This document shows, one piece after another, positions 1 to 56,672 of a DNA stretch of 56,672 nt. The notes under the pieces were generated by a model. The model saw only the letters and a program-made list of their open reading frames with translations. It made no database searches and had not been told where the DNA came from. The translations under genes were made by a program, and so were the position numbers. The stretch's first letter is position 1. Each line of letters begins with the position of its first letter. Source of the stretch: Patescibacteria group bacterium. GTDB taxonomy: Bacteria > Patescibacteriota > Minisyncoccia > Minisyncoccales > CG1-02-41-26. The stretch spans positions 1-56,672 of the forward strand of contig JAMCXQ010000005.1 of NCBI GenBank assembly GCA_023474835.1, given 5' to 3'.

Positions 1-1
1 G

Positions 2-1294
2 CCTTCTCGCCCAAAGAACATTTGTCGGGATACCAACAGCGACGGCTGTTTGGAATGGGGAACAAACAGCAACTGCCAAGCGGGTTTTTATTGCAGTGAA
101 AACCAGAAGGCCTGTTTACAACTGACAGATCATCCGACAACTATTTCTTTGACAGCAAGTAAAACATCCGCTAAGACAAATGAAAACATTACTTTTATTG
201 TGCAAGCCAGCGACCAGGACGGCGTTGAAAAAATTTGCTTTTTTGACAGCAATTTTTCGGCAACGCCCGAATGTGTTGACTGCACTGGAAGCTTTTGTCA
301 GAAAAGCTTTACCAAAACAAAACAGATTTCGGGCCTTTACGTTTTTTCAGCCAACGCAACAGCAAGAACGGCCCAGACTGGAACGAATTTAGTGGCGGCC
401 AATCCTGTTATCGTTTCATTTATCGCTGTGGAGGAGCCTTGCTCCAATGAGTGTTCGTCTGTTGGCCAAAGCGAATGTTTTGGCAACAGCGTGAGAACCT
501 GCCAGGCAACAAACAATGGTTGTTTGGCTTGGTTCAATACAACAGGCTGCGGAGGGGACACATACACAGATGAATACAGATGTTCAAATAATAATAATGT
601 TGCGCAAAGAAAAATCATCAGAAAAGGATGCTCTGCCAATGCCTGCTACGAAAGAGCGGAATGGGTTGATTACGATAACTGCCAGGCAAAAGGTGAAGTT
701 TGCAACCCGTCCATTAACAGATGCAATTCGCAATTTTTAGATGTTTCCTGTTTTACCGCCCCATCAATCGCCAAGAAAGGGGAGTTGGCTTGGGCTGTTG
801 CCAGGGTGGCCGGAGGAGTTGGGCCGTACCAGTATTCGTGGGGCGACGATTTTTCCGGAACAGAACAAACGGTTTCAAAAACATTTTTCAATCAGGGGAA
901 TTATACTGCTTATTTAACGGTGCAAGCCAGCGGTCAAAGCAAGTCGGCTTCCTGCCCGCTTCAGGTTTCCAATGAAACCGTAAGCTACGGCAATCACTTG
1001 GGAAACGGCAATATCTGGGTTTCCGGCGCTACGGTTTACACTGGTGAAACATTCACCGTGAGCGTTTTCGGAGCTGACGAAGACGGCGTTGACGAAATCT
1101 GGGCCTATTACCAGAACAGCTGGCATAGCCAGTCAGTAAGCGGAAATTCGGGCACAAGGAACTGGCAGATAAAAGAATACACTCCTAACAGATATTTGTA
1201 TTGCGGTAAAATAGTGGGAAAAACTATGACGGGCCAGCGGGATGTTTCTTACGCAAACCCAAGGTGCGTTGAGGTTTGGGTTCGCAGCAGATAA
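2..1294 (+). CDS. secreted Cys-rich repeat protein with PKD-like domain (5' end cut by window edge)
   Basis: The frame stays open back to nt 2 (..DGCLEWGTNSNCQAGFYC..), so the M at 50 is probably not the true start. Repeated Cys modules are present, plus a PKD-like stretch GVGPYQYSWGDDFSGTEQTVSKTF..GNYTAYLTV. Confidence 0.55.
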   Translation, partial: PSRPKNICRDTNSDGCLEWGTNSNCQAGFYCSENQKACLQLTDHPTTISLTASKTSAKTNENITFIVQASDQDGVEKICFFDSNFSATPECVDCTGSFCQKSFTKTKQISGLYVFSANATARTAQTGTNLVAANPVIVSFIAVEEPCSNECSSVGQSECFGNSVRTCQATNNGCLAWFNTTGCGGDTYTDEYRCSNNNNVAQRKIIRKGCSANACYERAEWVDYDNCQAKGEVCNPSINRCNSQFLDVSCFTAPSIAKKGELAWAVARVAGGVGPYQYSWGDDFSGTEQTVSKTFFNQGNYTAYLTVQASGQSKSASCPLQVSNETVSYGNHLGNGNIWVSGATVYTGETFTVSVFGADEDGVDEIWAYYQNSWHSQSVSGNSGTRNWQIKEYTPNRYLYCGKIVGKTMTGQRDVSYANPRCVEVWVRSR

Positions 1295-1310
1295 TTTCTA
1301 ACCTATAAAT

Positions 1311-2351
1311 TTGCCTTACTTTTTAAAAAAGATAGAGAGTTTTGGCCTATATCTGAAGATTTTATTCATACCCTGCGGCGGCAATAATTACAGGCCTAAA
1401 ATTTTGGAAGGCAAATATTTGATTTGCATTTTGCTGCTTGCCTGCGTGCTGCGTTTGAGCACTTTTTTGTTTTTTTGGCAGCTGCCAAACACCGATTTTT
1501 TCGCCGACATTTCCAAAATGATATTGATTGATAGCTTAAACCAGGAAAGAACCAGCTTTAAACTGGGGTCTTTGAAGGAAAGTACTTTATTGGATCAGGC
1601 TGCCTTTTTAAAGGCGAATGATATGATGCAAAAAGGCTATTTTAGCCATACAAGCCCTTCCGGCGTAACTCCTTGGTACTGGTTTAAAAAAGTGGGGTAT
1701 AATTACAAGTCCGCGGGCGAAAATTTGGGCATTGGTTTTGTGGATTCCCAAGAGCTGCACCGGGCCTGGGACAATTCGCCTTCGCACAGAGCGAATTTGC
1801 TGAACGGGAATTACAAAGAAATTGGTATTGCGGTTGTCGAGGGCAATTTTAACGGCTTGCCAACCACCATAGTTGTTCAGCATTTTGGAACGCCAAAAAC
1901 TAAAACATCGCAGATGCCGTCAAATACGGCTGTCTCAAACCCCCGTGCCGCGTCAAGCACTGCCTCCAACCAGGCAACAGCCAATTTAATTCATAATTTC
2001 CCTTCAACGGGGAGCGCGGTGGTGGCGGGCGCTTCAACAACTTTTACTTTTGTTTCAACCGCAACCATCGCCCAAACAGGCGAAAAACAAAATTCAGGAA
2101 TAAAGGGGTTTTGGGCCGGCTTTTTGAAATTCTTTGTTAAAGATTATAATGATTTAACCCAGATGATTGTTTTGATTTTTCTTGCCATAAACATAATCGC
2201 TTTGATTTTGAACATTGTTATTAAAATTTTTATTCAACATTACGACTTGGTTTTAAAGTCAATTCTGGTTGCTTTCTCCTTGATTTTGCTGGTTAGCATA
2301 GGCCCAGAAGAAATTATGGCTTTAGTCCAGCCCCAAGCCAGGATTTTTTAA
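1311..2351 (+). CDS. CAP/SCP (PR-1, YkwD-like) domain membrane protein
   Basis: GYFSHTSPSGVTPWYWF..AGENLG..AWDNSPSHRANLL..YKEIGIAVV matches the CAP/SCP signature. Hydrophobic segments lie at both ends. The TTG start is uncertain. Confidence 0.65.
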   Translation: MPYFLKKIESFGLYLKILFIPCGGNNYRPKILEGKYLICILLLACVLRLSTFLFFWQLPNTDFFADISKMILIDSLNQERTSFKLGSLKESTLLDQAAFLKANDMMQKGYFSHTSPSGVTPWYWFKKVGYNYKSAGENLGIGFVDSQELHRAWDNSPSHRANLLNGNYKEIGIAVVEGNFNGLPTTIVVQHFGTPKTKTSQMPSNTAVSNPRAASSTASNQATANLIHNFPSTGSAVVAGASTTFTFVSTATIAQTGEKQNSGIKGFWAGFLKFFVKDYNDLTQMIVLIFLAINIIALILNIVIKIFIQHYDLVLKSILVAFSLILLVSIGPEEIMALVQPQARIF

Positions 2352-2355
2352 GTTT

Positions 2356-3093
2356 ATGCATAAAAAGCTTGCAAAGTATTTTTTATTGTTGGCAGCTGTT
2401 CTTTTAGCGGTTTTTAATTGGGGTTATATTTCATGGCTTTTCAATTACCAGTTTTTGGGCGATAACCTGTCTTATTTGGCGGGCAAACTGGTGCGCCGTT
2501 TTGATTTATCGGTGAGTTGGGACCAATTAATGGCGCAGGCGAGTTCAAGCGGCCTGTCAATTATTCAGGCCAGCCCTCAAGCCGGCATCCAAACTGTCTC
2601 AGGAACAGCCCCGCAACCGCAGCAGCCGGCGCAGCTCGCCAGAGACTTTGCCAAACAAAATTATCAGGCAGGAAACGATTTCATTTCCATTCCGAAAATC
2701 GGAGCCAGGTCGCCGATTCTGATTACCTCGCAAAACAGCAACTCGGTTTTCCTGAATCTTTTGAAAAAAGGCGTTTTGCTCTATCCCTTGTCGGTTTTGC
2801 CGGGCAAAAGGGGAGTAACGGTTATTTTGGGGCATTCCGCGCCGCCTAAATGGCCCGGGCAGGTTGACAGAATTTTCAACCGGCTCAAGGATTTGGAAGC
2901 TGGCGATTCTGTTTTGGTTCATTTTAACGGTAAAGATTATAATTACGAGGTCAAAAGGACGTATTTCGTGGACAGGGGCGGCGAGCTTTCCGCGTTGACA
3001 TTTGATAAAAACGTGCTATTATTGGTGAGTTGTTGGCCTCCGGGCAAAAATATAAAAAGAATCGTAGTGGAGGCGGAAATAAATAACAATTAA
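2356..3093 (+). CDS. sortase family transpeptidase
   Basis: N-terminal membrane anchor, then His (VILGHSAPP), Cys (LLLVSCWPPG, TLxTC-like) and Arg (KRIVVEAE) in sortase order. Confidence 0.7.
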   Translation: MHKKLAKYFLLLAAVLLAVFNWGYISWLFNYQFLGDNLSYLAGKLVRRFDLSVSWDQLMAQASSSGLSIIQASPQAGIQTVSGTAPQPQQPAQLARDFAKQNYQAGNDFISIPKIGARSPILITSQNSNSVFLNLLKKGVLLYPLSVLPGKRGVTVILGHSAPPKWPGQVDRIFNRLKDLEAGDSVLVHFNGKDYNYEVKRTYFVDRGGELSALTFDKNVLLLVSCWPPGKNIKRIVVEAEINNN

Positions 3094-3116
3094 CATTTAA
3101 CGCTTAACAATTGGCT

Positions 3117-4448
3117 ATGAACAAAATTATTTCTTCAAAAAAAGTTTTAGCTTCAGCTGTTTTAGTTTTATCAGTGTTGGGTTTGGTATTTTTTTCATTG
3201 CCCGTTAAAGCCGACTTAGTTTCTATTTATACCCATCCGCCAGCTGACATTACCGCTAATTCCGCGATTGTCAGCGGAGAATTAAGCAATCTGGCCGGGA
3301 GAAACTCTGCCAGTATTTGGTTTGAATACGGCTTGACGGAGAGTTACGTCTCAAGAACAAATAATCAGGTAATGAATAACACAGGCACTTTCCAGGCCAC
3401 TTTGTCGGGGCTAAATTCCTGCACTCTTTATCATTACAGGGCAGCCGGAGACAATGGCGACGGCGTTGTCTATGGCATTGACAGAACTTTTTCCACTCTT
3501 TGTTCAACCAATGAAATAAGAGTTACTTTGGAGGCGGTTCCTTATTCAGGGCCTGCTCCCCTGGATAATGTTGACTTAAAAGCAGATGTTTACGGCAGAC
3601 AGGCAGGGGATGTCCATTATTGGTTTGACTGCAAAAACGACGGTTCCTGGGACAAAGAATTGACAATATATCAAGGCCCTTCGTCTTCTTATACTTCTGA
3701 CAATTTGTGCAATTATTCTTCTGTCGGGACATACACTGCGAGAGTAAGAGTTGAACGTTTCGGTTTAACAGCCGAAAATACAGCCTCTGTTACTGTCACG
3801 GGAACCCAGTCGCCCGTCCAGACCGGCGGCCAATATACTTTAAATGTTCAAAAAACGGTTCAAAATATAACAAGCGGCAGTTCGTTTGTCGATTCTGTCA
3901 ACGCTAATTTCGGCGACGAATTAAACTATAAAATTGTTATTACTTCTTCCGGCCAGGTTTCGGCCCCCGCCGTTTATGTAAAAGACGCAATGCCCGCTGG
4001 CATAAGCTATTCGGGCGGGTTGATAATTGACGGGGTGACCGACGGCCGAAGCATAATCGACGGAATTCTTCTTGACGATATCCCCGCAGGCACTGTAAAA
4101 ACCATTACCTACAGGGCAAAAGTTAAAACGCAAGAGTTTTTCAACCTGGGCGCAAATAATCTGGTGAACTCGGCCCTGGTTTATAACACGGGGCTTTCAA
4201 TAAGCGATACGGCCACCGTTATCGTGGTGAAGGGGGTCGTAGCGGGAGCGGCAACCAATGTGAGCACCGGTTTGGTTGACAGCCTATTCGGTTCTTTACT
4301 TTTGCCTTTGCTTTTGGCCGGGCTTGCGGTTTGGATATTCAAGTCGCAGATTATCGGTTTTGACCGGTGGGTTGATAAAAGAAAAATGGTTGTGGACGAT
4401 TTTCGGGCCAACCAAAAACTGGCCAGTTTAATCAGGCGCAGAAAGTAG
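3117..4448 (+). CDS. cell-surface protein with DUF11-like repeat and C-terminal membrane anchor
   Basis: Signal/anchor peptide, DUF11-like segment GDELNYKIVITSSG..VYVKDAMPAGISY, and a C-terminal hydrophobic helix followed by a basic tail. ATG at 3117 (the track uses TTG at 3111). Confidence 0.6.
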   Translation: MNKIISSKKVLASAVLVLSVLGLVFFSLPVKADLVSIYTHPPADITANSAIVSGELSNLAGRNSASIWFEYGLTESYVSRTNNQVMNNTGTFQATLSGLNSCTLYHYRAAGDNGDGVVYGIDRTFSTLCSTNEIRVTLEAVPYSGPAPLDNVDLKADVYGRQAGDVHYWFDCKNDGSWDKELTIYQGPSSSYTSDNLCNYSSVGTYTARVRVERFGLTAENTASVTVTGTQSPVQTGGQYTLNVQKTVQNITSGSSFVDSVNANFGDELNYKIVITSSGQVSAPAVYVKDAMPAGISYSGGLIIDGVTDGRSIIDGILLDDIPAGTVKTITYRAKVKTQEFFNLGANNLVNSALVYNTGLSISDTATVIVVKGVVAGAATNVSTGLVDSLFGSLLLPLLLAGLAVWIFKSQIIGFDRWVDKRKMVVDDFRANQKLASLIRRRK

Positions 4449-4455
4449 TTTGTCT

Positions 4456-4492
4456 AAAAAAAACAGCTGTGCATATGCACAGCTGTTTTTCT
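4456..4492 (+). terminator. rho-independent terminator (palindrome ACAGCTGTGCATATGCACAGCTGT plus T-run)
   Basis: Perfect palindrome flanked by an A-run and a T-run, directly after the stop at 4448. Confidence 0.7.
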
Positions 4493-4525
4493 TTAAACAA
4501 ACAGTTATAATTAGAAAATAAAAGT

Positions 4526-5629
4526 ATGAGAAAAAAAATTTTCATATCTGCTGTATTCTTTCTGGCGTTATCTGCGCTTATTGCCAGCCAGCCGGTTTCA
4601 GCGATAACAATTGACGAGTTAAAAGCGCAAATTGCGGCTTTACAAGCGCAAATTGCGCAATTAACCCAGCAGCTTAGCCAAATACAAGGCGACACAACTG
4701 CTTGGTGTTATACTTTTAATGTTAATTTGGGCATTGGCTCTGGCGGAGGCGAAGTTAATGCTTTACATTCAATATTAAGCAAAGAAGTTATAGCCGGAGA
4801 TTTTGGCTGGGCTGGTGATAATTTTGACGAAGACACAGCTTCTTATGTTGTTGCTTTGCAAGAAAAATATGCCAGCGAAATTTTGAAGCCCTATGGCTTG
4901 GCGCACGGCACCGGCTATGTGGGCAAATCCACCCGAGCCAAATTAAACAAATTGTATGGCTGTGGTAACAATAAGGTTTGTGCAATGGATGCCAAACAAT
5001 GTTCGGACGGCTCTTATGTTAGCCGAACAGGCCCCAACTGCGAATTTGCCCAGTGCCCAATTACTGCTTGTGTTAAAGAAGGAGAAACCTATTCTTCTTC
5101 CAATAAGTTGGTATGTTGTAATTCTTTTGCGGGTGTTTTGGATGCTTCTGTAAGAGAAGATAGCCAATGTATTTTTAAATCTGGCTCTGCCTATCAGGGA
5201 AGTATCTATGTATGCACGAATTGTGGCAACGGTGTTTGCGGCAATGGCGAAAACCAGTGCAATTGCCCACAGGATTGCAAGAAAAAGTCAATGACTGTCA
5301 TTTACCCCAATGGCGGGGAAACTTTGTATTTTGGAAATACCTACACTATTAAATGGACGTCTTGGGGGGTGGAAAAGGCAGTGGTTTATCTGTGGTTTTC
5401 TGACGGCGGCACATGCTTATTGGGTTCCGTTCCTGCTTCGCAGGGCAGTTACACGTTTAAGCCCGAGGAAAACAAGGGTTGCCCGAATCTCGCCAAGGGG
5501 CTTACCTCCGGCCAGTATAAAGCATATATCGTAACAGAAGACGCCGACTTGGGAGTTGGAGGGGCAGGCGCTCAAGATTCAAGCGACAATTATTTCAGTA
5601 TCACAGCGTCAACAGCAACGACACAATAA
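4526..5629 (+). CDS. secreted protein with coiled-coil, peptidoglycan-binding-like domain and Cys-rich region
   Basis: Signal peptide, ELKAQIAALQAQIAQLTQQL coiled coil, and a PG_binding_1-like stretch (EVNALHSIL..TASYVVALQEKY..GYVGKSTRAKLNKLYG). Confidence 0.6.
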   Translation: MRKKIFISAVFFLALSALIASQPVSAITIDELKAQIAALQAQIAQLTQQLSQIQGDTTAWCYTFNVNLGIGSGGGEVNALHSILSKEVIAGDFGWAGDNFDEDTASYVVALQEKYASEILKPYGLAHGTGYVGKSTRAKLNKLYGCGNNKVCAMDAKQCSDGSYVSRTGPNCEFAQCPITACVKEGETYSSSNKLVCCNSFAGVLDASVREDSQCIFKSGSAYQGSIYVCTNCGNGVCGNGENQCNCPQDCKKKSMTVIYPNGGETLYFGNTYTIKWTSWGVEKAVVYLWFSDGGTCLLGSVPASQGSYTFKPEENKGCPNLAKGLTSGQYKAYIVTEDADLGVGGAGAQDSSDNYFSITASTATTQ

Positions 5630-5688
5630 TGGTGTTTTATTATTCAGATTGTGGATAAATTGTGCAAAACTAAATAGCTAAAAATAGC

Positions 5689-5724
5689 AAAAACCCTGAT
5701 TTTATAAGTAAAATCAGGGTTTTT
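5689..5724. terminator. bidirectional-type hairpin AAAAACCCTGATTTTA/TAAAATCAGGGTTTTT
   Basis: 16-bp perfect stem with a 4-nt loop and A/T runs on both sides, about 60 nt after the stop at 5629. Confidence 0.65.
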
Positions 5725-5779
5725 GGTTTGTGGGGCATAGTATTTGACTAATGGCAGATTTTAGGGCATAATGGCGATG

Positions 5780-5830
5780 TGTGGGAAATTGTGGATAACT
5801 GTGGGATAACTCTGATTTTCTGTGGATAAC
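5780..5830 (+). promoter_or_regulatory. MraZ-box-like direct repeats TGTGG(G/A)(A)TAA upstream of mraZ
   Basis: tgtgggaaat (5780), tgtggataac (5790), tgtgggataac (5800) and tgtggataac (5821). Spacing is 10, 10 and 21 nt, ending 14 nt before the mraZ ATG. A further gtggataaattgtg lies at 5651. Confidence 0.6.
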
Positions 5831-5843
5831 ATTACCGCGTTCT

Positions 5844-6275
5844 ATGTTTTTAGGCGAATACCAATATTCAATAGATGACAAGAAACGTTTGGCTATACCG
5901 GTAAAGTTCCGGCCTTCTTTGGGCAGAAAAGCGGTGATTACGCGAGGGCTGGATAATTGTCTGTTTATGTTTCCGCTTAAAGAGTGGGGGATATTGGCCG
6001 AGAAATTAAGCAAGCTGCCTCTGTCGCAATCAGACGCGCGGGGGTTCAGCCGTATTATGCTGGCAGGCGCTATGGAGGTTGATTTGGACGCAATGGGCAG
6101 AATTTTAGTGCCTGATTATCTGAAACAATACGCGGGCTTGGCAAAAAAAGTTGTGCTGGCCGGTCTTTTCAACCGGGTGGAAATATGGGACGAAGCCAAA
6201 TGGCAGGAATACAAAGAAAAAACCGAAAAAGAAGCGGGAAACATAGCGGAACGGCTGAAAGAATTGGGAGTATAG
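5844..6275 (+). CDS. mraZ: transcriptional regulator MraZ
   Basis: MFLGEYQYSIDDKKRLAIPVKFR plus a second RILVP repeat, with the typical size and position before rsmH. Confidence 0.93.
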   Translation: MFLGEYQYSIDDKKRLAIPVKFRPSLGRKAVITRGLDNCLFMFPLKEWGILAEKLSKLPLSQSDARGFSRIMLAGAMEVDLDAMGRILVPDYLKQYAGLAKKVVLAGLFNRVEIWDEAKWQEYKEKTEKEAGNIAERLKELGV

Positions 6276-6287
6276 ACACGGAAATTA

Positions 6288-6403
6288 CCAATTTCTAATT
6301 ACTAATTTCTAAATAATGTCTAATGACCAAATCCCAATGTCCAAATTAGTCATTTGTTAATTGGGGTTTATTTAGAAATTAGAAATTAGAGCAATTAGAA
6401 ATT
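6288..6403. repeat. long AT-rich imperfect inverted repeat built from TAATTTC/GAAATTA units
   Basis: The left arm CCAATTTCTAATTACTAATTTCTAAATAA (6288-6316) pairs with the right arm TATTTAGAAATTAGAAATTAGAGCAATTAGAAATT (6369-6403). The right arm ends at the rsmH start. Confidence 0.6.
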
Positions 6404-6406
6404 TTG

Positions 6407-7285
6407 ATGAGCCATACTCCGGTTTTACTCAAAGAAGTTATTGAATTATTAAATCCTCAGGCCAACGAGAATTTCATTGACTGCACTTTGGGTTTTGCCG
6501 GGCACGCAAAAGCGATATTAGAAAGAAACAAGCCCAAGGGCAAAGTGCTGGGCATTGAATGGGGTAAAGAAAAATTAAAAATTCAAAGTGAAAAATTAAA
6601 AACCGAACAGAGATTAGTGGTTGTCAATGACTCTTATGTGAATTTACAGGAAATTGTCCGGCGAGAAAGTTTTTATCCGGTCAACGGCATCTTAATGGAT
6701 TTGGGAATGTCTTCCTGGGATTTGGAAAATTCGGGCAGGGGATTTTCCTTTCAAAAGGACGAGCCGCTTGACATGAGGTATGGGGTGCAAGATTTAACGG
6801 CAGAGGAGATTATAAATAAGTGGCCGGAAGAGGAGTTGGCAAGGATTTTTCGAGATTACGGCCAGGAGCGTTTTGCCCAAAATATCGCCAGAAATGCTGT
6901 TGAAGTCCGACTTCAACAGCCAATTGAAACGACTTTTCAGCTTGTTGAAATAATAAAAAAAAGTTTTCCCCGAAGCTACAAGTTTGGCAGGCAGCATTTT
7001 GCAACCAAAGTTTTTCAGGCGTTGCGGATTGCGGTTAATCGCGAGTTTGAAAATCTGGAAGCTGTTTTGCCGCAAGCCCTGGAAGCTTTAAGCCCGGGGG
7101 GTAAAATGGCAGTTATTTCGTTCCATTCGCTGGAAGACAGAATAGTCAAAAATTTTTTCCGCAACAAGTCAAAAGAGCAAAAATTAAAAATTATCACCAA
7201 AAAGCCAATAACTCCTTTATTTGAGGAAATTAAAAACAATCCTCGTTCAAGGTCGGCGAAATTAAGGTTGGCGCAAAAACTTTAG
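6407..7285 (+). CDS. rsmH: 16S rRNA (cytosine1402-N4)-methyltransferase RsmH
   Basis: HTPVLLKEVIELL, DCTLGFAGH, GILMDLGMSS, AVISFHSLEDRIVK and PRSRSAKLR. Confidence 0.93.
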   Translation: MSHTPVLLKEVIELLNPQANENFIDCTLGFAGHAKAILERNKPKGKVLGIEWGKEKLKIQSEKLKTEQRLVVVNDSYVNLQEIVRRESFYPVNGILMDLGMSSWDLENSGRGFSFQKDEPLDMRYGVQDLTAEEIINKWPEEELARIFRDYGQERFAQNIARNAVEVRLQQPIETTFQLVEIIKKSFPRSYKFGRQHFATKVFQALRIAVNREFENLEAVLPQALEALSPGGKMAVISFHSLEDRIVKNFFRNKSKEQKLKIITKKPITPLFEEIKNNPRSRSAKLRLAQKL

Positions 7286-7300
7286 AATTAGAATCAAAAT

Positions 7301-7579
7301 ATGTCATCAAACAGAACAGGAATCATTGCGTTTTTCGTGCTCGGCGTTTTTCTGTTTTTTCTTGTAGGGCTGTATCTGGTGCAGATTGAAAACTTAACCG
7401 AAATCGGTTATCGCTTGGAGGCCTATCAAAGCCAGCCAAGAAACATTTCCGGTAATACGAACCAAAACAAGCTTTCTTTGGAGCAGCTTGAACAGCAGGC
7501 TCAAACAATGGAACTGGCAAAAGTTATTGAAGTGAAATACATTGATTCAGCGGGCGAGCCGATAGCCAAAGCCAAATAA
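7301..7579 (+). CDS. small bitopic membrane protein, FtsL-like by position
   Basis: Single N-terminal TM helix and a coiled-coil-like tail. It sits between rsmH and the PBP gene, as ftsL does. Confidence 0.5.
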   Translation: MSSNRTGIIAFFVLGVFLFFLVGLYLVQIENLTEIGYRLEAYQSQPRNISGNTNQNKLSLEQLEQQAQTMELAKVIEVKYIDSAGEPIAKAK

Positions 7580-7597
7580 TAAGCCCGGTTTTCTCTT

Positions 7598-9322
7598 ATG
7601 AAGGCTAAGATTTACCTCGTTTTTGTTTTTTTTGTTGTTTTGAGCGGCTGGATTGTTTTTAACCTTTATTGCCTGCAGATTCAAAAGGGTGATTATTACA
7701 AGGCCTTGGCATTGGGGCAGCAAATTTCCTTTGGCTCGGATTCAGCGGGCCGGGGAAATATTTTTTTTAGCGATGGAAAAACGGTTTTGGCATCCACGCG
7801 GGGAAAAATCATCGCCTATGTTTTCCCGAACAAAATAACCGGCGATTTTGCTTCTTCAGTTGATACCATTGCTGACATTTTGGGCGAAGGCAAAGCGGAA
7901 TTTTCGGACCTTTTGAAAAAAGGCGACGTTATAAAGCGTGAAATATCCGTAGAGCAGCAGCAGGAAATTCAAAAACAAAAAATTGATTTTGTCCAGTCTC
8001 AAGAAACCACCGTTCGTCTATACCCGCAGGGCGCGCTTGGCGCGAACGTTCTTGGCTTTGTCAATGAAGAAGGGCAGGGCCAGTACGGGGTGGAAGCATT
8101 TTACGATAAAACCCTCAAACCGGAATCAACAACCATTTTAAGCCCCAAGGGGCCTTTCGGCAAACTGGTTTCTTTTTTGGAGTTTGAGGGTAAAAGCCAA
8201 AAGAGTTCCAGTGGAGCTTCTTTATGGCTGTCGCTGGATAAAAATCTCCAATACGCGGCGGAAAAACTGCTTGCAAAAGGCAAAACCGACTTTGACTTTG
8301 ATTCGGCCCAAATTATAGTGGAAGAACCTTCAAGTGGCAGGATTTTGGTTTTGGCTGTCTGGCCCGGATTCAACGCCAACGAATACGGCCAAACCAAAGA
8401 CCTGTCTGTTTTTTTGAATCCGGCTGTGCAGAGCATTTTCGAGCCCGGTTCTGTTTTCAAGCCCTTTACCATGGCTGCCGGGCTTGAAGAAAAACTGGTT
8501 ACTCCCGAAACAGAATACGTTGACACGGGCTCGGTGTCGCTGGGCGGGCCTTTGATTTTGAATTTTGAGCAAAGAACGTTCGGCGAGCAGACAATGGCCG
8601 ATGTTTTGGAAAAATCAATAAATACCGGCGCTGTTTTCGTTGAACAGAAATTGGGAGGCAGCTTGTTTTTGAAGTACCTTGACAGCTTCGGATTTTTCAG
8701 CAAAACCGGCATTGATTTGTCGGGCGAAGTCGCCTCCACCAACAGCACCTTAAAGCATGGCTATCCGCGGGATTTCGCTTCGGCCGCTTTCGGCCAGGGT
8801 ATTGAAATAACGCCGATACAAATGGTTCAGGCGTTTGGCGCTTTGGCAAACAAAGGCAAAATGATGAAGCCGTTTATCGTTGACAAAATCGTTCAGGCCA
8901 ACGGCAAAGAAACAATTACGCAGCCCGTAATGGAACGGCAGGTGATTAGCGGGGACACTGCCGCAGCCCTGGCCTATATGCTTAGCAGGGTTGTTTGCAA
9001 TGGTTCGGGTATAAGAACAAAAATAACCGGTTATGCCATTGCCGGAAAAACAGGCACTGCCCAGGTGGCCGGAACTTCCGGCGGCTATCAGCAGGGCAAA
9101 ACCACGCAAAGTTTTATCGGTTTTTTTCCGGCGGAAAGTCCGCGGGCCTTGATTTTGGTGAAACTGGACAATCCCAAAGGCGTTTCCCAGGCAAGCAGAT
9201 GCGCCGTGCCCATGGCAAAGGAAATGATAAAATACATTTTGGATTTATGGCAAATTCCGCCCTCGGGTTACGAGGTTTTGCCCTGGCCTGGCCAGCTTAC
9301 CCAGCCGGTTGCGAACCATTGA
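7598..9322 (+). CDS. ftsI: penicillin-binding protein 2/FtsI-type transpeptidase
   Basis: N-terminal anchor, SxxK (GSVFKPF), SxN-like region and KTGTA motif, in the dcw position. Confidence 0.88.
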   Translation: MKAKIYLVFVFFVVLSGWIVFNLYCLQIQKGDYYKALALGQQISFGSDSAGRGNIFFSDGKTVLASTRGKIIAYVFPNKITGDFASSVDTIADILGEGKAEFSDLLKKGDVIKREISVEQQQEIQKQKIDFVQSQETTVRLYPQGALGANVLGFVNEEGQGQYGVEAFYDKTLKPESTTILSPKGPFGKLVSFLEFEGKSQKSSSGASLWLSLDKNLQYAAEKLLAKGKTDFDFDSAQIIVEEPSSGRILVLAVWPGFNANEYGQTKDLSVFLNPAVQSIFEPGSVFKPFTMAAGLEEKLVTPETEYVDTGSVSLGGPLILNFEQRTFGEQTMADVLEKSINTGAVFVEQKLGGSLFLKYLDSFGFFSKTGIDLSGEVASTNSTLKHGYPRDFASAAFGQGIEITPIQMVQAFGALANKGKMMKPFIVDKIVQANGKETITQPVMERQVISGDTAAALAYMLSRVVCNGSGIRTKITGYAIAGKTGTAQVAGTSGGYQQGKTTQSFIGFFPAESPRALILVKLDNPKGVSQASRCAVPMAKEMIKYILDLWQIPPSGYEVLPWPGQLTQPVANH

Positions 9323-9471
9323 CAGCAAAGAGTTTTTTGCTAAACTGAAGTATCGTATGAAAAGCCAAACTAATCTCCGAAACTTCTTTTTCTTTTTTAC
9401 ATTTACCAGCCTGAAGAAAGGGGTTAGTTTGAGCTTTCTAAAACACTAAATAACAATTTTTTAGAAATTTC

Positions 9472-9503
9472 ACACCAGCTTCTTTCGGGGCTGGTGTTTT
9501 TTT
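9472..9503 (+). terminator. rho-independent terminator ACACCAGC..GCTGGTGT plus T7
   Basis: 8-bp stem followed by TTTTTTT, about 150 nt after the ftsI stop. Confidence 0.65.
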
Positions 9504-9536
9504 ACAAAAAAATCCCACAAAGGAGGTGATTGTATT

Positions 9537-9737
9537 ATGGTGGGAAAAAAAATTATTGTTTTGCCAAGCGGGGATTTTCCCCGTTTGGCCCGCAAGGTTT
9601 CTCTCCTTGCCGGATTGGCCGGTGAGGAGAGGCCTGATTGCCGCGGGGCCGGCAGTCAGGTTATAATCGTTTTCCTCGGGGCAATACCCGAGGGATTCAA
9701 AGAACTTATTGCCCAATTCCTTGGGATTGGGCAATAA
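9537..9737 (+). CDS. hypothetical 66-aa protein (may instead be structured RNA)
   Basis: Strong SD AAAGGAGGTGA lies 10 nt before the ATG, and the stop is followed within 5 nt by a strong terminator. However, the region is unusually GC- and hairpin-rich and I recognise no family. Confidence 0.35.
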   Translation: MVGKKIIVLPSGDFPRLARKVSLLAGLAGEERPDCRGAGSQVIIVFLGAIPEGFKELIAQFLGIGQ

Positions 9738-9741
9738 GCAG

Positions 9742-9800
9742 GAAACGTCCCGCCGCAAATGAACAAAACAGACAAGGCGGGACGTTTCTCATTTTTTTCT
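9742..9800 (+). terminator. rho-independent terminator GAAACGTCCCGCC..GGCGGGACGTTTC plus T-run
   Basis: 13-bp perfect stem, 22-nt loop and ATTTTTTT tail. Confidence 0.7.
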
Positions 9801-9826
9801 CCGCAGCACGGGCTGTGGAAAATCCG

Positions 9827-10013
9827 TTGACATTTAAAAACATTTTGCTATTATAAAATATCTTATGACAAACAGCCGACAAACCAGCCGATATTTTTTC
9901 TGCCAGATTACCCGGACATCTCAATGGAAGGAGGTTGGTTTGAGTTTAGGAAAATAAAAAAAATCGCGAATTCAGCCCAGCCCCTTTCCAGGGGCTGGGC
10001 TTTTTGTTTTTTT
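9827..10013 (+). ncRNA. candidate ~150-nt small transcript (consensus promoter to strong terminator)
   Basis: TTGACA (9827-9832), a 16-nt spacer and TATTAT (9849-9854). Terminator is GCCCAGCCCC/GGGGCTGGGC (9975-10000) plus a T-run. Only a 30-codon ORF without an SD lies inside. Confidence 0.3.
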
Positions 10014-10216
10014 ACAACCCGGTTTGGTCCAGTTGCGGTTCTTTGTTTGGCAGTTTTATTTGGCAGGTTGTCAAACAAAGGGCCGCGGTTGCGGCCAAAT
10101 CCTGTTTTCATCTCAAAAAGAAAGGAGGTGATGGAAATGGGACATAAGAATGATGCGGGGTTTTAACCCCGCGGCATTCCCACCCCCGGGGGATGTCGCA
10201 AAAAAAGGGGAAATAT

Positions 10217-10256
10217 GCAGGAACGAAAAACAGACAAATGTTCCTGCGTATTTTTT
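10217..10256 (+). terminator. terminator-like hairpin GCAGGAAC..GTTCCTGC plus T6
   Basis: 8-bp stem, 15-nt loop and a T-run at 10251-10256. It follows an SD-led 9-codon mini-ORF (10137-10166). Confidence 0.5.
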
Positions 10257-10463
10257 ATATACAGGGGGTTTATTACAAGGGCATAGTTTGGTAAAATGAA
10301 TTTAGCGATTAAACACTGTTGCCGCGGACCGTCAAGGGGCGGCCGCGGAGACGGCGGAGAGGTTAAGAGGATGGTCAGAGAGCTTCCAACCAAACCGCCG
10401 TTTTATATTGCTCTATTTTCTTTTTCAATTATATTGCTATTTGGGCGCAGTTTGATAAAATAG

Positions 10464-10684
10464 AGAATGGCCTTGTCATCTAATGGGTCAAAGCCAACTG
10501 CTTGGCTTTGACGGGAATCTTAGAAAACTCTCCGAGTTTTCGTTAAGAAATTCCCCGGCACATTATGTTTAAGCCAACTGCTTGGCTTTGACGGCCGATT
10601 TAGGAAATCGTCCCCGATTTCCGTTAAAAATCGGCCAGGCATTCCTTAATTTATTACAATATCAGGTAGTGTTACGGTAAGAAT
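10464..10684 (+). repeat. tRNA-linked structured repeat: 23-nt copy of the tRNA-Glu 5' end followed by two hairpin-pair units
   Basis: 10464-10486 is identical to 10680-10702. HP1 GTCAAAGCCAA-CTGC-TTGGCTTTGAC is at 10487-10512, with a partial copy at 10571-10592. Two-tier hairpins HP2 are at 10513-10556 and 10593-10636, followed by AGGCATTCCTTAA. Confidence 0.75.
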
Positions 10685-10757
10685 GGCCTTGTCATCTAAT
10701 GGTTCAGGATACATGGTTCTCAACCATGTCATACGGGTTCGAATCCCGTCGAGGCCG
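10685..10757 (+). tRNA. tRNA-Glu (anticodon CTC)
   Basis: Acceptor GGCCTTG/CGAGGCC, anticodon arm CATGG-TTCTCAA-CCATG, T arm ACGGG-TTCGAAT-CCCGT. No encoded CCA. Confidence 0.85.
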
Positions 10758-10759
10758 CT

Positions 10760-11830
10760 ATGTCATTCGCTTTGCAAATTTTCATTGTTTTCGCGCTTTT
10801 TGCGGTTTTAGCCGTAATTATTTTGGGCTACGTGAAAAAACTGCTGGCCAAAATAAACAAACCGGAGGATGCCGGAGTTTTTAACCTGTTCAAGCAGGAT
10901 TTGGAGGTTATTAAAAACGAAATCAAACAAACAAGGGAAAAAAACATAGAAACAATGCAAAACCAGCTCCAGGAAAGCCGGAAAATATCCCAGGAAAGCA
11001 GCCGCATTATGTTCAACGTCACCGAACGCCTGACAAAACTTGATGAAACCAACAAGCGGGTTGAAGGTTTTGCCGCCCAGATGCAGTCATTGGAGAATAT
11101 CCTGAAGAATCCAAAACAGCGGGGCATTTTGGGCGAGTATTCCTTGGAGCTTTTGCTGAAAAACGCTTTCACGCCCAGCCAGTACCAGATGCAATACGGG
11201 TTTTCCGACGGACAAATCGTTGACGCGGTTTTGTTTGTCGGCGACAAAATAATTCCCATTGATTCCAAGTTTTCTCTGGAAAATTACAATAAAATCGTCG
11301 TGGAAAAAGACGCAGCCAAAAAAGAACAGCTGGAAAAGGCGTTTAAGCAGGATTTGAAAAACCGGATTGACGAAACCGCCAAGTACATAAGGCCGGGTGA
11401 GAACACATTTGATTTCGCCTTGATGTTTATTCCGGCCGAAGGCATTTATTACGATTTGATGGTCAACGAGGTTGGCTCGGTGAAGGTCAATACAAGGGAT
11501 TTGCTGGAATACGCCGTGTGGGAAAAAAACGTGCATATTGTTTCTCCCAATTCTTTTTACGCTTATTTGCAAACCATTTTGCAGGGGTTGAGGGCATTCA
11601 AAATTGAAGATTCCGCCAAGGAAATAAAGAAAAACGTGGAAGTTTTAAGCAAACATATAGGGGCTTTTGAAAGCTATATGCAAAAACTGGGAGGCAATTT
11701 GGGCACAACGGTCAACTGCTATAACACTGCTTACAAAGAGCTGGGTAAAATAGACAAAGACGTGGTAAAAATCACGGAAGGGGAGCGCCAGATTGAGCCG
11801 CTGCAAATTGACAAACCCGGTGTTGACTAA
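10760..11830 (+). CDS. rmuC: DNA recombination protein RmuC
   Basis: N-terminal TM helix, long coiled coil, then FDFALMFIPAEGIYYD and SPNSFYAYLQTI typical of RmuC. The ATG is 2 nt after the tRNA. Confidence 0.85.
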   Translation: MSFALQIFIVFALFAVLAVIILGYVKKLLAKINKPEDAGVFNLFKQDLEVIKNEIKQTREKNIETMQNQLQESRKISQESSRIMFNVTERLTKLDETNKRVEGFAAQMQSLENILKNPKQRGILGEYSLELLLKNAFTPSQYQMQYGFSDGQIVDAVLFVGDKIIPIDSKFSLENYNKIVVEKDAAKKEQLEKAFKQDLKNRIDETAKYIRPGENTFDFALMFIPAEGIYYDLMVNEVGSVKVNTRDLLEYAVWEKNVHIVSPNSFYAYLQTILQGLRAFKIEDSAKEIKKNVEVLSKHIGAFESYMQKLGGNLGTTVNCYNTAYKELGKIDKDVVKITEGERQIEPLQIDKPGVD

Positions 11831-11865
11831 TGCGGTTTCGTGGTGTAGATTAAACCTATAAACTT

Positions 11866-12186
11866 ATGGATTTCGCTGTAATAAAAACCGGCGGAAAGCA
11901 GTATTTTGTTGAGCCGGCTAAAAAAATTAAAATTGAGAAATTGGTGGCAAAAGAGGGCGAAGAATTTATTTTCAACGATGTTTTGCTTTTGGAGAAAAAC
12001 GGCAAATTGTCAACAGGCGAACCCAAAGTCGAAGGGGCCAAAGTTGCCGCAAAAGTGCTCAGGCAGGCAAGAGCAAGAAAAATCACGATTATCAAATACA
12101 AACCCAAAAAAAGATACAGAAAAAAGCAGGGGCACCGGCAAATGTTCACCGAAGTGGAAATAACTAGAATAAGCGATAAGCAGTAA
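11866..12186 (+). CDS. rplU: 50S ribosomal protein L21
   Basis: FAVIKTGGKQYFVEPAKKIKIEKL..KITIIKYKPKKRYRKKQGHRQMFTEVEI. Confidence 0.93.
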   Translation: MDFAVIKTGGKQYFVEPAKKIKIEKLVAKEGEEFIFNDVLLLEKNGKLSTGEPKVEGAKVAAKVLRQARARKITIIKYKPKKRYRKKQGHRQMFTEVEITRISDKQ

Positions 12187-12204
12187 GCGGTAAGCAATAG
12201 AAAC

Positions 12205-12232
12205 AAAAACTCGTCTTTGACGAGTTTTTTGT
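12205..12232. terminator. bidirectional terminator between convergent rplU and recR
   Basis: AAAAACTCGTC-TTT-GACGAGTTTTTT, with an A-run and a T-run on either side. Confidence 0.7.
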
Positions 12233-12248
12233 TTTGAAAGTTGAAAAT

Positions 12249-12860
12249 TTACTTGCGGCTTTCAAAGGCGGCGGCGATTGTTTCTTCGTCGGCGTATTCA
12301 ATTTCTCCGCCCAGGGGCAGGCCCCGGCCAAGCTCCGAGATTTTCACTCCGGCCCCTTCAAGTTTTCTTTTAAGCCATAATGCGGTGTTTTTGCCCTCGG
12401 GCGTCGGGTTCAAAGCCAAAATTGTTTCTTTAACTTCATGCGTAATTTTTATGCGGTCGCATAATTTTTCAACGTTTGCTTCAAGGGTTTTTTGTTCGTT
12501 TTCTTTTTTCAAAACAGGCAAAACGCCTCCCAAAATAAAATAAAGCCCTTTGAATTGACGGGTTTTTTCAACGGTTTCCAAATCAATTTCATTTTCAACC
12601 ACGCACAAAACTTCTTTGTTGCGCCGCGTGTCAGCGCAAATGGAGCAAAGCTCTTCGCTGTTTTCGGGCTCGAACGACTTAAAACACAAAGAGCAGATTT
12701 TGATTTTACTTTTTAATTCTTCAATGGTTTCAGTCAGTTCTTTGATTTCGTCAGCCGGTTTTTTGATCAAATAAAAAACAAACCGCGAGGCGGTGCGCGG
12801 CCCCACAGTGGGGAATTTTGAAAATAATTTAATCAGTTTTTCAATACTTTTGGAATACAT
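12249..12860 (-). CDS. recR: recombination protein RecR
   Basis: MYSKSIEKLIKLFSKFPTVGPRTASRFVFYL, a C4 zinc finger (CSLC..CSIC) and a Toprim-like part. The start was moved to M40 of the track ORF, because the longer form overlaps dnaB. Confidence 0.88.
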   Translation of the reverse strand: MYSKSIEKLIKLFSKFPTVGPRTASRFVFYLIKKPADEIKELTETIEELKSKIKICSLCFKSFEPENSEELCSICADTRRNKEVLCVVENEIDLETVEKTRQFKGLYFILGGVLPVLKKENEQKTLEANVEKLCDRIKITHEVKETILALNPTPEGKNTALWLKRKLEGAGVKISELGRGLPLGGEIEYADEETIAAAFESRK

Positions 12861-12882
12861 AAGCAAAAAAAGCGATGAGGGC

Positions 12883-15729
12883 CTAGTACCCCGCTTTATC
12901 CAGATTGCGAAAAGTGGCTCTTGTTTCGTCAAAGAACAGCTCTGCTTTGCCAATCGGCCCGTTTCTGTGCTTGGCAATTAAAATGTCCGCTACATTGGGT
13001 TTTTCCGAACTTTGTTTATAGCGGTCTTCTCTGTAAATAAACATCACCACGTCCGCATCCTGCTCGATTGAGCCCGATTCACGAAGGTCGGCCAATCTTG
13101 GTATTTGCGGCACTCTTTGTTCAACCGCCCGCGATAATTGCGACAAAACCAAAACCGGAATGCAAAGTTCCTTTGCCAGCGATTTCAACGCCCGCGAGTT
13201 TTCGCTCACCTGCTGAACCATGCCGTAGTTGGGATTTTGGCTGCGCGACTCCATTAACTGCAAGTAGTCAATAATCAAAAGCCCCAAGCCTTTGTCAGCC
13301 GCTAATCGCCGGGCCATTGCCCGCATTTGCAAAATGTTTGAGCTGGATATGTCGTCAATGTAAAGAGGGGATTCGGAAAGTTCGGCCATCGCTCTTTGTA
13401 TTCTTTCAAAATCATTGCCCATGCCCTGGTCCGATAATCGTCCGGTTCGCAAACGCCACAAATCAACGTCGGCCTGGCTGGCTATGAGGCGGTCAATAAT
13501 CTGGTCTTTTGACATTTCCAGGCTAAAAACGCCCACCGGTATTTTGTATTTGACAGCCACGTTGCGGGCGATATCAAGTGCCAGTGAAGAGTTATGAATG
13601 ATGAAGTCATTGGCAATAAAGTTATGATTTTCAGATACGGTCAGGTCATAAACCTGTTTTTCTCCGATTGGGGCAATAGCCGCTATTTTATCCCAATAAA
13701 TATCGCTTTGAGCGATGTCTATTAGCTCCGTAGAATTTAAAACATAAGCCAGCTTTAAGACAGTTTCTCTGCGAGGAGAACGCCGAAAGGCGTGAATGTT
13801 ATACGAGTCGGGCAAGTGGAGTTCTTTATAAACAGACCGCCAGCTCTTTTGGCCTTTTATTTCAGAGATTTTTTCCCAGATCTTAATCGGAATGGTGTCT
13901 TGCGCCCAGCCCTGTTTGGTTTTAGTTAAGTATTTTTCGGCTTTAACAATCTTCGCTTCCTCGCGATACATACCTATTTCTCGGATAAATTTTAAAAGGC
14001 TGGGGGCGTTCATAACTTCAAGTTCGTAGGCCGTAATCTTTTTTCCGTTGATTTTTGTTCTTTTCTCTCTGGTTTTGCTCAAAACTCCAAATCTCAAAAG
14101 TAAATGTTGCACCTGTTTAATGAGTCTGTATGATCCGGAGCTATAAGATAAACGATAGTATTTTTGTTTTTTGCTTTGCCAGAAACTTCCGTCGCAGGAA
14201 AATAATCGGTTTAAAAACAAGGCCAGCGATTTTTTATTTAATTCAAACACAGCTGAAGGAATGAATTTATCAATGGCGAGTTTGCCCATTAAACCAAACG
14301 ATTGCAGCCACGCATTAATCGAATTTTTGGGTGCCAGTTTTTCATATTGTTGCAAAAGATTCTGTCGCGCAGCATTATTTATTTGAAAACTATTTATAAT
14401 TGTCAGGAAATTTTCTTTTAACGGCAAATTATGTCCGTTAAGGAATGCTGAAATACCGGCAAGGCAAATTTTCGTCTGATTTGATAATGATTTTTGGGTA
14501 ATGCCTTTTTCTTGTAAAATCAGCTTTATCTTTTGTCCCAATTCTTTTATGCCCTGGCTATCTCTTTCTTTTGTTGAAGAAACCACATAAGTAAGGCATT
14601 TATTTTGGCCTCTTTTTTTGTCAGTTCTGACTTTAACATTGGGGAATTTGGCAATTGCCGACAGAAAATCTTTTTGGATTTTTATATTGCCATTAGTGAA
14701 AGCAGGGCAGCTTTCAGTTAATCCGCCCTCGGCAATAAAATAAGCCAGTGTCTTTATTTCATAATCCGGCCAGATTTTTTCCCCAAAAACAGGGATAACT
14801 CTTGGCACTCCGACTTTTTCTCCTACTCTGATTTCTGACAGTGGCTTCCATCCGTCTATTGTCAAAAATGGATGGGTAATGGTTGTTTCCACCTCTCTTC
14901 CTGATGCAGTTTTAACTTTGTAGACCGGTTGAATGCCATTATCTATGAAAGCGCTGGCTTGAGAGGGTGCTATTTTAAAATCTTTTCCTAAACTTAGGAT
15001 ATTTTGTTTTTTTTGTTTTACCACCTCTTCAATAGAACAGACACTTCCCGGGTTTGACATAACGATTTCTGTATCTTTACTAATACATTTTCCCATACTG
15101 GGCCTGGCAGCTAAAATTATCAAATCGGATTTTTGCAAGCCGGCCAAAGTGTTGTCCAGTTCCCGAAAGCCGGTAGGCAGGCCCCTCATTCCGCCTTTTT
15201 GCTTGTGCAGTTCTTCAATCCTGCGCCAGGTTTCTTCCAGGGTGTCTTTGACGTGCACGAATTTTTGGGTTAAGGAGCGCTGGGCAATGCCGAAAATCCG
15301 CTTTTCCGCTTCGTCAAGCAAACTGTCCACATCCTCGGCTTCTTTGTAAGCCAAATGGTTGATGTCTTGGGAAGCTGAAATCAAATCCCTTAAAATTCTT
15401 TTTTCCTGCACGATTTTGGCGTAGTTCAAAATGTGCGAGGCAGTGGGCACGGCGTTGACCAGTTCGGCGAGATAAGAGCCGCCGCCGATTTCCTGCAGCT
15501 GGTTTTTTTCTTTGAGTTCGCTTGTCAAACTCAAAAGGTCAATGGGCTCCCGTTTTTCAAAGAGGCCCTGCATCGCCCCGTAAATTTTCTGGTGGTGGTC
15601 TTTGTAAAAATCGCGAAAGGTCAAAAAATCAGCCACTTTCCAAATGGCGTCCGGGTCGATCATCAAGCACCCCAGCAACGATTTTTCCGCCTCAACGTTC
15701 TGGGGCGGCAGTTTTTCAGTCTCGGGCAT
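12883..15729 (-). CDS. dnaB: replicative DNA helicase DnaB, interrupted by an intein
   Basis: PPQNVEAEKSLLGCLM N-terminal domain. Walker A is split (LAARPSMGK|C...HN|S). C-terminal motifs are IIDYLQLM, LSQLSRAVEQR and AKHRNGP. Confidence 0.93.
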   Translation of the reverse strand: MPETEKLPPQNVEAEKSLLGCLMIDPDAIWKVADFLTFRDFYKDHHQKIYGAMQGLFEKREPIDLLSLTSELKEKNQLQEIGGGSYLAELVNAVPTASHILNYAKIVQEKRILRDLISASQDINHLAYKEAEDVDSLLDEAEKRIFGIAQRSLTQKFVHVKDTLEETWRRIEELHKQKGGMRGLPTGFRELDNTLAGLQKSDLIILAARPSMGKCISKDTEIVMSNPGSVCSIEEVVKQKKQNILSLGKDFKIAPSQASAFIDNGIQPVYKVKTASGREVETTITHPFLTIDGWKPLSEIRVGEKVGVPRVIPVFGEKIWPDYEIKTLAYFIAEGGLTESCPAFTNGNIKIQKDFLSAIAKFPNVKVRTDKKRGQNKCLTYVVSSTKERDSQGIKELGQKIKLILQEKGITQKSLSNQTKICLAGISAFLNGHNLPLKENFLTIINSFQINNAARQNLLQQYEKLAPKNSINAWLQSFGLMGKLAIDKFIPSAVFELNKKSLALFLNRLFSCDGSFWQSKKQKYYRLSYSSGSYRLIKQVQHLLLRFGVLSKTREKRTKINGKKITAYELEVMNAPSLLKFIREIGMYREEAKIVKAEKYLTKTKQGWAQDTIPIKIWEKISEIKGQKSWRSVYKELHLPDSYNIHAFRRSPRRETVLKLAYVLNSTELIDIAQSDIYWDKIAAIAPIGEKQVYDLTVSENHNFIANDFIIHNSSLALDIARNVAVKYKIPVGVFSLEMSKDQIIDRLIASQADVDLWRLRTGRLSDQGMGNDFERIQRAMAELSESPLYIDDISSSNILQMRAMARRLAADKGLGLLIIDYLQLMESRSQNPNYGMVQQVSENSRALKSLAKELCIPVLVLSQLSRAVEQRVPQIPRLADLRESGSIEQDADVVMFIYREDRYKQSSEKPNVADILIAKHRNGPIGKAELFFDETRATFRNLDKAGY
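13591..15087 (-). mobile_element. 499-aa intein with LAGLIDADG homing endonuclease, inserted in the DnaB P-loop
   Basis: It begins CISKDTEIV (residue 215) and has a TxxH block (TITHPF). LAGLIDADG-type blocks are LAYFIAEGGL and FLNRLFSCDGSF. It ends FIIHN followed by the +1 Ser (residue 714). Confidence 0.88.
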
Positions 15730-15849
15730 TTTACCTATGTTTTAATAGCCCATTATATTCTTGCCTGTTTGTTTGTCAATTTTGGCTTGGGTATAAGCTG
15801 TTGATTGCCTTTTTCGTTGTTTTATAGTAAGATTTTTTAATCAAGGTAT

Positions 15850-16563
15850 ATGTCAAACAAAGAAAAACAATTGGATTTTTTTGATGATCATGTTTGGGAG
15901 TTGTCGGAAAGTATTAGAAAACAGATAGAAAAAAGAAAGAAGGTGTCAAAGAGGGGAGTAATTGCACAAGAAGAGAGGGCGACAGAACTTTTTACTGAAC
16001 AAAGCGTAAAACGCACCTCTCCATTTCAAAAAATGTTTGAGGATACAACAGAATGCATCGGGTCTCCGGTTCGCATATCTACCTCGTTGTTTAATGCGGT
16101 TTTCGAGAAGATGGAAAAAGAAAAAAGTCTAAAGAATGCTATTTTGAAAATTGACAGAACGGATTTATTAAAAGAGGCAAAGAAGTTTGGGCTGAAGGTT
16201 TATAAAGCTTACGAACGGCAGAAGAATGGACAATTATTGAAGTATCAATTCTTGCCTTTTCGACTTGAACCGTACAATGGTATGGTGGAGGTGAAAATTG
16301 GCTTGCCGTTTGAAGGCAAGGGGGGGGATATGGCTGCGTTGTTAAGAACACTCAAAAAAAGATTTGCACTTCCTGGGATAGTGGATAATGATGGGATACG
16401 GATAACCATTTTTTTGGAAGGTGAAAATATGCCGTTTTTAAAGCCACTTGATTATCGCGTAGGCAACAAAGAGTATATCACAAGAAAAGAGGCAAAAAGT
16501 TTGGGGTTCATTAAGAAAGATGGTGTGGAACCGGATATGCCCGACAACGGTGATAATGAGTAG
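15850..16563 (+). CDS. hypothetical protein
   Basis: Long ORF with a plausible promoter (TTGATT, 16-nt spacer, TATAGT) upstream. No family recognised. Confidence 0.5.
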   Translation: MSNKEKQLDFFDDHVWELSESIRKQIEKRKKVSKRGVIAQEERATELFTEQSVKRTSPFQKMFEDTTECIGSPVRISTSLFNAVFEKMEKEKSLKNAILKIDRTDLLKEAKKFGLKVYKAYERQKNGQLLKYQFLPFRLEPYNGMVEVKIGLPFEGKGGDMAALLRTLKKRFALPGIVDNDGIRITIFLEGENMPFLKPLDYRVGNKEYITRKEAKSLGFIKKDGVEPDMPDNGDNE

Positions 16564-16589
16564 TAGCAATTCTTAAAAGATATTGGGGC

Positions 16590-17030
16590 TTATTTCTTGC
16601 CCTCTTTTTCTATATGGGGGAATGGTAAATATGGTTGTCCTTCTTTCTCATCTTTTTTAATTTTTATCTGTTCTAGAAGAATCGCCTCTATTTTTTCTGG
16701 GTTTTTAATTTCTAATGACTCGAGCACCCTAAGTGCGTTTTCCAATTCTTCAAGCGTGGGCTCGTCATTATGTTTGTCGGATTTTCCTCCAAATTTATAA
16801 ACAATGGCGCTGTCGATAAAATCCCGCAAATTATCTCCTGTTAATTTGTGATCTTGACCAACGAGAAGGGCCGCCTGATTTTTTGAGTATGCCCTTTTTA
16901 TACCATCAAAACCAGCAAATCCATCAGGGGAGCCGTGCACCTCAAAAAGTATTTTTTCTCTTTTTTCGCCCTTTGTCTCTTCAGGCTTATCTTGATCAGT
17001 TTTTTCTTTGTGCAAACCAGGTGAGTTCAT
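16590..17030 (-). CDS. hypothetical protein (charged, Lys/Glu-rich ends)
   Basis: The ORF is the only evidence; no motif recognised. Confidence 0.4.
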   Translation of the reverse strand: MNSPGLHKEKTDQDKPEETKGEKREKILFEVHGSPDGFAGFDGIKRAYSKNQAALLVGQDHKLTGDNLRDFIDSAIVYKFGGKSDKHNDEPTLEELENALRVLESLEIKNPEKIEAILLEQIKIKKDEKEGQPYLPFPHIEKEGKK

Positions 17031-17101
17031 AATTTTATTTGAATTAGTTTTTTATTATTGGACCTTTTTTGAAATCTTCAACTATCCAGCCAAAGACAGT
17101 A

Positions 17102-18406
17102 TTAAACGGTTTGGCAATAATCGCCAAAGCCGTATTTTTCTTTGAGCAGGTTTATTTTTTCCACAGTTAAATTATAGTATTTGGCTCGCTGCGACATTTT
17201 ATATTCCATTACCAGGTCATCTATTGTCGGTTTGGCCAGCTCGGGCGTTTCGAGGGAGTTGCTGTTTTTGTTTTGGCGGCCCTGAAAAGTTTGCTCAATA
17301 AAAGCCTCAAGGTCGGGGAAAGACGCGGTTTCTCGGTTGTACTTTTTGCCGTATTTGGCAATTATTTTGGCGATTTCTTTTTCGTTAAATCCCAGTGCTC
17401 TTAACTGGTCAAATAAGTGCAGGGCTATTGACAGCTTGTCTTGGTTTAGGTTGTAAAAGTTTTCCCTCCCGAGCATAGGCTGATTTAAGTCGCATAAAAT
17501 TTCATAATAAGCCCCCATTGTTTGAGGGTCAGACCCTCTCTCGGCGGCGCTTTTCTCTAAAAAAAGCCATTTGTCATTTTGCATTTCTTTTTCTACCTCT
17601 TCTTTTATTTCGCTTTTATTTTTTATTGGCTGCAGATTTTTTACTTTTTTATACAAAGAAGGGCTTTCTCCTTTGGGAAATTGGCTGATGTTCGCCTGGC
17701 CTTCCAAAAGCTCGTTTTCTTGAAAATATAAAAGCATTTTTTTTAGGTAACCGTATCTTTCTTTTATCTTTGTTTTTTTGGCTGGGTTATTAGGGTTTGT
17801 TGCCATTAAAGCTTTTAATTGTTCTCGGTGGATATTTTCATGAAGTATAACAGCAGGCAGGGCTCCGAAGTGATTAAATTTCAAAAAATGTTTAAGCCGT
17901 GATTTCAAGTCAGCGGGGGTCTCTTTGAAAAAAAGATGCTGTTTCTCTTTGGGTGTTGAAGGGTTGCCGTAAAATATTTTAATTTTATCGTCTAGGGGAT
18001 TAAATGTCCCGAAACAAAGACCTTCTTCCCAAAATTCTTTTTGGTTTTTGAAGTTAAACGGGATAAACTCGGTTTCTGCGGAATAAAGTTGGGCAGATAA
18101 ATCAGGAGTTAACGGGTTTATGCCAAATTCAGCCATAGGCCGGAAAAAATCCCTCCACTGCACCAGCTCAAAAATATCTTTACACAGGGCGGATAATTTT
18201 TTCTGGCTTAAAGAATCAACAAACCGGTCAACGGCTTGCGCGTATTCTTTGAAACCGCCCAATTTTTCCAATAAGCCGCCAGCCTTCTCTTTGGCTGTTT
18301 TCAACTCTTCCCAAGACTTGTTTAATTCGTCTGTTTCCTCGCCGTTTTCTTTTTCGGAGCCTGCCGTTGGCCCTTTTTCAAAATTAAGTTTTTTGCCATT
18401 GGCCAT
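17102..18406 (-). CDS. hypothetical protein with HExxH motif
   Basis: The start was moved to MANGKKLNF (18406), which removes the 62-nt overlap with cysS. VILHENIHRE is a possible zinc-metalloprotease-type HExxH. No family recognised. Confidence 0.55.
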   Translation of the reverse strand: MANGKKLNFEKGPTAGSEKENGEETDELNKSWEELKTAKEKAGGLLEKLGGFKEYAQAVDRFVDSLSQKKLSALCKDIFELVQWRDFFRPMAEFGINPLTPDLSAQLYSAETEFIPFNFKNQKEFWEEGLCFGTFNPLDDKIKIFYGNPSTPKEKQHLFFKETPADLKSRLKHFLKFNHFGALPAVILHENIHREQLKALMATNPNNPAKKTKIKERYGYLKKMLLYFQENELLEGQANISQFPKGESPSLYKKVKNLQPIKNKSEIKEEVEKEMQNDKWLFLEKSAAERGSDPQTMGAYYEILCDLNQPMLGRENFYNLNQDKLSIALHLFDQLRALGFNEKEIAKIIAKYGKKYNRETASFPDLEAFIEQTFQGRQNKNSNSLETPELAKPTIDDLVMEYKMSQRAKYYNLTVEKINLLKEKYGFGDYCQTV

Positions 18407-18410
18407 AAAG

Positions 18411-19820
18411 TCAGTTTTGTTTAATTGTCGGGCCTTGCGCGGTATCCTCAACCTCATAGCCCAGTTTTTCAATCTTCTTTCTTATTTCGTCAGCCAATTG
18501 CCATTCTTTGGCTTTGCGAAGTTTTTCCCGTTGCTCTGCCAAATCCAAAACCTCTTTGGGTGTTTCCCGCGCTTTGATTTTGTCCAAATCCAGGCCGAAA
18601 ACTTTGTCAAAGTCCAAAGCCAGGCCGTATTTTTCCTGGTTGGCCAAGTTTTTGTCGTCAAGCATTTTCCACGTCAAAGCCAGTGCCTGCGGTATGTTCA
18701 GATCATTGTTAACAAACTCCAAAAACCTTTCTTTATAGTTTTTGGCGCGCAGAGACCACCTCTCCGCAACTTGCACAGAGGCGGTCTCTGCAACTTTTTT
18801 GTAAAAGTTATTTAGTGCGTTTTGCGCCGCCTGCAAACTTTCAAAGCTAAAAGCCAGCTTTGAGCGATAATGCGCGCTCAGGCACAAATAGCGGTAAGAC
18901 AGGGGATTGAACCCTTTTTCTTTCAAAACGTCAACAGTCAGAATATTGCCCTCGGACTTTGCCATTTTTTCGCCCCGCATATTCAGAAAATCGCCGTGCA
19001 TCCAGAAATTCGCCATCATAATTCCATAAGCCGCCTGCGTCTGGGCGATTTCATTGGTGTGGTGCACCTGGATATGGTCAATGCCCCCGCAATGAATGTC
19101 AAAGGGCAGGCCCAGTTCTTTTTTGCTCATTGCCACACACTCGGTGTGCCAGCCCGGAAAGCCGATTCCCCAGGGGCTAGGCCATTCCATTTGCCGCTTC
19201 TGGTCTTTCAATGAAAATTTCCACAAAGCAAAGTCAGCGGCGTTTTTTTTACCCTCAACCACTTCCACCCGGGCGCCGGCTTTCATTTTTGCCGGTTTTT
19301 TGTTGCCCCAAAGAACCCCGTAGTTTTTTAATTTTGTAGTGTCAAAATAAACTCCGTCGCTGATTGTGTAAGTAAAGCCCTTTCGCTCTAAAATTTTTAT
19401 AATGTCAATTTGTTCTTGTATGGTGTCGGTTGCTTTTATCCAAACATTTGGCGGCAAAACGTTTAAAGCCGCCAAATCCTTTTTGAACTGGGTAGTGTAA
19501 AACTCCGCCACTTCCCAAACTGTCTTTTTTTCCCGGGCCGCGCCTTTTTCCAGCTTGTCTTCGCCCGTGTCCGCGTCCGAAGTCAAATGTCCCACGTCCG
19601 TGATATTCATCACGTGTTTTACGGAGAAGCCGTTGTATGCCAAAATTCTTTTGAGAAAGTCCTCAAACAAATAACTGCGCAGATTGCCGATGTGCGCGAA
19701 ATAATAAACAGTAGGGCCGCAGCAGTAAAGCCGGACATCTTTTGAGGGTTTGCCCTGAGTTTGGCGAAGGGGCTTAAAAATTTGCTTTTTGCGGCCAAGA
19801 GTGTTGTATAGGGTAAGCAT
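18411..19820 (-). CDS. cysS: cysteine--tRNA ligase
   Basis: MLTLYNTLGRKKQIF start, HIGN (FAHIGNLRSY), KMAKS (KMSKS-type), and WPSPWGIGFPGWHTEC. Confidence 0.93.
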   Translation of the reverse strand: MLTLYNTLGRKKQIFKPLRQTQGKPSKDVRLYCCGPTVYYFAHIGNLRSYLFEDFLKRILAYNGFSVKHVMNITDVGHLTSDADTGEDKLEKGAAREKKTVWEVAEFYTTQFKKDLAALNVLPPNVWIKATDTIQEQIDIIKILERKGFTYTISDGVYFDTTKLKNYGVLWGNKKPAKMKAGARVEVVEGKKNAADFALWKFSLKDQKRQMEWPSPWGIGFPGWHTECVAMSKKELGLPFDIHCGGIDHIQVHHTNEIAQTQAAYGIMMANFWMHGDFLNMRGEKMAKSEGNILTVDVLKEKGFNPLSYRYLCLSAHYRSKLAFSFESLQAAQNALNNFYKKVAETASVQVAERWSLRAKNYKERFLEFVNNDLNIPQALALTWKMLDDKNLANQEKYGLALDFDKVFGLDLDKIKARETPKEVLDLAEQREKLRKAKEWQLADEIRKKIEKLGYEVEDTAQGPTIKQN

Positions 19821-19893
19821 AGGGGGTAGGGGAAACGGTTGGACCATTATAGCTCCGTTTTGCTTTTTCGCCAAGTTTTTGTTAAGATGAGCT

Positions 19894-21000
19894 ATGCCAA
19901 ATTTAGTGTTATACCGCAAATATCGTCCTAAATTGTTCAGTGAAGTAATCGGCCAGGAGCATATTATAAAAACCCTTGAGGGCGCCATTTCCGAAGGGAT
20001 TTTTGGCCACGCTTATTTGTTTTCCGGGCCGCGGGGCTGCGGCAAAACAACTGTTGCGCGGCTTTTGGCAAAGGCGCTGAACTGCCAAAAAAGAAAATCG
20101 GGCGAATTTGAGCCTTGCAACCAGTGCGATTCTTGTTTGGAAATTTCAGAAGGCCGGGCCATTGATCTTATTGAAATTGACGCGGCAAGCAACCGGGGCA
20201 TTGACGAAATCAGGGAGTTGAAAGAAGGCATCAGGTTTTTGCCTGCCAAATCAAAATTCAAGGTGTTTATTTTGGACGAGGCGCACCAGCTTTCCAAAGA
20301 CGCCGCCAATGCCCTGCTCAAAACCCTGGAAGAGCCGCCCGGCCACGCCATTTTTATTTTAGCCACCACCGAGGCGAACAAAATGATTCCCACAATTTTG
20401 TCGCGCTGCCAGAAATTCGATTTCAGAAGATTGAAACTGGGGGAGATTGTCGGCCGCCTGGAAAGCATTTTGCAGCAGGAGAAAATAAAATTTGAAAAAG
20501 AGGCGCTGAGCTTAATTGCCGCTCACGCCGCCGGCTCAAGCCGCGACGCGGAGTCATTGCTTGACGAAGCGGTAAGTTTTTTCGGCCAGGACGGCTTGAT
20601 AACAAAAAAAGAAATCGAAGTTTTGCTGGGTTTGGCCGACATTGAAGCGGTTTTTAAGTTTATCGGGTTTTTAAGCCAGAAAAAAGCCAAAGAAGCCGTT
20701 GATTTCATAGCCGATTTGATGGAGCAGGGGATTGACATCAAAGAGTTTCTGCAAACCGTTATTATGTATTTCAGGGAAATTCTGCTTTTGCACATAGACG
20801 TTGGTTTTCAGGACGATTTGCTTTTCGGCTTGTCCGAGGAAGAAAAAGCAAAACTGCGCGATTTGGCAAAAAGTTTTTCCGAACAACAGACCAAGCAGAT
20901 TTTGGAAATTTTCACTGACGCGGAAAACAAAATGAAATACGCCACGATTTTGCAGCTTCCTTTGGAAATGGCGGTGGTTGAAATCTGTATTGAGAATTAA
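19894..21000 (+). CDS. dnaX: DNA polymerase III subunit gamma/tau (short form)
   Basis: LYRKYRPKLFSEVIGQEH, GPRGCGKTT, a Cys cluster (CQKRK..CNQCDSC), ILDEAHQL and SRCQKFDF. Confidence 0.9.
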   Translation: MPNLVLYRKYRPKLFSEVIGQEHIIKTLEGAISEGIFGHAYLFSGPRGCGKTTVARLLAKALNCQKRKSGEFEPCNQCDSCLEISEGRAIDLIEIDAASNRGIDEIRELKEGIRFLPAKSKFKVFILDEAHQLSKDAANALLKTLEEPPGHAIFILATTEANKMIPTILSRCQKFDFRRLKLGEIVGRLESILQQEKIKFEKEALSLIAAHAAGSSRDAESLLDEAVSFFGQDGLITKKEIEVLLGLADIEAVFKFIGFLSQKKAKEAVDFIADLMEQGIDIKEFLQTVIMYFREILLLHIDVGFQDDLLFGLSEEEKAKLRDLAKSFSEQQTKQILEIFTDAENKMKYATILQLPLEMAVVEICIEN

Positions 21001-21042
21001 GTAAAGTAGTTTGGTGCCGGTGTTTCGGATTTATCGTCGAAA

Positions 21043-21163
21043 TTGCCGGGTCGTCTAATGGGTCAAAGCCAACTACTTGGCTTTGACGGGCGATTTAGGA
21101 AATCGCCCCCGATTTCCATTAAAAATCGCCCAGGTCTTCCTTAAAAAGTTAGGCAAATTTATT
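21043..21163 (+). repeat. tRNA-linked structured repeat: 19-nt copy of the tRNA-Gln 5' end followed by a hairpin pair
   Basis: 21043-21061 is identical to 21163-21181. HP1 GTCAAAGCCAA-CTAC-TTGGCTTTGAC is at 21062-21087 and HP2 at 21088-21131, followed by AGGTCTTCCTTAA. Same family as 10464-10684. Confidence 0.75.
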
Positions 21164-21235
21164 TGCCGGGTCGTCTAATGGTAGGACGTCTCCCTTTGGA
21201 GGAGAATATTCTAGGTTCGAATCCTAGCCCGGCAG
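21164..21235 (+). tRNA. tRNA-Gln (anticodon TTG)
   Basis: Acceptor TGCCGGG/CCCGGCA (U1-A72, as in bacterial tRNA-Gln), anticodon arm TCTCC-CTTTGGA-GGAGA, T arm CTAGG-TTCGAAT-CCTAG. Confidence 0.85.
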
Positions 21236-21280
21236 CTGATAGAAAATCTTGTTGCGAAGCAACTTAGATTTTCATCATCC

Positions 21281-21406
21281 CGAACTGAAATTGTTTTAAA
21301 ATATTCAGAACAATTCGAAACCTTAAAACAAGCCAGACACCGTGAGGCTGAAATCAAAAGCTGGCGCCGCGAAAAGAAATTAGCGTTAATGAGTCATGGC
21401 AAATAG
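21281..21406 (+). pseudogene. C-terminal remnant of a GIY-YIG (UPF0213-like) nuclease gene
   Basis: Translates as RTEIVLKYSEQFETLKQARHREAEIKSWRREKKLALMSHGK*, which resembles only the last ~40 aa of small GIY-YIG proteins. There is no start codon or N-terminal GIY-YIG part. Its stop overlaps the MTase start. Confidence 0.45.
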
Positions 21407-22502
21407 TAATCTTACTAACGCGAAACAGGCAAAGAATGATGAGTTTTACACGCAATATGGCGATATTCAAAAAGAGATTGAGGCGTATTTGGAATTTAAC
21501 CCAAATGTATTTCGGGGCAGGGTTGTGTATTGCAACTGCGACGATCCGTTTGAAAGCAATTTTTTTCGCTATTTTACGCTTAATTTCAACAAGCTTGGCT
21601 TAAAACAGCTTATTACCACAAGCTACAAGCCCTCGCCCGTAGCCAACACGCAACTGAAATTGTTTGGCGATGATAAAACCCTTACAAAATCAAAGGGCCG
21701 CCCCAAGATAACCGCCAATAAATTTATTATCAATGAAGTAGCTGATATGGACAGCGATGGCGATTTTGATTTAAAGGACATTGCCAAGCAGTTAAAGGCG
21801 AATAAGCACAATGAATGGACGCCGCTTGAGAAAGACGGCGATTTTAGAAGTTCCGAATGCGTAAAATTATTGAAGCAATCAGACATCGTGGTAACAAATC
21901 CGCCGTTTAGTTTGTTTCGTGAATACGTGAAACAACTTATTGAGTATAATAAAAAGTTTGTGATTATCGGCAACAAAAATTGCGTGACATACAAGGAAAT
22001 TTTCCCATTGATTAAAGACAACAAAATGTGGTCTGGCAAAACAGAATGGTCTGGCGGGTTATGGTTCGTAACCATGGATGATGGCGATGTAGATAAAGTA
22101 GTCAATGGCGTTAATATGAAGAATGTGTCTTCTGTTTGGTTTACCAACATAGACCACGGCAGGCGGCATCAGCCATTGCCGCTTATGACAATGGAAGAAA
22201 ATTTGAAATACAGCAAACACAAAGAAATTCAAGGCAAATCGTCGTATGACAAATATGACAACTACGACGCCATAGAAGTGCCCTTTACTGACGCTATCCC
22301 AAGCGATTATAGCGGCGTAATGGGTGTGCCCATCAGTTTTTTGGATAAATATAGCCCCGAACAATTTGAGATTGTTGGGATGGCAGAGGATAATGGCAAA
22401 GGTTTCTCTGGCGGAATTTGGGACGGCAAAAATCCTCACTGTGTCATAAACGGAGAAAATAAGTTCAAGCGAATTTTTATTAAGCATAAGAAAGTTAAGT
22501 AA
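21396..22502 (+). CDS. N6-adenine DNA methyltransferase, EcoRI-methylase-like family
   Basis: N-terminal KNDEFYTQY, catalytic IVVTNPPFSLF (NPPF), and no adjacent restriction endonuclease recognised. Confidence 0.75.
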   Translation: MANSNLTNAKQAKNDEFYTQYGDIQKEIEAYLEFNPNVFRGRVVYCNCDDPFESNFFRYFTLNFNKLGLKQLITTSYKPSPVANTQLKLFGDDKTLTKSKGRPKITANKFIINEVADMDSDGDFDLKDIAKQLKANKHNEWTPLEKDGDFRSSECVKLLKQSDIVVTNPPFSLFREYVKQLIEYNKKFVIIGNKNCVTYKEIFPLIKDNKMWSGKTEWSGGLWFVTMDDGDVDKVVNGVNMKNVSSVWFTNIDHGRRHQPLPLMTMEENLKYSKHKEIQGKSSYDKYDNYDAIEVPFTDAIPSDYSGVMGVPISFLDKYSPEQFEIVGMAEDNGKGFSGGIWDGKNPHCVINGENKFKRIFIKHKKVK

Positions 22503-22508
22503 AAAAAT

Positions 22509-23018
22509 ATGGCAACAAAAAGACAAGTTTTTTACAGTTTTCATTACAAACCAGATTGTTGGCGAGCTTCCCAAGTTCGAAATATTGGAGCCATTGAAGG
22601 GAATAAACCAGCACCTGATAATGATTGGGAAACTATTATAAGAAGTGGCGATGACGCTATTAAAAAATGGATTAAAGATCAAATGAAATACCGATCATGC
22701 ACGGTTGTGCTTGTCGGCGAAAATACTGCTAATCGCAAATGGATAAATCATGAAATAGTTGAATCATGGAATGCAGGAATGGGAGTTGTTGGAATTTGTA
22801 TTCATGGTTTAAAAAATCAAGATGGATATATTGCAAATCAAGGACATGATCCATTCAATTACATTACATATGGCGATAGCGGTAAAAAATTATCATCAAT
22901 AGTAAAATGTTATAATCCGTCAGGAAGTAATAGTAAAGAAAGATATGATTGGATTTATCAATATATTTCTGATGCTGTTGAAGAAGCTATAAGAATTAGA
23001 AATAATTATTCAAAATAA
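22509..23018 (+). CDS. TIR-like protein (DUF1863/ThsB-type)
   Basis: RQVFYSFHYKPDCWRASQVRN, TVVLVGENTANRKWINHEIVESW and GVVGICIHGLKN, a pattern I associate with ThsB-type TIR-like domains. Confidence 0.7.
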   Translation: MATKRQVFYSFHYKPDCWRASQVRNIGAIEGNKPAPDNDWETIIRSGDDAIKKWIKDQMKYRSCTVVLVGENTANRKWINHEIVESWNAGMGVVGICIHGLKNQDGYIANQGHDPFNYITYGDSGKKLSSIVKCYNPSGSNSKERYDWIYQYISDAVEEAIRIRNNYSK

Positions 23019-23021
23019 AAT

Positions 23022-23459
23022 ATGGAAAATCCAACTGAATACAAACATTGTCCAAATAAAATTGCACACTTGCAGATGATTCAAGGTGTTATTGATCGTA
23101 TGGCCGGAAATTTATTTTATCTAAGGGGGTGGGCGATTACGCTACTTGCTGGGCTTTTTGCCATTTCTACTTCGGAAGCGTTAAGCCTCGCAAAGTGGGT
23201 TCCGTTATTATTTTTTGTTTTATTGATTTTATTTTGGATTTATGACGGATATTTTCTTTCTTTGGAGCGTAAATTTAGAGGTTTATATGATAAGATTAGG
23301 AAATTTCCGGAAGAGGAAATTGATTTTTCAATGAATATTGGAGAATTTAAAACTCATGCTGACAAAACGATGTTTGCTACAATATTATCTCCGACGCTAT
23401 TAGGATTTTACGGCATTCTAAGTTTGGCTATGCTGGTAATTATTAAATTTATTTTATAA
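23022..23459 (+). CDS. small membrane protein (3 predicted helices), candidate effector
   Basis: Hydrophobic helices lie at about aa 36-56, 59-78 and 119-143, with a charged linker SLERKFRGLYDKIRKFPEEEIDF. It is embedded between the two TIR-like genes with 3-nt and 1-nt gaps. Confidence 0.65.
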   Translation: MENPTEYKHCPNKIAHLQMIQGVIDRMAGNLFYLRGWAITLLAGLFAISTSEALSLAKWVPLLFFVLLILFWIYDGYFLSLERKFRGLYDKIRKFPEEEIDFSMNIGEFKTHADKTMFATILSPTLLGFYGILSLAMLVIIKFIL

Positions 23460-23460
23460 A

Positions 23461-24135
23461 ATGGCAAGAAAAATTTTCATTAGCTATAAATACGGAGATA
23501 CCGGCGTTCAACATATACCGCGCTATGGCGAATATGATGCAACGACAGCACGACATTATGTTGATGTTTTGCAAACAAAATTGGATGTGGCAGATCATAT
23601 CAATAAAGGGGAAAACGACGGCGAGGATATGAGTAAGTTTAAGGACGAAACGATAGAATCAAATTTGAGAAATAAAATTTTTGACAGTTCAATTACGATT
23701 GTCCTGATATCTAAAAATATGAAAGACCCCTATCTTGCCGAGGATGACCAGTGGATTCCTTGGGAAATTGCATACTCAATGAAAGAAATTACGCGCAACG
23801 GAAGAACAAGCGGAACAAATGCGATGCTAGCCGTCGTCCTCCCTGATGAGAATGGAAATTATTCGTATGTTGTAAATCACTATCAATGCGTAACTGTTTG
23901 GAATGTCGCATCTTTGTTTAAAATTATAGAAAGCAATATGTTTAATCGAAATCAGAAAAATTTAATTCGCTGCGTAACCTGCGGCGGTATTCATCATACA
24001 GGACAAGACCATTCATATATTCATCCAGTCAAATGGTGCGACTTCATTATTAACATTGATGGATATCTTAATCATGTTATTGGGCATCAAAGTAATCTTG
24101 ATAGTTTTGATATTGTAAAAGAAATAACGCATTAA
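23461..24135 (+). CDS. second TIR-like protein with Cys/His-rich C-terminal part
   Basis: ARKIFISYKYGD, ITIVLISKNMKD, QWIPWEIAYSM and a C-terminal CVTCGGIHHTGQDHSYIHPVKWCDF. Confidence 0.6.
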   Translation: MARKIFISYKYGDTGVQHIPRYGEYDATTARHYVDVLQTKLDVADHINKGENDGEDMSKFKDETIESNLRNKIFDSSITIVLISKNMKDPYLAEDDQWIPWEIAYSMKEITRNGRTSGTNAMLAVVLPDENGNYSYVVNHYQCVTVWNVASLFKIIESNMFNRNQKNLIRCVTCGGIHHTGQDHSYIHPVKWCDFIINIDGYLNHVIGHQSNLDSFDIVKEITH

Positions 24136-24145
24136 TTAAAAAAAT

Positions 24146-24199
24146 ATGAAAGCAATTTTAAAAAGCGACACTACTGTTAAAGATATTTGCGAGGGGTGA
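24146..24199 (+). pseudogene. 17-codon remnant of a DUF262-type gene start
   Basis: MKAILKSDTTVKDICEG* compared with [18 protein letters not shown] at 24930; 42 of 52 nt are identical by hand alignment. It starts 10 nt after the TIR gene stop. Confidence 0.6.
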
Positions 24200-24297
24200 A
24201 AATTATAGGCAATGGCGGGATTAAGTTGGAAAATTGAACTACCGAGGAATCCTCGGTAGTTCAAAAAACTTCGAATAAATTAGTTGAATAATAAGTT

Positions 24298-24699
24298 ATG
24301 GAGAAAGAAAATTATAAAAAAGAGTTTGATAAATGGAATATCCAAAAAAAGATTACTCACAATAGTGAAAATAAAAAAACTTTTCACGAACAAGAAATTT
24401 GGTTTATTAAAATTGGCGAGAATATTGGTTTTGAACAAGACGGAAAGGGCGAGGATTTTTTAAGGCCAGTTATTGTTTACAAAAAATTTTCAAAAAATGT
24501 TTTTTTGGGCATACCTTTAACAAAAGCAATAAAAGAAAATAAGTTTTATAAGGTATTTGATTTTCATGGAGAAAAAAGCAATGCAATTCTGTCGCAAATA
24601 AGACTTTTTGATTCAAAGAGATTAAAATATAAAATTGGAAAAATGAGTTCTGTTGATTTTGCTTCTGTAAAAGAAAAACTCATCCAGTTGATTAGATGA
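24298..24699 (+). CDS. MazF/PemK-like toxin, no adjacent antitoxin gene seen
   Basis: EIWFIKIGENIGFEQDGKGEDFLRPVIVYKKF..FLGIPLTKAIKE..AILSQIRLFDSKRL fits the PemK/MazF family pattern. Confidence 0.65.
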   Translation: MEKENYKKEFDKWNIQKKITHNSENKKTFHEQEIWFIKIGENIGFEQDGKGEDFLRPVIVYKKFSKNVFLGIPLTKAIKENKFYKVFDFHGEKSNAILSQIRLFDSKRLKYKIGKMSSVDFASVKEKLIQLIR

Positions 24700-24786
24700 G
24701 TTTTCCCTGTTTTTACTCCCCATAAGGGGAGAGAGTCCTAATGGACATTTATATTGTAATATTACCATATTTTAAAGTTAAAAGTC

Positions 24787-24907
24787 AATAGTAGGACTTA
24801 CGCGTTTGGGCATTTTTTCTCAAAAATCGCGTGAAATATGGCCTTATTTCGTGGCCTCATTGCACAAAAAATGGCTAAAACTGGCCAAACGCGTAAGTCC
24901 TAAATAG
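24787..24907. mobile_element. MITE-like element: 18-bp perfect terminal inverted repeats with 5-bp AATAG flanking duplication
   Basis: TAGGACTTACGCGTTTGG (24792-24809) and CCAAACGCGTAAGTCCTA (24885-24902) enclose a 75-nt non-coding core. AATAG occurs at 24787-24791 and again at 24903-24907. Confidence 0.55.
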
Positions 24908-24929
24908 TTTAAAAAAGTGAAAAAACAAT

Positions 24930-26099
24930 ATGAAAACGATTTTAAAAACCAATATTACCGTTAGAGAAATTTGCGACGGGTTTGTTTATAACGAGCTTGA
25001 GGGCAAAGGCTTGTTTGGCTTGTCTGGCAAATTGACTATTCAGCCGGAATATCAACGCAACTATATCTATGCTTCCGATGGGGGCAAAAAAGAAATTGCT
25101 GTTATTGGCTCAATTCTTAAGGGCTATCCAATTGGCTTAATTTATTTTAATAAGGTTTCTGAAAATAACCTGGAAGTTTTAGACGGGCAACAACGGATTA
25201 CCAGCTTAGGGCGGTTTATAACCGATAAATTTGCCATTAAAGATGCAAACAATATGGAGCAATATTTTAATGGTATGGCGAAAGACAAACAAGCCAAAAT
25301 TTTGGAAACCAAACTTTTGATTTACGAATGCGAAGGCACGGAAAGCGAGATAAAAGAATGGTTTAAAACGATTAATATTGCCGGCGTGCCGCTTAATAAT
25401 CAGGAATTGCTTAATGCTGTTTATTCTGGGCCGTTTGTAACGCTCGGCAAAGAAGAGTTTAGCAACAGCCAAAACGCCAATATCCAGAAATGGAGCGCCT
25501 ATATATCGGGCAGCGCTAACCGGCAGGACTTTTTGGAACGCGCTTTGGATTGGGTAAGCAAAGGAAATATCGGGGACTATATGAGCCACCATCGTTTTGA
25601 TAAAAATATCACTGAGCTCAAAAAATATTTCAACAGCGTGATTGATTGGGTTTCTGCTATATTTATTGATGTGGAAAGCGAGATGCGCGGGCTGGAATGG
25701 GGCAGATTATACGAACAGTATCATAAGAAAGCGTATGACCCCGTCAAAGTCTCAGCCGAAGTGCAAAAGCTTTACGCTGATCCGTATGTAAAAAATCGCA
25801 GGGGGATTTTTGAGTATATTCTCGGCGGTTCCGTTGACACGAAATTGCTTGATGTTAGAGTTTTTGACGAAGCAACCAAGAAAGCTGTTTATACAACGCA
25901 AACTGCTGCGGCCGGAAAGAAAGAAAAGTCAAACTGCCCGCATTGCGCCATTGGGCACGACGCCAACAAGAGCAAAATTTGGAGTTTTGGTGAAATGGAC
26001 GCCGATCACGTAGCGGCCTGGAGCAAGGGAGGCGCAACTACAGCTAAGAATTGTCAGATGCTTTGCAAGACACATAATCGAGCGAAAGGTAATCGATAA
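24930..26099 (+). CDS. DUF262 (ParB/GmrSD-N-like) plus HNH nuclease fusion protein
   Basis: [16 protein letters not shown] (the DGQQR motif of DUF262). C-terminal [31 protein letters not shown] is an HNH motif. Confidence 0.75.
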
Positions 26100-26250
26100 T
26101 TTTATCTATGCAGGGTTACCTAATATGCCCGGATCGATTATTGAGCCCGAGCTTCCAAAAAAGACGAAAAAAGATTAGAATCGATATAATCTCGAGTTAA
26201 TTGTTAGGGGTTCGGGGTATAAATATACCCGCATTGTTGCTGAAGTATAT

Positions 26251-26277
26251 TTCTAGCATTTACCAACTCTCGCAGCA
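26251..26277 (+). repeat. 27-nt direct repeat, left copy (TTCTAGCATTTACCAACTCTCGCAGCA)
   Basis: Matches 27488-27514 at 24 of 27 positions. Each copy is followed by a short hairpin using CAACTC/GAGTTG. Confidence 0.6.
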
Positions 26278-26379
26278 GAGTTTGCAAGAGTTGACAGAGA
26301 ATAGAAGGGAAAACTGACAAAAGTTTACAAGTTATCTTTGTGGGTCAACTAATAATTAATTTTAATAAATTTAATCAAT

Positions 26380-26742
26380 ATGGTATCTCCTCAACTTTGG
26401 TTAGAAATATTATCTCTTACAAAAGCTCTTTTTGATGCTATTAAGTCGGGCGCAGATCTTCTTGCGAGCTATCAGAAGCATAAACAAGAAAAAGAAACAG
26501 TTCAGGAGTCTCAGAGGGTAAGCGAAGTATTTTCTACCTACTCAGAAAATGAAGTAAAAAAGATTCTTTTACGATTAGAACAATGTCGGGATCGATTTAT
26601 TAAACAAGGTGGTGGTACGGATAGAGCGTCCTGTTTATGTAGTATATTGAATGAGGTTAAGATTGGTAATGGAGGTCAGCTTCCTATTATAGATGATTGG
26701 GCTAATATTTATCGTCAACTAGGGTGTGGTACTCATCAGTAA
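26380..26742 (+). CDS. hypothetical protein (120 aa)
   Basis: AT-rich ORF in the island; no motif recognised. Confidence 0.45.
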   Translation: MVSPQLWLEILSLTKALFDAIKSGADLLASYQKHKQEKETVQESQRVSEVFSTYSENEVKKILLRLEQCRDRFIKQGGGTDRASCLCSILNEVKIGNGGQLPIIDDWANIYRQLGCGTHQ

Positions 26743-26810
26743 TATTGATTCTAATCGAGACTAATGTTGCTAGAGGAGTTAAAAATAAACATAAATTTTT
26801 TTATAGAAAC

Positions 26811-27458
26811 ATGCAAAGTTTATTAGATACAAATCTAGAAAGAATTAAATCAGAAATACAACAAAATTCTTGGAATAATAAAGATATAGTTTCTTTAATG
26901 AATTTTTTTAGGCATATTTTAGAGTCAAGCAAATCTCAAGGAAAATATAAATATATTAATCTCTATTCTAATTGGGTATTTCACACGGAGATAACTAAAA
27001 ATTCAGTAGCAATGGATATTCTGGATATTTTGACTGATTCAATGATCAAACATAACGTTAATCCTAAAGATGGAAAGTGGGTTAACGATGCGATTATTGA
27101 AGGACTTTCACTTCATCTATTAAGAGAAGAAATTTTGTCATTCTCAAAAGAATTTAATCTTGGTACAGATGTTAACATTTACGAATTTAATAATTGGAAA
27201 AATTTTGCAGTGTCCTTAATAAAGGAATTATTAAATAAACCCTTGAAAGTCATTCAAAATAAGACGATATATAATAACCTTATCGATAAAGCAAATAAAT
27301 CAGGGTATATCGGCAATGCAGTATTAGCAATATATTTTTGGGTAGATAATAATGGGATTGTCCATTGGAAAATCGATACACCAGAAAGTTTAAGAAAGGG
27401 CGTTTCAGTAATTGGCCCGATGAGTATAATTTCTCAGCAGATGATCGATGGTTGTTAA
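26811..27458 (+). CDS. hypothetical protein (about 216 aa)
   Basis: ATG at 26811. The track's GTG at 26724 would overlap the upstream gene. No motif recognised. Confidence 0.45.
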   Translation: MQSLLDTNLERIKSEIQQNSWNNKDIVSLMNFFRHILESSKSQGKYKYINLYSNWVFHTEITKNSVAMDILDILTDSMIKHNVNPKDGKWVNDAIIEGLSLHLLREEILSFSKEFNLGTDVNIYEFNNWKNFAVSLIKELLNKPLKVIQNKTIYNNLIDKANKSGYIGNAVLAIYFWVDNNGIVHWKIDTPESLRKGVSVIGPMSIISQQMIDGC

Positions 27459-27487
27459 GCGGAAATTGAAGAGTTTGCCATTAAAAT

Positions 27488-27514
27488 TCTTCTAACATTT
27501 ACCAACTCTCGTAA
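27488..27514 (+). repeat. 27-nt direct repeat, right copy (TTCTAACATTTACCAACTCTCGTAACA)
   Basis: See 26251-26277. Confidence 0.6.
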
Positions 27515-27557
27515 CAATCGTGGACTTTTTGAGTTCGGGAATGCAAATATAGCTATA

Positions 27558-29240
27558 ATGAAAATAAATAATACTTTTAAGCTTGTTATCGCTGTCGTCG
27601 TTTCCGAACTTGCCGGCATTATCGGCTCGGTGTTTACGGCGCCATCTATTACCGGCTGGTATACAGAATTGGTTAAACCGGCCCTGAATCCTCCGGCGTG
27701 GGTGTTTGGTCCAGTCTGGACGACGCTGTTTGCTCTGATGGGCATTGCGGCGTTTCTGGTATGGAAGAAAGGGCTAAATCGTAAAGATATTAAAATCGCC
27801 CTTGGCATATTTATCGGTCAGTTGGTTTTGAATACTCTTTGGTCAATTATATTTTTCGGCTTGCACAATCCTGGCTTGGCATTTGTTGAGATTATTTTCC
27901 TTTGGTTTGCCATTCTTGCCACTGTTATCGCTTTCGCCAGAATTTCCCAATGGGCCGTATGGCTTTTGGCGCCCTATATTCTCTGGGTAAGTTTTGCCGG
28001 CTATCTCAATTATTCCATTTGGCAGGTTAATGCCGGCCCTTTGGCAAATACTGAACAAGTTGCGGTCAAAACTGTTGTTGAAAGTTTCGGCCATTCGCTA
28101 AAGAACGTTTCTTTGCTTTCTCCTACGGCCAGTCAGGACATTGAAATAAATTATAAGGACTTTCTCGACCCTGCTTTGCTGGCTCAATGGAAGGCCGACC
28201 CTTCAAAAGCATTGGGCAGACTGACTTCCAGCCCCTGGCCAGAGAGCATTGAGGTTGAAAGCATCAATAAATTCGGTTCTGGCGCTTATGATGTGAGCGG
28301 AAAAATCATAGATATGACCAGCACTGGCATAGCGGGATCGCAGGCAGTCCAAATAGGCGTTGTTAAATTCGGCGGCCGCTGGCTCATAACCGGAGTTTCG
28401 GTAATTTCTCCGGAAGGAAACGAGCTTTGGAAAGAACATAGCAGCAACGGCGTTTCTTTCCAGTATCCGGAAAAATTAACCGCTAAATATGTTTTTAGCC
28501 AGGGATGGCCGCCGACAGTTAAGGTGGAATCGGGCAGTTTTTCTTGCATAGAAACGCCGCAGGAAAAAAGCAGCATGCTTGAAATAACCAGCCAGAGATT
28601 GGTTGATAACAGAATTTACTGCGTTAACGTTAAAAACGAGGGGGCGGCAGGGAGCGTTTATTCTTCTTACGTTTACACTACTTCCATGAGAGGAAAAATG
28701 GTTTCAGTAAGCTTTGTTTTGCGTTATTCAAATTGCGCCAATTACGACGAGGAGCAGAATCAGGCCTGCACGAGCGAGCGGGAGGCCTTTGACCTTGACG
28801 CAACAGTGGACCGTATGGTTCAGACCGTCAGCTGGGATTCAGCTTTCAGTGAAGACACCTTATCCAATCAAATATCCAAGTGTCTGGTATTGAGCTATTC
28901 GGGAGACAAAGAAAAATGCGATGAACTTTTAAAACAGATTACCGATTTTGATTCCTGCGTTATGGCCGGTTTTTCGATATTAAAATCCAATCCAGCTCAA
29001 TGCCAAACAATTGACGGAAGAACCTTTGTCCAGGAAACAAACAGCACTTGGGAGCAGGCGTTATTGACTGTCAATAACTGCGAGGCTGAAAAAGCTTTCC
29101 AGACTCATAGCAGATTAGTAACCCTTACACTGAAAAACGGCAACAAGCTAATTGCCAAAGAACCGCAGATTGATGATATAATTGATATAATCAGAGCCGC
29201 AGAGTCGAAGTGCGGCAAAATTCCAATAGGAACAGAGTAA
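27558..29240 (+). CDS. TspO/MBR family membrane domain fused to a ~400-aa C-terminal extramembrane domain
   Basis: GWYTELVKPALNPPAWVFGPVWTTLFALMGIAAFLVW and LAPYILWVSFAGYLNYSIW are TspO-like across 5 TM helices. The remainder is soluble, Cys-containing and unassigned. Confidence 0.7.
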   Translation: MKINNTFKLVIAVVVSELAGIIGSVFTAPSITGWYTELVKPALNPPAWVFGPVWTTLFALMGIAAFLVWKKGLNRKDIKIALGIFIGQLVLNTLWSIIFFGLHNPGLAFVEIIFLWFAILATVIAFARISQWAVWLLAPYILWVSFAGYLNYSIWQVNAGPLANTEQVAVKTVVESFGHSLKNVSLLSPTASQDIEINYKDFLDPALLAQWKADPSKALGRLTSSPWPESIEVESINKFGSGAYDVSGKIIDMTSTGIAGSQAVQIGVVKFGGRWLITGVSVISPEGNELWKEHSSNGVSFQYPEKLTAKYVFSQGWPPTVKVESGSFSCIETPQEKSSMLEITSQRLVDNRIYCVNVKNEGAAGSVYSSYVYTTSMRGKMVSVSFVLRYSNCANYDEEQNQACTSEREAFDLDATVDRMVQTVSWDSAFSEDTLSNQISKCLVLSYSGDKEKCDELLKQITDFDSCVMAGFSILKSNPAQCQTIDGRTFVQETNSTWEQALLTVNNCEAEKAFQTHSRLVTLTLKNGNKLIAKEPQIDDIIDIIRAAESKCGKIPIGTE

Positions 29241-29245
29241 TAAAT

Positions 29246-29509
29246 ATGAATTTCAAATGTGATTTACAAAAAATTCCCGGAGTTGGCAAAAGTATTTCCC
29301 AAGACTTACAGAATATAGGCATTCAATCCATTGCGGATTTAAAAGGTAAAAATCCAGAGAAACTATATGAAAAATCCAATCAATTTGAAGGGATTACGCA
29401 GGACAGATGTTTGCTGTATATATTTCGTTGCGCGGTTTATTTCGCTGGACACAAAAATCCAAATCCAGAAAAATTGAAGTGGTGGAATTGGAAAGATAGG
29501 CGGAAATGA
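29246..29509 (+). CDS. helix-hairpin-helix protein (Cdd1 'pathogenicity locus' family-like)
   Basis: DLQKIPGVGKSISQDLQNIGIQSIADLKGKNPEKLYE..DRCLLYIFRCAVYF. Start set at the ATG at 29246. Confidence 0.6.
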   Translation: MNFKCDLQKIPGVGKSISQDLQNIGIQSIADLKGKNPEKLYEKSNQFEGITQDRCLLYIFRCAVYFAGHKNPNPEKLKWWNWKDRRK

Positions 29510-29516
29510 TTCAGCG

Positions 29517-29622
29517 GGGAATAAACTTCAAGGTTTTGATGGTTGTTGCGGCCGGAGAAGGCGAGGATATCTGGACGATATCGTTCAATGATATCGCCGG
29601 CAGTTTTAGCTTAAAAAAGTAA
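29517..29622 (+). pseudogene. C-terminal fragment paralogous to the 35332-35955 gene
   Basis: GINFKVLMVVAAGEGEDIWTISFNDIAGSFSLKK* compared with GVNFKILMVVIAGQGEDVWVLSFN..YNIAGSFSLKK* at 35332-35955. There is no N-terminal part. Confidence 0.6.
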
Positions 29623-29735
29623 CTTTGCGCAGGATTTTTGCCTTTCTTGCTTTCTATTTTTTCAGTTTTATTTTTACCTATTTTGACAACGAAAATTTAA
29701 AGAGCTAAAATAATGATAATCATAAAAATAAATAT

Positions 29736-32700
29736 ATGGATACAAAAAGAATTATCGCATATTCGTTAGCAGGAATTTGCGCAATAATCGCCGGGGTTAT
29801 TCTATGGAATAATCGGGCGGTGGTGGTCAAACAAATTGCCCAGCTGCCTTCAAAAATATTTGAAGCGTCCATTGTGCCAGCCACAAGCTCTATCGTATTG
29901 GACGCTTCAAAGGACGGTCCCATTTATGGCGATCCGGTTGGCTTGCAAAGGGTTCGTGATTTGGAAACCGAACTTCACAACATGGTTATCAGGCCGGACC
30001 ACCCAAGGTTGTTCATTACCAAAGAGACATTGCCAACTTACCAGGCGAGGGTTAAAATGCCCCAGCTCGCCGCTTACTGGGCGAACATAAAAAAGGCGGC
30101 TACGAGCACAAACACAAACGTTCCTTTTGTTTATGACAATATGGTGAACGCCGCCTTTGCTTATTTGATGCTGAAAGACGACAATCCGGCCGCCGCAGCC
30201 GTTTACTCCAACATAGTAATCAATAGATTAAAAACATTAAATCCGACTCCCTGGCCGTTAGACAATACCAACCTGAAAAGAAACGAGGTTGCCAATATGG
30301 CGCTTGCTTTTGACTGGGTTTATTCCGCTATGACTCCGGCGGACAGGGCGACGATTGCCAATAAAATAGGGGTGGCCGCAAATATTGCCGTCACCGCCCA
30401 GGGCATACGCAATGGCGAAAGGATTCAGGGCGAATCGTTCCATCGCGAAGAATGGATGGATAAATACACGTTGGCGTATCCAACCTTGGCTTTGGCCGGA
30501 GAATTTCCCGATGCCGACTTTTGCTTTAAGGCCTGGTGGGGATATGATTGGATTGTCGGGGACGCGGTGAGAACGTTTGCTTATCTGGGCGATGGCTCTT
30601 TCCCGAACGACGGCTATTATGAAGGGCCCGACGGCGCTGAATGGCTGTTGCTGCTGAAATCCGCAACAGGAATCAATTTGGTTGACGGCCCGAAGTGGTC
30701 CTGGGCGAAAAAAACGGCTGATCAGTTTTTTTATCACACCGATTTTTGGGACAGAAAACGGGAAATTTTTCACCATGGCGTTTTGGGCGAATGCGCGGTC
30801 GGTTTAATGACTTTGTTTAATTACAGCTCATCTTTTGATCCTTCGAAATTGCAGAAAGAACAAGGCAGAGGAATGGCTTTGAATATGAACAGCAACCCTT
30901 ATTATCGCTGGCACCTCGGCAATCTTTTGGAAAACAAATTTGATTTCGGCGTGGGCTTAAACGCCAATATCAGCCAGATTATGTTTAACGATCCAGCAGT
31001 GTCGCCAAAAGATCCCCAAGGCGCCACTTATGCCGAATTGCCGATGAGTTTGTATATGCCTGACGGCAACGAGGTGTATATGCACAGCGCCTGGCTGCCC
31101 AAGAGCGTGATTGCCGGCTTCAGGGCAAGCCCGGCTTTTACCAAATCAAGCCATGGCGACTACGATACCAATAGTTTTATGATTTATCGGGACGGCAACC
31201 TTTCCGCTGACACGGGATTTTACGATGCATATCTGGGCGGGCAGGCAAACACCAAACATTATCAAAAAATAACATTGTCCCATAACGATATTTTGGTAAT
31301 AGACCCCACAAGACCCCAGGATTTCAGCCAGTGGGCAGGCATGGAAGACCGTGGCGGGGTTGAGCACGTGAGCACGAAGAATTTCAGCGCCAGTCCGGCT
31401 ACCGACGGGTTGCGCACGGTTTTCGCCCTGCAGCCCCAGGCGAATTACAGCGACATTGTCAAATATGAAAGCACTCCCGAATACGATTACGCGGTAGGCG
31501 AAGCAGCGGCAGCTTATGGTTTGGGGTCAAAAGCGCGGTTAAACGAATATTACCGCAACGTTGCCTTTTTAAGAAAGGGCACCAAGGCCTATATGATTGT
31601 TTTTGACAGGATAGAGTCGGTTAACAAAGACGCTGAAAAAAAATGGCTGATGCACTTTGTAAGCGAACCAACCGTGAGCGGAAATAAAATATCCGAACAG
31701 GTTTCAGGCCAGGTTGACGCATATGACGGAGATTACACGGTGGCCCGCAATGTTTATAATACCTCGGCGGTTTATGTAAAGACTCTCTTGCCCGTCCAGC
31801 ATAAAATCCGAAGAGTCGGCGGCACGGGTTTTGAATTTGCCGTGGAAAACGCTAACGGCACTTTTACAAACTGGCCTGTTCCTCAAACCCAGTTAGCGAA
31901 ATATGAAGCCCGCCAAGGCGGCCCCTGGCAGGAAGGCGGCACCTGGCGAATAGAACTGTCTCCGACTACCAGACAAAACCGCGATTATTTTTTGAATGTA
32001 ATGTATGTCGGCGACGCCGGAGAAACTATGGTGCCAGTGCAATACATTGAAGAAAACGGTATGGCTGGCGTGATTATTAATGATCCGGCCTTGCCCAAGA
32101 ACAAAATTTTGTTCACTAAAACCGGCGATCCGAATGCGGTTTTCACCAACTCTTCCGTTTCCGCTGATACGATTCTTCCTGCGCCGATCAGCCAGTTATC
32201 TTATAGCGGCTTGACCTACAATTCGGTTAACCTTTCCTGGACGGCGGTCGGCGATGACGGCAATACGGGAACAGCAACAAGATATGATTTGCGTTATTCG
32301 AAAAGCGCGATTACGTCAAGTAATTTTGATTCGGCCCTAAACGTTAATTCCGCTCCTACCCCAAAGCCGGCCGGCCAGACAGAGATAATGCTTTTAACCG
32401 GTTTGGAGCCGCTGACTACTTATTATGTGGCCGTAAGGGCGATTGATGATTACAACAATAAAGGAGGGATATCCAACGTGGTTTCTTTTGCCACTCCTGC
32501 CGTTCCCAGCGACACGCAACCTCCCGCCAAGCCCCTGGGATTAAAGGCCACCGCTCAATTAAGCACAGCTATTTTGCTTTCCTGGGCTGCTTCAACCGAC
32601 AATACGTCGGTGGCTGGTTATAATGTTTACCGTGACAACGTTAAAATAGCCAGCGTTGGCAACCCTTACTTTACCGACAGCGGGCTTGCCGCTTCAACGG

Positions 32701-34289
32701 ATTATGTTTACCAGGTTTCGGCATACGATGGCGCCAATAACGAGTCTGCCAAATCCGATCCGGTAACCGGCACAACAAAAAGCATAACAGACCAGCCCGG
32801 CGGTTCGCTGTTGTCTGACAATTTTGACGATAATGATATGGAAGGCTGGACTGTCGTTGATGAGGGCATCATCGTCAAGCCCTCCAAATGGTACGCCGGA
32901 AACGGCAAATTGCATCAGGACTCGGATATTTACGGCCCGGCCTATTCCGCCGCAGACCATCGCAAAGGCACTTTTGCTTACTGGAACAATCCGGCCGCTT
33001 TTGCCTGGAAAGATTACTCAATGGAGTATACTTTTAACACCACGGACATCGATGGCGTAGGGTTCATGTTTTATTACCAGGACAAAAGCAACTACTACAA
33101 AATAGACATTGACTATCAAAAGAAGTTTAGCAAACTTTTCTTGATGAAAAACGGAGTGGAAACCACCTTGGCAACTTCAAGCAAATACTATACCCGCTTT
33201 GTCGATCAAAACCTTAAAGTTTCCATAAACCAGGGGGCCATTACAGCCTCTCTGAACGGAGACGATATCTTTTCAACTGTTATCACGAATAACAGTTTAG
33301 CCCAGGGCACAGCGGCCATTTATTGCTGGGGCAGCGGGCCGATAACGTTTGACGATGTCAAAATCGTTCCGCAGGGAAGCGCGGTTGAAGCAGATACAAT
33401 TCCGCCCAGCAGGCCCACCGGGCTTTCTGCAGCGGTTTCATCAACGTCCACCATATCTTTGATTTGGACGCCTTCCACTGATAATATCGGGGTAGCGGGT
33501 TATAATATTTACCGCGATAATGTCAAAAAAGCCGAAAGCAGCAGCCCTTCATACACGGATATCGGTTTAACCGCCAGCACAACCTATGCTTACCAGGTTT
33601 CAGCATACGACGGGGCCAATAACGAATCAGTGAAATCCGATTTTGCCCAAGGGACTACCCTTGGTATCGTAAACAACGCCTTGAATATAGAGTTCAAGTT
33701 TGATGAAAATGCCGGGCTGGCAACCGCTGATACTGTTGGCGGCAATAATGGAATTTTAACCAACGGCCCTGTCTGGCAGACCGGCTTTTCCTGCCAGTCC
33801 GGTTCCTGCCTGCGGTTCGATGGCATAAACGATTATGTAAAAGTCAATGATAATGATAGTTTAAGCTTTTCCAATTTGACGGTTTCGGCCTGGGTAAAAT
33901 TCAATAAATTGGCGCTGTCAGGAATAGTCAGCAAGAGAAATTATTTGGGTTCGCAAGACGAATATAATCTTTTTTATAACGCGTCTAACAGGCATTTCAT
34001 TTTCAGGGTTGCGGGCAAGTCGGGGACAGGGCAATATGCTTACTATTCCATCAATCCAAGTTTGGATACCTGGTATCACATCGTGGGCACTTTTGACGGC
34101 GTCAATACTAAAATTTATGTTAACGGGGTTAAGGGGGTTGACGGAACGCCGAAAGCATCTTTAAACAACGGCACAGCCACCCTGAAGATAGGCTCCGTAG
34201 ATTCTGCTTACTTTTTCAACGGTTTGATTGACGATGTACGCATATACAATTACGCGCTTACTCCCCAGGAAATATCGCAGCTGCCATAA
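29736..34289 (+). CDS. 1517-aa secreted multidomain protein (heparinase II/III-like, FN3 repeats, LamG/concanavalin-like domains)
   Basis: N-terminal anchor and a consensus promoter upstream. SSHGDYDTNSFMIYRDGNLSADTGFYD is heparinase II/III-like. Three FN3-like repeats are present (..VAGYNVYRDNVK..YVYQVSAYDGANNES..). The C-terminal LamG-like part has LIDDVRIYNYALTPQEI. Confidence 0.75.
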   Translation: MDTKRIIAYSLAGICAIIAGVILWNNRAVVVKQIAQLPSKIFEASIVPATSSIVLDASKDGPIYGDPVGLQRVRDLETELHNMVIRPDHPRLFITKETLPTYQARVKMPQLAAYWANIKKAATSTNTNVPFVYDNMVNAAFAYLMLKDDNPAAAAVYSNIVINRLKTLNPTPWPLDNTNLKRNEVANMALAFDWVYSAMTPADRATIANKIGVAANIAVTAQGIRNGERIQGESFHREEWMDKYTLAYPTLALAGEFPDADFCFKAWWGYDWIVGDAVRTFAYLGDGSFPNDGYYEGPDGAEWLLLLKSATGINLVDGPKWSWAKKTADQFFYHTDFWDRKREIFHHGVLGECAVGLMTLFNYSSSFDPSKLQKEQGRGMALNMNSNPYYRWHLGNLLENKFDFGVGLNANISQIMFNDPAVSPKDPQGATYAELPMSLYMPDGNEVYMHSAWLPKSVIAGFRASPAFTKSSHGDYDTNSFMIYRDGNLSADTGFYDAYLGGQANTKHYQKITLSHNDILVIDPTRPQDFSQWAGMEDRGGVEHVSTKNFSASPATDGLRTVFALQPQANYSDIVKYESTPEYDYAVGEAAAAYGLGSKARLNEYYRNVAFLRKGTKAYMIVFDRIESVNKDAEKKWLMHFVSEPTVSGNKISEQVSGQVDAYDGDYTVARNVYNTSAVYVKTLLPVQHKIRRVGGTGFEFAVENANGTFTNWPVPQTQLAKYEARQGGPWQEGGTWRIELSPTTRQNRDYFLNVMYVGDAGETMVPVQYIEENGMAGVIINDPALPKNKILFTKTGDPNAVFTNSSVSADTILPAPISQLSYSGLTYNSVNLSWTAVGDDGNTGTATRYDLRYSKSAITSSNFDSALNVNSAPTPKPAGQTEIMLLTGLEPLTTYYVAVRAIDDYNNKGGISNVVSFATPAVPSDTQPPAKPLGLKATAQLSTAILLSWAASTDNTSVAGYNVYRDNVKIASVGNPYFTDSGLAASTDYVYQVSAYDGANNESAKSDPVTGTTKSITDQPGGSLLSDNFDDNDMEGWTVVDEGIIVKPSKWYAGNGKLHQDSDIYGPAYSAADHRKGTFAYWNNPAAFAWKDYSMEYTFNTTDIDGVGFMFYYQDKSNYYKIDIDYQKKFSKLFLMKNGVETTLATSSKYYTRFVDQNLKVSINQGAITASLNGDDIFSTVITNNSLAQGTAAIYCWGSGPITFDDVKIVPQGSAVEADTIPPSRPTGLSAAVSSTSTISLIWTPSTDNIGVAGYNIYRDNVKKAESSSPSYTDIGLTASTTYAYQVSAYDGANNESVKSDFAQGTTLGIVNNALNIEFKFDENAGLATADTVGGNNGILTNGPVWQTGFSCQSGSCLRFDGINDYVKVNDNDSLSFSNLTVSAWVKFNKLALSGIVSKRNYLGSQDEYNLFYNASNRHFIFRVAGKSGTGQYAYYSINPSLDTWYHIVGTFDGVNTKIYVNGVKGVDGTPKASLNNGTATLKIGSVDSAYFFNGLIDDVRIYNYALTPQEISQLP

Positions 34290-34373
34290 ATTATCGGGAA
34301 TGTGATTTTTGAAATCCGTAAAAAAGCGGAACATTATAAGCAAAGGTCGGAGAATAATAACAGCAAAAGCAAT

Positions 34374-34835
34374 ATGGCAAAAAAAGCAATTGTTTGGCTG
34401 GCAGTGTTTGCGGGTTTGGCTGTTGCGTCAATTGCGCTTGTCCAGACTTCAACCAGCCAGGCGGCGACATCTTCCGTTTCCGCGGCAGCTTCAAGCACTG
34501 CGGCAAAAATTGCCTGCGTGGGAGCGGCGGTTAACGCTCGCGAGCAAGCAATAGGCGCGGCAATGACAACTTATACGGTTGCTGTCAACGCGTCTTACAG
34601 CACCCGCGCAGCAGCTCTCCAGCAGGCATACGCGCAGACAACTTCGAAAGGCGTGAAAGCGGCCGTGAAAACGGCCTGGTCCGCTTTCAAAATATCAATG
34701 CAAAGCGCCCGCAAGGCCTGGCAAACAAGCCGCAACGCAAGCTGGGCAAGTTTCAGAAAAGCCGCGGCTGCCTGCAAGGCGCCTGTGGGGGTCAGCGACA
34801 GCGGAAATTCCGGCTTAGAGGCATCCGGCCAGTAA
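34374..34835 (+). CDS. secreted Ala-rich helical protein
   Basis: Start set at MAKKAIVWLAVFAGLAVASIALVQ (signal peptide). A terminator lies downstream. Confidence 0.55.
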   Translation: MAKKAIVWLAVFAGLAVASIALVQTSTSQAATSSVSAAASSTAAKIACVGAAVNAREQAIGAAMTTYTVAVNASYSTRAAALQQAYAQTTSKGVKAAVKTAWSAFKISMQSARKAWQTSRNASWASFRKAAAACKAPVGVSDSGNSGLEASGQ

Positions 34836-34854
34836 AAGCCCAAAACATAATCAA

Positions 34855-34885
34855 AAAAGAGGGGATTCATCCTCTTTTTTGTTTT
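34855..34885 (+). terminator. rho-independent terminator AAGAGGGGATTCATCCTCTT plus T-run
   Basis: Hairpin followed by TTTTTTGTTTT, directly after the stop at 34835. Confidence 0.65.
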
Positions 34886-34952
34886 GGCAATTTTTGGTAT
34901 AGTGTATTAAGCTGTTTGAGACAAATGAATTGAATTTACACAATTTCAAAAT

Positions 34953-35316
34953 GTGGCTCTAAAAATCAATAAAAATAAATTTGAGATTTTTTTGGAGGTT
35001 GTGGAAGAATTGAACAGCCGTTTTAATATTGTTCCTGTTCTTTACGGTTCGCTGGGGCTTTATCGGCGAATAGGGGAATTTGGGAAATCAAACGATGTTG
35101 ATATTTTGGTTCCCAGTAGTTTGATTAACGAAAAGTGGAAAGAGCTTGTTAAACTTAAAAGTAAAATTCAGGCAGCTTTTGCCCGAGCAGTATCTTTTAG
35201 TTTATAAATTTATGCTTCGGGACAACTATCGGCAGGAAAAGCGGGGAAGCGCCGATAAGGAGAAAATTGTATTAATTGAAAAGTTTCTCTATGGCAAGGT
35301 CTGTGCAAAAAATTAA
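34953..35316 (+). pseudogene. nucleotidyltransferase-fold gene with internal deletion
   Basis: The N-terminal 84 aa carry YGSLGL..NDVDILV (the GS..DxD NTase hallmark). A stop follows, then a separate 34-codon tail frame (MLRDNYRQEKRGSADKEKIVLIEKFLYGKVCAKN*). The middle of the gene is missing. Confidence 0.45.
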
Positions 35317-35331
35317 ACAATCGTAAAAGAT

Positions 35332-35955
35332 ATGAAAAACAAAACAATAACAATTATCGTTTTAATCATTTTGGTTGTTGTTTTGGCAGTGTCAATTAGC
35401 GTTTATTTTATCAAGCGAACGCCGGCGGTAAATCAAAAAGGAACAAAAAGCGGCGCGGAAGCGGGCAACCAAGCAAATGCCGGACAGCCGCAAAATAAGC
35501 TGATAACCGATGATTTTTCAGTTAATCTTCCCGCGGGCTGGAAACAGACAGCTCCTGCTATCGGGGCTTCGGCAATGGCCGTTTACGCGGATGAGAATAT
35601 CGCTGACCCGCAAGTTCAAAAAATAAATTTCAAAAGCTATTTCGCGGTGAGCTACGACACCCTTCAGGGGAAAAGTATGAACGATTATCTGCAAATCGTT
35701 AAAAACGGGCTTTTGCAAACCATTCCAAACGTTATTTTCACCAAAGAGCAGGATATAATGATAGGCGGCAGACCCGCCCGAGCGATGGAGGCGGAATTAA
35801 CCCAGCAGGGGGTAAATTTCAAGATTTTGATGGTGGTAATTGCCGGGCAAGGAGAAGATGTTTGGGTTCTGTCTTTTAACACAACCAAGGGCAGTTGGGA
35901 CGGATATAAAGAAATGTTTTATAATATAGCCGGCAGCTTTAGTTTGAAAAAGTAG
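35332..35955 (+). CDS. membrane-anchored extracytoplasmic protein, unknown function
   Basis: N-terminal TM helix and a soluble alpha/beta-like domain. A paralogous fragment lies at 29517-29622. Confidence 0.6.
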   Translation: MKNKTITIIVLIILVVVLAVSISVYFIKRTPAVNQKGTKSGAEAGNQANAGQPQNKLITDDFSVNLPAGWKQTAPAIGASAMAVYADENIADPQVQKINFKSYFAVSYDTLQGKSMNDYLQIVKNGLLQTIPNVIFTKEQDIMIGGRPARAMEAELTQQGVNFKILMVVIAGQGEDVWVLSFNTTKGSWDGYKEMFYNIAGSFSLKK

Positions 35956-36021
35956 TTGACGAGTATACAATAAAATTAAAAAGAAGTATAATTGTCAAAG
36001 GGAACGGAAATATCGCTGAAT

Positions 36022-37266
36022 ATGTTTGATAAAAAAGGCAAAGAAAAAAAGGTTTTGGAATCTTCGGGCAATATCATTTTAAAGTCCCGAAACGCTGTCC
36101 AAATTGGCGAAACACCCGCCAAAATAGTTTTGGGAAAAGAAAATTTCTCTGTTTTCCCTGAAAACCAGGGAATTTATTTGTTTTCTTATCGGGAGGTTAT
36201 TGATTTAATCCCCGCGGATTACCAGTTAAAACTTCTGTTCGACAAAAAAGAGCTGGTTATTTCCAAGCTTGGCTACCAATACGAAGATTTTGTGAGAATT
36301 TTCGTTAAATTGCGCAATGAAACAATTTTGAAAGACCTTTTGTTTCAGGAAACCCTGAAAAAAGCGGGGCTGGAGGCGGAGTTTTCTTATTTTGGCGCCG
36401 GGGGCGCCTTAAAACAGCAGGGGAAGGCGGAATTCAGGTTTTACCAAACCTCTTTGGCTGTTTTGCCCGAAAGCGGGGAGCTGATAAAGATTCCTTTGAG
36501 CGACGTTTCGGAAACGAAAACCGATAATTTCCAGATTGAAATCAGCATGGAAGGGGGCGAGAAAATCGTTATTGCCAAATTGGGAGAAAAATTTGATTTG
36601 TTTAAAGAAGCTTTGCGGGGCTGCCTTAACGAGCTTTCTTTGAACGTTCAGAATTTTGTTAAAGGGATTTGGCCGGAAATTGATTTTTCAGCTTTGAATG
36701 AAATTTCCCTACTGATAAAGGAAGGAAAAGCAACGAGCAAAAAAGCCATTGAAGCGGTTTCTCCTGATCTTTTCAAAAAACTGGAAGCGGCGCTAATGAA
36801 AACCGAAGTAAAAGAAGAATACGGTTTTTTGAAATCGCAGGGCAAGCAGGATAAAAGTGATATCGGTTTCAAAAAGGGGCTGATGGGCAAGCTAACCGGC
36901 GATTATTTTTGGTTTTTCATTCCCGTTTGCGGCAATGCCGTTGCCTTTGAAACAGCCGGCGAAAAAGAAACCGGCAGAGCGACCTATTTTTTCAGAGCGG
37001 GAGCAGCCAGCCAGACAGACGATTTAATTAAAAAAATCAACAGGGGCCTTTCGGCGATTAATTTCAGGAGAGAGCCGATTTATCTGCCCGAAGAAAAGCT
37101 GGAAGAGCCTGAATACGCCAAATATAAATTTTCCATGGCGAAAATTCCGGAAATCAAACTGATGAGAGAGCTTTTTATCGGCCGGATTATTCATAAAGAC
37201 GACAAACAATGGCAGGCGGACGTGAAAAAATTGCTTGAATTTAACGTTAAAGGTCGGGTTATTTAA
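36022..37266 (+). CDS. hypothetical cytoplasmic protein
   Basis: Long ORF. ATG at 36022 is preferred over the TTG at 35992. No family recognised. Confidence 0.55.
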   Translation: MFDKKGKEKKVLESSGNIILKSRNAVQIGETPAKIVLGKENFSVFPENQGIYLFSYREVIDLIPADYQLKLLFDKKELVISKLGYQYEDFVRIFVKLRNETILKDLLFQETLKKAGLEAEFSYFGAGGALKQQGKAEFRFYQTSLAVLPESGELIKIPLSDVSETKTDNFQIEISMEGGEKIVIAKLGEKFDLFKEALRGCLNELSLNVQNFVKGIWPEIDFSALNEISLLIKEGKATSKKAIEAVSPDLFKKLEAALMKTEVKEEYGFLKSQGKQDKSDIGFKKGLMGKLTGDYFWFFIPVCGNAVAFETAGEKETGRATYFFRAGAASQTDDLIKKINRGLSAINFRREPIYLPEEKLEEPEYAKYKFSMAKIPEIKLMRELFIGRIIHKDDKQWQADVKKLLEFNVKGRVI

Positions 37267-37349
37267 TAAAGAGGAGCCGCAGAGTTTTCCATGTTTTCCA
37301 TAACCAATGGCAGGCTCGGATTGAAAAGCTCCGCGTTTCCTCAATAAAT

Positions 37350-37808
37350 ATGCATTCAAAAGGTCTTTTAGCCACGATTATAATAATCATCGCCATTGCG
37401 GTTGTTGTTGTGATTTTATGGAGGGGCGGATTTCTGTGGAAAGGCGCTGAAGAAACAATGCCTGTTTCTCCCACGTCAACCGAGGGGGCAGTAATGCCGC
37501 CAGCCGAAGACGAGGGGCAAACCAACGGAGGAGCGGGCGGACAAACAACAGCAGTAACGGGAGGCGACACCGGCAAGGTGACCGACGATATCTATGTGGA
37601 GATATTGGCCCAGAGTTCAACGCTGCAAGTGCAGACCGACCCAAAGGGTTGGGCCGCGCATATGAAGGATTTATACGCGCAATACGGCATAACCGAAGAG
37701 AACATCAGGGCCTATGGGGAGGAATTAGCCAAAGATCCCCAGCGCGCCCAGGAAGTTTCGCAAAGGTATATGCAACGGGCTTTGGAGCTGCGGCAAGCCG
37801 GACAATAA
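37350..37808 (+). CDS. membrane-anchored hypothetical protein
   Basis: N-terminal TM helix (LLATIIIIIAIAVVVVILW), a low-complexity linker and a helical C-terminal domain. Confidence 0.55.
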   Translation: MHSKGLLATIIIIIAIAVVVVILWRGGFLWKGAEETMPVSPTSTEGAVMPPAEDEGQTNGGAGGQTTAVTGGDTGKVTDDIYVEILAQSSTLQVQTDPKGWAAHMKDLYAQYGITEENIRAYGEELAKDPQRAQEVSQRYMQRALELRQAGQ

Positions 37809-37819
37809 TTTTTCGGTTC

Positions 37820-37871
37820 AGGAACAGGATGCGCCGGTTTTTCCGGCGTATCCTGTTCCTTAAAATTTTTT
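37820..37871 (+). terminator. 18-bp hairpin AGGAACAGGATGCGCCGG/CCGGCGTATCCTGTTCCT followed by T-rich tail
   Basis: 17 Watson-Crick pairs plus one G-U pair, with a TTTTT loop. It lies 12 nt after the stop at 37808. Confidence 0.65.
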
Positions 37872-37891
37872 GGCGACATTTTTCAAACAAT

Positions 37892-40084
37892 ATGACAACA
37901 AAAATAAAAATTTATTTGGCTTGCGCGGCTGTGCTTGCCGGCGGCCTATTGGGTAATTTCGTTTTTGCCCAGCAGGCCCTGCCTTCGGGCGGCGGGGATT
38001 TTACGCAAGCGGCGGCAATCGGGTATGGGGCATACCAGGGTACGCTTGCTCCGGGAGCTGACTTTTATTACCAAACAGAAGTAAAAACCGGCCAGGAAAT
38101 AAATATTAAAGGCGGTTTCGGCTTGGCGGGAGGTGAAAATATGTATTCGTGGGGCAATGTGTACGTTTATGACAAAAACAAACAGGAATTGTTCAGCGAA
38201 TACGGCGCAGGGGGAACAATGGGGCCTTGGTTGAGCAAGTCCGACCAGATTTTGTATATTAGAATGTTAAACGAACAAACCGAAGACATCCTTACTTATG
38301 ATTTGGAAATTACCCTGCAGAACCGTTTTGACGCAGCCAGCCAGACCGACGCGGGCGACACTTTTGAAAAGGCACTTCCGATTGCTTTTGGCAGCTATAC
38401 CGGATATCTGGCCGGCGTGAGCGTTATGCAGACGCCGTACGGAGACGATTTCAGGGATTATTATAAAATTTCAGTGAAAAAAGGAATATCTTACGAATTT
38501 AAATTAACGCCGTTGTCAGCCGAAGACGAAGCCATACTGGAATTATACAACGCAAACAGGGAATTAATAGATGAAAAAACTTCTCCAAACAAAGGGGCTG
38601 TTGCTTCTTTGTCGCTGACGCCCCAGGCCAATACCAGTGTTTATCTGGCTGTTGGCTGCGGTTATAAGGCCGGAATTTTCAGCTACAAACTGGAAGCCAA
38701 ATCTTCGGCTGTTTTAACGAAATTCTATAACTGCAAAGACAGCGTTTGCGGGTTTGCCGGAAGCTATTCTTCTTTGCAGGAATGCCAGCAGGCAACTGCA
38801 AAAGCCTGCTATCAAACTTCGGATTGCGCCGGAAAGTGCAAGGGGGCTGAGCCGGTTGCCTGCTCTTCGGATTCCGATTGTCCGGCAGATTATCCTTCCT
38901 GTGTAGGCGGCAAGTGCGTTGATATGGGAGAAAAACCCCCTGTCGGCGTTTGCCAAAGCGAATGCAACTCGGGGCAGACAAAATGTTTTGATAATTTTAA
39001 TTACTATAAATGCGGCGATTACAACAAAGATGGCTGTTTTGAATGGGCTTCACCGGTTTACTGCGGCGAAGGTAATAAATGCGCCAGCGGAAAATGCGCC
39101 AAAGCGCAGGGATGCCAGTGTTCGCAGTGGCAGGGCGCGGAATGCGGAGCTTCCGGGTGCGCGCAAGATCAAACGGCCGAAACCAGAATTTGCGCGCCAG
39201 CCGCCTGTGATATTGAAAAAATATGCCAAAGCGACGCTTCCTGCCAAATTATGCCTCCGCCCCTTCCGCCCTCCGGCATTGATGTTGGCACGGGCACGGG
39301 GGCAGGCTGGTTCAAATCGTTTCGCAGCGGTTTTAATGTTTGGCATTGGTTCGGCGGGTTTTATATAATTTTTTGGATTTTAATTTACGTGTACTCGTCC
39401 TTTTGCCTGCAAACTTTGGCCAGGAAAACAGGCACAAAAGACGGCTGGATGGCCTGGGTGCCGTTTGCCAATATCTTTCTGGCGCTTCGCATCGCCCAAA
39501 AACCATTGTGGTGGTTCATATTGGTTTTGATTTCAATCGTTAACATCGTTGTTGGAGTTATCGTCTGGATGAAAATAGCCGAAAGAAGGGGCAAACCGGA
39601 CTGGTGGGGGATTTTAATGATTATTCCGGTTGTCAACATTGTTGTTCTTGGCTGTTTGGCGTTTTCCAACGGCTCGGGCGGCGGGCAAAAAACAGCGCCT
39701 GCCCCGTATGCGGAACAGGCAGGAGGAACGCAGGAAGCGAATAAGCCGGTTGTCGGCTATAAACACGCCTGCAAATACTGCGATAAACTGATTCCGCCCA
39801 ACTCCAACATTTGCCCTTTTTGCAAAAAGTCAAATCCCCTGGGGCCTTGTCGCTGCCCCAAGTGCCGCGAACCAATAGAAAAAGAGTGGCAGGTATGCGC
39901 GAAGTGCAACCAGGATTTGCGCATTGTCTGCCCTTTTTGCAAAAAGGTTACTTTTTTCGGCGACCATTGCGAGGACTGCGGCGCCCGGCTTTTAATAACT
40001 TGCCCTAATTGCGGCCAGGAACAGCCGCCCTTGGGCGACAAGTGCATCAAGTGCGGCCAGGCGCTTGAGAAGCCGGATAAGTAA
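37892..40084 (+). CDS. 730-aa membrane protein: secreted N-terminal domains, Cys-rich module, polytopic segment, cytoplasmic tandem zinc ribbons
   Basis: Start set at MTTKIKIYLACAAVLAGG (signal peptide), because the track's upstream extension crosses a terminator and the previous gene. The C-terminus has CKYC..CPFC, CRCPKC..CAKC, CPFC..CEDC and CPNC..CIKC. Confidence 0.65.
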   Translation: MTTKIKIYLACAAVLAGGLLGNFVFAQQALPSGGGDFTQAAAIGYGAYQGTLAPGADFYYQTEVKTGQEINIKGGFGLAGGENMYSWGNVYVYDKNKQELFSEYGAGGTMGPWLSKSDQILYIRMLNEQTEDILTYDLEITLQNRFDAASQTDAGDTFEKALPIAFGSYTGYLAGVSVMQTPYGDDFRDYYKISVKKGISYEFKLTPLSAEDEAILELYNANRELIDEKTSPNKGAVASLSLTPQANTSVYLAVGCGYKAGIFSYKLEAKSSAVLTKFYNCKDSVCGFAGSYSSLQECQQATAKACYQTSDCAGKCKGAEPVACSSDSDCPADYPSCVGGKCVDMGEKPPVGVCQSECNSGQTKCFDNFNYYKCGDYNKDGCFEWASPVYCGEGNKCASGKCAKAQGCQCSQWQGAECGASGCAQDQTAETRICAPAACDIEKICQSDASCQIMPPPLPPSGIDVGTGTGAGWFKSFRSGFNVWHWFGGFYIIFWILIYVYSSFCLQTLARKTGTKDGWMAWVPFANIFLALRIAQKPLWWFILVLISIVNIVVGVIVWMKIAERRGKPDWWGILMIIPVVNIVVLGCLAFSNGSGGGQKTAPAPYAEQAGGTQEANKPVVGYKHACKYCDKLIPPNSNICPFCKKSNPLGPCRCPKCREPIEKEWQVCAKCNQDLRIVCPFCKKVTFFGDHCEDCGARLLITCPNCGQEQPPLGDKCIKCGQALEKPDK

Positions 40085-40126
40085 TAATTTCGTAATTTAG
40101 AAATTAAAAATTAAAAATTTTAGCAT

Positions 40127-40795
40127 ATGGCTTTACAACCTTTTACCGACAATTTCGCCGACAATTCAACGGAAGCGGGGTTCCAGTTCACTTTCTTTTG
40201 CGCCATCTGCAAAGAGGGCTACAAAACAAAGTTCATCGCCTCAAAATCATACAGCAAAGGCAGGTTTTTGAAGGGGCTTGGCGGAATTTTGGGGGCGGCC
40301 GCCCAGATAGCGGGCAGATCGGGCATTGGCTACGGGATTGAAAAGGGAACCGACGTCGTCAGTGAAAGATTTTCCGGTATGTCTCCGGAATGGCAAAAAG
40401 AGCACGACGCGGCTTTTGAAAGCGCCCAGGTTGAAGCAAAGGCGCATTTTTTCCGCTGTCCAAAATGCACCGCATGGGTTTGTGAAAACGACTGGAACGA
40501 ACAGGAAGGCCTTTGCACAAGCTGCGGCCCAAGGGAAGCCGTTGAAGTGGCTTCGGCCAGAGCGAAGAAAAAATCCAAGGATATTGCGGCCAAAGCCGAG
40601 GCAACCCAGGTTTTCACCGGCCCCATAGAAAGCAAACAAACCCTGTGCCCGGCCTGCGGGAAACCGGCCGGAACAGGCAAATTCTGTATAAACTGCGGGA
40701 CTTCTTTGAAGCTGGTTGAATGCGCGAAATGCGGAGCGAAAAATCTGGCGGGTACCGGCTTTTGCGGCGAATGCGGGAAAAAGCTTTCAAAATAA
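40127..40795 (+). CDS. zinc-ribbon-rich protein
   Basis: CAIC, CPKC..WVC..CTSC, CPAC..CINC and CAKC..CGEC pairs. Confidence 0.6.
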   Translation: MALQPFTDNFADNSTEAGFQFTFFCAICKEGYKTKFIASKSYSKGRFLKGLGGILGAAAQIAGRSGIGYGIEKGTDVVSERFSGMSPEWQKEHDAAFESAQVEAKAHFFRCPKCTAWVCENDWNEQEGLCTSCGPREAVEVASARAKKKSKDIAAKAEATQVFTGPIESKQTLCPACGKPAGTGKFCINCGTSLKLVECAKCGAKNLAGTGFCGECGKKLSK

Positions 40796-40832
40796 ATTTC
40801 CAATTTACATTAGCTCTAATGGCAAATTTGCG

Positions 40833-40866
40833 GCAGGCGGGGAGAGTCCCCGCCTGCTTTATTTTC
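40833..40866 (+). terminator. rho-independent terminator GCAGGCGGGGA-GAG-TCCCCGCCTGC plus TTTATTTT
   Basis: 11-bp perfect GC-rich stem followed by a T-rich tail. Confidence 0.75.
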
Positions 40867-40922
40867 ATTATTTTTCAGTTTGATTTGTGAATTAAATTTG
40901 GTAAAATGATAGAATATAAAAT

Positions 40923-41516
40923 ATGGCAAAAGTAGAAATTCTGGTTAAAGGTTACGCAAAAGAAAAAAACGGGGAAGAGTTTGCTTCCTCCGCAGTTACT
41001 TTAATTCAGGAAAATAATCTGAATATGATTGTTGACCCCGGAATGGACAGGGGAGCGTTGTTAGCTGGTTTAGTAGGGGCGGGATTAAAACAAGAAGATA
41101 TCAATTTTGTCATTGTGACCCATACTCATTTAGACCACTCTCTTTTGGCTGGTATTTTTGAAAATGCTGAAATTTTAGACGATAGCAATGTGTATTTTTT
41201 TGACGGCAAGATAGCTGGGCACGAAGGCAAAATTCCGAATACCGGCATAGAAATTATTAAAACACCCGGACATGGCCAATTCCATTGTTCTGTTTTGGTG
41301 GAAACAGAGAATTTGGGTAAAGTGGTTATTGCCGGCGATGTGTTTTGGTGGCTAGATGAAGAAGAACAAAAAACAGACAAACAAAGTTTATTGGAGCATA
41401 AAGACCCTTATGTAAAAGACGAAAAAGCATTAAAGGAGAGCAGAGAAAAAATTCTAAATCTGGCCGGCTATATTGTTCCCGGGCATGGCGAGATGTTTAA
41501 GGTTGGAAAAACGTAA
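40923..41516 (+). CDS. MBL-fold metallo-hydrolase
   Basis: VIVTHTHLDHS (HxHxDH), TPGH, and a later GHG. Confidence 0.75.
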   Translation: MAKVEILVKGYAKEKNGEEFASSAVTLIQENNLNMIVDPGMDRGALLAGLVGAGLKQEDINFVIVTHTHLDHSLLAGIFENAEILDDSNVYFFDGKIAGHEGKIPNTGIEIIKTPGHGQFHCSVLVETENLGKVVIAGDVFWWLDEEEQKTDKQSLLEHKDPYVKDEKALKESREKILNLAGYIVPGHGEMFKVGKT

Positions 41517-41526
41517 AATGACAAAG

Positions 41527-41576
41527 CCGGTTAAATTAAAACTGCAAAAAACAATCAGAGTTAAGCCGGCAAAGCC
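41527..41576 (+). repeat. 50-nt direct repeat, left copy, flanking pyrD-pyrK
   Basis: 44 of 50 nt are identical to 43364-43413. It lies inside a 27-codon ORF (41518-41601, MTKPVKLKLQKTIRVKPAKPRVRFQYQ*). Confidence 0.6.
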
Positions 41577-41606
41577 GAGGGTTCGATTTCAATATCAATA
41601 AAATTG

Positions 41607-43208
41607 ATGAAACATAAATTTTTCAATAAAGAAATCACCGGAATATTTACGATACCTTCCGGCATTATTTCAACCGAAGTATCGGTGATTGAGAAAATCG
41701 CCAAAGAGATTCCTGAAGTCGGTATACTTACTACAAAAAGCATTGGGTTAAAACCAAAAAAAGGAAACAAAGAGCCGATTATAGCGGAGTATGCGCCATT
41801 TTCCTTTATTAATGCCGTCGGGCTTTCCAACCCGGGGGTAGAAGAATTTGAAAAAAAACTATCAAAGATAAAAACTCCCGATGATAAATTTTTATTAATA
41901 TCGGTTTTCGGGGACAGCGTCAATGAATTTAGAGAAATCGCAGAAAGGTTATACAATTGGGCAGATGGTTTTGAATTAAACATTTCCTGCCCCCACTCCG
42001 AAAAATATGGTCAGGTCATAGGGCAGGATGAAAAATTAGTGGGAGAGATAACGAAAAAAGTTGTTTCTCTTGGGAAGCCGGTATTTGTTAAGATTTCAGC
42101 AGGTTTAAATATCAAAGGGATTGTGGAATGTGTCGTGAGAAAGGGCGCTTCCGGGATAACAGCGATAAACACCAAGGGCCCAGAATTATTTTTGCGCAAT
42201 AATTCTCCGATTCTTTCCAATAGAACAGGCGGAATTTCCGGGAAGGCGATTTTAGAACTTGGTTTAAAAAGCGTAAAAGAGATAAGGCGCATTACGAACT
42301 TGCCCGTGATAGCATGTGGTGGCATTACGACGGCTGAAGATGTGAAAAGCTACAAGCAGGCTGGAGCGGACTTTTTTGGGGTAGGTTCCGCATTAGCGGG
42401 AATGAATACAGAAGAAATAAAACAGTATTTCCACCAATTGTTTTTGGATTTAGAAAAAGAAACGAACAACGCGACTGCCCTGTTAAAAGATAAGTTGAGA
42501 ATGGGATATAAAGAGTATAGAGTAATGGAAAATCAACGAATATCTGAAGATTTATTTATTTTAAAGTTAGATAGCGGCATAAATACAGAAACAGGGCAAT
42601 TCATTTTTGCTTGGTTGTCGGGAACAGGAGAAAAACCATTTTCTATTTTCGACGATGACCCTTTGACTTTGCTTGTTCAAAAAAGGGGCTGCTTTACGAA
42701 TGCGTTATCAAAATTAAATAGTGGGGATAATTTATATATAAGAGGACCATACGGAAACTCTCTAAACATAAACGGGAAAATTTTGTTGGTGGGTGGTGGA
42801 ACCGGTATCGCAGCGCTTTACCTGTTTGCTAAAAGGAATAAGAAAATAACTGCCATATTAGGGGCAAAGGATAAGAATCACTTGCTTTATGCTGAAAGGT
42901 TTAAGTTGGTATGTGAAGAACTTTTCTTTGCCACAGAAAATGGCGAAGTGGGTTATAAGGGTTTGGTGACGGATAAATTGGAAGAGATTATAGAGAAAAC
43001 ACGGCCTGAGTATTGCATAAATTGCGGCCCGGAACCTATGGTAAGAAAAGCCATAAAAAAGGAAAGTAAATATATGAATCCGGAGAAAATTTATTCTTCA
43101 ATAGATTTTTTAACGAAATGCGGGGTTGGCTTATGCGGAAGTTGTGCGACTTCAAAAGGTTATAGAAGCTGTATTGACGGTAATTTTTTAAAAAATGAAC
43201 AAATTTAA
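41607..43208 (+). CDS. pyrD: fused dihydroorotate dehydrogenase (class 1B-like catalytic PyrD) and PyrK-like electron-transfer subunit
   Basis: N-terminal part: NAVGLSNPGV, ELNISCPH, ITAINT and IACGGI. C-terminal part: LLVGGGTGIAALY and an Fe-S ligand cluster, CGVGLCGSC. Confidence 0.75.
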   Translation: MKHKFFNKEITGIFTIPSGIISTEVSVIEKIAKEIPEVGILTTKSIGLKPKKGNKEPIIAEYAPFSFINAVGLSNPGVEEFEKKLSKIKTPDDKFLLISVFGDSVNEFREIAERLYNWADGFELNISCPHSEKYGQVIGQDEKLVGEITKKVVSLGKPVFVKISAGLNIKGIVECVVRKGASGITAINTKGPELFLRNNSPILSNRTGGISGKAILELGLKSVKEIRRITNLPVIACGGITTAEDVKSYKQAGADFFGVGSALAGMNTEEIKQYFHQLFLDLEKETNNATALLKDKLRMGYKEYRVMENQRISEDLFILKLDSGINTETGQFIFAWLSGTGEKPFSIFDDDPLTLLVQKRGCFTNALSKLNSGDNLYIRGPYGNSLNINGKILLVGGGTGIAALYLFAKRNKKITAILGAKDKNHLLYAERFKLVCEELFFATENGEVGYKGLVTDKLEEIIEKTRPEYCINCGPEPMVRKAIKKESKYMNPEKIYSSIDFLTKCGVGLCGSCATSKGYRSCIDGNFLKNEQI

Positions 43209-43228
43209 AAACAATTTTTCCATTAAAT

Positions 43229-43576
43229 ATGATTGAAAAAACTTTTAACGACAAAAAATATTACGGATTGACCGAAGAAGAATGCAGGAAACTTTTGAAG
43301 CTTGGGGGCGAGGCGATAAAGAATACTTATCCCGAAAGCAAACAAGGCTTTTCCGTTGCTTTACCGATAAAATTAAAACTGCAAAAAACAACCAGGGTTA
43401 AGCCAGCAAAACCCTTTGCTTTTGACCCGACTTTCCACAAACCCGACCATTTTACCTCGGGGGATAACTACTGGGAGCCGGGCGTTCGCTGGCAAGCCTG
43501 GAATTGGCAGGGGAAATGCCTTGGCATTAAGTTTTCAAACAAAGGAACCGCGCTGCCAGTCCGCTTGTTGAAATAA
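43229..43576 (+). CDS. hypothetical protein (possibly degenerate)
   Basis: The ORF contains the right copy of the 50-nt repeat (43364-43413, PIKLKLQKTTRVKPAKP). The DNA that follows (43577-43860) reads as broken frames. Confidence 0.35.
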   Translation: MIEKTFNDKKYYGLTEEECRKLLKLGGEAIKNTYPESKQGFSVALPIKLKLQKTTRVKPAKPFAFDPTFHKPDHFTSGDNYWEPGVRWQAWNWQGKCLGIKFSNKGTALPVRLLK

Positions 43577-43883
43577 AGATTTACGCCAAAGACAAGTTGG
43601 CGGGAGATTTTGTTGATTCACTGGTTGGAGAAATAAAATATCTCTATAATTTTGATTTAGACCTTGCTGATTTTTACAAAATTGTTTTTTGGCCGCAGCC
43701 CGGATAATCCCGCGCCGGTTGAAAAACTGCTGAGGCATTTTGGAAAGTACGGAAAATACAAGCAGCTTGTCGTGCACTATATCTGGGAAGATTTGTTCTG
43801 GAAAAGAAAAAATGAAAAAATCCCGTGGCTGAAAAAAGAAATCCGCGTTTAACGGCGTGCTGCGCCGTTTTCTTTTTAAAGAT

Positions 43884-44440
43884 ATGAAGAAATCAATCTG
43901 GGGCAAAGGCGATAAAATTACGCTTTCTGTTCTACGGAAACTAAAACCGCGAGGCGCGTGGCTTGACCTTGCGGCCGGAGACGGACGTTACGCGCCAACG
44001 TTGCTTAAAACAGTTAATTCTTTAGTTGTCGCGGATAAGGACAAAAAAATCTTCAAACTTTAAAAACTCGCGTAAGCCCAGAAAACGTCCACAGCAAGAC
44101 ATTGGATATAACGAAAGAACTTCCTTTTCAAAACGAGGTTTTCGATGGTGTTTTCTGTGCCGGAACACTGCACCTTTTTACGTTTAACATCCTGCGACGA
44201 ATATTTTCTGAAATAAACAGAGTGCTTCGACCGGGAGGCCTCCTGATTTTTGACTTTGCCGTGGACATCAAACGGCAGTATATAAAACCAACAGCCAAAA
44301 AGGAAAAGTCGCTGTATTCATACAGAAAAGCAAAGAGTATAATTTTAAAAAACCTAAAGGGCTATCGTATCAACACGAGCAAATCCCGTTTCTTTGACGA
44401 TTTGTCTGGAACTCCCGGATACTACCGAATCACAACTTGA
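43884..44440 (+). pseudogene. class I SAM-dependent methyltransferase disrupted by a frameshift in an A7 tract
   Basis: Frame 0 gives AWLDLAAGDGRY (motif I), then ..VVADKDKKIFKL*. Frame 2 continues ..NLQTLKTRVSPENVHSKTLDITKELPFQNEVFDGVF..LRPGGLLIFDF. Adding one A at 44043-44049 fuses the two frames. Confidence 0.7.
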
Positions 44441-44565
44441 TCAAAATTCTTCTTATAATTAAGATTTACAGTATTCGGCTTGAGTCCTCAAAAAAGCATT
44501 ATGTTTTATTTGGGGAGTTAAAGATTAAAAAAGGATAAATCCGCCGTTATTTAAAGGAAGAGGTA

Positions 44566-44593
44566 TTGACATTTGTAGTAAATTTATTACACT
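44566..44593 (+). promoter_or_regulatory. near-consensus promoter with near-palindromic operator-like spacer
   Basis: TTGACA (44566-44571), a 16-nt spacer and TACACT (44588-44593). The spacer GTAGTAAATTTATTAC is nearly palindromic. The ATG at 44599 lies about where the transcription start would fall. Confidence 0.5.
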
Positions 44594-44598
44594 TGATT

Positions 44599-44934
44599 AT
44601 GAAAGTTAGTTTGAGAGAAATACGCAATTATCAAACCGTATCAAACGATATTCCGTTCAGAGAGTGGTTATTTTCGCTCAAAGACAAAAAAGCTCGTGCC
44701 GCAATTTATGCGCGGATTGACCGTTTACGTCAGGGAGATTTCGGCGATTATAAAAGTTTGGGAGGGGAGATAAATGAATTAAGAATCCACTACGGCTCCG
44801 GTTTCCGTCTTTACTTTGGCGAATTGGGGCATACGATTATCATTTTGCTTTGCGGTGGAGCCAAAAAGTCGCAAAAACGCGACATAAAAAGAGCCGAAGA
44901 ATACTGGCAAGACTTTAAAAATCGCAATTTATGA
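44599..44934 (+). CDS. higB: RelE/ParE-superfamily addiction module killer protein (HigB-like)
   Basis: IPFREWLFSLKDKKARAAIYARIDRLRQGDFGDYKSLGGEINELRIHYGSGFRLYF..IIILLCGGAKKSQKRDI. Confidence 0.8.
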   Translation: MKVSLREIRNYQTVSNDIPFREWLFSLKDKKARAAIYARIDRLRQGDFGDYKSLGGEINELRIHYGSGFRLYFGELGHTIIILLCGGAKKSQKRDIKRAEEYWQDFKNRNL

Positions 44935-45272
44935 ACAAAAAATTATACAACAGAATATTAAGAAACACCGCCAGCTATCAGGAAATGTTCACAAATGACT
45001 TGAAAGATAAAGAGTTCGCCCGAATTTATCTTGAAGCCGCTTTTGGAGAATATCAAAAAGACGGCAACACCAATGCTTTGTTATTGGCGATGAAAGATGT
45101 GGCTCAAGCTCAGGGCGGAGTTGGCAAGTTAGCTAAAAAAACCACTATCAGTCGTGAACATCTTTACGATATTTTGGCGAGTAAACATAACCCTCGTTTG
45201 GACAATTGGCTGAATATTATTTTAGGACTCGGTTTTCGTATTCGTTTGGAATCGCAAGATGCCGTTGTTTAA
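44931..45272 (+). CDS. higA: addiction module antidote protein, HigA-type HTH
   Basis: The ATGA overlap with the toxin gene, plus YLEAAFGEYQKDGNTNALLLAMKDVAQAQGGVGKLAKKTTISREHLYDIL. Confidence 0.8.
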   Translation: MNKKLYNRILRNTASYQEMFTNDLKDKEFARIYLEAAFGEYQKDGNTNALLLAMKDVAQAQGGVGKLAKKTTISREHLYDILASKHNPRLDNWLNIILGLGFRIRLESQDAVV

Positions 45273-45286
45273 AACAAACAAAAATT

Positions 45287-45883
45287 ATGCAACACAACCG
45301 ACAAAAATATCTTGAAGCAATAAAGGCCCAGCTGGAGCCGAACATTTTTAACCATTCCTTGGCTTTGGAGGCGTGTATGGGAGCGATTTACGATTATTTG
45401 CAGGAAAAAGGGGAATTGAAAGCAGAGGAGCCGGCAAAAGAAGAGTGGTGCTTGGCCGGACTAATCCACGACGCTGATTTTGGCGGCGAGTTTAAAGCCG
45501 AGCATCCGCGAAAAACCAAAGAAGCCTTGGCCAAATACGGCTTGGAGTTGCCGGAAGTTTTGGAAAAAATCGTTAAAGCGCACGCTCCCGAGCTGACCGG
45601 AGTCAAGCCCGTTTCCAAAGCCCAGTGGGCGATAATGTGCGCTGACAGCCTGACCGGCCTAATCGCGGCCGTGGCTTTTATTTATCCTTCCAGAAAGCTG
45701 GCCGATGTGAAGTTGTCTTCGGTTTCAAAAAGATTTTTAAAAGAGCCGAAATTTGCCGCGGGCACCCGAAGAGACGAAATAGCTTTGGCTGCCAGGCCCG
45801 ACGGTTTGAACATACCAGTGGAAAAATTTATCGAGATTTGCCTTGCGGCAATGCAAAGCATTGCCGGACAAATCGGGCTTTAA
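45287..45883 (+). CDS. HD-domain protein
   Basis: Start set at MQHNRQKYLEAI. The HD dyad is LAGLIHDADFG. Confidence 0.65.
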   Translation: MQHNRQKYLEAIKAQLEPNIFNHSLALEACMGAIYDYLQEKGELKAEEPAKEEWCLAGLIHDADFGGEFKAEHPRKTKEALAKYGLELPEVLEKIVKAHAPELTGVKPVSKAQWAIMCADSLTGLIAAVAFIYPSRKLADVKLSSVSKRFLKEPKFAAGTRRDEIALAARPDGLNIPVEKFIEICLAAMQSIAGQIGL

Positions 45884-45888
45884 CAAAT

Positions 45889-46251
45889 ATGTCCTATATC
45901 AATTCAGCGCATTTTGGCGAAATTATAATTGACAATAAAAAATACGGCCAGGTTTTGATTATTGGCGGAAACGTTTCGGAAAGAAACACGGCAAAACTGG
46001 AAAGTATCTACGGCTCAACTCATAAAATAGGGGATTGGGAGGTTAAAGAGCTTGTTGGCGGCCAGCCTGACACGATTATCGTTGGCACGGGCTGGGATGG
46101 CGCTTTGGAGGTAGGCGGCGAGCTGAAAGAAAAAGCGCGAAGTTTTGGCATTAAGCTTATTGTAGAGAAAACACCGCAGGCAATGCAATCGTTTAACCAA
46201 AAAGCGCAATCCAATAAAAAGGTTAACGCTTTAATCCATACTACATGTTAA
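45889..46251 (+). CDS. Mth938-like (DUF498) domain protein
   Basis: Start set at MSYINSAHFGEIIIDNKKYGQVLIIGG. Also IIVGTGWDGALEV and LIVEKTPQAMQSFN. Confidence 0.6.
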   Translation: MSYINSAHFGEIIIDNKKYGQVLIIGGNVSERNTAKLESIYGSTHKIGDWEVKELVGGQPDTIIVGTGWDGALEVGGELKEKARSFGIKLIVEKTPQAMQSFNQKAQSNKKVNALIHTTC

Positions 46252-46261
46252 TCAATGTTTT

Positions 46262-46876
46262 ATGGCTAAAACAATCATTATTTTTATCGTTATTATAATT
46301 GTCGCTGCTGCTGGAACCGGCGGTTATTGGGTTTGGCATAAAAGCCAAAAAACAACAATTACCGCAAGTCCGGTCCAGCCAGCTGAAAGCTCGATGGAAA
46401 ACCAAATAAACAACAACCAGAACGACAGCCAGCCCGTTTTTAAAATATCCAGCACTTCGTTTGGCAACAACGACGTTTTGCCTGTAAAGTTCACCTGCGA
46501 CGGAACAAACGTAAATCCTGAAATCAACATTGAGGGGGTGCCTGCCAACGCGCAAGGTTTGGCTTTGGTGGTGAACGACCCGGATGCTCCGGCCGGAAAT
46601 TTTATCCACTGGCTGGTTTGGAATATTCCCGCTTCAACGCAAAAAATAGCGGAAAATTCAACGCCAGGCAAGAGCGTGGTTGGCGTGAACGGTTTTGGCA
46701 AAAATAAATACTCGGGTCCCTGCCCGCCTAGGGGCTCGTCGCACCGCTATATTTTTACGCTTTACGCCTTGGACAGGGCGCTGGACATACCAGGCAGCAG
46801 CAATAGCATTAATGCGGCAACAACAAACCATATTATTGCCAAAGCAAGGTTAACGGCTGTTTATAAAAGAGAATGA
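46262..46876 (+). CDS. YbhB/YbcL family Raf-kinase-inhibitor-like (PEBP) protein, membrane anchored
   Basis: VVNDPDAPAGNFIHWLVWNIP, GPCPPRGSSHRYIFTLYALD. Confidence 0.85.
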   Translation: MAKTIIIFIVIIIVAAAGTGGYWVWHKSQKTTITASPVQPAESSMENQINNNQNDSQPVFKISSTSFGNNDVLPVKFTCDGTNVNPEINIEGVPANAQGLALVVNDPDAPAGNFIHWLVWNIPASTQKIAENSTPGKSVVGVNGFGKNKYSGPCPPRGSSHRYIFTLYALDRALDIPGSSNSINAATTNHIIAKARLTAVYKRE

Positions 46877-48630
46877 AACAAAACACCAAACAAACGTTAA
46901 AATACTTTTGGCAGGCGAGCAGCCGGTATAAAATCTCGGTGTTTTTTATTTTTGTTTCGGTTGTCGGGGGCTCTTTGGCCGGAATGATAACCCCGCTTTT
47001 TTTCCGGGAATTTTTTAACGTGCTGGCTGCCGGGCTGGACAAAGTTTTGGCCGTTAAGCAGCTGGTTAAAATTTTAATTTTCATAGCCGGCGTGAGTTTG
47101 GTTGAATGGGCTTTTTGGAGGGTGTCCGGGTTTATAACCGTGCATTTTCAGTCCCGGGTAATCGCCGACCTTAACAACCAGTGCTTTGAATATCTGCACA
47201 AACATTCTTATTCGTTTTTCAACAACAGTTTTGTAGGCAGCCTGGTTAAAAGGGTGAAATGGTTCGGCAAAGCGTTTGAGCACATTGCCGATAAAATTTG
47301 TTGGAATATTCTGCCCTTGACGGTAAGCATCGTGGTTGCCACTTGGATTTTGCTGAAAAGGAACATCTGGCTGGGGCTTGGCATTTTGGCCTGGACCGCG
47401 GTTTTTTTGATTTTGAACTGGCTTTTTGCCCGGTACAAGTTGAAATACGACATTGAAAGGGCCAGCAAAGAAACCGAAACAACCGCTGTTTTGGCGGATA
47501 CCATCACCAACAACGCGAACGTCACTTTGTTTGGCGGCTATCAAAGGGAAGTGAAACTTTACCGACAGGTAATGGAGGCCTGGCGGAAAATCACAAAATT
47601 TTCCTGGAATTTGAGCACGTGGTTTGAGGCGTTGCAGGGCCTTTTGGTAAGCGCTTTTGAGATAGGGGTTTTTTACGCCGCCATTGTTTTGTGGCAGAGA
47701 AACGTTTTGACTTTGGGCGATTTTATTTTGGTGCAGGCTTACCTGATAACTATTTTTAACCGGGTGTGGGATTTCGGCAAGGTTGTAAGGACAATTTACG
47801 AAAGTCTGGCTGACGCAGAGGAAATGACCGTTATTTTGCAAACCCCCCATGAAATTCAGGACATTCCCAAAGCCAAAAAGCTGGTTGTCTGCGAGGGTAG
47901 AATTGAATTCAAAAACGTTGATTTTTACTACCACCAAACCAGAATGGTTCTGCGGAATTTCAATTTTGTTGTTTTGGGCAAAGAAAAGGTGGCTTTAATC
48001 GGGCCTTCGGGCGCGGGGAAAAGCACGGTGGCGAAGCTGGTTTTGCGTTTGCACGACGTTTCGGCCGGAGAAATTTTAATTGACGGGCAGAACATCGCCA
48101 AAGTCGCGCAGGAATCCCTGAGGCAAAACATTGCCTTTGTGCCCCAAGACCCGATTTTGTTCCACCGGACGTTGATGGAAAACATCAGGTACGGCCGGCC
48201 CCAGGCCGTTGACCAGGAAGTTATCAAAGCAAGTAAAATTGCCCATTGCCACGAATTTATCAGGGATTTGCCGCAGAGATACGCCACTTTTGTAGGCGAG
48301 CGGGGAATAAAACTGTCGGGCGGGGAGCGCCAGAGAGTGGCCATTGCCCGGGCAGTTTTGAAAAATTCTCCGGTTTTGATTTTGGACGAAGCCACCTCCA
48401 GCCTGGATTCCGCTTCGGAAAAACTAATTCAGGAAGCGATAACCGAGCTGATGAAAAATAAAACCGTGGTTATCATTGCCCACCGGCTTTCAACCATACG
48501 CAAAATGGACAGGATTGTGGTGATTGACAACGGCGGCATAACCGAGCAGGGCACCCACCACCAGCTTGCCCGGATAAAGGAGGGCCAGTACAGAAAGCTT
48601 TGGGAATTGCAGGCCGGCGGCTTCAAATAA
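46873..48630 (+). CDS. ABC transporter permease/ATP-binding protein (MsbA-type exporter)
   Basis: 6-TM N-terminal domain, GPSGAGKST, LSGGERQRVAIARA and ILILDEATS. ATGA overlap with the upstream gene. Confidence 0.88.
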   Translation: MKQNTKQTLKYFWQASSRYKISVFFIFVSVVGGSLAGMITPLFFREFFNVLAAGLDKVLAVKQLVKILIFIAGVSLVEWAFWRVSGFITVHFQSRVIADLNNQCFEYLHKHSYSFFNNSFVGSLVKRVKWFGKAFEHIADKICWNILPLTVSIVVATWILLKRNIWLGLGILAWTAVFLILNWLFARYKLKYDIERASKETETTAVLADTITNNANVTLFGGYQREVKLYRQVMEAWRKITKFSWNLSTWFEALQGLLVSAFEIGVFYAAIVLWQRNVLTLGDFILVQAYLITIFNRVWDFGKVVRTIYESLADAEEMTVILQTPHEIQDIPKAKKLVVCEGRIEFKNVDFYYHQTRMVLRNFNFVVLGKEKVALIGPSGAGKSTVAKLVLRLHDVSAGEILIDGQNIAKVAQESLRQNIAFVPQDPILFHRTLMENIRYGRPQAVDQEVIKASKIAHCHEFIRDLPQRYATFVGERGIKLSGGERQRVAIARAVLKNSPVLILDEATSSLDSASEKLIQEAITELMKNKTVVIIAHRLSTIRKMDRIVVIDNGGITEQGTHHQLARIKEGQYRKLWELQAGGFK

Positions 48631-48820
48631 GTGCGCGCATATTAGATTTTTAATCATATGGATTCATACAAAATAATGTCGTTTTGCATTCTGCTTATCG
48701 CGGTTTTCGCTATCGTGGCGTTTTTCAGCAAATAAGCGGGGCATCCGTTAAGCTTTCCGGCAACTCGCTTACCGGAGGTTTTTTGTTGCGCAAAAACATT
48801 GAAAGTAGTAGAGTAAAGTA

Positions 48821-50035
48821 ATGGAAACAAAAAAACAAAACAAACAGCCGCTGGCTGACAGGATGAGGCCCGAAACGCTGAACGATTTTTTGGGCCAGGA
48901 TGAAATCGTTGGGCAGGGCAAGCTTTTGCGGGAAGCGATATCTCAGGATAAAATTCCGTCAATGATTTTCTGGGGGCCGCCGGGCAGCGGCAAAACAACC
49001 TTGGCTTTGATAATCGCCGGACAAACCCGGGCCGATTTTATCAGGTTCAGCGCGGTAACGTCGGGCTTAAAGGATTTGAGAGAAGTGATTAAAAAAGCCA
49101 AAACAAACGAATGGCAGAGCAAACGGACCGTTTTGTTTATTGATGAAATCCATAGATGGAACAAAACCCAGCAAGACGCCCTGCTCCCTCACGTGGAAAA
49201 CGGGCTGATAACTTTAATCGGCGCCACCACCGAGAACCCGAGTTTTGAAGTGCGGGGCGCTTTGTTATCCAGATGCCGTGTTTTTGTGCTCAAACAACTG
49301 ACTAACGGGCAGATTGCCAGCATTTTACAGCGGGCGATAAAAGACAAAGACAGGGGGTTGGCCGATTTGAATTTGCAGATAGAAAACGATGTTTTAAGTA
49401 AAATCGCGCAAATGTCAAATGGTGATCCGAGAATTGGCTTGAACGTTTTGGAGTATGCTTCAAGCATTTCCCGAAAAATAACTTTTGCGATTGTTAAAGA
49501 GGCGTTTCAGAAATCGTATTTGCTTTACGACAAAGACGGCGACGAGCACTACAACATTATTTCCGCTTTGCACAAGTCAATGAGAGGGGGAGACGCCAAT
49601 GCCGCTTTGTATTGGCTTTCAAGAATGTTGGAAGCCGGGGAGGACCCGCTCTATATCGCCCGGAGGCTTATCAGGTTCGCTTCAGAAGATATCGGTTTGG
49701 CAAATTCAAAGGCGTTGGAGCAGGCGGTAGCGGCTTTTACCGCGTGCCACTACATCGGCCCGCCTGAATGCAACGTTATTTTAGCCCAGGTTGTTGTTTA
49801 CAATTCGTTGTGCAAAAAATCCAACGAGCTTTACATTGCTTACGGAAAAGCCAAAAAAGACGTGGAGGATTTCGGCAACTTGCCTGTGCCTTTGCATATA
49901 CGCAACGCCCCGACAAAGCTGATGAAAGACCTGGGCTATGGCAAAGATTACAAATACAGCCCCAATTACAATTACCAGGAACAGCAGGAATATTTTCCCG
50001 AGCAATTAAAGGGCAGAAAATATCTGAAATTTTGA
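48821..50035 (+). CDS. rarA: replication-associated recombination protein A
   Basis: PLADRMRPETLNDFLGQDEIVG, GPPGSGKTT, LFIDEIHRWNK, ATTENPSFE and HYNIISALHKSMRGGDANAALYWL. Confidence 0.92.
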   Translation: METKKQNKQPLADRMRPETLNDFLGQDEIVGQGKLLREAISQDKIPSMIFWGPPGSGKTTLALIIAGQTRADFIRFSAVTSGLKDLREVIKKAKTNEWQSKRTVLFIDEIHRWNKTQQDALLPHVENGLITLIGATTENPSFEVRGALLSRCRVFVLKQLTNGQIASILQRAIKDKDRGLADLNLQIENDVLSKIAQMSNGDPRIGLNVLEYASSISRKITFAIVKEAFQKSYLLYDKDGDEHYNIISALHKSMRGGDANAALYWLSRMLEAGEDPLYIARRLIRFASEDIGLANSKALEQAVAAFTACHYIGPPECNVILAQVVVYNSLCKKSNELYIAYGKAKKDVEDFGNLPVPLHIRNAPTKLMKDLGYGKDYKYSPNYNYQEQQEYFPEQLKGRKYLKF

Positions 50036-50040
50036 ATCTT

Positions 50041-51882
50041 ATGAAAGAGAAAAAACTTACTTTTAATTTGTGGCTTAATATTGTTTTGGCTATTGCCTTG
50101 ATTTTGGCTTTGGTTTTTTATTACGCGAAAATCGTGGCAGTGAGCCAGACGGTTTTTATTGCGCTGTCGTTTGCCGGGCTTTTGCCTGTTCTAGCGAACA
50201 TTGCTGTTTCTTTTAAGAAAAAGAAAATGGGCATTGATTTTTTGGCTTTGGTGGCTTTGGTTTTCGCTTTTCTTGCCGGGGAATGGAGACCGGCGGCTTT
50301 TATCAACTTGATGCTGGTTTTTGCCCGTATTTTTTCTTTATGGACGGAACAACGGGCCAAAAACATTGTCGAGCTTTTGTTCAAATACCGGCCGGAAAAA
50401 GCAAAAATTGAAAGAGATGGCAAGGTTGTTGAAATACTGGTTGACGAAATAAAAATAGGGGATTTGGTTGTCATTGAAGCGGGTGACAGGGCTCCGGTTG
50501 ACGGGCCGGTTATTTCGGGCCAGGCAAGCTTAAACGAGTCGGCCATCACCGGCGAAAGCGAGCTCTCTGTTAAAAAAGCGGGAGATTATGTTTTAAGTTC
50601 CTCGCTGAACGAGTCCGGGTCTTTGGTGATAAAAGCCAAAAAAACCGGCGGGGAAAGCCTGGTCGCAAAAATTATCGCTTTGGTGAGCCAGGCAATCGGC
50701 AAAAAAGGCCAAAAGGAAAGGCTGGCGGGGAAATTCACTTTTTGGTATGTTTTTGCCACTTTGGTTTTGGGGGCCGGCCTTTGGTTTTTATGGGGCAGTT
50801 CCGATATGGTGCTTTCAGTGCTTCTGGTGGCCTGCGCCGACGACATTGCCGTGGCTATTCCTCTGGCTTTGACCGTGGCAATGGTCAAAACAGCCCAAAG
50901 GGGCGTTTTGGTGAAGGGCGGGGGAGCGGTTGAGAATCTGGCGGATATTAAATTTTTCATTTCCGACAAAACCGGCACTCTTACCCTGGGCCGGCCGAAA
51001 GTAAAAGAAATAAAAACAGCGGGCTCTGTCAGTGAAAAAGATTTTCTGGTTATGGCGGGCAGCCTGGCTTCGGTGTCGCACCATCCGGTTAACCAGGCGA
51101 TTATCCGTTTTTTAAACCATAAACAGGTGGGTTCGCTTGTTCCCGAAGAATTCAATGAAATTCCCGGGGAGGGGATTGCGGCGAAAATCAGCGGCAAAAA
51201 AGTTTTCTGCGGCAAGATTGATTTTTTATCGGAGCAGGGAGTCGTTATGAGCGAAAGCGATTTGCAAACTGCAAACGATTATTATCAGAAAGGTTTCAGC
51301 TTGGTCGGTTTTGCCCGAGAAAATGAATTTTTGGGTTTTATCGCGCTGGAAGACGAAATCAGGCCGAAAACAAAAGAGGTCATAGAAGCCACGAAAAAAC
51401 TGGGGGTGAAACAATGGTTTGTTTTGACCGGCGATAACCGGGCGGCGGCGCAAAAAGTGGCTGGCGAGCTCGGCATTAAAAATTTTTACGCCGGGCTGAA
51501 ACCGCAGGACAAACTGGCTGTTATTGAAAAAATCAAAAAAGAAAACAAAGGAGTTGTGGCAATGATGGGCGACGGGGTCAACGACGCTGCCGCCCTTGCT
51601 TTGGCCGACGTGAGCGTGGCAATGGGCAAAATCGGCTCGGACGCCGCCATTGAAACGGCCGACATCGCTTTAATGAACGACGACTTGCGCAAACTGCCCC
51701 AGGCAATGTCCGTTGCCAAAAGCGCGGTGAAGATTATCAAACAAAATTTCTGGCTCTGGGGGGTTATCAATTCCGTGGGTTTTGTTTTGGTGTTTGCCGG
51801 AGTTCTCCACCCCCAGGAAGCGGCTTTGTATAATTTTCTTTCCGATTTTATCCCGATAGCCAACGCTTTCAGGGTAAGGTAG
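50041..51882 (+). CDS. P1B-like P-type ATPase without N-terminal metal-binding domain and without a CPx motif
   Basis: Start set at MKEKKLTF, because the track's extension overlaps rarA. Motifs: ITGES, FISDKTGTLT, SHHP and GDGVNDAAAL. The TM6 position reads VACADDIAVAIP instead of CPC. Confidence 0.85.
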   Translation: MKEKKLTFNLWLNIVLAIALILALVFYYAKIVAVSQTVFIALSFAGLLPVLANIAVSFKKKKMGIDFLALVALVFAFLAGEWRPAAFINLMLVFARIFSLWTEQRAKNIVELLFKYRPEKAKIERDGKVVEILVDEIKIGDLVVIEAGDRAPVDGPVISGQASLNESAITGESELSVKKAGDYVLSSSLNESGSLVIKAKKTGGESLVAKIIALVSQAIGKKGQKERLAGKFTFWYVFATLVLGAGLWFLWGSSDMVLSVLLVACADDIAVAIPLALTVAMVKTAQRGVLVKGGGAVENLADIKFFISDKTGTLTLGRPKVKEIKTAGSVSEKDFLVMAGSLASVSHHPVNQAIIRFLNHKQVGSLVPEEFNEIPGEGIAAKISGKKVFCGKIDFLSEQGVVMSESDLQTANDYYQKGFSLVGFARENEFLGFIALEDEIRPKTKEVIEATKKLGVKQWFVLTGDNRAAAQKVAGELGIKNFYAGLKPQDKLAVIEKIKKENKGVVAMMGDGVNDAAALALADVSVAMGKIGSDAAIETADIALMNDDLRKLPQAMSVAKSAVKIIKQNFWLWGVINSVGFVLVFAGVLHPQEAALYNFLSDFIPIANAFRVR

Positions 51883-52030
51883 CCATGCAAACTTATAATT
51901 ATATTTATTTCCGCTTATCAGTCAAGATTATGAGGCTTGACTTATTAGCATTCCTGTAATTTAATGATGTTGAGGTTGCATAAAGCCCAACCGTTTTGGG
52001 TTTTTTATTTTGTTTGTCCAGGAACAGGTT

Positions 52031-52816
52031 ATGGTGTCGCCAAGCATATCAATCAAAGCGGAAGAAATTTTTCAGGCGGGCGGTTTCGCTCTTTCCAATT
52101 CTTTTTTGTTGCTGATTATCGTTTGCTGTTTGCTTGCCGTTTTGGCCCTGGTTTTCAAAAAACAGTTCACTTTGATTCCGGAAAAATTCCAGGCAATAGT
52201 TGAAATCGGCGTTGAAAAAATGCTCGGGCTGATGGATTCCTGCCTGGGTTCTAGGGTGCAATCGGAGAAATATTTGCCTTTTATCATTACCATTTTCGTT
52301 TTTATCTTGTTCGCGAACCTGGCCGGTCTTTTCCCCGGAGTTGGCTCCATCGGCTGGAAGCACGGAGACGAATTCAAACCTTTTTTAAGGGCGCCCACAG
52401 CCGACATTAACTTTACTTTGGCTCTGGCTTTGATTTCCGTTATCCTGACCAACATTTTCGCTTTCCGGGAAATAGGTTTTAGCCATCACGCCGCCAAGTT
52501 CGTCAATTTTAAGGGACCGATCCAGTTTTTCGTGGGGATACTGGAGTTAATTTCCGAGCTTTCCCGGGTTGTTTCTTTCACTTTCCGGCTTTTTGGCAAC
52601 ATTTTTGCGGGCGAGGTTTTGCTTTTGATTGTCTCGGTTTTGCTGCCTTTGGCCGGCCCCATTCCGTTTTTCTTTTTGGAGATATTCGTCGGGTTTATAC
52701 AGGCGTTTGTTTTTGCTATGCTTACTTTGGTTTTCCTGGGGCTGCATTTGCAGCACGGAACACTGGAAGAAAACCATCAATTTAATAAGGTCGAAAAATT
52801 AAAAATTAAAAATTAA
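52031..52816 (+). CDS. atpB: F0F1 ATP synthase subunit a
   Basis: FTFRLFGNIFAGEVLL and FLEIFVGFIQAFVFAMLT. ATG at 52031 (the track uses TTG at 52010). Confidence 0.9.
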   Translation: MVSPSISIKAEEIFQAGGFALSNSFLLLIIVCCLLAVLALVFKKQFTLIPEKFQAIVEIGVEKMLGLMDSCLGSRVQSEKYLPFIITIFVFILFANLAGLFPGVGSIGWKHGDEFKPFLRAPTADINFTLALALISVILTNIFAFREIGFSHHAAKFVNFKGPIQFFVGILELISELSRVVSFTFRLFGNIFAGEVLLLIVSVLLPLAGPIPFFFLEIFVGFIQAFVFAMLTLVFLGLHLQHGTLEENHQFNKVEKLKIKN

Positions 52817-52832
52817 AAATTATTTAAAGAAT

Positions 52833-53060
52833 ATGGACGTAGAATCAATGCGGTTATTAGCCACAGCTTTGGTTATGGCTTTTGGGGCCGTTGGCCCGGC
52901 TTTGAGCATCGGTTTTATCGGCGCCAAGTCGGTTGAAGCAATGGGCAGAAACCCGGAAGCGGCTCCAAAAATTCAGACAATGGCCATTTTAGCCATTGCT
53001 TTTTGCGAAGCAATTGCCATTTACGCTTTGGTCATCGCTTTAATTGAAAAGTTCGTTTAA
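52833..53060 (+). CDS. atpE: F0F1 ATP synthase subunit c
   Basis: 75-aa two-helix hairpin with GRNPEA loop and AFCEAIAIYALVIAL. Confidence 0.9.
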   Translation: MDVESMRLLATALVMAFGAVGPALSIGFIGAKSVEAMGRNPEAAPKIQTMAILAIAFCEAIAIYALVIALIEKFV

Positions 53061-53072
53061 GGCCGGACAATA

Positions 53073-53588
53073 ATGGGAGATTTTGTTCAACAATTCGGCG
53101 TCAATTGGAAGCTTTTGCTGAGCCAGATAGCGAGTTTTTTCGCCCTGTTTTTTTTGCTTAAATTTTTGGTTTTAAAGCCCGTGCTCGGCGCTTTAAAAAC
53201 GAGAAAAGAAAAAATTGAAGAAGGGCTGGCAAAAGCGAAAGAAGCCGATGTCCGCCTGGAAGAAGTCGGCGTAATCGCAAAAAACAAATTAAAACAGGCG
53301 GAAAACGAAGCCCAGAATGTTCTGCACGAAGTAAAACAAAAAGCCAAAACAATAGAAAATGACCTGCTGCAAAAAACCGCCCAGAAGCAAAACGAGGCGC
53401 TGAAAAAAATCGACGCACTTTATTTGGGCAAACAGCAAGAAATGGAAACAGCCATACAGGCAAAAGCCGTTGAGCTGGTAAAAAACATTGCGGCAAAAAC
53501 CGTTGGGCTCTCTCCCGAAGCGATTGACGGAAAGCTGGTTGACAGGGCAATTGATTTATTGAAAAAAAATGCCGAAATATCATCCTAA
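53073..53588 (+). CDS. atpF: F0F1 ATP synthase subunit b
   Basis: N-terminal TM helix plus a long charged helix, in the operon position. Confidence 0.8.
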   Translation: MGDFVQQFGVNWKLLLSQIASFFALFFLLKFLVLKPVLGALKTRKEKIEEGLAKAKEADVRLEEVGVIAKNKLKQAENEAQNVLHEVKQKAKTIENDLLQKTAQKQNEALKKIDALYLGKQQEMETAIQAKAVELVKNIAAKTVGLSPEAIDGKLVDRAIDLLKKNAEISS

Positions 53589-53952
53589 AATTTATTCCCA
53601 GGCCCTGGGTTTTTTGCTGGGACAGGCAAAAAACCCAGCCAGCCAGGAAAAAACAATCGATAATTTTTTGCTTTTGGTCAAAAAAAACCGCGACCAAAAA
53701 TGCCTGAAAAAAACGCTGTTTTTTACCGAAAAGTTTTTGCTCAAAAAATTCGGTTTGAACAAATTTACGGTTGCCAGCGCCAGAGAATTGTCCGTTGGGC
53801 AAAAAAAGGCGATCGGAGCCGCTATAAAGGAAGAAGGCCGCCTGGACTGGCAGATTGAACCGAAGCTAATTGCCGGGCTGAAAATCACAAAAAACTACAA
53901 CCAGGAATTAAACTTGTCGTTTAGCCATTTACTTGGTAAACTGTTCAATTAG
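53569..53952 (+). CDS. atpH: F0F1 ATP synthase subunit delta (short)
   Basis: Position between atpF and atpA, with the LIAGLKI motif near the C-terminus. It is only 127 aa. Confidence 0.6.
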
Positions 53953-53953
53953 T

Positions 53954-55480
53954 ATGTCTTTTGCAATTATTGAAAAATTAAAAAAAGCCATTGCCGATTA
54001 TAAAGACGATGCCAACTGGCAGGAGGTCGGTTCTGTGGTTGAAGTTGGGGACGGAATCATTAAGGTTATGGGGCTGGATAACTTGATGAACCAGGAAGTC
54101 GTTCTGGTGGAAAGCGGCGGGAAAGCGGTTTTGGCTTTGGCTTTGAATTTGGAAGAAGATTCGGTCGGCTGTTTGTTGCTGGAAGAAACAGAAGCGGTTA
54201 AGGCCGGGGACAGCGTCAAACGCACCAAACAAATACTTTCCATTGCCGTTGGCAATGAAATTTTAGGCAGAGTGGTAAGCCCCCTGGGCAGCCCCTTGGA
54301 CGGGCAGGGCGAAATTTTCCAGGAAAAAAGCGAAACTGTTTTTCAGGCTTTGGAAAACAAAGCGCCTTCGGTTTTGGACAGAGAATCGGTTAAAAAACCG
54401 CTGCACACGGGCGTGAAAGTGATTGATTCAATGATTCCCGTTGGCAGAGGACAGCGAGAGCTGATTATCGGCGACCGGCAAATCGGCAAAACCGCCCTGG
54501 CCATAGACACCATCATTCATCAGCAGTTTGACAACCCCGACAATCCGATAATATGTATTTACGTCGCCGTGGGCCAGAAAGAATCAAAAATCGCCAAAAT
54601 AATTGAAACTTTGCGCCAGAACAACGCTCTTGGTTATTCGGTGGTGGTGTCCGCTCCGGCTTCCAGCCCGGCCGCCATGTGGTATCTGGCGCCTTTCGCA
54701 GGCGCGGCAATAGGCGAATATTTCAGGGACAGGGGCAAAGACGTCTTGGTGGTTTATGACGATTTAACCAAACATGCCTGGGCTTACCGCCAGATATCCC
54801 TTCTTTTGAAAAGGCCGCCGGGCAGAGAGGCTTATCCGGGCGACATTTTCTATCTGCACTCGCGGCTCCTGGAAAGAGCCGCCAAAATGTCATTGGAAAA
54901 GGGCGGAGGCTCTTTGACCGCCCTGCCCATTATTGAAACGCAGCTGGGGGACGTTACCAGCTATATTCCCACAAACGTCATTTCAATCACCGACGGGCAA
55001 ATTTACCTGGAAAGCGATTTGTTTTATCAGGGTGTAAGGCCCGCTCTGAGTATCGGGCTTTCGGTGTCGCGGGTCGGCTCGGCCGCCCAAACCAAGGCAA
55101 TGAAAAAAGTGGCGGGAAAATTGCGGCTTTTGCTGGCCCAGTTCAGGGAATTGCAGGCCTTCGTGCAGTTTTCTTCCGACGTGGACGAAACAACCAAAAA
55201 GCGGATAAAACAGGGCCAGACATTAACCGAAATTTTAAAGCAAAACGATTTAAGCCCGATGCCGTTTGAAAAGCAGGTTGCGGTTTTATACGCGGCCTTG
55301 AACGGACATTTTGACAATTTGGAACTTAACCAGGTTAAGTCCGCAGAAGAAAAGCTTTTGGAGCATTTGGAAACTTTCAGCCAGGAAATTTTGGAGGAAA
55401 TAAAAACTACGGGCGATTTGGTTGAAAGCACGGAACAAGGGTTAAAAAAAGCAATTACCAATTTTATGTCGAAACAATAA
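53954..55480 (+). CDS. atpA: F0F1 ATP synthase subunit alpha
   Basis: GDRQIGKTA Walker [23 protein letters not shown] and [12 protein letters not shown] at 53954, immediately after the atpH stop. Confidence 0.93.
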
Positions 55481-55527
55481 TTTTATTCGCAGCATTCGGA
55501 TAAATTCGTAGATTAGGATTATATTTT

Positions 55528-56493
55528 ATGGAGTCAACGCAAATTTTGAAAAAACGGCTGAAAACCGTGGCCAATATCTGCCATATAACCAAAGCAATGG
55601 AACTGGTGGCGGCCACCAAAATGCGCAAATCGCAGGAAATTGCCATAAATTCCAGGCCTTACAGCTTAACCGCCCTTGATTTGCTGGCGAATTTATCGCG
55701 CCAGCAAATACCAGAAGAAAAAATGCCGCTGATTTTGGAAAAAAGGCCTGTTAAAAAAACCCTTCTGGTCCTCTCCGGGTCGGACAAGGGGCTGGTCGGC
55801 TCGTTTAACAGCAATGTTTTCAGAACTTTTGAGAATTATTTGAAAGAAAATAAAATCGACTTAAAAAGTAACGATTATTTGTGCCTGGCTGTTGGCGAAA
55901 AATCCTTCAATTTTCTGCAAAAAAAATCGGCAAATATCATCGATAAATTCACGAGAACGGGCGATTTCGTTTCAATAGAACAAACCCGGCCAATCGCCGA
56001 TTTTCTGATTGAAGGATTTTTACAAAAGCGGTTTGACGAAGCTGTTCTGTTTTCAATGAATTTCCAGTCGGCTTTTTACCAAAAACCGATAGCCCAGAAG
56101 ATTTTTCCGGTTGATTTTGAAAACATCAAAAAAACTTTCAGGGATATCATTCCCCAAAGCGGCAGGTTTGCCGATTTGCTCAAAGAAAAAAATATTTCTT
56201 CGGGTGGTGAGTACGGTCGAACCATTTTGGCAGACGATTCTTCAATTTATGATTTTGAGCCGTCTTTGGAAAAAACAATTGATGAATTGACGCGCCATTT
56301 GATAAAAATGCACGTTTATCATTTGATTTTGGAGGCAAACGCGTCGGAACACTCTTCCAAAAGAATGGCAATGAAAAACGCTTTTGACAACGGCAAAGAG
56401 CTTTCCGACAAGCTCGTTATTTCGTACAATAAATCGCGCCAGGCCGCCATTACCAACGAGTTGATAGAAATCAACGGCGCCAGCCAATTATGA
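55528..56493 (+). CDS. atpG: F0F1 ATP synthase subunit gamma
   Basis: ILKKRLKTVANICHITKAMELVAATKMRK and a C-terminal RQAAITNELIEI. Confidence 0.9.
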   Translation: MESTQILKKRLKTVANICHITKAMELVAATKMRKSQEIAINSRPYSLTALDLLANLSRQQIPEEKMPLILEKRPVKKTLLVLSGSDKGLVGSFNSNVFRTFENYLKENKIDLKSNDYLCLAVGEKSFNFLQKKSANIIDKFTRTGDFVSIEQTRPIADFLIEGFLQKRFDEAVLFSMNFQSAFYQKPIAQKIFPVDFENIKKTFRDIIPQSGRFADLLKEKNISSGGEYGRTILADDSSIYDFEPSLEKTIDELTRHLIKMHVYHLILEANASEHSSKRMAMKNAFDNGKELSDKLVISYNKSRQAAITNELIEINGASQL

Positions 56494-56520
56494 GCCGGCG
56501 AATTTAACCATTATATTTTT

Positions 56521-56672
56521 ATGCAAGGAAAAATCACGCAAATTATCGGCCCGGTTGTTGATGTGGAATTTCCCGAGGGCGAACAGCTGCCTGAAATTTT
56601 TACGGCTTTGAAAGCGGATAACCAGGGCAAAGTTTTAATTTTGGAAGTGATTGAGCCTTTGTTGGTCGAAGC
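56521..56672 (+). CDS. atpD: F0F1 ATP synthase subunit beta (3' end beyond window)
   Basis: [30 protein letters not shown]. Confidence 0.88.

Follow-up and report, generated by a model that had tools for sequence, protein, structure and literature searches.

A structured RNA module found with partial tRNA copies at tRNA genes of Patescibacteria

Why is a tRNA-Glu gene of a Patescibacteria group bacterium, a member of the candidate phyla radiation, preceded by an exact copy of its own 5' end and a series of hairpins? The window, that is, the whole 56,672-nt stretch of DNA analysed, contains two exact occurrences of AGAATGGCCTTGTCATCTAATGG (Table 1), confirming the repeat described in an earlier note on this DNA. 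Shuffled sequences give an expectation of zero further copies, even with three mismatches allowed. The note had the tRNA begin with the second copy, at 10680; however, both ARAGORN and Rfam place the start of tRNA-Glu(CTC) at 10685, the first five nucleotides being leader. Therefore, the 23-nt repeat consists of five leader nucleotides and nucleotides 1-18 of the tRNA, and its 3' limit is G18G19 of the D-loop. The upstream copy (the head) covers the acceptor 5' strand, the D-stem 5' strand, and the D-loop up to G18G19.

The head is followed by two copies of a ~77-nt two-hairpin module in tandem. In copy 1, HP1 is located at 10487-10512 (11 bp, 4-nt loop) and the two-tier HP2 at 10513-10555. 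In copy 2, HP1 is located at 10567-10592 and has a degenerate 5' strand, and HP2 (10593-10636) is directly followed by AGGCATTCCTTAA at 10637-10649. Of the three units counted previously, two are present at this locus and the third lies before tRNA-Gln. The mini-hairpin and TAA of the spacer constitute a module tail common to the Glu spacer, the Gln copy, and locus L058. The window and the L058 module copy also have the AGGNNTTCCTTAA tail in common, and ARAGORN finds no same-strand tRNA downstream of the module in L058. Therefore, AGGNNTTCCTTAA is more likely a part of the module, and we reject its assignment as the remnant of an interrupted tRNA. No significant remnant of an interrupted tRNA is present in the window, whether downstream of the module or downstream of the tRNA (z < 1).

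Judging from its sequence, the promoter-like site would place the transcription start 2-5 nt upstream of the head. The proposed TTGCTA-16-TAAAAT promoter exists, and the orthologous locus L076 keeps both hexamers and their spacing, but the pattern itself is not significant (1.3 sites expected by chance, 1 found). The TACAAT in the spacer may be a second -10 element, a role suggested by comparison with the promoter of L077. Candidate RNase P RNAs, upstream of rmuC in L071 or at 9300-10470 of the window, have no Rfam support and were discarded.

Table 1 Features of the tRNA-Glu and tRNA-Gln loci in the window
Feature	Position	Strand	Description
Promoter-like site	10434-10461	+	TTGCTA, 16 nt, TAAAAT, TG upstream (extended -10)
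Head, Glu locus	10464-10486	+	Exact copy, 5 leader nt and tRNA-Glu nt 1-18
Module copy 1	10485-10560	+	GG, HP1, two-tier HP2, CGG; R1 83.6 bits, E ~1e-17; folds
Module copy 2	10565-10641	+	Tandem, 80-nt period; R1 84.4 bits
Spacer, Glu locus	10637-10679	+	AGG-CATT-CCT mini-hairpin and TAA; TACAAT at 10655-10660
Second 23-nt repeat copy	10680-10702	+	Leader and start of intact tRNA-Glu
Intact tRNA-Glu(CTC)	10685-10758	+	ARAGORN; Rfam RF00005, 60.5 bits
Head, Gln locus	21043-21061	+	Exact 19-nt copy, 1 leader nt and tRNA-Gln nt 1-18
Module copy 3	21060-21136	+	HP1 21062-21087, HP2 21088-21131, AGG; R1 92.1 bits
Spacer, Gln locus	21137-21162	+	Contains GGCAAAT, complementary to head and tRNA 5' strand
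Intact tRNA-Gln(TTG)	21164-21236	+	ARAGORN; Rfam

The only other tRNA of the window, tRNA-Gln at 21164, has the same layout with one module. The covariance model R1 scores 84-92 bits at the modules of both tRNAs, and its next best match in the 56.7 kb has 12.6 bits. The arrangement of module and head is found at both tRNAs of the window and nowhere else in it.

The module consists of GG, HP1, and HP2, to which other lineages add a third hairpin. HP1 has an 11-12 bp stem and a 4-nt loop, mostly CUGC or UUGA. In HP2, the outer stem has 9 bp and is accompanied by a bulged A and a 5-nt asymmetric loop, GUUAA; the inner hairpin is variable and has a YCCY loop. Covariation supporting the predicted hairpins is present in two alignments. 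In the plain MAFFT alignment (A1), 92.8% of the pair cells are paired versus 81.1% in shuffles, and both sides change in 103 cells versus 36. In the alignment made against the covariance model (A4), which leans towards the structure, the paired fraction is 94.2% versus 78.6% in shuffles and 29-51% when the partners are shifted by 1-3 columns, and 23 of the 27 pairs have compensatory (both-side) changes. Compensatory substitutions thus exceed the shuffled and slid controls, as generally required of a structured RNA. Reading the tRNA-sense strand, G.U pairs outnumber A.C pairs 22 to 7. Both hairpins are strongly supported by covariation on the tRNA-sense strand. HP1 as a fixed double-stranded DNA operator was rejected, as the covariance model found copies with covarying HP1.

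Compensatory changes also occur between orthologues: between the window and L076 in HP1, between the window and L066 in the HP2 outer stem, and between L054 and L068 in the inner stem, indicating long-term selection on the structure at individual loci. In minimum-free-energy folds the unit is closed by a helix between the head and an 'anti-head'. In such folds of the full precursors, the head pairs with the tRNA 3' acceptor strand, as the decoy 5' half suggested in the earlier note may do; this pairing is expected of two identical strands and does not count as evidence of function.

The earlier note did not recognise a known RNA family, and the searches agree. Rfam 15 at gathering thresholds gives only tRNA matches in the window and 30 related loci; at E up to 10 on 10400-10800, the module is overlapped only by a chance 11.8-bit RybB match. 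Further copies, for which the note proposed a scan, do exist: an HP1 pattern search yields 10 Patescibacteria MAGs and ~53 genuine metagenome loci, amounting to 49 distinct copies, a sample biased by the exact HP1 pattern used to gather it. A full-text literature search found no description of such an element. Together, these ~50 distinct copies appear to represent an undescribed, Patescibacteria-specific structured RNA. The module occurs three times in this 56.7-kb contig and one to three times per fetched locus, these being loci and not whole genomes, and the copy number per genome looks low.

The association with tRNA genes is strong, with a same-strand tRNA 85-230 nt downstream in 24 of the 49 distinct loci. 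The module recurs at no fewer than, i.e. at least, 12 tRNA identities, mostly in sense orientation relative to the tRNA. The stricter expectation that copies always lie 5' of a tRNA with a matching segment does not hold generally: modules are also found 3' of tRNAs and at non-tRNA sites, and heads are often non-identical, five being exact and many others having diverged from the downstream tRNA. A regular-expression test for tRNA-like heads was dropped (28% background), and cognate and non-cognate tRNAs were compared instead. The mean identity of the heads is 0.75 to their own downstream tRNA and 0.56 to other tRNAs (p = 6.6e-8, n = 22), and the window head shares derived bases with its own tRNA; the heads are of cognate origin. 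The head in L066 differs by one deletion, whereas the spacer is only ~65% identical, and head conservation is greater than the neutral expectation.

The module occurs in three arrangements at tRNA genes. In the first, as in the window, it comes after G19 in a truncated copy of the neighbouring tRNA. In the second, it is part of a larger complex whose boundary follows C56, the nucleotide that pairs with G19 at the elbow. In this 3' arrangement, the tRNA 3' end is directly repeated over 18-23 nt (L019, L028, and L045), sense and antisense copies of the target are present, and the folded unit is closed by an anti-T:tail helix (z = -5.3 and -7.9). In the third, an intact tRNA is nested within an interrupted copy of itself. 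In several loci (L014, L016, L032, L044, L062, and L076), the interrupted copy resumes after the module, from nucleotide 20 to ~37. When the insertion in L053 is removed in silico, an outer tRNA-Val(TAC) results, with two G.G mismatches in its acceptor stem, and the insertion itself carries a complete tRNA-Val(TAC). L053 and L011 have nearly complete outer tRNAs; most outer copies are without anticodon and T arms. Each interrupted copy examined is accompanied by an intact copy of that tRNA, either adjacent to it or within it. L008 encodes a small RNA in which the module is combined with an acceptor stem and a T arm.

Presence of the module varies among relatives, and the orthologous loci, to which the earlier note had pointed for comparison, include module-free ones. 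The module is absent from four of six related tRNA-Gln loci: the tRNA-Gln downstream of dnaX is without it in L078-L081, and the upstream flank of L078 shares homology with the L066 flank that precedes the head. It is also absent from two of four related tRNA-Glu loci. Upstream of rmuC, tRNA-Glu has no module in L074/L075 and L077, and has the module and the same promoter in L076. Among the loci compared, no clean filled/empty pair has identical flanks, so the exact inserted unit is undefined. At the non-tRNA sites L023 and L047, the module is antisense and lies between 15-17 nt direct repeats. L055 has three tandem copies, and the contigs of L001 and L002, from the same MAG, break at the module.

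Our best explanation, offered tentatively and at somewhat less than even confidence, is that the module is an RNA-structured insertion, non-autonomous, which duplicates the target and is transcribed as part of the pre-tRNA, forming its leader. It would insert at the tRNA elbow position, in the window directly after G18G19 of the D-loop, and the segment it interrupts would be duplicated. The head would then be the left copy, and the right copy would run on into the complete functional tRNA. This outcome amounts to a long target-site duplication or to a single crossover of the Campbell type. The unit would be non-autonomous, as it carries no mobility gene. Placed between the tRNA promoter and the tRNA, it would be transcribed as a highly structured 5' leader of ~120-220 nt, which RNase P would probably remove. 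Of the three outcomes that the earlier note named as refuting, none was observed. The note had proposed a miniature element of the D-loop, in accordance with the recurrence at different tRNA identities, the presence/absence pattern, the direct repeats at non-tRNA sites, and the tandem arrays. Its further proposal, regeneration of the gene by fusion with the duplicated 5' piece, does not always apply, because the interrupted copy may resume after the module or an outer tRNA may enclose the intact one. The insertion may have spread through an RNA intermediate or by recombination involving the conserved boxes of the D-loop and T-loop. A duplication ending at the transcription start, as in RNA-mediated copying, suits the Glu locus but was rejected because it does not suit L066 and L078. 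We know of no enzyme or mechanism for duplications of 17-50 nt that are anchored at one end in a tRNA loop.

The compensatory changes between orthologues count against the insertion reading, as they are predicted by an RNA useful to the host and not by a dead insertion; the conservation of the heads, the missing filled/empty pair, and the seemingly low copy number likewise count against it. A serious rival, possible if on the whole doubtful, is that the module serves the host in cis, as an RNA domain in the leaders and trailers of pre-tRNAs and in some mRNA leaders. Such a domain could be a processing, stability, or antitermination element, a platform binding a conserved protein, or a chaperone or decoy directed at the tRNA elbow; the head and the anti-head would close a discrete small RNA, freed by RNase P cleavage of the downstream tRNA. 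The strong strand-specific covariation and conserved loop sequences, the directly upstream promoter kept in the window and L076, the mostly sense orientation, the folds closing the unit in both the 5' and 3' arrangements, and copies inside operons (e.g. L005, between rpsG and fusA) are all in favour of this, and the use of two elbow base-pair partners as insertion points suggests an RNA-level logic. However, close relatives dispense with the module at the same tRNA, only some tRNAs per genome bear it (one of six in L068), and many heads have diverged from their tRNA. In addition, antisense copies are present in an rRNA operon spacer, the tandem arrays and contig breaks are as with repeated insertions, and no co-occurring protein partner was found.

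It is also conceivable, though we think it rather unlikely, that a new class of tRNA-scaffolded RNA exists in Patescibacteria and that the module is its working part, carried on the elbow (after G19 or C56) of a sacrificial tRNA copy that has the real tRNA inside or beside it. The tRNA-derived head and tail and their antisense partners would close this RNA and direct it to its own tRNA or tRNA gene. Such targeting could be used in the processing or quality control of a particular tRNA, or in RNA-guided copying directed at tRNA genes; the latter would account for both the spread and the long duplications.

That the repeats are attL/attR-type scars of a classical tRNA-targeting integrase using a 5' (D-loop) sublocation is improbable. 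The ~100-200 nt between the repeats would be the deletion remnant of larger elements, and the hairpins an element end. Exact 23-nt and 19-nt repeats of part of the tRNA do flank the inserts as identity blocks, sharp on both sides, with unrelated flanks; the 18-23 nt direct repeat from the T-loop in the 3' arrangement mirrors a known T-loop integration sublocation; and presence is polymorphic among relatives. However, no integrase is located within 3 kb in 42 loci, no integrase or recombinase lies beside the window loci, and no recombinase is found in or beside the 100-200 nt element. A Pfam search of 149 neighbouring ORFs from the 42 loci finds no enriched transposase, integrase, recombinase, or reverse transcriptase. 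A phage or plasmid origin was rejected, as IMG/VR (two patterns), INPHARED, and PLSDB give no matches to the module. Moreover, independent decay of large elements would not leave the same small module at every site, RNA-type covariation with a G.U bias is unexpected for double-stranded att arm sites, and att scars do not account for interrupted copies that resume after the module or for complete nested tRNAs. Least probable is an intervening sequence of a still-used tRNA, matured by removal of the D-loop insert or left as a split or two-piece tRNA-like RNA after excision of the inner tRNA, with decayed versions in the window: the nearly complete outer tRNAs of L053 and L011, the L008 RNA, and an insertion exactly at the elbow, which would keep the L-shape intact, are outweighed by the degenerate outer acceptor stems, the arms missing from most outer copies, the intact copy accompanying each case seen, the lack of any outer 3' part in the window, and the lack of an evident splicing motif or enzyme.

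Known systems resemble the module in part. In the genomic islands and integrative elements that occupy tRNA genes, part of the tRNA is directly repeated, and the sublocations are the anticodon loop, the T-loop, and the 3' end. As with such islands, an intact tRNA adjoins a partial copy of itself, 17-23 nt of identity end sharply, presence varies among relatives, and the 3' arrangement has a T-loop boundary. Unlike them, the module duplicates the 5' part with a D-loop boundary; to our knowledge, a D-loop sublocation with 5' duplication has not been described before. In addition, the 'island' is only 100-200 nt long, has no integrase, consists of a conserved covarying RNA structure, and in some loci carries nested complete tRNAs.

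Like REP/BIME, Correia, and RUP sequences, Rickettsia palindromic elements, and MITEs, the module is short, non-coding, and hairpin-forming, has no gene of its own, and occurs apparently in several copies per genome, in both orientations, in tandem arrays, and within operons. Unlike them, it has no terminal inverted repeats, its ends not being mutual inverted repeats, and no short fixed target duplication, the flanking repeats ranging from 15 to >50 nt. It also differs in its seemingly low copy number, its strong preference for tRNA loops, and a two-domain structure with conserved internal loops that is kept by compensatory change.

Archaea and some algae have non-canonical D- or T-loop introns and split and permuted tRNAs, in which, as here, foreign sequence occupies D- or T-loop positions and tRNA pieces are separated in the DNA. 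By contrast, the module is bacterial, no bulge-helix-bulge motif is seen at the junctions GG/GUCA... and ...CCC/NGG, and the interrupted copies are decaying and always accompanied by an intact one.

The L008 RNA, with extra helices replacing the D and anticodon arms in a frame of acceptor stem and T arm, resembles tmRNA and other tRNA-like scaffolds (two-piece tmRNA, YrlA/Y RNA, and mascRNA). The UUUGACGGG junction is similar to the tmRNA UUCGACGGG motif, and ARAGORN called 'tmRNA*' in L008. We rejected this assignment, as Rfam gives no tmRNA match and neither a plausible tag reading frame nor a G3:U70 pair is present; the RNA occurs in multiple copies, and the window copies have neither a T arm nor an ORF.

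Finally, as in the omega RNAs of IscB/TnpB and the bridge RNA of IS110, a variable stretch of ~20 nt matching nearby DNA is fused to a conserved scaffold, and the 3' arrangement has sense and antisense target copies. However, no IscB, IsrB, TnpB, or IS110 gene is nearby, Rfam gives no HEARO or omega RNA match, and the 'target' belongs to the same occupied site, at a distance of 100-200 nt, and would make the RNA self-targeting.

The module thus has a conserved, covariation-supported RNA fold without a known family, and it presents a new mode of interruption of bacterial tRNA genes, at the two elbow nucleotides, with an intact copy beside or nested inside. Patescibacteria have tiny genomes in which tRNA genes are mostly single-copy, making repeated, tolerated landing inside tRNA genes unusual. 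In MAGs from this group, such partial copies of tRNAs and such long, structured leaders will mislead both tRNA annotation and assembly. The covariance model, the collected copies, and the filled and empty orthologous sites provide a handle for study. A purely selfish module would represent a new type of miniature element, with an as yet unexplained insertion chemistry of long duplications anchored in tRNA loops. If instead its RNA has a function linked to the arms derived from the tRNA, this RNA would be of a new, tRNA-directed kind.

The module, a GG followed by hairpin HP1 and the two-tier hairpin HP2, recurs upstream of tRNA genes behind a head, a partial copy of the tRNA 5′ end. At tRNA-Glu(CTC) the earlier note had described, from the sequence, a duplicated 5′ end followed by a structured repeat, and this description holds on inspection of the window. 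The window holds exactly two copies of the repeat AGAATGGCCTTGTCATCTAATGG, and further matches with up to three mismatches are found neither in the window nor in 100 shuffles. Because the tRNA starts at 10685, the repeat comprises five leader bases and tRNA nucleotides 1–18; it ends at D-loop G18G19. The promoter-like site noted upstream, TTGCTA and TAAAAT spaced by 16 nt, is present and has an upstream TG, but the bare pattern does not exceed chance (1 site versus 1.3 expected).

The sole other tRNA in the window, tRNA-Gln(TTG), has the same layout in the same order: head, HP1, HP2, AGGTCTTCCTTAA, a 26-nt spacer, and tRNA. Its HP2 shares ~90% identity with that of the second Glu unit, and the differences include a compensatory one in the outer stem. 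R1, a covariance model of the module built from 31 copies, was run unfiltered on the entire window and scores the three copies there at 84–92 bits; the next best match scores 12.6 bits. Therefore, both window tRNAs carry the element, and nothing else in the window does.

Coordinates of features in the window and in related loci (handles L001–L081) on Patescibacteria MAG or metagenome contigs
Locus	Position	Feature	Detail
Window	9322-10460	ORF-poor 1.1-kb stretch upstream of the Glu element	two short ORFs with ribosome-binding sites upstream (9537-9737; other starts near 10135); several GC-rich, terminator-like hairpins; Rfam matches all sub-threshold
Window	10464-10486	AGAATGGCCTTGTCATCTAATGG, first copy	
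Window	10487-10512	HP1, first Glu unit	perfect 11-bp stem, CUGC loop
Window	10513-10555	two-tier HP2, first Glu unit	followed by 11-nt linker
Window	10567-10592	second HP1, Glu locus	5′ strand weakened
Window	10593-10636	second HP2, Glu locus	followed by AGGCATTCCTTAA
Window	10680-10702	AGAATGGCCTTGTCATCTAATGG, second copy	
Window	10685-10758	tRNA-Glu(CTC)	ARAGORN and Rfam agree; used in type comparison
Window	12883-15729 (-)	DnaB helicase gene	split by intein (LAGLIDADG homing-endonuclease domain and HTH domain)
Window	21043-21061	head, Gln locus	exact 19-nt copy of 21163-21181, the tRNA's own start; ends at D-loop GG
Window	21062-21087	third HP1 motif in window	just upstream of tRNA-Gln
Window	21164-21236	tRNA-Gln(TTG)	
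Window	21396-22502 (+)	EcoRI-type adenine methyltransferase gene	directly downstream of tRNA-Gln
L076	1760-1832	tRNA-Glu	used in type comparison
L074	2410-2481	tRNA-Glu	used in type comparison
L077	2423-2497	tRNA-Glu	used in type comparison
L081	2645-3022	bAvd / 23S_rRNA_IVP family gene	accessory protein of diversity-generating retroelements; between dnaX and tRNA-Gln in a module-less relative
L053	1566-1790	module in degenerate outer tRNA-Val(TAC)	interrupts after G19
L053	1635-1708	complete tRNA-Val(TAC)	enclosed in HP2
L019	171-520	3′ arrangement	
L028	5166-5470	3′ arrangement	
L045	3950-4265	3′ arrangement	
L032	1015-1257	3′ arrangement	second module of this locus
L008	3820-3950	small tRNA-like RNA, ~130 nt	acceptor stem GGGCA/UGCCC, T arm GGAGGUUCAAUCCCUCC
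L023	679-921	module antisense to rRNA operon	16S to tRNA-Ile spacer
L023	1102-1536	group I intron	
L047	1415-1491	module antisense to rRNA operon	16S to tRNA-Ile spacer
L055	209-488	three tandem module copies	101-nt period (window Glu locus, two)

The exact HP1 pattern is found at 13 places in GTDB species genomes, 10 in Patescibacteria MAGs and 3 by chance (coding DNA, other phyla), and at 57 loci, ~4 of them by chance, on JGI metagenome contigs, which are partly redundant and were collapsed where identical. It is absent from the viral contigs, phage records and plasmid records searched. Gathering copies by this pattern biases the sample towards one HP1 variant. The module-bearing MAGs are labelled Paceibacterota, Gribaldobacteria, Sungiibacteriota, Giovannonibacteria and 'Saccharibacteria', labels that may be loose, above all the last on TPA assemblies. 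One such assembly, with a DnaX 68% identical to that of the window, contains both L005, a module locus, and L081, a module-less one. The window is itself a complete 56.7-kb contig of a Patescibacteria MAG, and the proteins closest to its RmuC and DnaX belong to MAGs of Pacebacteria, Parcubacteria and Gribaldobacteria. The module matches no Rfam family, and a literature search found no description of it.

A same-strand tRNA lies 85–230 nt downstream of 24 of the 49 distinct copies, with at least 12 identities (Glu, Gln, Gly, Met, Trp, Asn, Arg, Ser, Val, Ile, Ala, and Glu(UUC)). The ~18 nt before HP1 have a mean identity of 0.75 to the start of the cognate tRNA versus 0.56 to other tRNAs (Mann–Whitney p = 6.6e-8, n = 22). 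Judged by this similarity, the cognate tRNA is the source of the head. Heads are exact at five loci (window Glu, window Gln, L032 Ser, L063 Ala and, one deletion aside, L066 Gln), and in L032 and L063 the similarity extends 11 to >30 nt further into the leader. The interrupted tRNA copy often resumes past the module with the D-stem 3′ strand and anticodon stem, to near the anticodon loop (L014, L016, L032, L044, and L062; in L076 as TAGGACG).

Some insertions are nested. In L053, HP1 and HP2 interrupt an outer tRNA-Val, and the HP2 inner stem and terminal loop enclose a complete one; when the insertion is deleted in silico, ARAGORN calls the outer tRNA, with two G·G mismatches in its acceptor stem. 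In L011, the module sits in the D-loop of an outer tRNA-Gly, and an intact tRNA-Gly tips a 22-bp helix in the outer anticodon loop. At four loci a ~200-nt complex lies 3′ of an intact tRNA. It starts with a 12-nt antisense copy of the tRNA T-loop and T-stem 3′ strand and continues with GCCGGAGCGAU and a hairpin, then the module, a third hairpin and one capped by a GGAA tetraloop; the last part repeats the tRNA directly from nucleotide 57 to the 3′ end (18–23 nt). The predicted fold is a five-way junction, which the antisense:sense helix closes (z = -5.3 and -7.9). Insertions have two fixed boundaries, after G19 and after C56. G19 and C56 pair at the tip of the tRNA elbow, and the boundaries coincide with this pair. 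In the tRNA-like RNA of L008, placed between tRNA-Val and a partial tRNA-Val 3′ copy, the module replaces the D and anticodon arms; an ARAGORN call of permuted tmRNA there is doubtful.

Several features, tandem copies among them, point towards insertion behaviour. Besides tRNA sites, modules occupy the gap between rpsG and fusA (L005) and a place before a pilM-like gene (the L010 group). The two antisense to rRNA operons (L023 and L047) are flanked by a 15–17 nt direct repeat. Two contigs of one MAG, L001 and L002, both end inside a module.

Module presence varies among relatives. Upstream of rmuC, L076 (RmuC 84% identical to the window's) has the same putative promoter as the window, a head of the window tRNA-Glu type and one module. 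Module and head are absent from L074/L075 (83%) and L077 (77%), where tRNA-Glu is present, and from L071–L073 (83%), where it is absent too. The tRNA-Glu(CTC) genes here are of two very different types, GGCCUUG... with discriminator G and GCCGCUA... with discriminator A. L076 combines a head of the former, the window's type, with a tRNA of the latter, a mismatch that suggests that the tRNA-Glu gene was replaced. Downstream of dnaX, L066 is syntenic with the window Gln locus (66–70% nucleotide identity) and carries head, module, spacer and tRNA-Gln; four other relatives (L078–L081, DnaX 68–71% identical) have tRNA-Gln without the module. L078 looks like an empty site, because its upstream flank is homologous to the L066 flank upstream of the head. 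The downstream side of tRNA-Gln is also variable, since L078–L081 have other genes there.

The HP2 fold is constant across copies. It has a 9-bp outer stem (GGGNNNUUU / AAANNNCCC), one bulged A, an inner hairpin free in sequence (a perfect 8-bp stem or one with tandem G·A pairs, YCCY loop) and, on the 3′ side, a 5-nt GUUAA loop. In a plain MAFFT alignment of 31 copies, 92.8% of pair cells are paired versus 81.1% shuffled, and 103 cells versus 36 are changed on both sides (slid controls, 31–53%). In a model-aligned set of 46 distinct copies, 94.2% are paired versus 78.6% shuffled, and 23 of 27 pairs have changes on both sides. Diverged copies recovered by the model covary in 9 of 11 HP1 pairs (for example, GUCAAAGGCAA/UUGCCUUUGAC, GUCGAAGUCAA/UUGACUUCGAC, and GUUAAAACCAU/AUGGUUUUAAC). 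Therefore, HP1 is a helix, and a fixed DNA operator is rejected. G·U pairs outnumber A·C pairs 22 to 7, indicating selection for the fold on the tRNA-sense strand, i.e. as RNA; the inner stem has 48 G·A or A·G cells. Compensatory differences between orthologous copies (three HP1 pairs, window versus L076; one outer-stem pair, window versus L066; one inner-stem pair, L054 versus L068) indicate that the structure has long been kept at individual loci, a sign of function.

There are further signs of function. The window and L076 have kept the putative extended -10 promoter before the head, but not its surroundings. Between the window and L066, the head is conserved better than the spacer. In the window, head and tRNA have the derived bases G7 and A10 in common, which implies homogenisation by conversion or re-duplication. 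Predicted folds of the leader alone often pair the head with a complementary stretch past the module, in a helix that closes the leader; in those of the full precursor, the 3′ acceptor strand pairs with the head, not the tRNA's own 5′ strand. Because the head and that 5′ strand are identical, these folds show no more than that the head could compete.

The best fit to the recurrence at many tRNAs, the presence/absence among relatives and the absence of a linked gene (the 149 ORFs lying up to 3 kb from 42 loci show no enrichment of transposase, integrase or reverse transcriptase) is a non-autonomous insertion, which we favour tentatively, at slightly less than an even chance. The layout of head, module, remnant where present, spacer, leader and tRNA is topologically a partial tandem duplication of the tRNA 5′ segment whose first copy holds the module, as expected from a long target duplication or a Campbell-type single crossover. 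The duplications anchored in tRNA loops are 17–50 nt long. A serious alternative, if a less probable one, is an RNA domain useful to the host, for which the strand-specific and long-maintained fold speaks. Classical integrase scars fit less well than either and are improbable; that the interrupted tRNA is still functional also fits less well and is very unlikely. The insertion and host-useful RNA readings are compatible with each other. As an insertion, the module would be tolerated because the intact tRNA is retained; it would be transcribed from the tRNA's putative promoter as a pre-tRNA leader, which RNase P may then remove.

Follow-up and report, generated by a model that had tools for sequence, protein, structure and literature searches.

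A two-hairpin module at tRNA genes of Patescibacteria, possibly a mobile element that enters the D-loop

We describe a module of ~75 bases, folded into two hairpins (HP1 and HP2), that stands next to tRNA genes in Patescibacteria. In the window (the whole stretch of 56,672 nucleotides analyzed here), it is found at the genes for tRNA-Gln and tRNA-Glu, in both cases between a copy of the 5′ end of the tRNA, which we call the stub, and the intact tRNA gene. The module looks like a small mobile element, seemingly undescribed, that can enter tRNA genes without destroying them. The reading that we prefer, with a probability of roughly 0.5, is that of a non-autonomous and strand-specific mobile hairpin module, which would insert 3′ of the dinucleotide RG with a target duplication of variable length, be seen today in the survivors in which the gene was rebuilt, and be transcribed as part of the tRNA leader.

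The two loci in the window

The tRNA-Gln locus has, in this order, a 19-nt copy of the tRNA 5′ end, HP1, a composite HP2, a short tail, a spacer and the intact tRNA-Gln:

20978..21007, + strand: promoter-like site TTGAAA-18-TAAAGT, 5′ of the tRNA-Gln stub; weak evidence (1 consensus match vs. 0.8 expected in shuffles)
21043..21061, + strand: left direct repeat of 19 nt, a tRNA-Gln pseudo-copy from −1 to G19
21062..21087, + strand: HP1, 11-bp stem with a 4-nt loop, GTCAAAGCCAA-CTAC-TTGGCTTTGAC
21088..21131, + strand: HP2, with a 9-bp outer stem, GGGCGATTT/AAATCGCCC
21132..21144, + strand: conserved tail AGGTCTTCCTTAA
21145..21162, + strand: A/T-rich, locus-specific spacer
21163..21181, + strand: right direct repeat, the 5′ end of the intact tRNA-Gln
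21164..21236, + strand: intact tRNA-Gln(TTG), from ARAGORN and Rfam tRNA (65 bits)

An earlier sequence-only reading had described the letters of this locus, and all it says of them is correct, including the two occurrences of TTGCCGGGTCGTCTAATGG at 21043-21061 and 21163-21181 (19/19 identical). The left one terminates at the D-loop GG. Besides its outer stem, HP2 has one lone A, an inner hairpin of 8 bp whose loop is CCCC, and an unpaired bulge, which is ATTAA at this locus vs. GTTAA in the family consensus. Under a covariance model, the module scores 92 bits over 21062-21135. Its tail is near-identical in the Glu module, and the TTCCTTAA part of it is also present at a related locus (L122). 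A palindrome, GGCAAAT-TT-ATTTGCC at 21152-21167, has its left arm in the spacer and overlaps the start of tRNA-Gln; its counterpart at locus L130 carries a compensatory change. The tRNA ends at 21236 or 21235, depending on the ARAGORN or Rfam call.

The tRNA-Glu locus has the same layout, but with two modules in tandem:

10434..10461, + strand: promoter-like site TTGCTA-16-TAAAAT with extended TG, directly 5′ of the tRNA-Glu stub
10464..10486, + strand: left direct repeat AGAATGGCCTTGTCATCTAATGG of 23 nt, a tRNA-Glu pseudo-copy from −5 to G19
10487..10559, + strand: module a, with HP1a at 10487-10512 and HP2a at 10513-10556; 79.9 bits
10567..10649, + strand: module b, with HP1b at 10567-10592, HP2b at 10593-10636 and the tail at 10637-10649; 86.5 bits
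10650..10679, + strand: locus-specific spacer
10680..10702, + strand: right direct repeat, continuing into the intact tRNA-Glu(CTC) at 10685-10758

The two Glu repeats (10464-10486 vs. 10680-10702) are identical in 23/23 positions. HP2a shares the architecture of HP2 and differs from it in sequence, HP1b is degenerate, and the tail of module b is AGGCATTCCTTAA. Within the window, HP1 occurs three times (≤3 mismatches) and the HP2 core twice, and in shuffled sequence there are no occurrences. The spacer at 10650-10679 has no significant similarity to the tRNA body. A consensus search finds a good promoter-like site ahead of the Glu stub and not ahead of the intact gene, in keeping with transcription of stub and module as a leader.

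A family of covarying hairpins

The family has ~50 distinct copies, every one from Patescibacteria/CPR genomes, MAGs or metagenomes, and several CPR phyla carry it; viral contigs, and phage and plasmid records, gave no match. The units, of about 100-200 bp, are composed of HP1 and HP2, often with a third hairpin, and encode no protein. No Rfam 15 family with E ≤ 10 lies over the module in positions 20950-21300 of the window, and in the related loci searched by E-value nothing at E ≤ 0.5 lies over it. All matches that reach the gathering score are tRNAs, except that two related loci have a 16S rRNA and a group I intron away from the module. The full-text literature, searched for the sequence and for repeats or introns in CPR tRNAs, returned nothing relevant.

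That the structure is under selection, as had been claimed from two copies, is borne out by an alignment of 48 copies, in which 93% of the cells are paired and double-sided changes are present in 25/28 pairs. As controls, 0/500 shuffles reach a value as high as that observed, and slid alignments are 31-50% paired. The paired change from G/C to C/G in the outer stem of HP2 is real. In the 48 copies that pair is GC in 37, CG in 5 and AU in 1, and it is one among many paired changes, not an isolated coincidence. HP1 variants are fully compensated, and both its loop and its stem vary between copies; the seeming invariance of HP1 is partly a product of the search pattern used. HP1 also has 26-bp dyad symmetry (11+4+11). 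Template-switch mutation at quasi-palindromes could mimic part of the covariation.

The fold includes conserved tandem G·A mismatches, and conserved unpaired motifs, which are the GTTAA bulge and a loop containing TCC. There are 46 G·A or A·G mismatches vs. ~2 of the C·T type, and 22 G·U vs. 12 A·C; the latter comparison is weakly informative alone, and the former is the stronger evidence. From the excess of G·A over C·T, the fold is a property of the tRNA-sense strand.

Another reading is that the upstream copy is left over by chance from a tandem duplication of the tRNA, and that what separates the copies is unrelated filler. The upstream copy does belong to a partial tandem duplication, and at some loci the flank is duplicated too. 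But what lies between the copies is a conserved family, ~50 copies strong and covarying, with one junction, at many tRNAs and in several CPR phyla. Family, covariation and junction rule together dispose of this alternative, which we find hardly credible.

The junction and its targets

The dinucleotide before HP1 is GG in 33/41 copies, AG in 6/41 and GA in 2/41, which agrees with the earlier claim of a site-specific junction. The junction is the D-loop G18G19 of tRNA-Gln, Glu, Ser (twice), Asn, Val, Ile, Ala, Gly, Trp and Arg, and the module uses at least ten tRNA identities. The G18G19 of the tRNA D-loop are universally conserved. The idea, raised by the two window loci, that the target might be confined to D-loops with TCTAATGG does not hold, since D-loop ends AGTGG, AATGG and AATTGG are used too. 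For 18/42 copies, a tRNA on the same strand starts 60-330 nt downstream, vs. a background of 0.0275. There are also copies 5′ of protein-coding genes, in matching orientation, one copy that is inverted relative to its own tRNA, and an antisense copy outside tRNA genes, in the 16S-tRNA-Ile spacer of an rRNA operon.

The stub is a local copy

The stub had been described as a copy of the tRNA 5′ end. It does reproduce the 5′ part of the local tRNA, but it is not always purely tRNA, since up to about 24-50 nt of the flank upstream may be duplicated with it. The repeats in the window are exact (19 and 23 nt) and those at other loci are decayed, so that stubs form a series of ages. As examples, the stub of L130 is identical in 19/20 aligned positions with one gap, that of L080 in 25/30 with one gap, and that of L096 in 38/42, including 24 nt of flank. 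The stubs of L078, L099 and L118 are strongly decayed. The duplications are thus local and differ in age. Their lengths are about 0, 12-13, 15-17, 19, 20, 23, 30, 42 and ~55 nt. Duplication goes beyond tRNA genes, as we observe from a repeat of 15-17 nt around the antisense module in the 16S-tRNA-Ile spacer and one of 12-13 nt at the 3′ end of a tRNA-Gly.

A match of 19-23 nt to the adjacent tRNA gene, directly 5′ of a hairpin scaffold and with a fixed boundary between the two, also brings to mind a guide RNA, in which the stub would be a 5′ guide and the hairpins the scaffold of an IscB/Cas9-type system sending a nuclease or transposase to the tRNA gene. But the length of the match is variable, from 12 to at least 42 nt, and in L096 and L127 it takes in up to 24-50 nt of upstream, promoter-proximal flank; in older copies it decays freely. 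Moreover, the Glu stub lies at the native promoter with the right spacing, which makes it the gene's original start rather than a guide brought in from elsewhere. With no effector gene near the loci, and no match to omega-RNA or tracrRNA types in Rfam, a guide RNA is largely refuted and we consider it very improbable.

Disrupted and nested tRNA genes

At five loci (L096, L078, L126, L108 and L080), the tRNA pseudo-copy continues beyond the module, with tRNA positions about 21-33/40. A simple target-site duplication would not lead one to expect this. In the window, aligning the spacers of the three modules as decayed tRNA bodies gives p = 0.34-0.98; at other loci the similarity is significant. 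At L082 and at L059/L106, an interrupted outer tRNA retains its 3′ part past the nested intact tRNA. L082 has an outer tRNA-Arg with a perfect 7-bp acceptor stem and T-arm, and after its D-loop GGG come the module and the nested tRNA. Between L059 and L106, the module and the outer tRNA-Gly-like halves are ~99% identical and the nested tRNA ~75%. In most cases the outer copy has decayed and breaks off at the anticodon loop.

These loci are what one would cite for reading the module as an intron-like insertion, placed in the D-loop of tRNA genes that are disrupted yet expressed, a bacterial counterpart of archaeal mobile tRNA introns or split tRNAs. A later retro-copy or partial duplication, relieving the disruption, would have given the intact tRNA. 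In one subfamily a closing D-stem GCGA/GAGC can be added to these loci. Yet the stubs in the window have no 3′ continuation or exon, as the intact tRNA follows directly, and the usual fate of the outer copies counts against this reading too. We identified neither a splicing signal nor a splicing enzyme, there are modules outside tRNAs as well, and we regard the intron-like reading as highly doubtful. Quite unlikely, too, is a wider system of disrupted or nested tRNA genes, in which expression and maturation would extend to outer genes with a break at the elbow, and the module would spread between tRNA genes via an RNA intermediate. There, the break may be after G19 or at C56, and the outer tRNA may mature either once the module is cut out or once the pieces are assembled. 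The RNA intermediate may recognize the folded tRNA elbow, as a counterpart of archaeal mobile tRNA introns or as a SINE-like retroelement.

Mobility or selection in the leader

Several signs point to mobility. Modules occur as tandem arrays, at L119 and at the Glu locus of the window; copies of one larger composite element (L051/L079/L114) have two distinct insertion points; modules at tRNA-Ser and tRNA-Gly loci of the same samples are 99% identical; and contig ends hold many copies. The composite insertions have no long duplication, and thus the long repeats elsewhere could stem from a separate rescue event and not from the chemistry of insertion.

Alternatively, the module could be an RNA part of pre-tRNA leaders (and of some mRNA leaders) selected by the host, which spread by tRNA-locus duplication and gene conversion and of which the stub is a by-product. 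It could act as a processing, stability or regulatory structure, or as a small RNA freed by RNase P. This is compatible with a mobile origin, and it accounts for the sense-strand fold with conserved unpaired motifs, for the co-orientation of the module with the downstream tRNA, for the promoter 5′ of the stub, and for the same-orientation copies 5′ of protein-coding genes. The module also outlasts its flanks at orthologous loci (L059/L106, L099/L102 and L101/L126). At L059/L106, where module and flank differ so much, selection at the level of the host or gene conversion would explain the pattern no less well than recent mobility. On the other hand, the copy in the rRNA spacer is antisense and another is inverted to its tRNA, the acceptor part of the stub decays and its complementarity to anything is not maintained, and Rfam has no known family or ligand-type architecture for the module. 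L118 and L132 differ by 6 changes, all in HP2, with 0 changes in the upstream 180 nt and about 2 in the next 100 nt, unlike simple purifying selection. Copy number, tandem arrays, contig ends and the differing composite insertion points favor mobility. We think the reading as a host-selected leader part unlikely.

The data establish the anatomy of the loci, the family with its covariation and strand specificity, the junction rule, the tRNA association and the series of stub ages. The steps that we infer for a mobile module are these. The module would be mobile now, or would have been recently, and be moved by a factor encoded elsewhere. Its 5′ end would be joined immediately 3′ of RG, mostly at the D-loop G18G19, and insertion would copy a variable stretch of the target on the 5′ side, of roughly 0 to about 55 nt. 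A single-copy tRNA gene would stay intact only if the duplication extends beyond the 5′ end of the gene, and because of this survival filter all survivors would have a promoter, a stub of tRNA positions 1-19, the module, a spacer and the intact tRNA. The native promoter would give one precursor with stub, module and tRNA, from which RNase P would release the tRNA, and decay of the stub would be neutral. The hairpins would be retained on the tRNA-sense strand because the fold is required for propagation or is useful in the leader.

Neighboring genes and the defense island

No gene for a transposase, an integrase or a reverse transcriptase lies in the window. In an all-against-all BLASTP of the ORFs within ±3 kb of about 45 loci, no neighbor protein recurs in more than 3 loci, and the families that recur in up to 3 are orthologous neighborhoods; no TnpA, TnpB, RAYT, integrase or guide-RNA effector lies near these loci.

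The tRNA-Gln locus had also been taken to mark the left edge of a defense island. Defense genes and a drop in GC do start immediately after tRNA-Gln, but the module lies across the tRNA from them, and an integrase and a 3′ repeat are both absent. The link of module and island is unproven, a positional coincidence only.

The adjoining island is one argument for reading the repeats as attachment sites, with the module as the arm of a miniature, integrase-less, CIME-like element that carries a replacement 5′ part of the tRNA and is moved in trans by a tyrosine or serine recombinase. The direct repeat is another, as it always extends from the junction until a little beyond the gene, which is also the pattern of tRNA-integrating islands; L083, L092, L109 and L096b show the mirror image, a repeat of 18-23 nt that starts in the T-loop and reaches the 3′ end. 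Further arguments are the dyad symmetry of HP1, shaped like a recombinase site, and the junction dinucleotide GG. But there are at least ten target tRNAs and each repeat is local, including flank, such that an attP copy would need to be acquired anew for each target. The small units, the missing integrase (neither in the window nor recurrent in about 45 loci), a strand-specific G·A-bearing fold that a duplex recombinase site does not need, and the variability of the HP1 loop and stem also count against attachment sites, which we find distinctly improbable.

Comparison with known elements

Like REP, BIME and REPIN sequences, the module is a short, non-coding, multi-copy intergenic hairpin unit, gene-free and strand-specific, with covarying stems and mosaic or tandem clusters. 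The repeated short imperfect palindrome characteristic of REP/REPIN is present in it, in ~50 copies with covarying hairpins. REP/BIME/REPIN sequences are mobilized by RAYT (Y1 HUH) transposases, whose genes they typically flank, and have no target-site duplication. Unlike these, the module is flanked at tRNA genes, and also in an rRNA spacer, by direct repeats that measure 12-42 nt and possibly reach about 55, and its 5′ tetranucleotide is GTCA/GTYR and not of the GTAG type. We know of no REPs with tRNA D-loop sites or with flanking target duplications of 12-55 nt.

Bacterial MITEs (Correia/NEMIS, RUP, Nezha, Chunjie) are similarly small, non-autonomous, structured and flanked by direct repeats. 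They are co-transcribed with neighboring genes, and their duplication is fixed, at 2-10 bp. The module instead has no terminal inverted repeats (its ends are GTCAAAGCC... vs. ...GCAAATTTAT, or ...ACGGTA at the Glu locus), its duplication is long and variable, and its 5′ junction alone is sequence-specific. With tRNA-integrating islands and CIMEs it shares a tRNA target, a direct repeat that is part of the tRNA, and the regeneration of an intact tRNA. It differs from them in duplicating the 5′ part of the gene, in the break at the D-loop, in its size of about 100-200 bp and in having no adjacent integrase; and across its many tRNA targets (at least ten) each repeat is purely local, and not an identity block borne by an attP.

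IS200/IS605 elements and PATEs resemble the module in their strand-specific hairpins, in lacking terminal inverted repeats, in their orientation bias and in inserting 3′ of a short specific sequence. PATEs have hairpins near both of their ends and a fixed target of 4-5 nt. The IS200/IS605 family makes no target duplication. The module, in contrast, has duplications, its junction is merely RG, and HP1 abuts the junction directly; we found no match in it to the right-end hairpin rule of the IS200/IS605 type. Long target-site duplications with lengths that vary by copy are known from insertion sequences of the IS1634/IS1549 type and from TPRT retroposons (LINE/SINE), and TPRT has one precise junction only, with small deletions also occurring. 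IS1634/IS1549 are kilobase-sized DDE elements with inverted repeats, unlike the small module, and to our knowledge there is no bacterial SINE-like element or associated reverse transcriptase.

Finally, archaeal mobile tRNA introns and disrupted or nested tRNAs (Thermoproteales, Nanoarchaeum, Cyanidioschyzon) place related short structured sequences in many different tRNA genes, at non-canonical positions that include the D-loop, and L082 and L059/L106 resemble such nested or disrupted genes. An archaeal-type intron lies within the sole functional gene copy, bounded by a bulge-helix-bulge motif. In the window, however, the stub is cut short and the tRNA that follows it has no interruption, and the host is bacterial.

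Significance

CPR/Patescibacteria have tiny genomes in which tRNA genes are mostly single-copy, and so an element that enters tRNA genes and yet leaves them working is unexpected. If the module is mobile, then the most conserved sequence of the cell serves it as a safe and always-transcribed landing site, which would be new for a small non-coding element, and its insertion chemistry, with a long variable duplication and one precise junction, would be unlike that of known bacterial classes. About 100-200 nt of strong structure in pre-tRNA leaders bears on RNase P processing in these bacteria. The module is a compact marker of CPR lineages, for which the covariance model can be used in a census, and it breaks assemblies.

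Stubs and nested tRNA genes also mislead tRNA and tmRNA finders. When a stub was artificially spliced to the downstream sequence, ARAGORN paired it again with the intact tRNA. A tmRNA reading was rejected on the copy number, the tRNA identity that differs by locus, and an implausible tag. As a separate observation, ARAGORN reports a "permuted tmRNA" over the module of L041, and the stub followed by GAC-GGG resembles a tmRNA 5′ end.

Anatomy of the two tRNA loci

The repeat found at the tRNA genes of the window belongs to an undescribed family of structured repeats tied to tRNA genes in bacteria of the candidate phyla radiation (CPR, the Patescibacteria). Its unit, which we call the module, is about 75 bases long and consists of a hairpin HP1 followed by a hairpin HP2; a partial copy of the 5′ part of the tRNA, the stub, stands ahead of HP1. 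The sequence-only reading had described the tRNA-Gln locus, and that description matches the window exactly.

Features of the two loci
21043-21061: left repeat TTGCCGGGTCGTCTAATGG; the identical copy at 21163-21181 starts tRNA-Gln
21062-21087: HP1, 11-bp stem with a 4-nt loop
21088-21131: HP2, 9-bp outer stem around an 8-bp hairpin and a 5-nt 3′ bulge
21132-21144: tail AGGTCTTCCTTAA, followed by an 18-nt spacer before the second copy of TTGCCGGGTCGTCTAATGG
21164-21236: tRNA-Gln(TTG)
10464-10486 and 10680-10702: 23-nt direct repeat at tRNA-Glu
10487-10559 and 10567-10649: two tandem modules
10685-10758: tRNA-Glu(CTC), arranged as tRNA-Gln is

These are the only tRNA genes in the 56.7 kb of the window, and both (2/2) carry the module. 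HP1 and the HP2 core are both absent from shuffled sequence. A perfect palindrome, GGCAAAT-TT-ATTTGCC (21152-21167), overlaps the first bases of tRNA-Gln. A counterpart with a compensatory change, GGCAATT-TT-AATTGCC, is found at 14094-14109 of another tRNA-Gln locus, L130 (L-numbers denote other stretches with an HP1-type sequence, from our genome and metagenome scans).

Covariation and strand

In an alignment of 48 copies, 93.4% of the cells are paired and 25 of the 28 pairs show double-sided changes. Not one of 500 shuffles reaches the observed pairing and covariation values, and when partners are slid by 1-3 columns, pairing falls to 31-50%. This supports the proposal, made from the window alone, that the structure is under selection. 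The G-C to C-G swap in the HP2 outer stem on which that proposal drew is one instance of many (GC 37, CG 5, AU 1), and all 9 of the 9 outer pairs covary. The inner hairpin of HP2 keeps its fold although its sequence is nearly unconstrained. Its stem often contains tandem G·A mismatches that form a symmetric internal loop (GCGA.../...GAGC); a TCC-containing loop and an unpaired GTTAA are also kept. Many copies have a third hairpin, of the type GGGGTTTTGCC-GAGG-GGCAAAAC, which is missing from the window copies.

The mismatches also tell us which strand folds. We count 46 G·A or A·G mismatches versus about 2 of the C·T type, and 22 G·U versus 12 A·C, an excess indicating that the fold belongs to the tRNA-sense strand.

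Two almost identical genomes (L118 3505-3578 and L132 3862-3935) have six differences that all fall within HP2 and in one case involve both members of a pair; the 180 nt upstream of HP2 are unchanged, and the next 100 nt have about 2 changes. Either a local hot spot of mutation or gene conversion would account for this.

Family and distribution

Searching 185,579 species genomes with an HP1 pattern gave 77 stretches, among which HP1 followed by HP2 occurs in 11 MAGs only (Saccharibacteria, Paceibacterota, Gribaldobacteria, Sungiibacteriota, Giovannonibacteria and unclassified "bacterium" bins). A metagenome scan added 57 stretches, 4 of them chance matches. After identical copies were dropped, 50 distinct copies of the module remained. 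A covariance model, R1, built from 29 copies (alignment A1), retrieved all copies and in addition variants with a different, fully compensated HP1 stem, such as GTCAAAGGCAA/TTGCCTTTGAC, GTCGAAGTCAA/TTGACTTCGAC, GTTTGAGACAA/TTGTCTCAAAC and ATTGAAACGAA/TTCGTTTCAAT; thus the seeming invariance of HP1 is partly an artefact of the search pattern.

As far as these searches went, the family is limited to CPR bacteria. We found no match to the module in Rfam 15, nothing relevant in a full-text literature search, and no copy among viral contigs or among phage and plasmid records. The window itself is ordinary CPR chromosome (PBP2, MraZ/MraW, RmuC, RecR, DnaB with an intein, CysRS, DnaX, ATP synthase), and its DnaX is annotated "Patescibacteria group bacterium".

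Essentially the same 22-nt HP1 hairpin, with the loop mostly in the opposite orientation (GCAG), lies within a repeat of about 150 nt that has no Rfam match; the likeness may reflect kinship or coincidence. That repeat is multi-copy in Helicobacter sp. 11S02596-1 (L005, L020, L027, L032, L037, L042) and single-copy in two related Campylobacterota MAGs (L038, L057).

Junction and target

A same-strand tRNA starts 60-330 nt after HP1 in 18 of the 42 copies with enough sequence, against a background rate of 0.0275 at that distance in the same loci, and at least 10 tRNA identities are involved. In tRNA-associated copies, the 5′ part of the tRNA directly precedes HP1 and ends at G18G19, the conserved GG of the D-loop; overall, the dinucleotide before HP1 is GG in 33 of 41 copies, AG in 6 and GA in 2. 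The junction is therefore site-specific, as had been suggested. The target is not restricted to the TCTAATGG D-loop, since AGAGTGG, CAATGG, CAATTGG and others are used as well.

A mirror-image arrangement occurs at L083, L092, L109 and the second copy in L096. There, an intact tRNA comes first, then a composite insert (about 230 nt) that holds the module and an inverted copy of the local T-arm, and last an 18-23-nt repeat that reaches from the T-loop (C56/R57) as far as the 3′ end of the tRNA. In the tRNA elbow G19 is paired with C56, a coincidence worth testing that we do not count as evidence. An inverted copy adjoins the 3′ end of a tRNA-Gly in L122, with a 12-13-nt repeat, and in L087 and L111 the module lies antisense within the 16S-tRNA-Ile spacer, with a 15-17-nt repeat. 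The same rRNA-operon region of L087, with its two HP modules, has a group I intron match beside the 16S rRNA gene (1102-1536, minus strand, 63 bits).

The stub as a local duplication

The stub is a local duplication whose age differs between loci. The window repeats are exact, over 19 nt (Gln) and 23 nt (Glu, 5 nt of it upstream of the tRNA). So is the 19-nt repeat at a tRNA-Ala (L127), where similarity extends about 50 nt upstream. Less perfect repeats are found in L130 (19 of 20 aligned positions, one gap), L080 (25/30 with one gap, flank included) and L096 (38/42, including 24 nt of flank). Other stubs are decayed (L078 12/18, L099 13/18, and similarly L118 and L108) and have lost acceptor complementarity, so no selection seems to act on the stub itself. 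Upstream of the tRNA-Glu stub lies a good promoter-like site (TTGCTA-16-TAAAAT with TG), whose end is 7 nt ahead of the stub +1. None was found ahead of the intact tRNA-Glu, suggesting that the stub marks the original gene start and that the module lies within the pre-tRNA leader.

Resumed copies, nested tRNAs and composites

In L096, L078, L126, L108 and L080 the pseudo-copy picks up again after the module, from tRNA position ~21 to 33-40 (identities 12/12, 13/13, 15/16 and 13/14). Its end is within or close to the anticodon loop, and from there the flank and the intact tRNA follow. In one subfamily (L080, L099, L101, L118, L126, L132) the module-flanking bits TAGCGAAGTGG and CGGAAGAGCG are constant across local tRNAs, and would close the module by a GCGA/GAGC stem.

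Elsewhere a whole tRNA is nested. L082 (983-1271) has an outer tRNA-Arg with perfect acceptor stem and T-arm; past its D-loop, the gene is split by the module together with a second, complete tRNA-Arg and a further hairpin. In L059 (minus strand, ~843-1060) and L106 (7084-7350), an outer tRNA-Gly-like gene has kept its acceptor and T arms intact, but the module splits its D-loop and a nested tRNA-Gly its anticodon loop. Between these two loci, identity is ~99% in the outer halves and module, ~75% in the nested tRNA and ~85% in the coding flanks. ARAGORN miscalls or misses all these outer genes. At L041 (3872-4280) it calls a permuted tmRNA with an odd tag, GGPYECSHAG, overlapping a module beside tRNA-Val; the call is probably false, caused by tRNA-like fragments and a GAC-GGG motif.

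L051 (836-1034), L114 (8134-8330) and L079 (2434-2633) each contain a composite of some 200 nt with the module inside it, at one of two internal locations and with no long duplication. Perfect inverted repeats of 16-17 nt, AAGTTAATTTCAAGGAG/CTCCTTGAAATTAACTT, close the composite; in L114 they show a compensatory change.

Possible mobility and a proposed mechanism

Dispersal in many copies over CPR phyla, tandem arrays and contig-end positions, differing insertion points within one composite element, the precise 5′ junction rule, and flanking duplications of ~0 to ~55 nt all suggest a hairpin element that moves or has moved recently. The window encodes no transposase, integrase or reverse transcriptase, and no family of proteins turns up repeatedly around the copies, so the module would be non-autonomous. 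A serious rival, compatible with mobility, is that the leader structure has a host-level role, for which the strong in-situ conservation of the module speaks. Explanations by integrase att sites, an intron, a guide RNA or a chance duplication agree less well with the data. We class the module as a variant of small non-autonomous mobile element with an unusual target, tRNA genes.

For such an element, the insertion chemistry might yield a duplication of variable length, either through staggered breaks, precise at one end and loose at the other, or through repair-type copying. In tRNA genes, selection would then keep only insertions whose duplication extends past the gene end, which would explain why each tRNA-associated repeat covers the stretch between the junction and a point slightly beyond the gene terminus. 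This proposal leaves the resumed pseudo-copies and the nested tRNAs unexplained.

The defence island and other window genes

Features downstream of tRNA-Gln
21281-21406 (+): C-terminal ORF remnant of a small, UPF0213-like GIY-YIG protein, ending ...EIVLKYSEQFETLKQARHREAEIKSWRREKKLALMSHGK* (weak Pfam GIY-YIG match, E=0.12), between tRNA-Gln and the methyltransferase gene, whose start it overlaps
21396-26099: directly downstream of tRNA-Gln, EcoRI-like methyltransferase, two ThsB-TIR proteins, MazF/PemK toxin and GmrSD-HNH protein

The tRNA-Gln locus had also been taken as the left edge of this island. No integrase and no 3′ tRNA-Gln repeat was found anywhere in the window. The tRNA is a plausible border, with defence genes and low GC downstream (0.30-0.37 in 21396-26099 versus 0.44-0.46 upstream), but we found nothing that links the module, which lies upstream of the tRNA, to the island.

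Elsewhere in the window, the DnaB replicative helicase gene (12883-15729, minus strand) has an intein insertion with LAGLIDADG and HTH domains, and a toxin-antitoxin-like pair (44566-45272) encodes a Gp49/DUF891 protein and an HI1420-type antidote protein.

Follow-up and report, generated by a model that had tools for sequence, protein, structure and literature searches.

A probable restriction-modification unit carrying nested defence-type cargo, close to a tRNA-Gln gene in a Patescibacteria genome

The window analysed was a stretch of 56,672 nucleotides from the genome of a member of the Patescibacteria (CPR; 0.65 Mb), available as a MAG of 35 contigs with an assembly size of 647 kb. Genes and motifs described below are on the plus strand, and no strand was assigned to the palindrome, the MITE-like element and the junction spacer. 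The left anchor of the locus is a conserved tRNA-Gln (UUG) gene (21164–21236; ARAGORN, Rfam), whose linkage to dnaX is kept in 12/12 relatives and at which synteny is broken in all 12. The first-pass annotation had placed an accessory island directly 3' of this tRNA, and the gene content that it listed (methyltransferase, TIR/3TM/TIR, remnant, MazF-like gene, MITE-like element and DUF262-HNH gene) was recovered here, with Pfam and PADLOC matches bearing out the defence-type character of several genes. Its statement that integrase and transposase genes are absent likewise held, as no island ORF had a Pfam recombinase match, the single PF00589 match of the genome being on contig C14. The 3' end of the tRNA is not repeated in the window, in line with its statement for the far border. 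Upstream, at 21043–21061, 19 nt of the tRNA 5' end are repeated as part of a different small element, one for which the 5' halves of tRNA genes serve as targets in this genome.

Directly 3' of the tRNA, an imperfect hairpin (21241–21273) was read from the sequence as its likely terminator, and a similar hairpin was read in the related locus L145, after the tRNA 3'-end repeat present there. Next comes what remains of a small GIY-YIG gene, a C-terminal part without a start (21270–21395), which is weak in Pfam (E 0.12, profile positions 37–76 of 78). Positions 21351–21390, however weak that profile match, share 82.5% DNA identity with the 3' part of the intact GIY-YIG gene found at the same position in L145 (order tRNA-Gln–GIY-YIG–c2 homologue), which backs the earlier description of a fragment running into the methyltransferase ATG. 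The beginning of the restriction-modification (R-M) unit stands in place of the last ~10 codons of this gene, whose frame overruns the methyltransferase ATG by 8 nt. The left junction lies in the 3' end of the GIY-YIG gene, ~155 nt past the tRNA, and the tRNA itself is not the target, contrary to the tRNA-proximal hotspot that had been proposed. Genes downstream of tRNA-Gln in the relatives are mostly housekeeping genes; a "defence hotspot" at this position is weakly shown, because only few defence genes (Mrr, MTase, AbiE or GIY-YIG, in a few relatives) occupy it.

The foreign core is a single discrete unit, 21396–26099, comprising a methyltransferase and a DUF262-HNH nuclease with cargo nested between them. 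At its left end, M (21396–22502) encodes an EcoRI-family N6-adenine DNA methyltransferase with an NPPF motif (EcoRI_methylase match, 1.1e-119). At its right end, the intact R gene (24930–26099) encodes a DUF262 (GmrSD_N/ParB-like) plus HNH nuclease, which matches PADLOC REase_II (GmrSD_N + HNH; 3.5e-82) and is the putative restriction partner of M. In ~90 other M-R loci, DNA homology begins exactly at the M start (21396) and ends at the R stop (26099). M directly precedes R in 45 of 55 informative metagenome loci, mostly with gaps of -4 to +4 nt, and in the other 10 (~18%) one to five genes stand between them, the cargo of such sister loci including Fic, RhuM, HEPN_AbiU2, an OLD-type ATPase-TOPRIM and a trypsin-like protease. 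The M|R junction of this system has repeatedly served as a docking site for cargo of the abortive-infection type. In the window, M and R are 2.4 kb apart, with a strong palindrome and a MITE in the interval, and the normal coupling of the two genes is therefore lost.

The first cargo slot holds three genes. T1 (22509–23018) encodes a TIR-like protein of the ThsB type (PF08937) that has a WxxxE motif, and is, at the DNA level, 85–87% identical to TIR genes elsewhere that follow a different 3TM lineage. 3TM (23022–23459) encodes a 145-residue protein with three membrane helices, presumed to be a membrane effector, for which no Pfam domain, PDB fold match or recognisable ligand-binding domain was found. 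T2 (23461–24135) encodes a second ThsB-type TIR-like protein, also with WxxxE kept, for which PDB 9vyl, a "putative cyclic ADP-D-ribose synthase TIR1", gave a full-length match (7.6e-65). The two TIR genes scored 2.4e-27 and 5.4e-07 with ThsB_TIR and 3e-66 and 6.7e-76 with PADLOC ThsB; in addition, PADLOC assigned 3TM to PDC-M50A (1.5e-40) and T1 to PDC-M50B (2e-63). Since the gaps in the series M-T1-3TM-T2 are just 6, 3 and 1 nt, the cargo genes are predicted to form one operon with M. Across 80 genome loci, a TIR gene comes next after 3TM almost without exception, and in several 3TM loci T1 and T2 flank 3TM between hsdM and hsdS. A methyltransferase motif was found in 19 of 40 genes immediately upstream, compared with 7 of 209 genes at least five positions away (p = 3e-12). 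The 3TM family is concentrated in Patescibacteria.

The second slot opens with a 5' remnant of an R gene (24138–24197), which consists of a ribosome-binding region and 17 codons, has its ATG at 24146, 10 nt past the T2 stop, and is 82% identical over 60 nt to the start of the intact R gene (24922–24981). This remnant probably marks a former T2-R junction. A perfect 15-bp palindrome (24234–24264) lies between it and a solo PemK/MazF-family gene (24298–24699; Pfam), whose match is modest (32.1 bits against a Pfam cut-off of 23.1), whose GC of 0.266 is the island minimum, and which has no adjoining antitoxin ORF. The gene is followed by a 111-bp MITE-like element (24792–24902) with 26-nt terminal inverted repeats (24792–24817 and 24877–24902), a second copy of which, ~82% identical, is on contig C33. 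A comparable layout is found in the independent locus L055, which is situated after rplL and thus not at a tRNA, with the order M-AIPR-3TM-T2-[R 5' remnant at 9146–9181]-Fic-R, so that an R 5' remnant again stands behind T2.

The right border was revised. The first-pass annotation had extended the island to 27514 and described a two-gene cassette flanked by 27-nt direct repeats. The repeats exist (26251–26277 and 27490–27516, 24/27 identical), and the mobile cassette was rejected. In L142–L144, which are related metagenome contigs and the closest relative seen (although dnaX is just 72% identical), the order is cysS-dnaX-NYN-tRNA-Gln-(24 nt)-c2 homologue-homologue of window positions 35332–35955, with no M...R block after the tRNA; these contigs serve as an empty-site comparator. 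Because tRNA-Gln directly precedes the c2 homologue in relatives, both c2 and the 26-nt motif behind it are native, and the reading of a repeat-flanked cassette fails. The c2 gene (26811–27458, called start ATG 26811) encodes a 215-residue protein that is 80% identical to its homologue in L142–L144 and 69% to that in L145, both at the same position. The second repeat (27490–27516) is the conserved motif downstream of c2, orthologous in L142–L145, and homology to L142 stops at 27511. The first repeat (26251–26277) is an additional copy of this motif, which normally stands behind c2 genes. The insertion has its right junction somewhere within the spacer 26100–26250. A promoter-like sequence, CTGACAAAAGTTTACAAG (26314–26331), by visual reading resembles the L142 sequence between tRNA-Gln and c2, and the 120-residue ORF c1 (26380–26742) had no homologue found.

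Composition was computed over the whole assembly and is not uniform. The GC of 21237–27514 is 0.357 compared with a genome mean of 0.445 (sd 0.024, 6.3-kb windows), which makes it the lowest-GC 6.3-kb window in the 647-kb assembly (0.02% of windows are equally low). GC and GC3 values agree with the AT-richness estimated by eye for 22.5–24.7 and 26.1–27.5 kb. The island is a mosaic in GC3, with 0.17–0.33 for the cargo genes compared with 0.504 ± 0.078 for the genome, and values ordinary for the genome in M (0.47) and R (0.45). Low GC alone is no proof of foreignness, because the native c2 is as AT-rich as the cargo. Elsewhere in the window, 14–18 kb also has a GC of 0.35–0.39. Composition together with the empty site in L142–L144 supports the block being accessory and foreign, and we regard the locus as a real but fairly ordinary defence island, in which the nested structure is instructive.

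The anatomy, composition, homology borders, empty site and nesting statistics were observed directly, whereas the order and place of assembly and all biochemical activities are inferred, as follows. We consider it probable that a 4.7-kb R-M unit with nested cargo was inserted in the 3' end of the GIY-YIG gene. The unit (21396–26099) would be a widely disseminated two-gene Type II R-M system, in which the gene for an EcoRI-family m6A methyltransferase stands ahead of that for a DUF262 + HNH nuclease, usually in direct contact or with a 4-nt overlap, and it would have entered the small GIY-YIG gene ~155 nt downstream of tRNA-Gln. Slot 1 of the M|R junction would have received T1-3TM-T2, a Thoeris-like cassette listed in PADLOC as the candidate PDC-M50, and slot 2, after the 17 codons of a former R start, the solo MazF-like gene and the MITE, ahead of the intact R. 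M would methylate host DNA and R would cut unmethylated incoming DNA. The ThsB-like TIRs may sense infection and produce an NAD-derived nucleotide, as suggested by the kept WxxxE motifs and the closeness to "cyclic ADP-D-ribose synthase" TIRs; this nucleotide would switch on the three-helix 3TM protein, which would damage the membrane and abort the infection, with the MazF-like RNase as a putative additional toxin-type layer. There is no recombinase and there are no junction repeats, and therefore the unit would move without machinery of its own, with recombination following DNA uptake or transduction as the likely route. A large part of the assembly may predate arrival at the present site; L055 shares the M-x-3TM-TIR-[R remnant]-toxin-R layout, and it does so away from a tRNA.

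It is unlikely that the island was instead built up in place by successive independent insertions at a tRNA-Gln hotspot, for example of decayed tRNA-targeting integrative elements that have lost their recombinases. The block does adjoin the tRNA, where synteny is broken in every relative; the GIY-YIG remnant, the R remnant, the MITE and the direct repeats are all present; the GIY-YIG gene of L145 is flanked by a tRNA 3'-end repeat; the small element at 21043–21061 targets tRNA genes, if in their 5' halves; and a few relatives carry Mrr, MTase, AbiE or GIY-YIG genes at this position. However, the window itself has neither a tRNA 3'-end repeat nor a recombinase, the junction is outside the tRNA, M and R are one unit with exact borders in ~90 loci, L055 shows the nested layout again, R remnant included, at a site without a tRNA, c2 and its motif are native, and the relatives mostly have housekeeping genes downstream of the tRNA. 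Of the assembly by successive insertions and replacements that had been proposed, the traces thus stand, and separate insertions beside the tRNA do not. An odd-composition core region or a MAG assembly chimera, in which case there would be no real island, is highly improbable: the 35 contigs of the MAG, the AT-richness of native c2 and the similar GC at 14–18 kb would permit it, but a single relative contig that lacks the block shows synteny on either side of it (dnaX-tRNA-Gln on the left, c2 and the 35332–35955 homologue on the right), the block genes are 80–89% identical to genes on many unrelated contigs compared with ~70% for core genes, and the block begins 21 kb into the 56.7-kb contig.

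Slightly less likely than build-up in place is a functional dependence of the 3TM/TIR cassette on its host R-M system. In a Metis-like version, 3TM would sense methylated mononucleotides from phage-degraded host DNA and the TIR-like enzymes would clear basal signal, and in a PrrC-like version the cassette would guard the R-M proteins and fire upon their inhibition by phage. The upstream excess of methyltransferases (19/40 vs 7/209) is far above chance, gaps to the upstream methylase are 2–6 nt, and the cassette is found between hsdM and hsdS in Type I systems. Type II Metis consists of the HAD phosphatase MisB and the three-helix membrane effector MisC, which senses m6dAMP (bioRxiv 10.1101/2025.11.05.686725); that effector is domain-less, binds m6dAMP and needs a DNA methylase (same source). 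The layout here is collinear with it, F[WY]xxD and FYG motifs are equivalently placed in the 3TM and MisC-like families, and both systems share a small domain-less three-helix effector, a small nucleotide-handling partner and a link to DNA methylation. Nevertheless, the partner here is a TIR protein instead of a HAD phosphatase, and 3TM has no detectable homology to the MisC-like family (hhalign probability 4–11%, 13–19-column local match). The 3TM proteins beside C5 and N4/N6 methylases are 90–95% identical, and therefore the sensor does not co-vary with methylation type. Host methylases come from at least five unrelated families, which speaks against a guard that recognises one specific protein. 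A methylase within three genes is missing from ~40% of loci, T1 and T2 (with WxxxE) are closely related to Thoeris ThsB and cADPR-synthase TIRs, and R-M embedding is common to many unrelated defence genes (PMC3710099, PMC11411939). Both versions of the coupling were tested and not supported, no evidence of a physical or regulatory link having emerged, and insertion of an R-M unit with nested cargo is the reading that we retain.

The locus resembles defence islands and tRNA-adjacent islands in its defence cluster, atypical composition, adjoining tRNA and synteny break. It differs from them in the absence of an integrase and a tRNA 3'-end repeat, in a junction outside the tRNA, in consisting mostly of one R-M operon with nested cargo, and in its 0.65-Mb CPR host genome. 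Embedding in BREX, DISARM and Type I R-M systems was the criterion by which PDC systems were defined ("guilt-by-embedding"; Payne et al. 2024, bioRxiv 10.1101/2024.01.29.577857). As in PDC-M50, which is a candidate system, the PDC-M50A and B matches are adjacent and embedded in an R-M operon, whereas here two TIR genes flank 3TM and a Type II M-R pair is the host, instead of a BREX, DISARM or Type I R-M system. Features shared with Type II Thoeris are one or two TIR genes of the ThsB type, with WxxxE, and a small membrane partner; as in Thoeris, more than one TIR gene for a given effector is common. In contrast to the Macro/transmembrane ThsA of that system, the partner here lacks Macro, SIR2, SLOG and caspase domains, and 3TM matched no PADLOC ThsA model. 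Known R-M operons that enclose co-oriented defence genes of a second-line or complementary kind include EcoprrI with PrrC, the V. cholerae VPI-2 Type I R-M system with TgvAB (PMC11411939) and operons with HEPN, Fic and RhuM genes (PMC3710099); the sister M-R loci carry Fic, RhuM, AbiU2 and OLD. Unlike those embeddings, the host here is a two-gene Type II system whose normal 4-nt overlap is broken, and an R 5' remnant marks the cargo insertion in two independent loci.

The region that follows tRNA-Gln in the window is a real, accessory and compositionally foreign defence locus without a mobility gene of its own. The window is one of the 35 contigs of a genome that measures 647 kb at 94% completeness, and the genomes of its relatives measure 0.3–1.0 Mb. 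With a GC content of 0.357, compared with a genome mean of 0.445, positions 21237–27514 constitute the lowest-GC 6.3-kb window in the assembly (z about −3.7; 0.02% of windows equally low). The AT-rich dips that the first-pass annotation had noted by eye at 22.5–24.7 and 26.1–27.5 kb proved real, with windowed GC values of 0.33 (22.5–24.9 kb) and 0.32 (26.1–27.5 kb). Low GC is not confined to the island, since window positions 14000–18000, which include core-like genes, also have values of 0.35–0.39. Codon usage was compared through GC3, which averages 0.504 (sd 0.078) over the ORFs of the genome. The EcoRI-family methyltransferase gene M (21396–22502) and the nuclease gene R (24930–26099) have values of 0.47 and 0.45, whereas the cargo genes between them, at or below the 3.6th percentile, range from 0.17 to 0.33 (TIR-like T1, 0.17; membrane protein 3TM, 0.29; TIR-like T2, 0.33; MazF-like gene, 0.23). 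The ORF c1 (26380–26742) and the gene c2 (26811–27458), downstream of R, have values of 0.23 and 0.25.

Pfam and PADLOC searches confirmed the gene content read from the sequence alone, namely the methyltransferase, two ThsB-type TIR proteins, the 145-aa three-helix membrane protein 3TM, a PemK/MazF-family protein and a GmrSD_N + HNH protein. A Type II restriction–modification (R–M) pair, PDC-M50/ThsB-like TIR genes and a PemK/MazF-family gene thus cluster within 4.7 kb. Homologues of the island genes carry names such as Pacebacteria, Uhrbacteria, Woesebacteria and Saccharibacteria, which identifies the organism as a member of the Patescibacteria (CPR).

No recombinase was detected by Pfam in the island ORFs, in agreement with the earlier reading; serine recombinases and DDE transposases were covered by these ORF scans alone, and the sole tyrosine recombinase match (PF00589) in the genome lies on another contig, C14. 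The tRNA-Gln(UUG) gene spans 21164–21236, and searches in and near the island with a 23-mer (≤3 mismatches) and a 14-mer (≤2 mismatches) of its 3′ end recovered the tRNA itself only, as had been claimed for the far border. Repeats of at least 9 nt common to the left and right junction regions were likewise absent. The locus therefore has neither the recombinase at one end nor the distal repeat of the tRNA 3′ end that define an integrase-mediated, tRNA-integrated genomic island.

The borders were instead set by DNA homology to other loci carrying M and R, which is strikingly regular, beginning at 21396 (the ATG of M) and ending at 26099 (the stop of R). Upstream of M lies a start-less C-terminal GIY-YIG fragment, whose Pfam match is weak (E 0.12) and whose identity is backed by the metagenome contig L145, where an intact GIY-YIG gene occupies the same position and is matched in its 3′ part by window 21351–21390. 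As homology of the travelling unit starts at 21396, the left junction corresponds to the loss of about the last ten GIY-YIG codons; the right junction falls within 26100–26250. The foreign part is thus 21396 to about 26100–26250, inserted in a GIY-YIG gene. In L145 (73–545), tRNA-Gln(CUG) stands on one side of the intact 88-aa GIY-YIG gene and a 14-nt copy of the 3′ end of that tRNA (CCAGGTCCGGCAGC) on the other; this bracketing suggests that small GIY-YIG genes of the kind may insert at tRNA 3′ ends. GIY-YIG genes also make up 2 of the 71 scanned genes downstream of tRNA-Gln in relatives and lie upstream of 4 of 55 3TM cassettes.

The proposed comparison of synteny gave a divided answer. The dnaX–tRNA-Gln adjacency is kept in all twelve species-level relatives (GTDB), as is cysS in most, and the adjacency of tRNA-Gln and TspO is not, TspO being elsewhere or absent; only the left side is conserved. 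The genes after tRNA-Gln differ in each of the twelve, and are mostly of housekeeping type, Mrr, MTase, AbiE and GIY-YIG genes being few; neither c2 nor the block from M to R occurs in any of them. This break shows not much more than the break itself. More was learned from c2, whose homologues form two clusters only in 5.8 billion proteins. Three contigs (L142–L144) read cysS–dnaX–NYN–tRNA-Gln–(24 nt)–c2 homologue–homologue of window gene 35332–35955. Their dnaX is 72% identical to that of the window, a value above that of every relative in the genome collection, and their c2 region shares 83.5% DNA identity with window 26805–27511. L145 reads tRNA-Gln(CUG)–GIY-YIG–c2 homologue. From these gene orders, the ancestral arrangement was tRNA-Gln–(GIY-YIG)–c2. 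The block is absent in L142–L145 and atypical in composition, which makes it accessory, the comparator being a relative with a dnaX 72% identical. No exact match of the dnaX protein in other assemblies is on record.

This order makes c2 native, and likewise the 26-nt motif that follows it. This bears on the two-gene cassette flanked by 27-nt direct repeats that had been put forward as a unit. The repeats themselves (DR1, 26251–26277; DR2, 27490–27516) were recovered by the repeat finder; the cassette was not upheld as a demonstrable mobile unit, because c2 and DR2 have native counterparts in L142–L145. DR1 is an extra copy of the c2-associated motif, which is found in the window and behind c2 homologues only and is absent from all of about 120 M–R loci. 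As an observation in its own right, the 22–26-nt motif TTCTARCATTTWCYAAYTCTCG(CAGC) lies directly downstream of c2 genes in three lineages (window 27490–27516, with the additional copy at 26251–26277; L142:8680–8701; L145:1466–1487), and the surrounding intergenic DNA is not conserved. A promoter-like sequence after tRNA-Gln in L142 recurs in the window upstream of c1. Between 26100–26400 and the c2 3′ region, no similarity longer than the 22–26-nt motif was found, nor was the 27-nt motif present near TspO of the nearest TspO-bearing relative. Homologues of c1 were absent among about 270 fetched loci.

Within the foreign part, M (EcoRI_methylase, 1.1e-119) carries an NPPF motif and R (PADLOC REase_II, 3.5e-82) combines GmrSD_N (DUF262) and HNH domains, so that a motif-bearing methyltransferase and a nuclease gene in conserved adjacency make up a putative Type II R–M system. 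Of 55 informative metagenome loci, 45 have an EcoRI-family methylase gene immediately before R, typically with a 4-nt overlap or a 1-nt gap. R has hundreds of homologues, 80–89% identical in metagenomes, compared with about 60–72% for core genes of relatives, and 60–86% identical in IMG/VR contigs. PDB sequence searches with M and R and an NCBIfam scan of all island proteins returned no match. Taken together, the foreign core is one travelling Type II R–M pair with nested Thoeris-like and toxin-type cargo. An M–R pair of the same kind is present on 39 IMG/VR contigs.

Nesting of this sort recurs, as 10 of the 55 M–R loci (about 18%) have M and R separated by one to five genes, among which Fic, RhuM, HEPN_AbiU2, an OLD-type ATPase–TOPRIM and a trypsin-like protease could be named. 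Genes of the Fic/RhuM/HEPN class inside R–M operons are a long-known pattern (PMC3710099; PMC11411939). The cargo across the M–R loci L149–L267 is varied and includes several unknowns (e.g. L168, L173, L188, L194, L218 and L249–L256). In the window, the order is M, T1–3TM–T2, MazF-like gene, MITE and R. The locus with the closest 3TM homologue (L055, 85%), at a site after rplL, reads M–AIPR–3TM–T2–Fic–R, and L057 reads M–3TM–T2–R with gaps of 2–12 nt. A remnant of the R 5′ end stands 10 nt behind the T2 stop and before a toxin-type gene in both the window (24138–24197) and L055 (9146–9181). The ancestral arrangement therefore joined T2 to R. Either a second slot, just within R, was hit independently, or the same slot was used again. 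T1 has a history of its own: its DNA is 85–87% identical to TIR genes that elsewhere follow a 3TM gene from a different lineage, the product of which shares only about 50% identity with the 3TM protein of the window. The 17-codon DUF262 remnant and the MITE-like inverted repeats had already been noted by eye and were recovered by the repeat finder. The mosaic cargo and the GC3 contrast with M and R support the earlier proposal in so far as it invoked successive insertions and replacements; these events would, however, have happened inside the R–M operon, and not necessarily at the present chromosomal site.

The MazF-like gene (24298–24699) has the PemK/MazF toxin fold by its PF02452 score of 32.1 bits (cut-off 23.1), and yielded no PDB sequence or NCBIfam match. 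Its homologues were absent among about 270 fetched loci; a 35-nt blastn match to eight viral loci was rejected as an A-rich chance match. No + strand ORF of at least 40 aa is present in 24136–24297, apart from the 17-codon R remnant, and the MITE lies downstream; the gene thus lacks the adjacent antitoxin gene of a MazEF-type pair. The MITE (24792–24902) has 26-nt inverted repeats that are 92% complementary, occurs in two copies only in the genome, and is flanked by CAATA/AAATA, a candidate target-site duplication that is also seen on either side of the copy on contig C33.

The genes 3TM (23022–23459; PDC-M50A, 1.5e-40) and T1 (22509–23018; PDC-M50B, 2e-63) are 3 nt apart and together constitute PDC-M50 as defined in PADLOC. 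T1 and T2 (23461–24135) match PF08937 and PADLOC ThsB (3e-66 and 6.7e-76, respectively). T2 aligns over its full length with PDB 9vyl, "putative cyclic ADP-D-ribose synthase TIR1" (7.6e-65), and T1 matches PDB 8wcf and the ThsB structures 6lhy and 9b7d. Both proteins qualify as Thoeris ThsB and contain the WxxxE motif, which is essential in a DUF1863-type ThsB (bioRxiv 10.64898/2026.01.22.701046). Neither Pfam nor NCBIfam assigned a domain to the 3TM protein, which in PADLOC matched PDC-M50A alone, even at E ≤ 10. Its AlphaFold2 model (pLDDT 76) comprises helices 10–50, 60–94 and 124–144, and a fold search of the model against the PDB gave nothing at E < 1. No ThsA-type gene (SIR2-SLOG, Macro-TM, SLOG or caspase) is present in the island, and for lack of this domain the cassette falls outside the formal Thoeris definition. 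The most economical reading would nonetheless be a Thoeris-like mechanism, in which T1 and T2 would act as TIR sensors that make an NAD-derived signal and 3TM would respond to it as a minimal membrane effector.

The genomic company of the cassette raises the question of a link to R–M. In 80 genome loci, mostly from Patescibacteria, 3TM is almost always followed by a T1- or T2-type TIR gene, and in several of them T1–3TM–T2 lies between hsdM and hsdS of a Type I system. The gene directly upstream of 3TM encodes a DNA methylase in about 21–23 of 55 loci (N6_N4, 10; HsdM-type, 6; C5, 4; D12, 2; EcoRI, 1). A methyltransferase motif was found in 19 of 40 immediately upstream genes versus 7 of 209 genes at least five positions away in the same loci (p = 3e-12). 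Since PADLOC PDC systems were defined via "guilt-by-embedding" in BREX, DISARM and Type I R–M (Payne et al. 2024, bioRxiv 10.1101/2024.01.29.577857), the methylase link is already implicit in the name PDC-M50; a literature search found no paper that uses this name.

One could take the M|R (Type II) and hsdM|hsdS (Type I) junctions as a dedicated docking site at which the 3TM/TIR cassette is functionally wired to its host R–M system. The trigger would then be either the methyl mark, with methylated nucleotides released by host DNA degradation being sensed in a Metis-like manner, or, as with a PrrC-like guard, the integrity of the R–M proteins, and cargo would be exchanged via recombination that regenerates the R 5′ end and leaves remnants such as those in the window and L055. 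We regard this full scheme as improbable. Metis-like sensing was considered because it would explain the position of 3TM behind methylases: in Type II Metis, the domain-less effector MisC has three membrane helices, detects m6dAMP and requires a DNA methylase (bioRxiv 10.1101/2025.11.05.686725). The 3TM and MisC-like families also have collinear layouts and small motifs in common. However, when the 3TM family (as A1 or as the 86-sequence set) was compared by hhalign with the MisC-like family A5, the probability was 4–11% and the local matches covered 13–19 columns only. The seed of A5 was a gene beside a homologue of MisB on a plasmid of Pseudomonas syringae and not the published MisC itself. 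Homology of 3TM to this MisC-like family was not detected. Nor did a HAD-family phosphatase partner (MisB) match in the island, the partners of 3TM being TIR-like proteins. Furthermore, 3TM proteins beside C5 methylases are 90–95% identical to those beside N4/N6 methylases, which is not expected of a sensor tuned to the methyl mark of its neighbour; co-variation of 3TM sequence with methylase class is absent. On account of the hhalign result and this lack of co-variation, functional coupling was kept as a low-probability rival to the Thoeris-like mechanism.

Patescibacteria (CPR) have tiny genomes and few known defences beyond restriction–modification, and this compact, layered defence locus takes up about 1% of the 0.65 Mb of this one. 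Defence islands, defence genes embedded in R–M systems and PDC-M50 were already known; what the window adds is modest: the lineage of the host, a Type II pair as the host system, and a remnant of the R start that recurs. Embedding had been catalogued mainly for Type I R–M, BREX and DISARM, and the window offers a clean natural case of defence genes nested in a two-gene Type II pair, hence a test case for whether R–M-embedded systems are passengers or partners. The candidate PDC-M50 system, which pairs a three-helix membrane protein with a TIR protein, is widespread and strongly conserved among Patescibacteria, and the DNA methylase genes that it directly follows belong to at least five families. 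These features make it a well-defined target for work on signalling of the Thoeris type through a minimal membrane effector.

Several features of the surroundings were recorded. The dnaX–tRNA-Gln gap measures 163 nt in the window versus about 16–30 nt in 9 of 11 relatives with a tRNA after dnaX (others, 89, 483 and 770 nt). It holds an approximately 85-nt two-hairpin repeat element (21043–21162) bordered by an exact 19-nt copy of the tRNA 5′ end. Two units of this element precede tRNA-Glu (22-nt duplication), and other copies also follow the ...TGG of tRNA D-loops, with duplications of 13–22 nt. Besides 21043–21162, the element was recorded at window 10464–10684 and at C20:27157–27312, C17:~7023–7109 and C11:5613–5653 of the same genome. 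A second segment that is extra relative to L142, of about 7.8 kb and ordinary GC, extends between c2 and the gene at 35332 (27512–35331). It encodes a TspO fusion, a Cdd1-like HhH protein (29210–29509), a 1517-aa fn3/LamG surface-type protein and a 177-aa ORF. In the fusion (27558–29240), TspO (residues 12–155) is joined to a C-terminal extension of about 400 aa without a recognised domain; the relative G018 shares it at 67% identity, and other relatives have a plain TspO of about 160 aa or none. Finally, dnaX matches in two pieces (residues 1–130 and 129–367) within a single open frame of about 790–805 aa in two relatives (G001:C7:156117–158447; G013:C29:546–2873), which suggests an intein or large insertion in the clamp-loader ATPase.

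Follow-up and report, generated by a model that had tools for sequence, protein, structure and literature searches.

A likely type V Thoeris cassette within a restriction-modification operon of a Patescibacteria genome

Introduction

To which defence system, if any, do four closely packed genes of a Patescibacteria genome belong, when two of them encode TIR-like proteins, one a small membrane protein and the first a DNA methyltransferase? The genes lie on the + strand of a window of 56,672 nucleotides, the whole stretch of DNA analysed here, as four ORFs (ORF1 to ORF4, of 368, 169, 145 and 224 aa) separated, from stop to next start, by gaps of 6, 3 and 1 nt. The original prediction read them as a TIR-signalling, Thoeris-like module with the small membrane protein as its effector, and the coordinates, gaps and sequence motifs on which it was built agree with the DNA and its translations. 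Homology of ORF3 to the effector ThsF suggests that this core idea was sound. We conclude that the segment 22509-24135 is, in all likelihood, a type V Thoeris system with the gene order ThsB-ThsF-ThsB, placed between the M and R genes of a type II-like restriction-modification (R-M) pair in a low-GC island beside a tRNA-Gln gene (Table 1).

Results

Setting of the locus

GC content drops from about 0.46 to 0.30-0.37 over 22-28 kb. No att site was found as a direct repeat of the tRNA-Gln 3' end within 21100-28200, and a promoter and terminator scan of 20800-27700 gave nothing above shuffled expectation, so that the operon boundaries are not set by the scan.

Table 1. Features of the cassette and its surroundings, in positions of the window.
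Feature	Position	Strand	Basis and remarks
tRNA-Gln(ttg)	21164..21236	+	ARAGORN; proximal edge of low-GC defence island
EcoRI-family N6-adenine DNA methyltransferase (ORF1), M of predicted host R-M pair	21396..22502	+	PF13651, PADLOC MTase_II
ThsB-A (ORF2), putative TIR sensor and signal synthase; catalytic Glu82 in WINHEI	22509..23018	+	PF08937, PADLOC ThsB, PDC-M50B
ThsF (ORF3), probable type V Thoeris effector of 145 aa, three membrane helices	23022..23459	+	BLASTP, PADLOC PDC-M50A, AlphaFold2
ThsB-B (ORF4), putative second TIR sensor/synthase, dissimilar to ThsB-A; catalytic Glu102 in WIPWEI; C-terminal extension	23461..24135	+	PADLOC ThsB PDLC00428, PDB 9vyl
5' relic of older R gene, 17-codon stub MKAILKSDTTVKDICEG*	24138..24197	+	60-nt direct repeat
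Perfect 12-bp stem with 3-nt loop, between R stub and MazF-like gene	24237..24263	.	Read from sequence
PemK/MazF-like gene without visible antitoxin ORF	24298..24699	+	PF02452, E 1.4e-7
DUF262 (ParB/GmrSD_N-like) + HNH endonuclease, predicted R partner of the methyltransferase	24930..26099	+	PF03235, PF01844, PADLOC REase_II

ORF3 is a homologue of ThsF

The effector, which the original prediction had left unassigned, can be placed by homology. BLASTP aligns ORF3 with the validated ThsF of B. thuringiensis at 45% identity over 119 residues with 3 gaps (E 2e-33), and with the effector of a Terribacillus plasmid at 38% identity over the full length (E 4e-29). Our ThsF reference was the 141-aa product of the gene lying 13 nt downstream of a ThsB gene whose product matches the validated B. 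thuringiensis DAR 81934 ThsB at 100% identity. A B. cereus locus carrying the best plasmid homologue of B. thuringiensis ThsB (L081) was rejected as a guide; its SIR2/TIR context was of no help. All four PADLOC models of the PDC-M50A family match ORF3 (E 1.5e-40) and also the B. thuringiensis ThsF.

The description of ORF3 as a small three-helix membrane protein is borne out by its hydropathy profile, in which three hydrophobic helices agree with an AlphaFold2 monomer model of mean pLDDT 92.5 (long helices at 11-49, 60-94 and 124-144). Judged against 140 diverse relatives, the conserved residues of ORF3 concentrate in two places, the N-terminal helix and the stretch that follows TM2; the basic ones among them cluster on helices predicted to be cytoplasmic, an arrangement that would be compatible with the positively charged pockets between protomers of the published ring. 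Fusions of SLOG to ThsF also exist (P0150, P0202), and these fit a membrane module that serves as the output of a nucleotide sensor.

Pfam PF10028 (DUF2270), the label in use for ThsF, matches neither ORF3 nor its 19 close relatives, and it also fails to match the validated B. thuringiensis protein. Among the 140 diverse relatives there are only sub-threshold matches, in 27 sequences (best E 1.4e-5); P0138, for example, reaches 15.6 bits where the cut-off is 25. By hmmscan, the PF10028 label does not split ThsF members from non-members. Since the model misses ThsF, the validated protein included, annotation pipelines that rely on DUF2270 will overlook type V Thoeris.

The effectors of other Thoeris types can be set aside. 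As the original prediction had noted, there is no SIR2, SLOG or Macro domain in or beside the cassette: Pfam and PADLOC profiles find none in the eight ORFs of 21396-27458, which leaves type I without its SIR2 and SLOG domains. Type II was rejected on the grounds that ORF3, at 145 aa, has neither a Macro domain nor a PADLOC ThsA-type match, and type VII, with its SLATT membrane effector, on the grounds that ORF3 and 19 relatives do not match the SLATT family at E values up to 10.

Two dissimilar ThsB proteins flank ThsF

ORF2 and ORF4 had been predicted to be ThsB-type TIR proteins, and the profile matches agree. ORF2 matches Pfam ThsB_TIR (PF08937, E 2.4e-27), PADLOC ThsB (E 3e-66) and PDC-M50B (E 2e-63), and its translation contains QVFYSFHY, QVRN and TVVLVGENTANRKWINHEI. 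Its PDB relatives include 8wcf (E 1.4e-32) and B. cereus ThsB (9b7d/6lhy, E about 4e-18). TIR domains that carry the label 'DUF2270 - Type V' in Table S1 of Yirmiya et al. (doi 10.64898/2025.12.03.692087) share 75-76% identity with the protein; the effector labels of that table are, by the authors' own account, cluster-level and noisy.

ORF4, with the motifs KIFISYKY, ITIVLISKN and QWIPWEIAYS, matches ThsB_TIR more weakly (E 5.4e-7) and PADLOC ThsB PDLC00428 over its full length (E 6.7e-76), and its homologues, too, include TIR domains that the same table lists under type V. Its counterpart in the PDB is 9vyl, 'BdThsB1 with NAD' (51% identity, E 7.6e-65, TM-score 0.85). From the molecule name ('BdThsB1', 'TIR1') we take 'Bd' to be B. 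dafuensis. The catalytic Glu, aligned with E85 of B. cereus ThsB, is invariant in an alignment that includes both ORF2 and ORF4. In the C-terminal extension of ORF4, C143, C171 and H184 are invariant and C174 and H179 are present in 19/20 close homologues; this Cys/His tail was rejected as a family-wide zinc motif, being conserved in close homologues only and absent from BdThsB1 and the Table S1 sequences.

The methyltransferase pairs with a downstream nuclease

ORF1 is, as had been predicted, an EcoRI-methylase-like N6-adenine methyltransferase (PF13651, E 1e-119; PADLOC MTase_II, E 2e-100; motifs DEFYT and VVTNPPF). Its inclusion in a single four-gene system did not survive comparison. Genes for EcoRI-family methyltransferases and DUF262-HNH proteins are directly adjacent on unrelated plasmids of Enterococcus, Apilactobacillus, Pediococcus and Moraxella, with M-R gaps of 2-11 nt (E. 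faecium, Apilactobacillus, Pediococcus) or 234 nt (Moraxella), and this methyltransferase adjoins the cassette in only one of 80 related loci. We therefore assign ORF1 to the DUF262-HNH nuclease encoded downstream (PF03235, E 4.8e-21; PF01844, E 3.8e-6; PADLOC REase_II, E 3.5e-82, full length). The two are a predicted R-M pair, and the methyltransferase is not a component of the putative Thoeris system.

The stub listed in Table 1 is the first copy of a 60-nt direct repeat, 82% identical, whose second copy (24922-24981) takes in the start of the DUF262-HNH gene with its RBS region. Its position directly after ORF4 agrees with the order M-ThsF-ThsB-R at the related locus L001. Further downstream, the 50-nt stretch around the stem has a folding energy of -23.1 kcal/mol, and the MazF-like gene has no plausible antitoxin partner among ORFs of at least 20 aa. 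By comparison with L001, from which it is absent, the MazF-like gene is a later insertion.

The cassette recurs inside R-M operons

Conservation of the TIR-membrane protein-TIR trio in other genomes had been proposed as a check, and the pairing at its heart is common. Among 80 related loci, out of 301 genome loci, 72 have the ThsF gene directly beside a ThsB gene, and 7 show the exact order TIR-ThsF-TIR. Cassettes of ThsF and ThsB are abundant in Patescibacteria, where ThsF is unusually well conserved. A same-strand R-M gene abuts the cassette in 25 of the 80 loci, on both sides in 12 and on neither in the remaining 55. In the 12 two-sided loci the M gene directly precedes the cassette, and in those inspected the two lie a few nt apart. 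The host systems fall into three classes: type I hsdM/hsdS, type III mod/res, and an EcoRI-like M with a DUF262-HNH R.

Embedding of the cassette within R-M operons is thus a recurrent pattern in the genomes compared. The coupling to DNA methylation that the original prediction had considered possible stands to this extent; functional coupling is not thereby demonstrated. Embedding of defence genes in R-M operons is already documented, and it is also how PDC-M50 was first flagged (Payne et al. 2024, doi 10.1101/2024.01.29.577857).

Discussion

A model for the cassette

In the mechanism we favour, each of the two dissimilar ThsB proteins would sense a different set of phages, as the TIR1 and TIR2 proteins of B. 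dafuensis suggest. With two ThsB genes the phage range is additive, and the cADPR isomer that activates ThsA is made by both (Ofir et al., doi 10.1101/2021.01.06.425286). Once infection is sensed, the TIR catalytic Glu would turn NAD+ into a cyclic ADP-ribose isomer, most likely 3'cADPR, and this signal would bind a conserved basic juxtamembrane surface of ThsF formed by K13, H16, R26 and K35 in the N-terminal helix together with R83 and R86, which follow TM2. A homo-oligomeric ThsF ring, pictured after the validated B. thuringiensis homologue and a published AlphaFold3 heptamer model, may then breach the membrane and abort the infection. The methyltransferase and nuclease would act as an independent R-M system with which the Thoeris cassette only shares an operon.

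Type V Thoeris is an anti-phage defence in which ThsB makes 3'cADPR and Tad1 blocks defence; 3'cADPR is toxic to cells with the type V system of B. thuringiensis, and one validated type V system is not triggered by exogenous 3'cADPR (Yirmiya et al.). Because of that unresponsive system, 3'cADPR as the signal here is uncertain. The TIR cluster of ORF2 also contains type XI TIRs (Yirmiya et al.). It is conceivable, if unlikely, that this clade, common to type XI Thoeris, makes a yet-uncharacterised signal that is read by the present ThsF lineage.

Alternative explanations

We considered whether ORF3 might instead represent a separate novel effector family, like ThsF in topology only, and hence a new Thoeris type. 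Pfam holds no family at all for ORF3, PF10028 included, a profile search of PDB sequences gives no match, and a fold search of the PDB with the ORF3 model returns only generic helical hairpins (best E 0.8). The homology to validated ThsF and to the Terribacillus effector, together with PADLOC models common to ORF3 and the validated protein, already refutes this idea, and validated ThsF likewise has no PF10028 match; we find the proposal scarcely credible. It is also highly improbable that the TIR proteins are NAD+-depleting effectors and not signal synthases, with the membrane protein acting as sensor or anchor and not as killer. CBASS, Pycsar, SPARTA and certain AVAST systems do use TIR domains as NADase effectors, such a role is raised by Yirmiya et al. 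for configurations that are unverified, and the signal of the ORF2 TIR cluster is still undefined. Yet ORF2 and ORF4 fall in ThsB families and not in effector-TIR families, ORF4 shares 51% identity with a protein whose deposited entry names it a cyclic ADP-ribose synthase, addition of 3'cADPR sets off a homologous ThsF system and the Tad1 sponge blocks it, and the SLOG-ThsF fusions likewise speak for ThsF as the output.

The nesting within R-M operons raises a different question, namely whether cassette and host are functionally wired together, the cassette acting either as a guard akin to PrrC in EcoprrI, with ThsB monitoring the R-M complex or phage anti-restriction proteins, or within a four-gene methylation-coupled system. 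The abutting R-M genes, in three R-M classes and at times on both sides, are in keeping with such wiring, as are the identities between the window and L001, which are 83% for ThsF and 48% and 39% for the flanking M and R; PrrC provides a precedent for embedded backup defence. Against this, most of the related loci have no abutting R-M gene, validated type V systems protect a heterologous host as operons of two genes, and the mechanisms of the host R-M classes are unrelated to one another, a point that disfavours a specific protein-protein interface. Unrelated defence genes are commonly embedded in R-M, BREX and DISARM operons, where linked transfer can suffice as the explanation (Payne et al. 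2024), and the MazF-like insertion and the R-gene stub mark this site as recombinogenic. We therefore regard functional wiring as quite improbable. In a broader form of the idea, type V cassettes directly after the M gene in type I, type II-like and type III R-M operons would constitute a second defence line tied to the host system; ThsB could, for example, be activated once phage anti-restriction proteins disable the R-M complex, by analogy with PrrC and EcoprrI. This, too, we consider unlikely, and an independent type V cassette that shares an operon with its R-M host remains our preferred reading.

Implications

The TIR-ThsF-TIR cassette is another copy of the recently described, already known type V Thoeris. 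A variant of Thoeris whose membrane effector is minimal had been deduced from the sequence alone, and experiments published in December 2025 established type V Thoeris, so that the finding here confirms known biology and does not extend it. What the analysis adds is the abundance of ThsF and ThsB in Patescibacteria, a group without mention in the main text of Yirmiya et al.; the blindness of the Pfam DUF2270 model to ThsF; and the recurrence of the cassette just after a methyltransferase gene in three R-M classes, which supplies concrete loci at which to probe the link between embedded defence and host. The original prediction was right in concept and has been superseded by the type V Thoeris publication (Yirmiya et al., bioRxiv, December 2025).

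Comparison with known systems

The PrrC anticodon nuclease of the EcoprrI type I R-M locus resembles the present case as a second defence module nested in an R-M operon. The R-M complex physically keeps PrrC inactive, whereas the module embedded here is a putative signalling system. The type I Thoeris of Bacillus dafuensis (ThsA, TIR1 and TIR2; Ofir et al. 2021) likewise combines two dissimilar ThsB proteins and one effector in a single operon, but its effector is the soluble SIR2-SLOG NADase ThsA, whereas here it is a membrane protein, ThsF.

The original prediction did not recognise this layout as a named system, and had counted placement in one by annotation tools among the outcomes that would speak against it. 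PADLOC places the membrane protein-TIR pair in its candidate PDC-M50, a two-family system defined from cassettes embedded in known defence systems (Payne et al.), with adjacent PDC-M50A (ORF3) and PDC-M50B (ORF2) genes. The name gave no match in a full-text literature search and is present in a supplementary table of Payne et al. The locus differs from PDC-M50 in its third gene, ThsB-B, and in its type II-like R-M host; Payne et al. screened type I R-M, BREX, DISARM and Hma systems.

The closest comparison is with type V Thoeris itself (Yirmiya et al.). Here two ThsB genes flank ThsF, against one in the described systems, and ORF2 and ORF4 belong to other TIR clusters than the ThsB proteins of the two validated systems. 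The host is a Patescibacteria (CPR) genome, and the cassette lies inside an R-M operon, an embedding that Yirmiya et al. do not mention. The defining elements are nevertheless shared, namely a ThsF homologue with three membrane helices and an adjoining ThsB with its catalytic Glu, and even the TIR-effector-TIR order is represented in their Table S1, by IMG gene-ID pairs n/n+2.

The cassette and its family assignments

Our ORF listing places the four genes of the original prediction on the + strand at the positions it reported, with spacings of 6, 3 and 1 nt, and the motifs it quoted all occur in the translations. Its assignment of ORF1 to the methyltransferases and of ORF2 and ORF4 to the TIR proteins is upheld by profile searches. 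Pfam and PADLOC profiles returned no SIR2, SLOG or Macro domain from the eight ORFs between 21396 and 27458 (0/8), in agreement with the earlier reading that none lies in or beside its four genes. Below, the cassette means the ThsB-ThsF-ThsB genes (22509-24135).

Features of the cassette and its surroundings
Feature	Position	Strand	Match or location
tRNA-Gln	21164-21236		immediately upstream of the methyltransferase gene
ORF1, EcoRI-family N6-adenine methyltransferase (M)	21396-22502	+	PF13651, E 1e-119
ORF2, ThsB-type TIR protein	22509-23018	+	PF08937, E 2.4e-27
ORF3 (ThsF), without Pfam family	23022-23459	+	PDC-M50A, best E 1.5e-40
ORF4, ThsB-type TIR protein	23461-24135	+	ThsB_TIR, E 5.4e-7 (weaker Pfam match)
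R-gene 5' stub, 17 codons, MKAILKSDTTVKDICEG*	24138-24197		directly after ORF4 stop
PemK/MazF-like gene	24298-24699		PF02452, E 1.4e-7; between cassette and R gene
R gene, DUF262+HNH protein, 389 aa	24930-26099		PADLOC type II restriction-enzyme model, full length, E 3.5e-82
Two overlapping ORFs, 120 and 244 aa	26380-27458		distal end of low-GC island

Within the PADLOC library, ORF2 is recognised both by the candidate model PDC-M50B (E 2e-63) and by ThsB models (E 3e-66), for ORF4 the hit is a full-length ThsB model (E 6.7e-76), and ORF3 (locus tag M1127_00495 at NCBI, on a contig of a Patescibacteria MAG), to which a Pfam profile search gave no family, matches all four PDC-M50A models. The two distal ORFs, which have no match in Pfam, NCBIfam or PADLOC, may be further uncharacterised defence genes.

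ORF3 is a homologue of ThsF

Type V Thoeris consists of ThsB and ThsF, the latter an effector that spans the membrane with three helices and is annotated as DUF2270 (Yirmiya et al., bioRxiv December 2025, doi 10.64898/2025.12.03.692087). The Bacillus thuringiensis DAR 81934 system protects against phage, its ThsB produces 3'cADPR upon infection, cells that carry the system are poisoned by added 3'cADPR, and the Tad1 sponge blocks its defence; from one of the validated type V systems, added 3'cADPR elicited no response (Yirmiya et al.). In the TIR table of that paper (Table S1), ORF2 is 75-76% identical to TIR domains tagged 'DUF2270 - Type V', ORF4 is clearly homologous to others so tagged, and pairs of IMG gene IDs (2598686312/2598686314, for example) point to the order TIR-effector-TIR.

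Because ORF3 has no match to PF10028 (DUF2270), we compared it with ThsF directly. A Bacillus cereus-group protein, P0270, is 100% identical to the validated ThsB, and 13 nt downstream of it lies a 141-aa gene, in agreement with the consecutive IMG IDs of the validated ThsB and ThsF. ORF3 is 45% identical to the product of this gene (E 2e-33), which the four PDC-M50A models recognise as well (E 1.8e-48). It too is missed by PF10028 in hmmscan, and only 27 of 140 diverse family representatives reach that profile, all below threshold, so that the DUF2270 label reflects a remote similarity that hmmscan misses. Independent support comes from Terribacillus and Priestia plasmids, where homologues of the validated ThsB adjoin ORF3 homologues (38% identity, E 4e-29). 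Judged by sequence, ORF3 owes its type V membership to direct homology to ThsF, and the cassette is a type V Thoeris system (PADLOC PDC-M50). The functional intuition of a TIR-signalling defence module stands, but the system has a name and the effector described as unassigned is a ThsF homologue.

ThsF family and structure

A word-indexed search found 530 homologues of ORF3, and an exhaustive search 4,814 clusters at 50% identity. The structure model is confident (pLDDT 92.5) and shows two long helices, 11-49 and 60-94, packed as a hairpin with hydrophobic centres, followed by a third, C-terminal helix (124-144). Two sets of residues kept across 140 relatives (K13, H16, Q21, R26, K35, G36 and W37; F71, W72, D75, E82, R83, R86 and Y89) map to the N-terminal amphipathic helix and to the segment after TM2, which by topology lie on the same, cytoplasmic side. 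These residues agree with the proposal of a basic ligand pocket in ThsF, which AlphaFold3 predicts to be a homo-heptameric ring with positively charged inter-protomer pockets (Yirmiya et al.). Fold and sequence-profile searches of the PDB found no solved structure resembling ORF3.

Identity to ORF3 lies at 60-85% in many ThsF proteins of Patescibacteria, a conservation unusually strong for a small membrane protein. The Pfam family 8xMP (PF24838, octameric membrane proteins) gives weak, near full-length matches to ThsF proteins (E 0.001-0.01; P0138, L087:4773-5198), and many relatives match DUF3278, which may indicate that ThsF sits in a broader superfamily of small, ring-forming membrane proteins. 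Two larger relatives, P0150 (362 aa) and P0202 (378 aa), carry the ThsF-like module at the C-terminus, preceded by a region of ~220-240 residues. One member of the 140-sequence set matched SLOG (LD_cluster2), a match that probably stems from the N-terminal region of such proteins; no SLOG domain emerged when P0150 itself was scanned. Were this region a SLOG domain, it would support the membrane module as the effector output of a nucleotide sensor.

Pairing of ThsF with ThsB

Among 80 loci from species-representative genomes, an ORF3 homologue abuts an ORF2- or ORF4-like gene in 72, so the pairing of membrane protein and TIR protein is strongly co-conserved. ThsF is followed by an ORF2-like TIR in 44 loci and by an ORF4-like TIR in 12, and the exact trio proposed originally, ORF2-like/ThsF/ORF4-like, recurs in 7. 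Outside the 72, one locus (L035) has an adjoining ORF that is TIR-like by inspection and more divergent, and another (L072) is interrupted by a transposase-like gene; within the 72, L021 has an extra divergent TIR-like ORF downstream. LexA-like genes (Peptidase_S24 plus LexA_DNA_bind), which may be regulators or mobile-element repressors, are the closest neighbour in roughly 9 of the 138 cases, frequently in divergent orientation (L010, L035, L072 and others).

Both ORF2 and ORF4 retain the catalytic Glu aligned with E85 of B. cereus ThsB. Over the whole of its length, the model of ORF4 (pLDDT 87.7) aligns with PDB 9vyl at a TM-score of 0.85 (51% identity, E 7.6e-65). This entry, 'BdThsB1 with NAD', bears the description 'Putative cyclic ADP-D-ribose synthase TIR1'; from the molecule name we take Bd to be B. 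dafuensis. TIR1 and TIR2 of B. dafuensis have additive phage ranges and both make the cADPR isomer that activates ThsA (Ofir et al., doi 10.1101/2021.01.06.425286). From these points and the ThsF pocket fit, we infer that the two ThsB sensors would widen phage recognition while supplying one signal to ThsF, most likely 3'cADPR, although ORF2, whose TIR cluster is common to type XI systems, may make a different one; on receiving the signal, ThsF would breach the membrane.

In ORF4, three residues (C143, C171, H184) are invariant, and two more (C174, H179) are kept in 19 of 20 close homologues. These residues (143-184), not kept in BdThsB1 or more distant type V TIRs, may form a zinc site within this ThsB subfamily's sensor extension.

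The methyltransferase belongs to a restriction-modification pair

The original prediction joined all four genes into one system. Of the 80 loci, L001 alone (order M, ThsF, ThsB, DUF262-HNH) has the methyltransferase next to the cassette. Homologues of this enzyme neighbour those of the DUF262-HNH nuclease on unrelated plasmids of Enterococcus, Apilactobacillus and Pediococcus (gaps of 2-11 nt) and Moraxella (234 nt), and lie about 1.3 kb from them on a Phocaeicola plasmid. The methyltransferase is therefore the M half of a separate R-M pair, into which the Thoeris cassette is inserted. Between the window and L001, ThsF (8001-8438 in L001) is 83% identical, and the flanking M, R and ThsB-B (ORF4) proteins only 48%, 39% and 46%.

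The 60-nt segment holding the R-gene stub is 82% identical to 24922-24981, where the R gene has its RBS region and first 17 codons. Following the stub are a perfect 12-bp hairpin, the PemK/MazF-like gene, with no antitoxin ORF detected on either side and absent from L001, and the intact R gene. Stub and hairpin (24138-24263) look like the scar left when recombination introduced the MazF-like gene and a second R allele. On the simplest reading, the ancestral order would have been M-cassette-R, as in L001, with the MazF-like gene and another R allele recombining in later. An island acquired in association with a tRNA is suggested by the tRNA-Gln gene together with a drop in GC content to 0.30-0.37 across 22000-28000, but att-like direct repeats were not detected.

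Embedding in R-M operons and comparison with known systems

The 80 loci give 138 nearest neighbours of the cassette outside Thoeris itself, and R-M components predominate among them (N6_Mtase 15, N6_N4_Mtase 11, Methylase_S 11, HsdM_N 8, C5 methylase 6, ResIII 5). With neighbours already identified as queries, a same-strand R-M gene abuts the cassette in 25 of the 80 loci, on both sides in 12 and on one side in 13 further loci. There are three classes of embedding: hsdM-cassette-hsdS, mod-cassette-res (L008) and EcoRI-like M-cassette-DUF262-HNH R. In type I and type III operons the cassette directly follows the methyltransferase gene (L002, L008, L009, L014-L018, L020, L022, L028), and at the embedded cassettes inspected (L016, L008) the gaps are 2-6 nt. 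Three of the cassette-hosting HsdM proteins (L016:697-2439, L022:4299-6008, L028:5799-7481) combine an N-terminal MerR-type HTH with HsdM_N and N6_Mtase, a domain arrangement uncommon among type I methyltransferases.

We favour linked transfer together with a permissive insertion site as the reading of the embedding; a functional link between cassette and host R-M is a less likely alternative. Restriction and methyltransferases are not mentioned in the type V Thoeris paper (Yirmiya et al.). The PDC candidates come from a 'guilt-by-embedding' approach applied to type I R-M, BREX and DISARM, and PDC-M50 was assigned in a supplementary table from an embedded two-family cassette (Payne et al., bioRxiv 2024, doi 10.1101/2024.01.29.577857). 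Embedding in R-M operons is accordingly not new in kind, and the cassette is real, but of an already known system.
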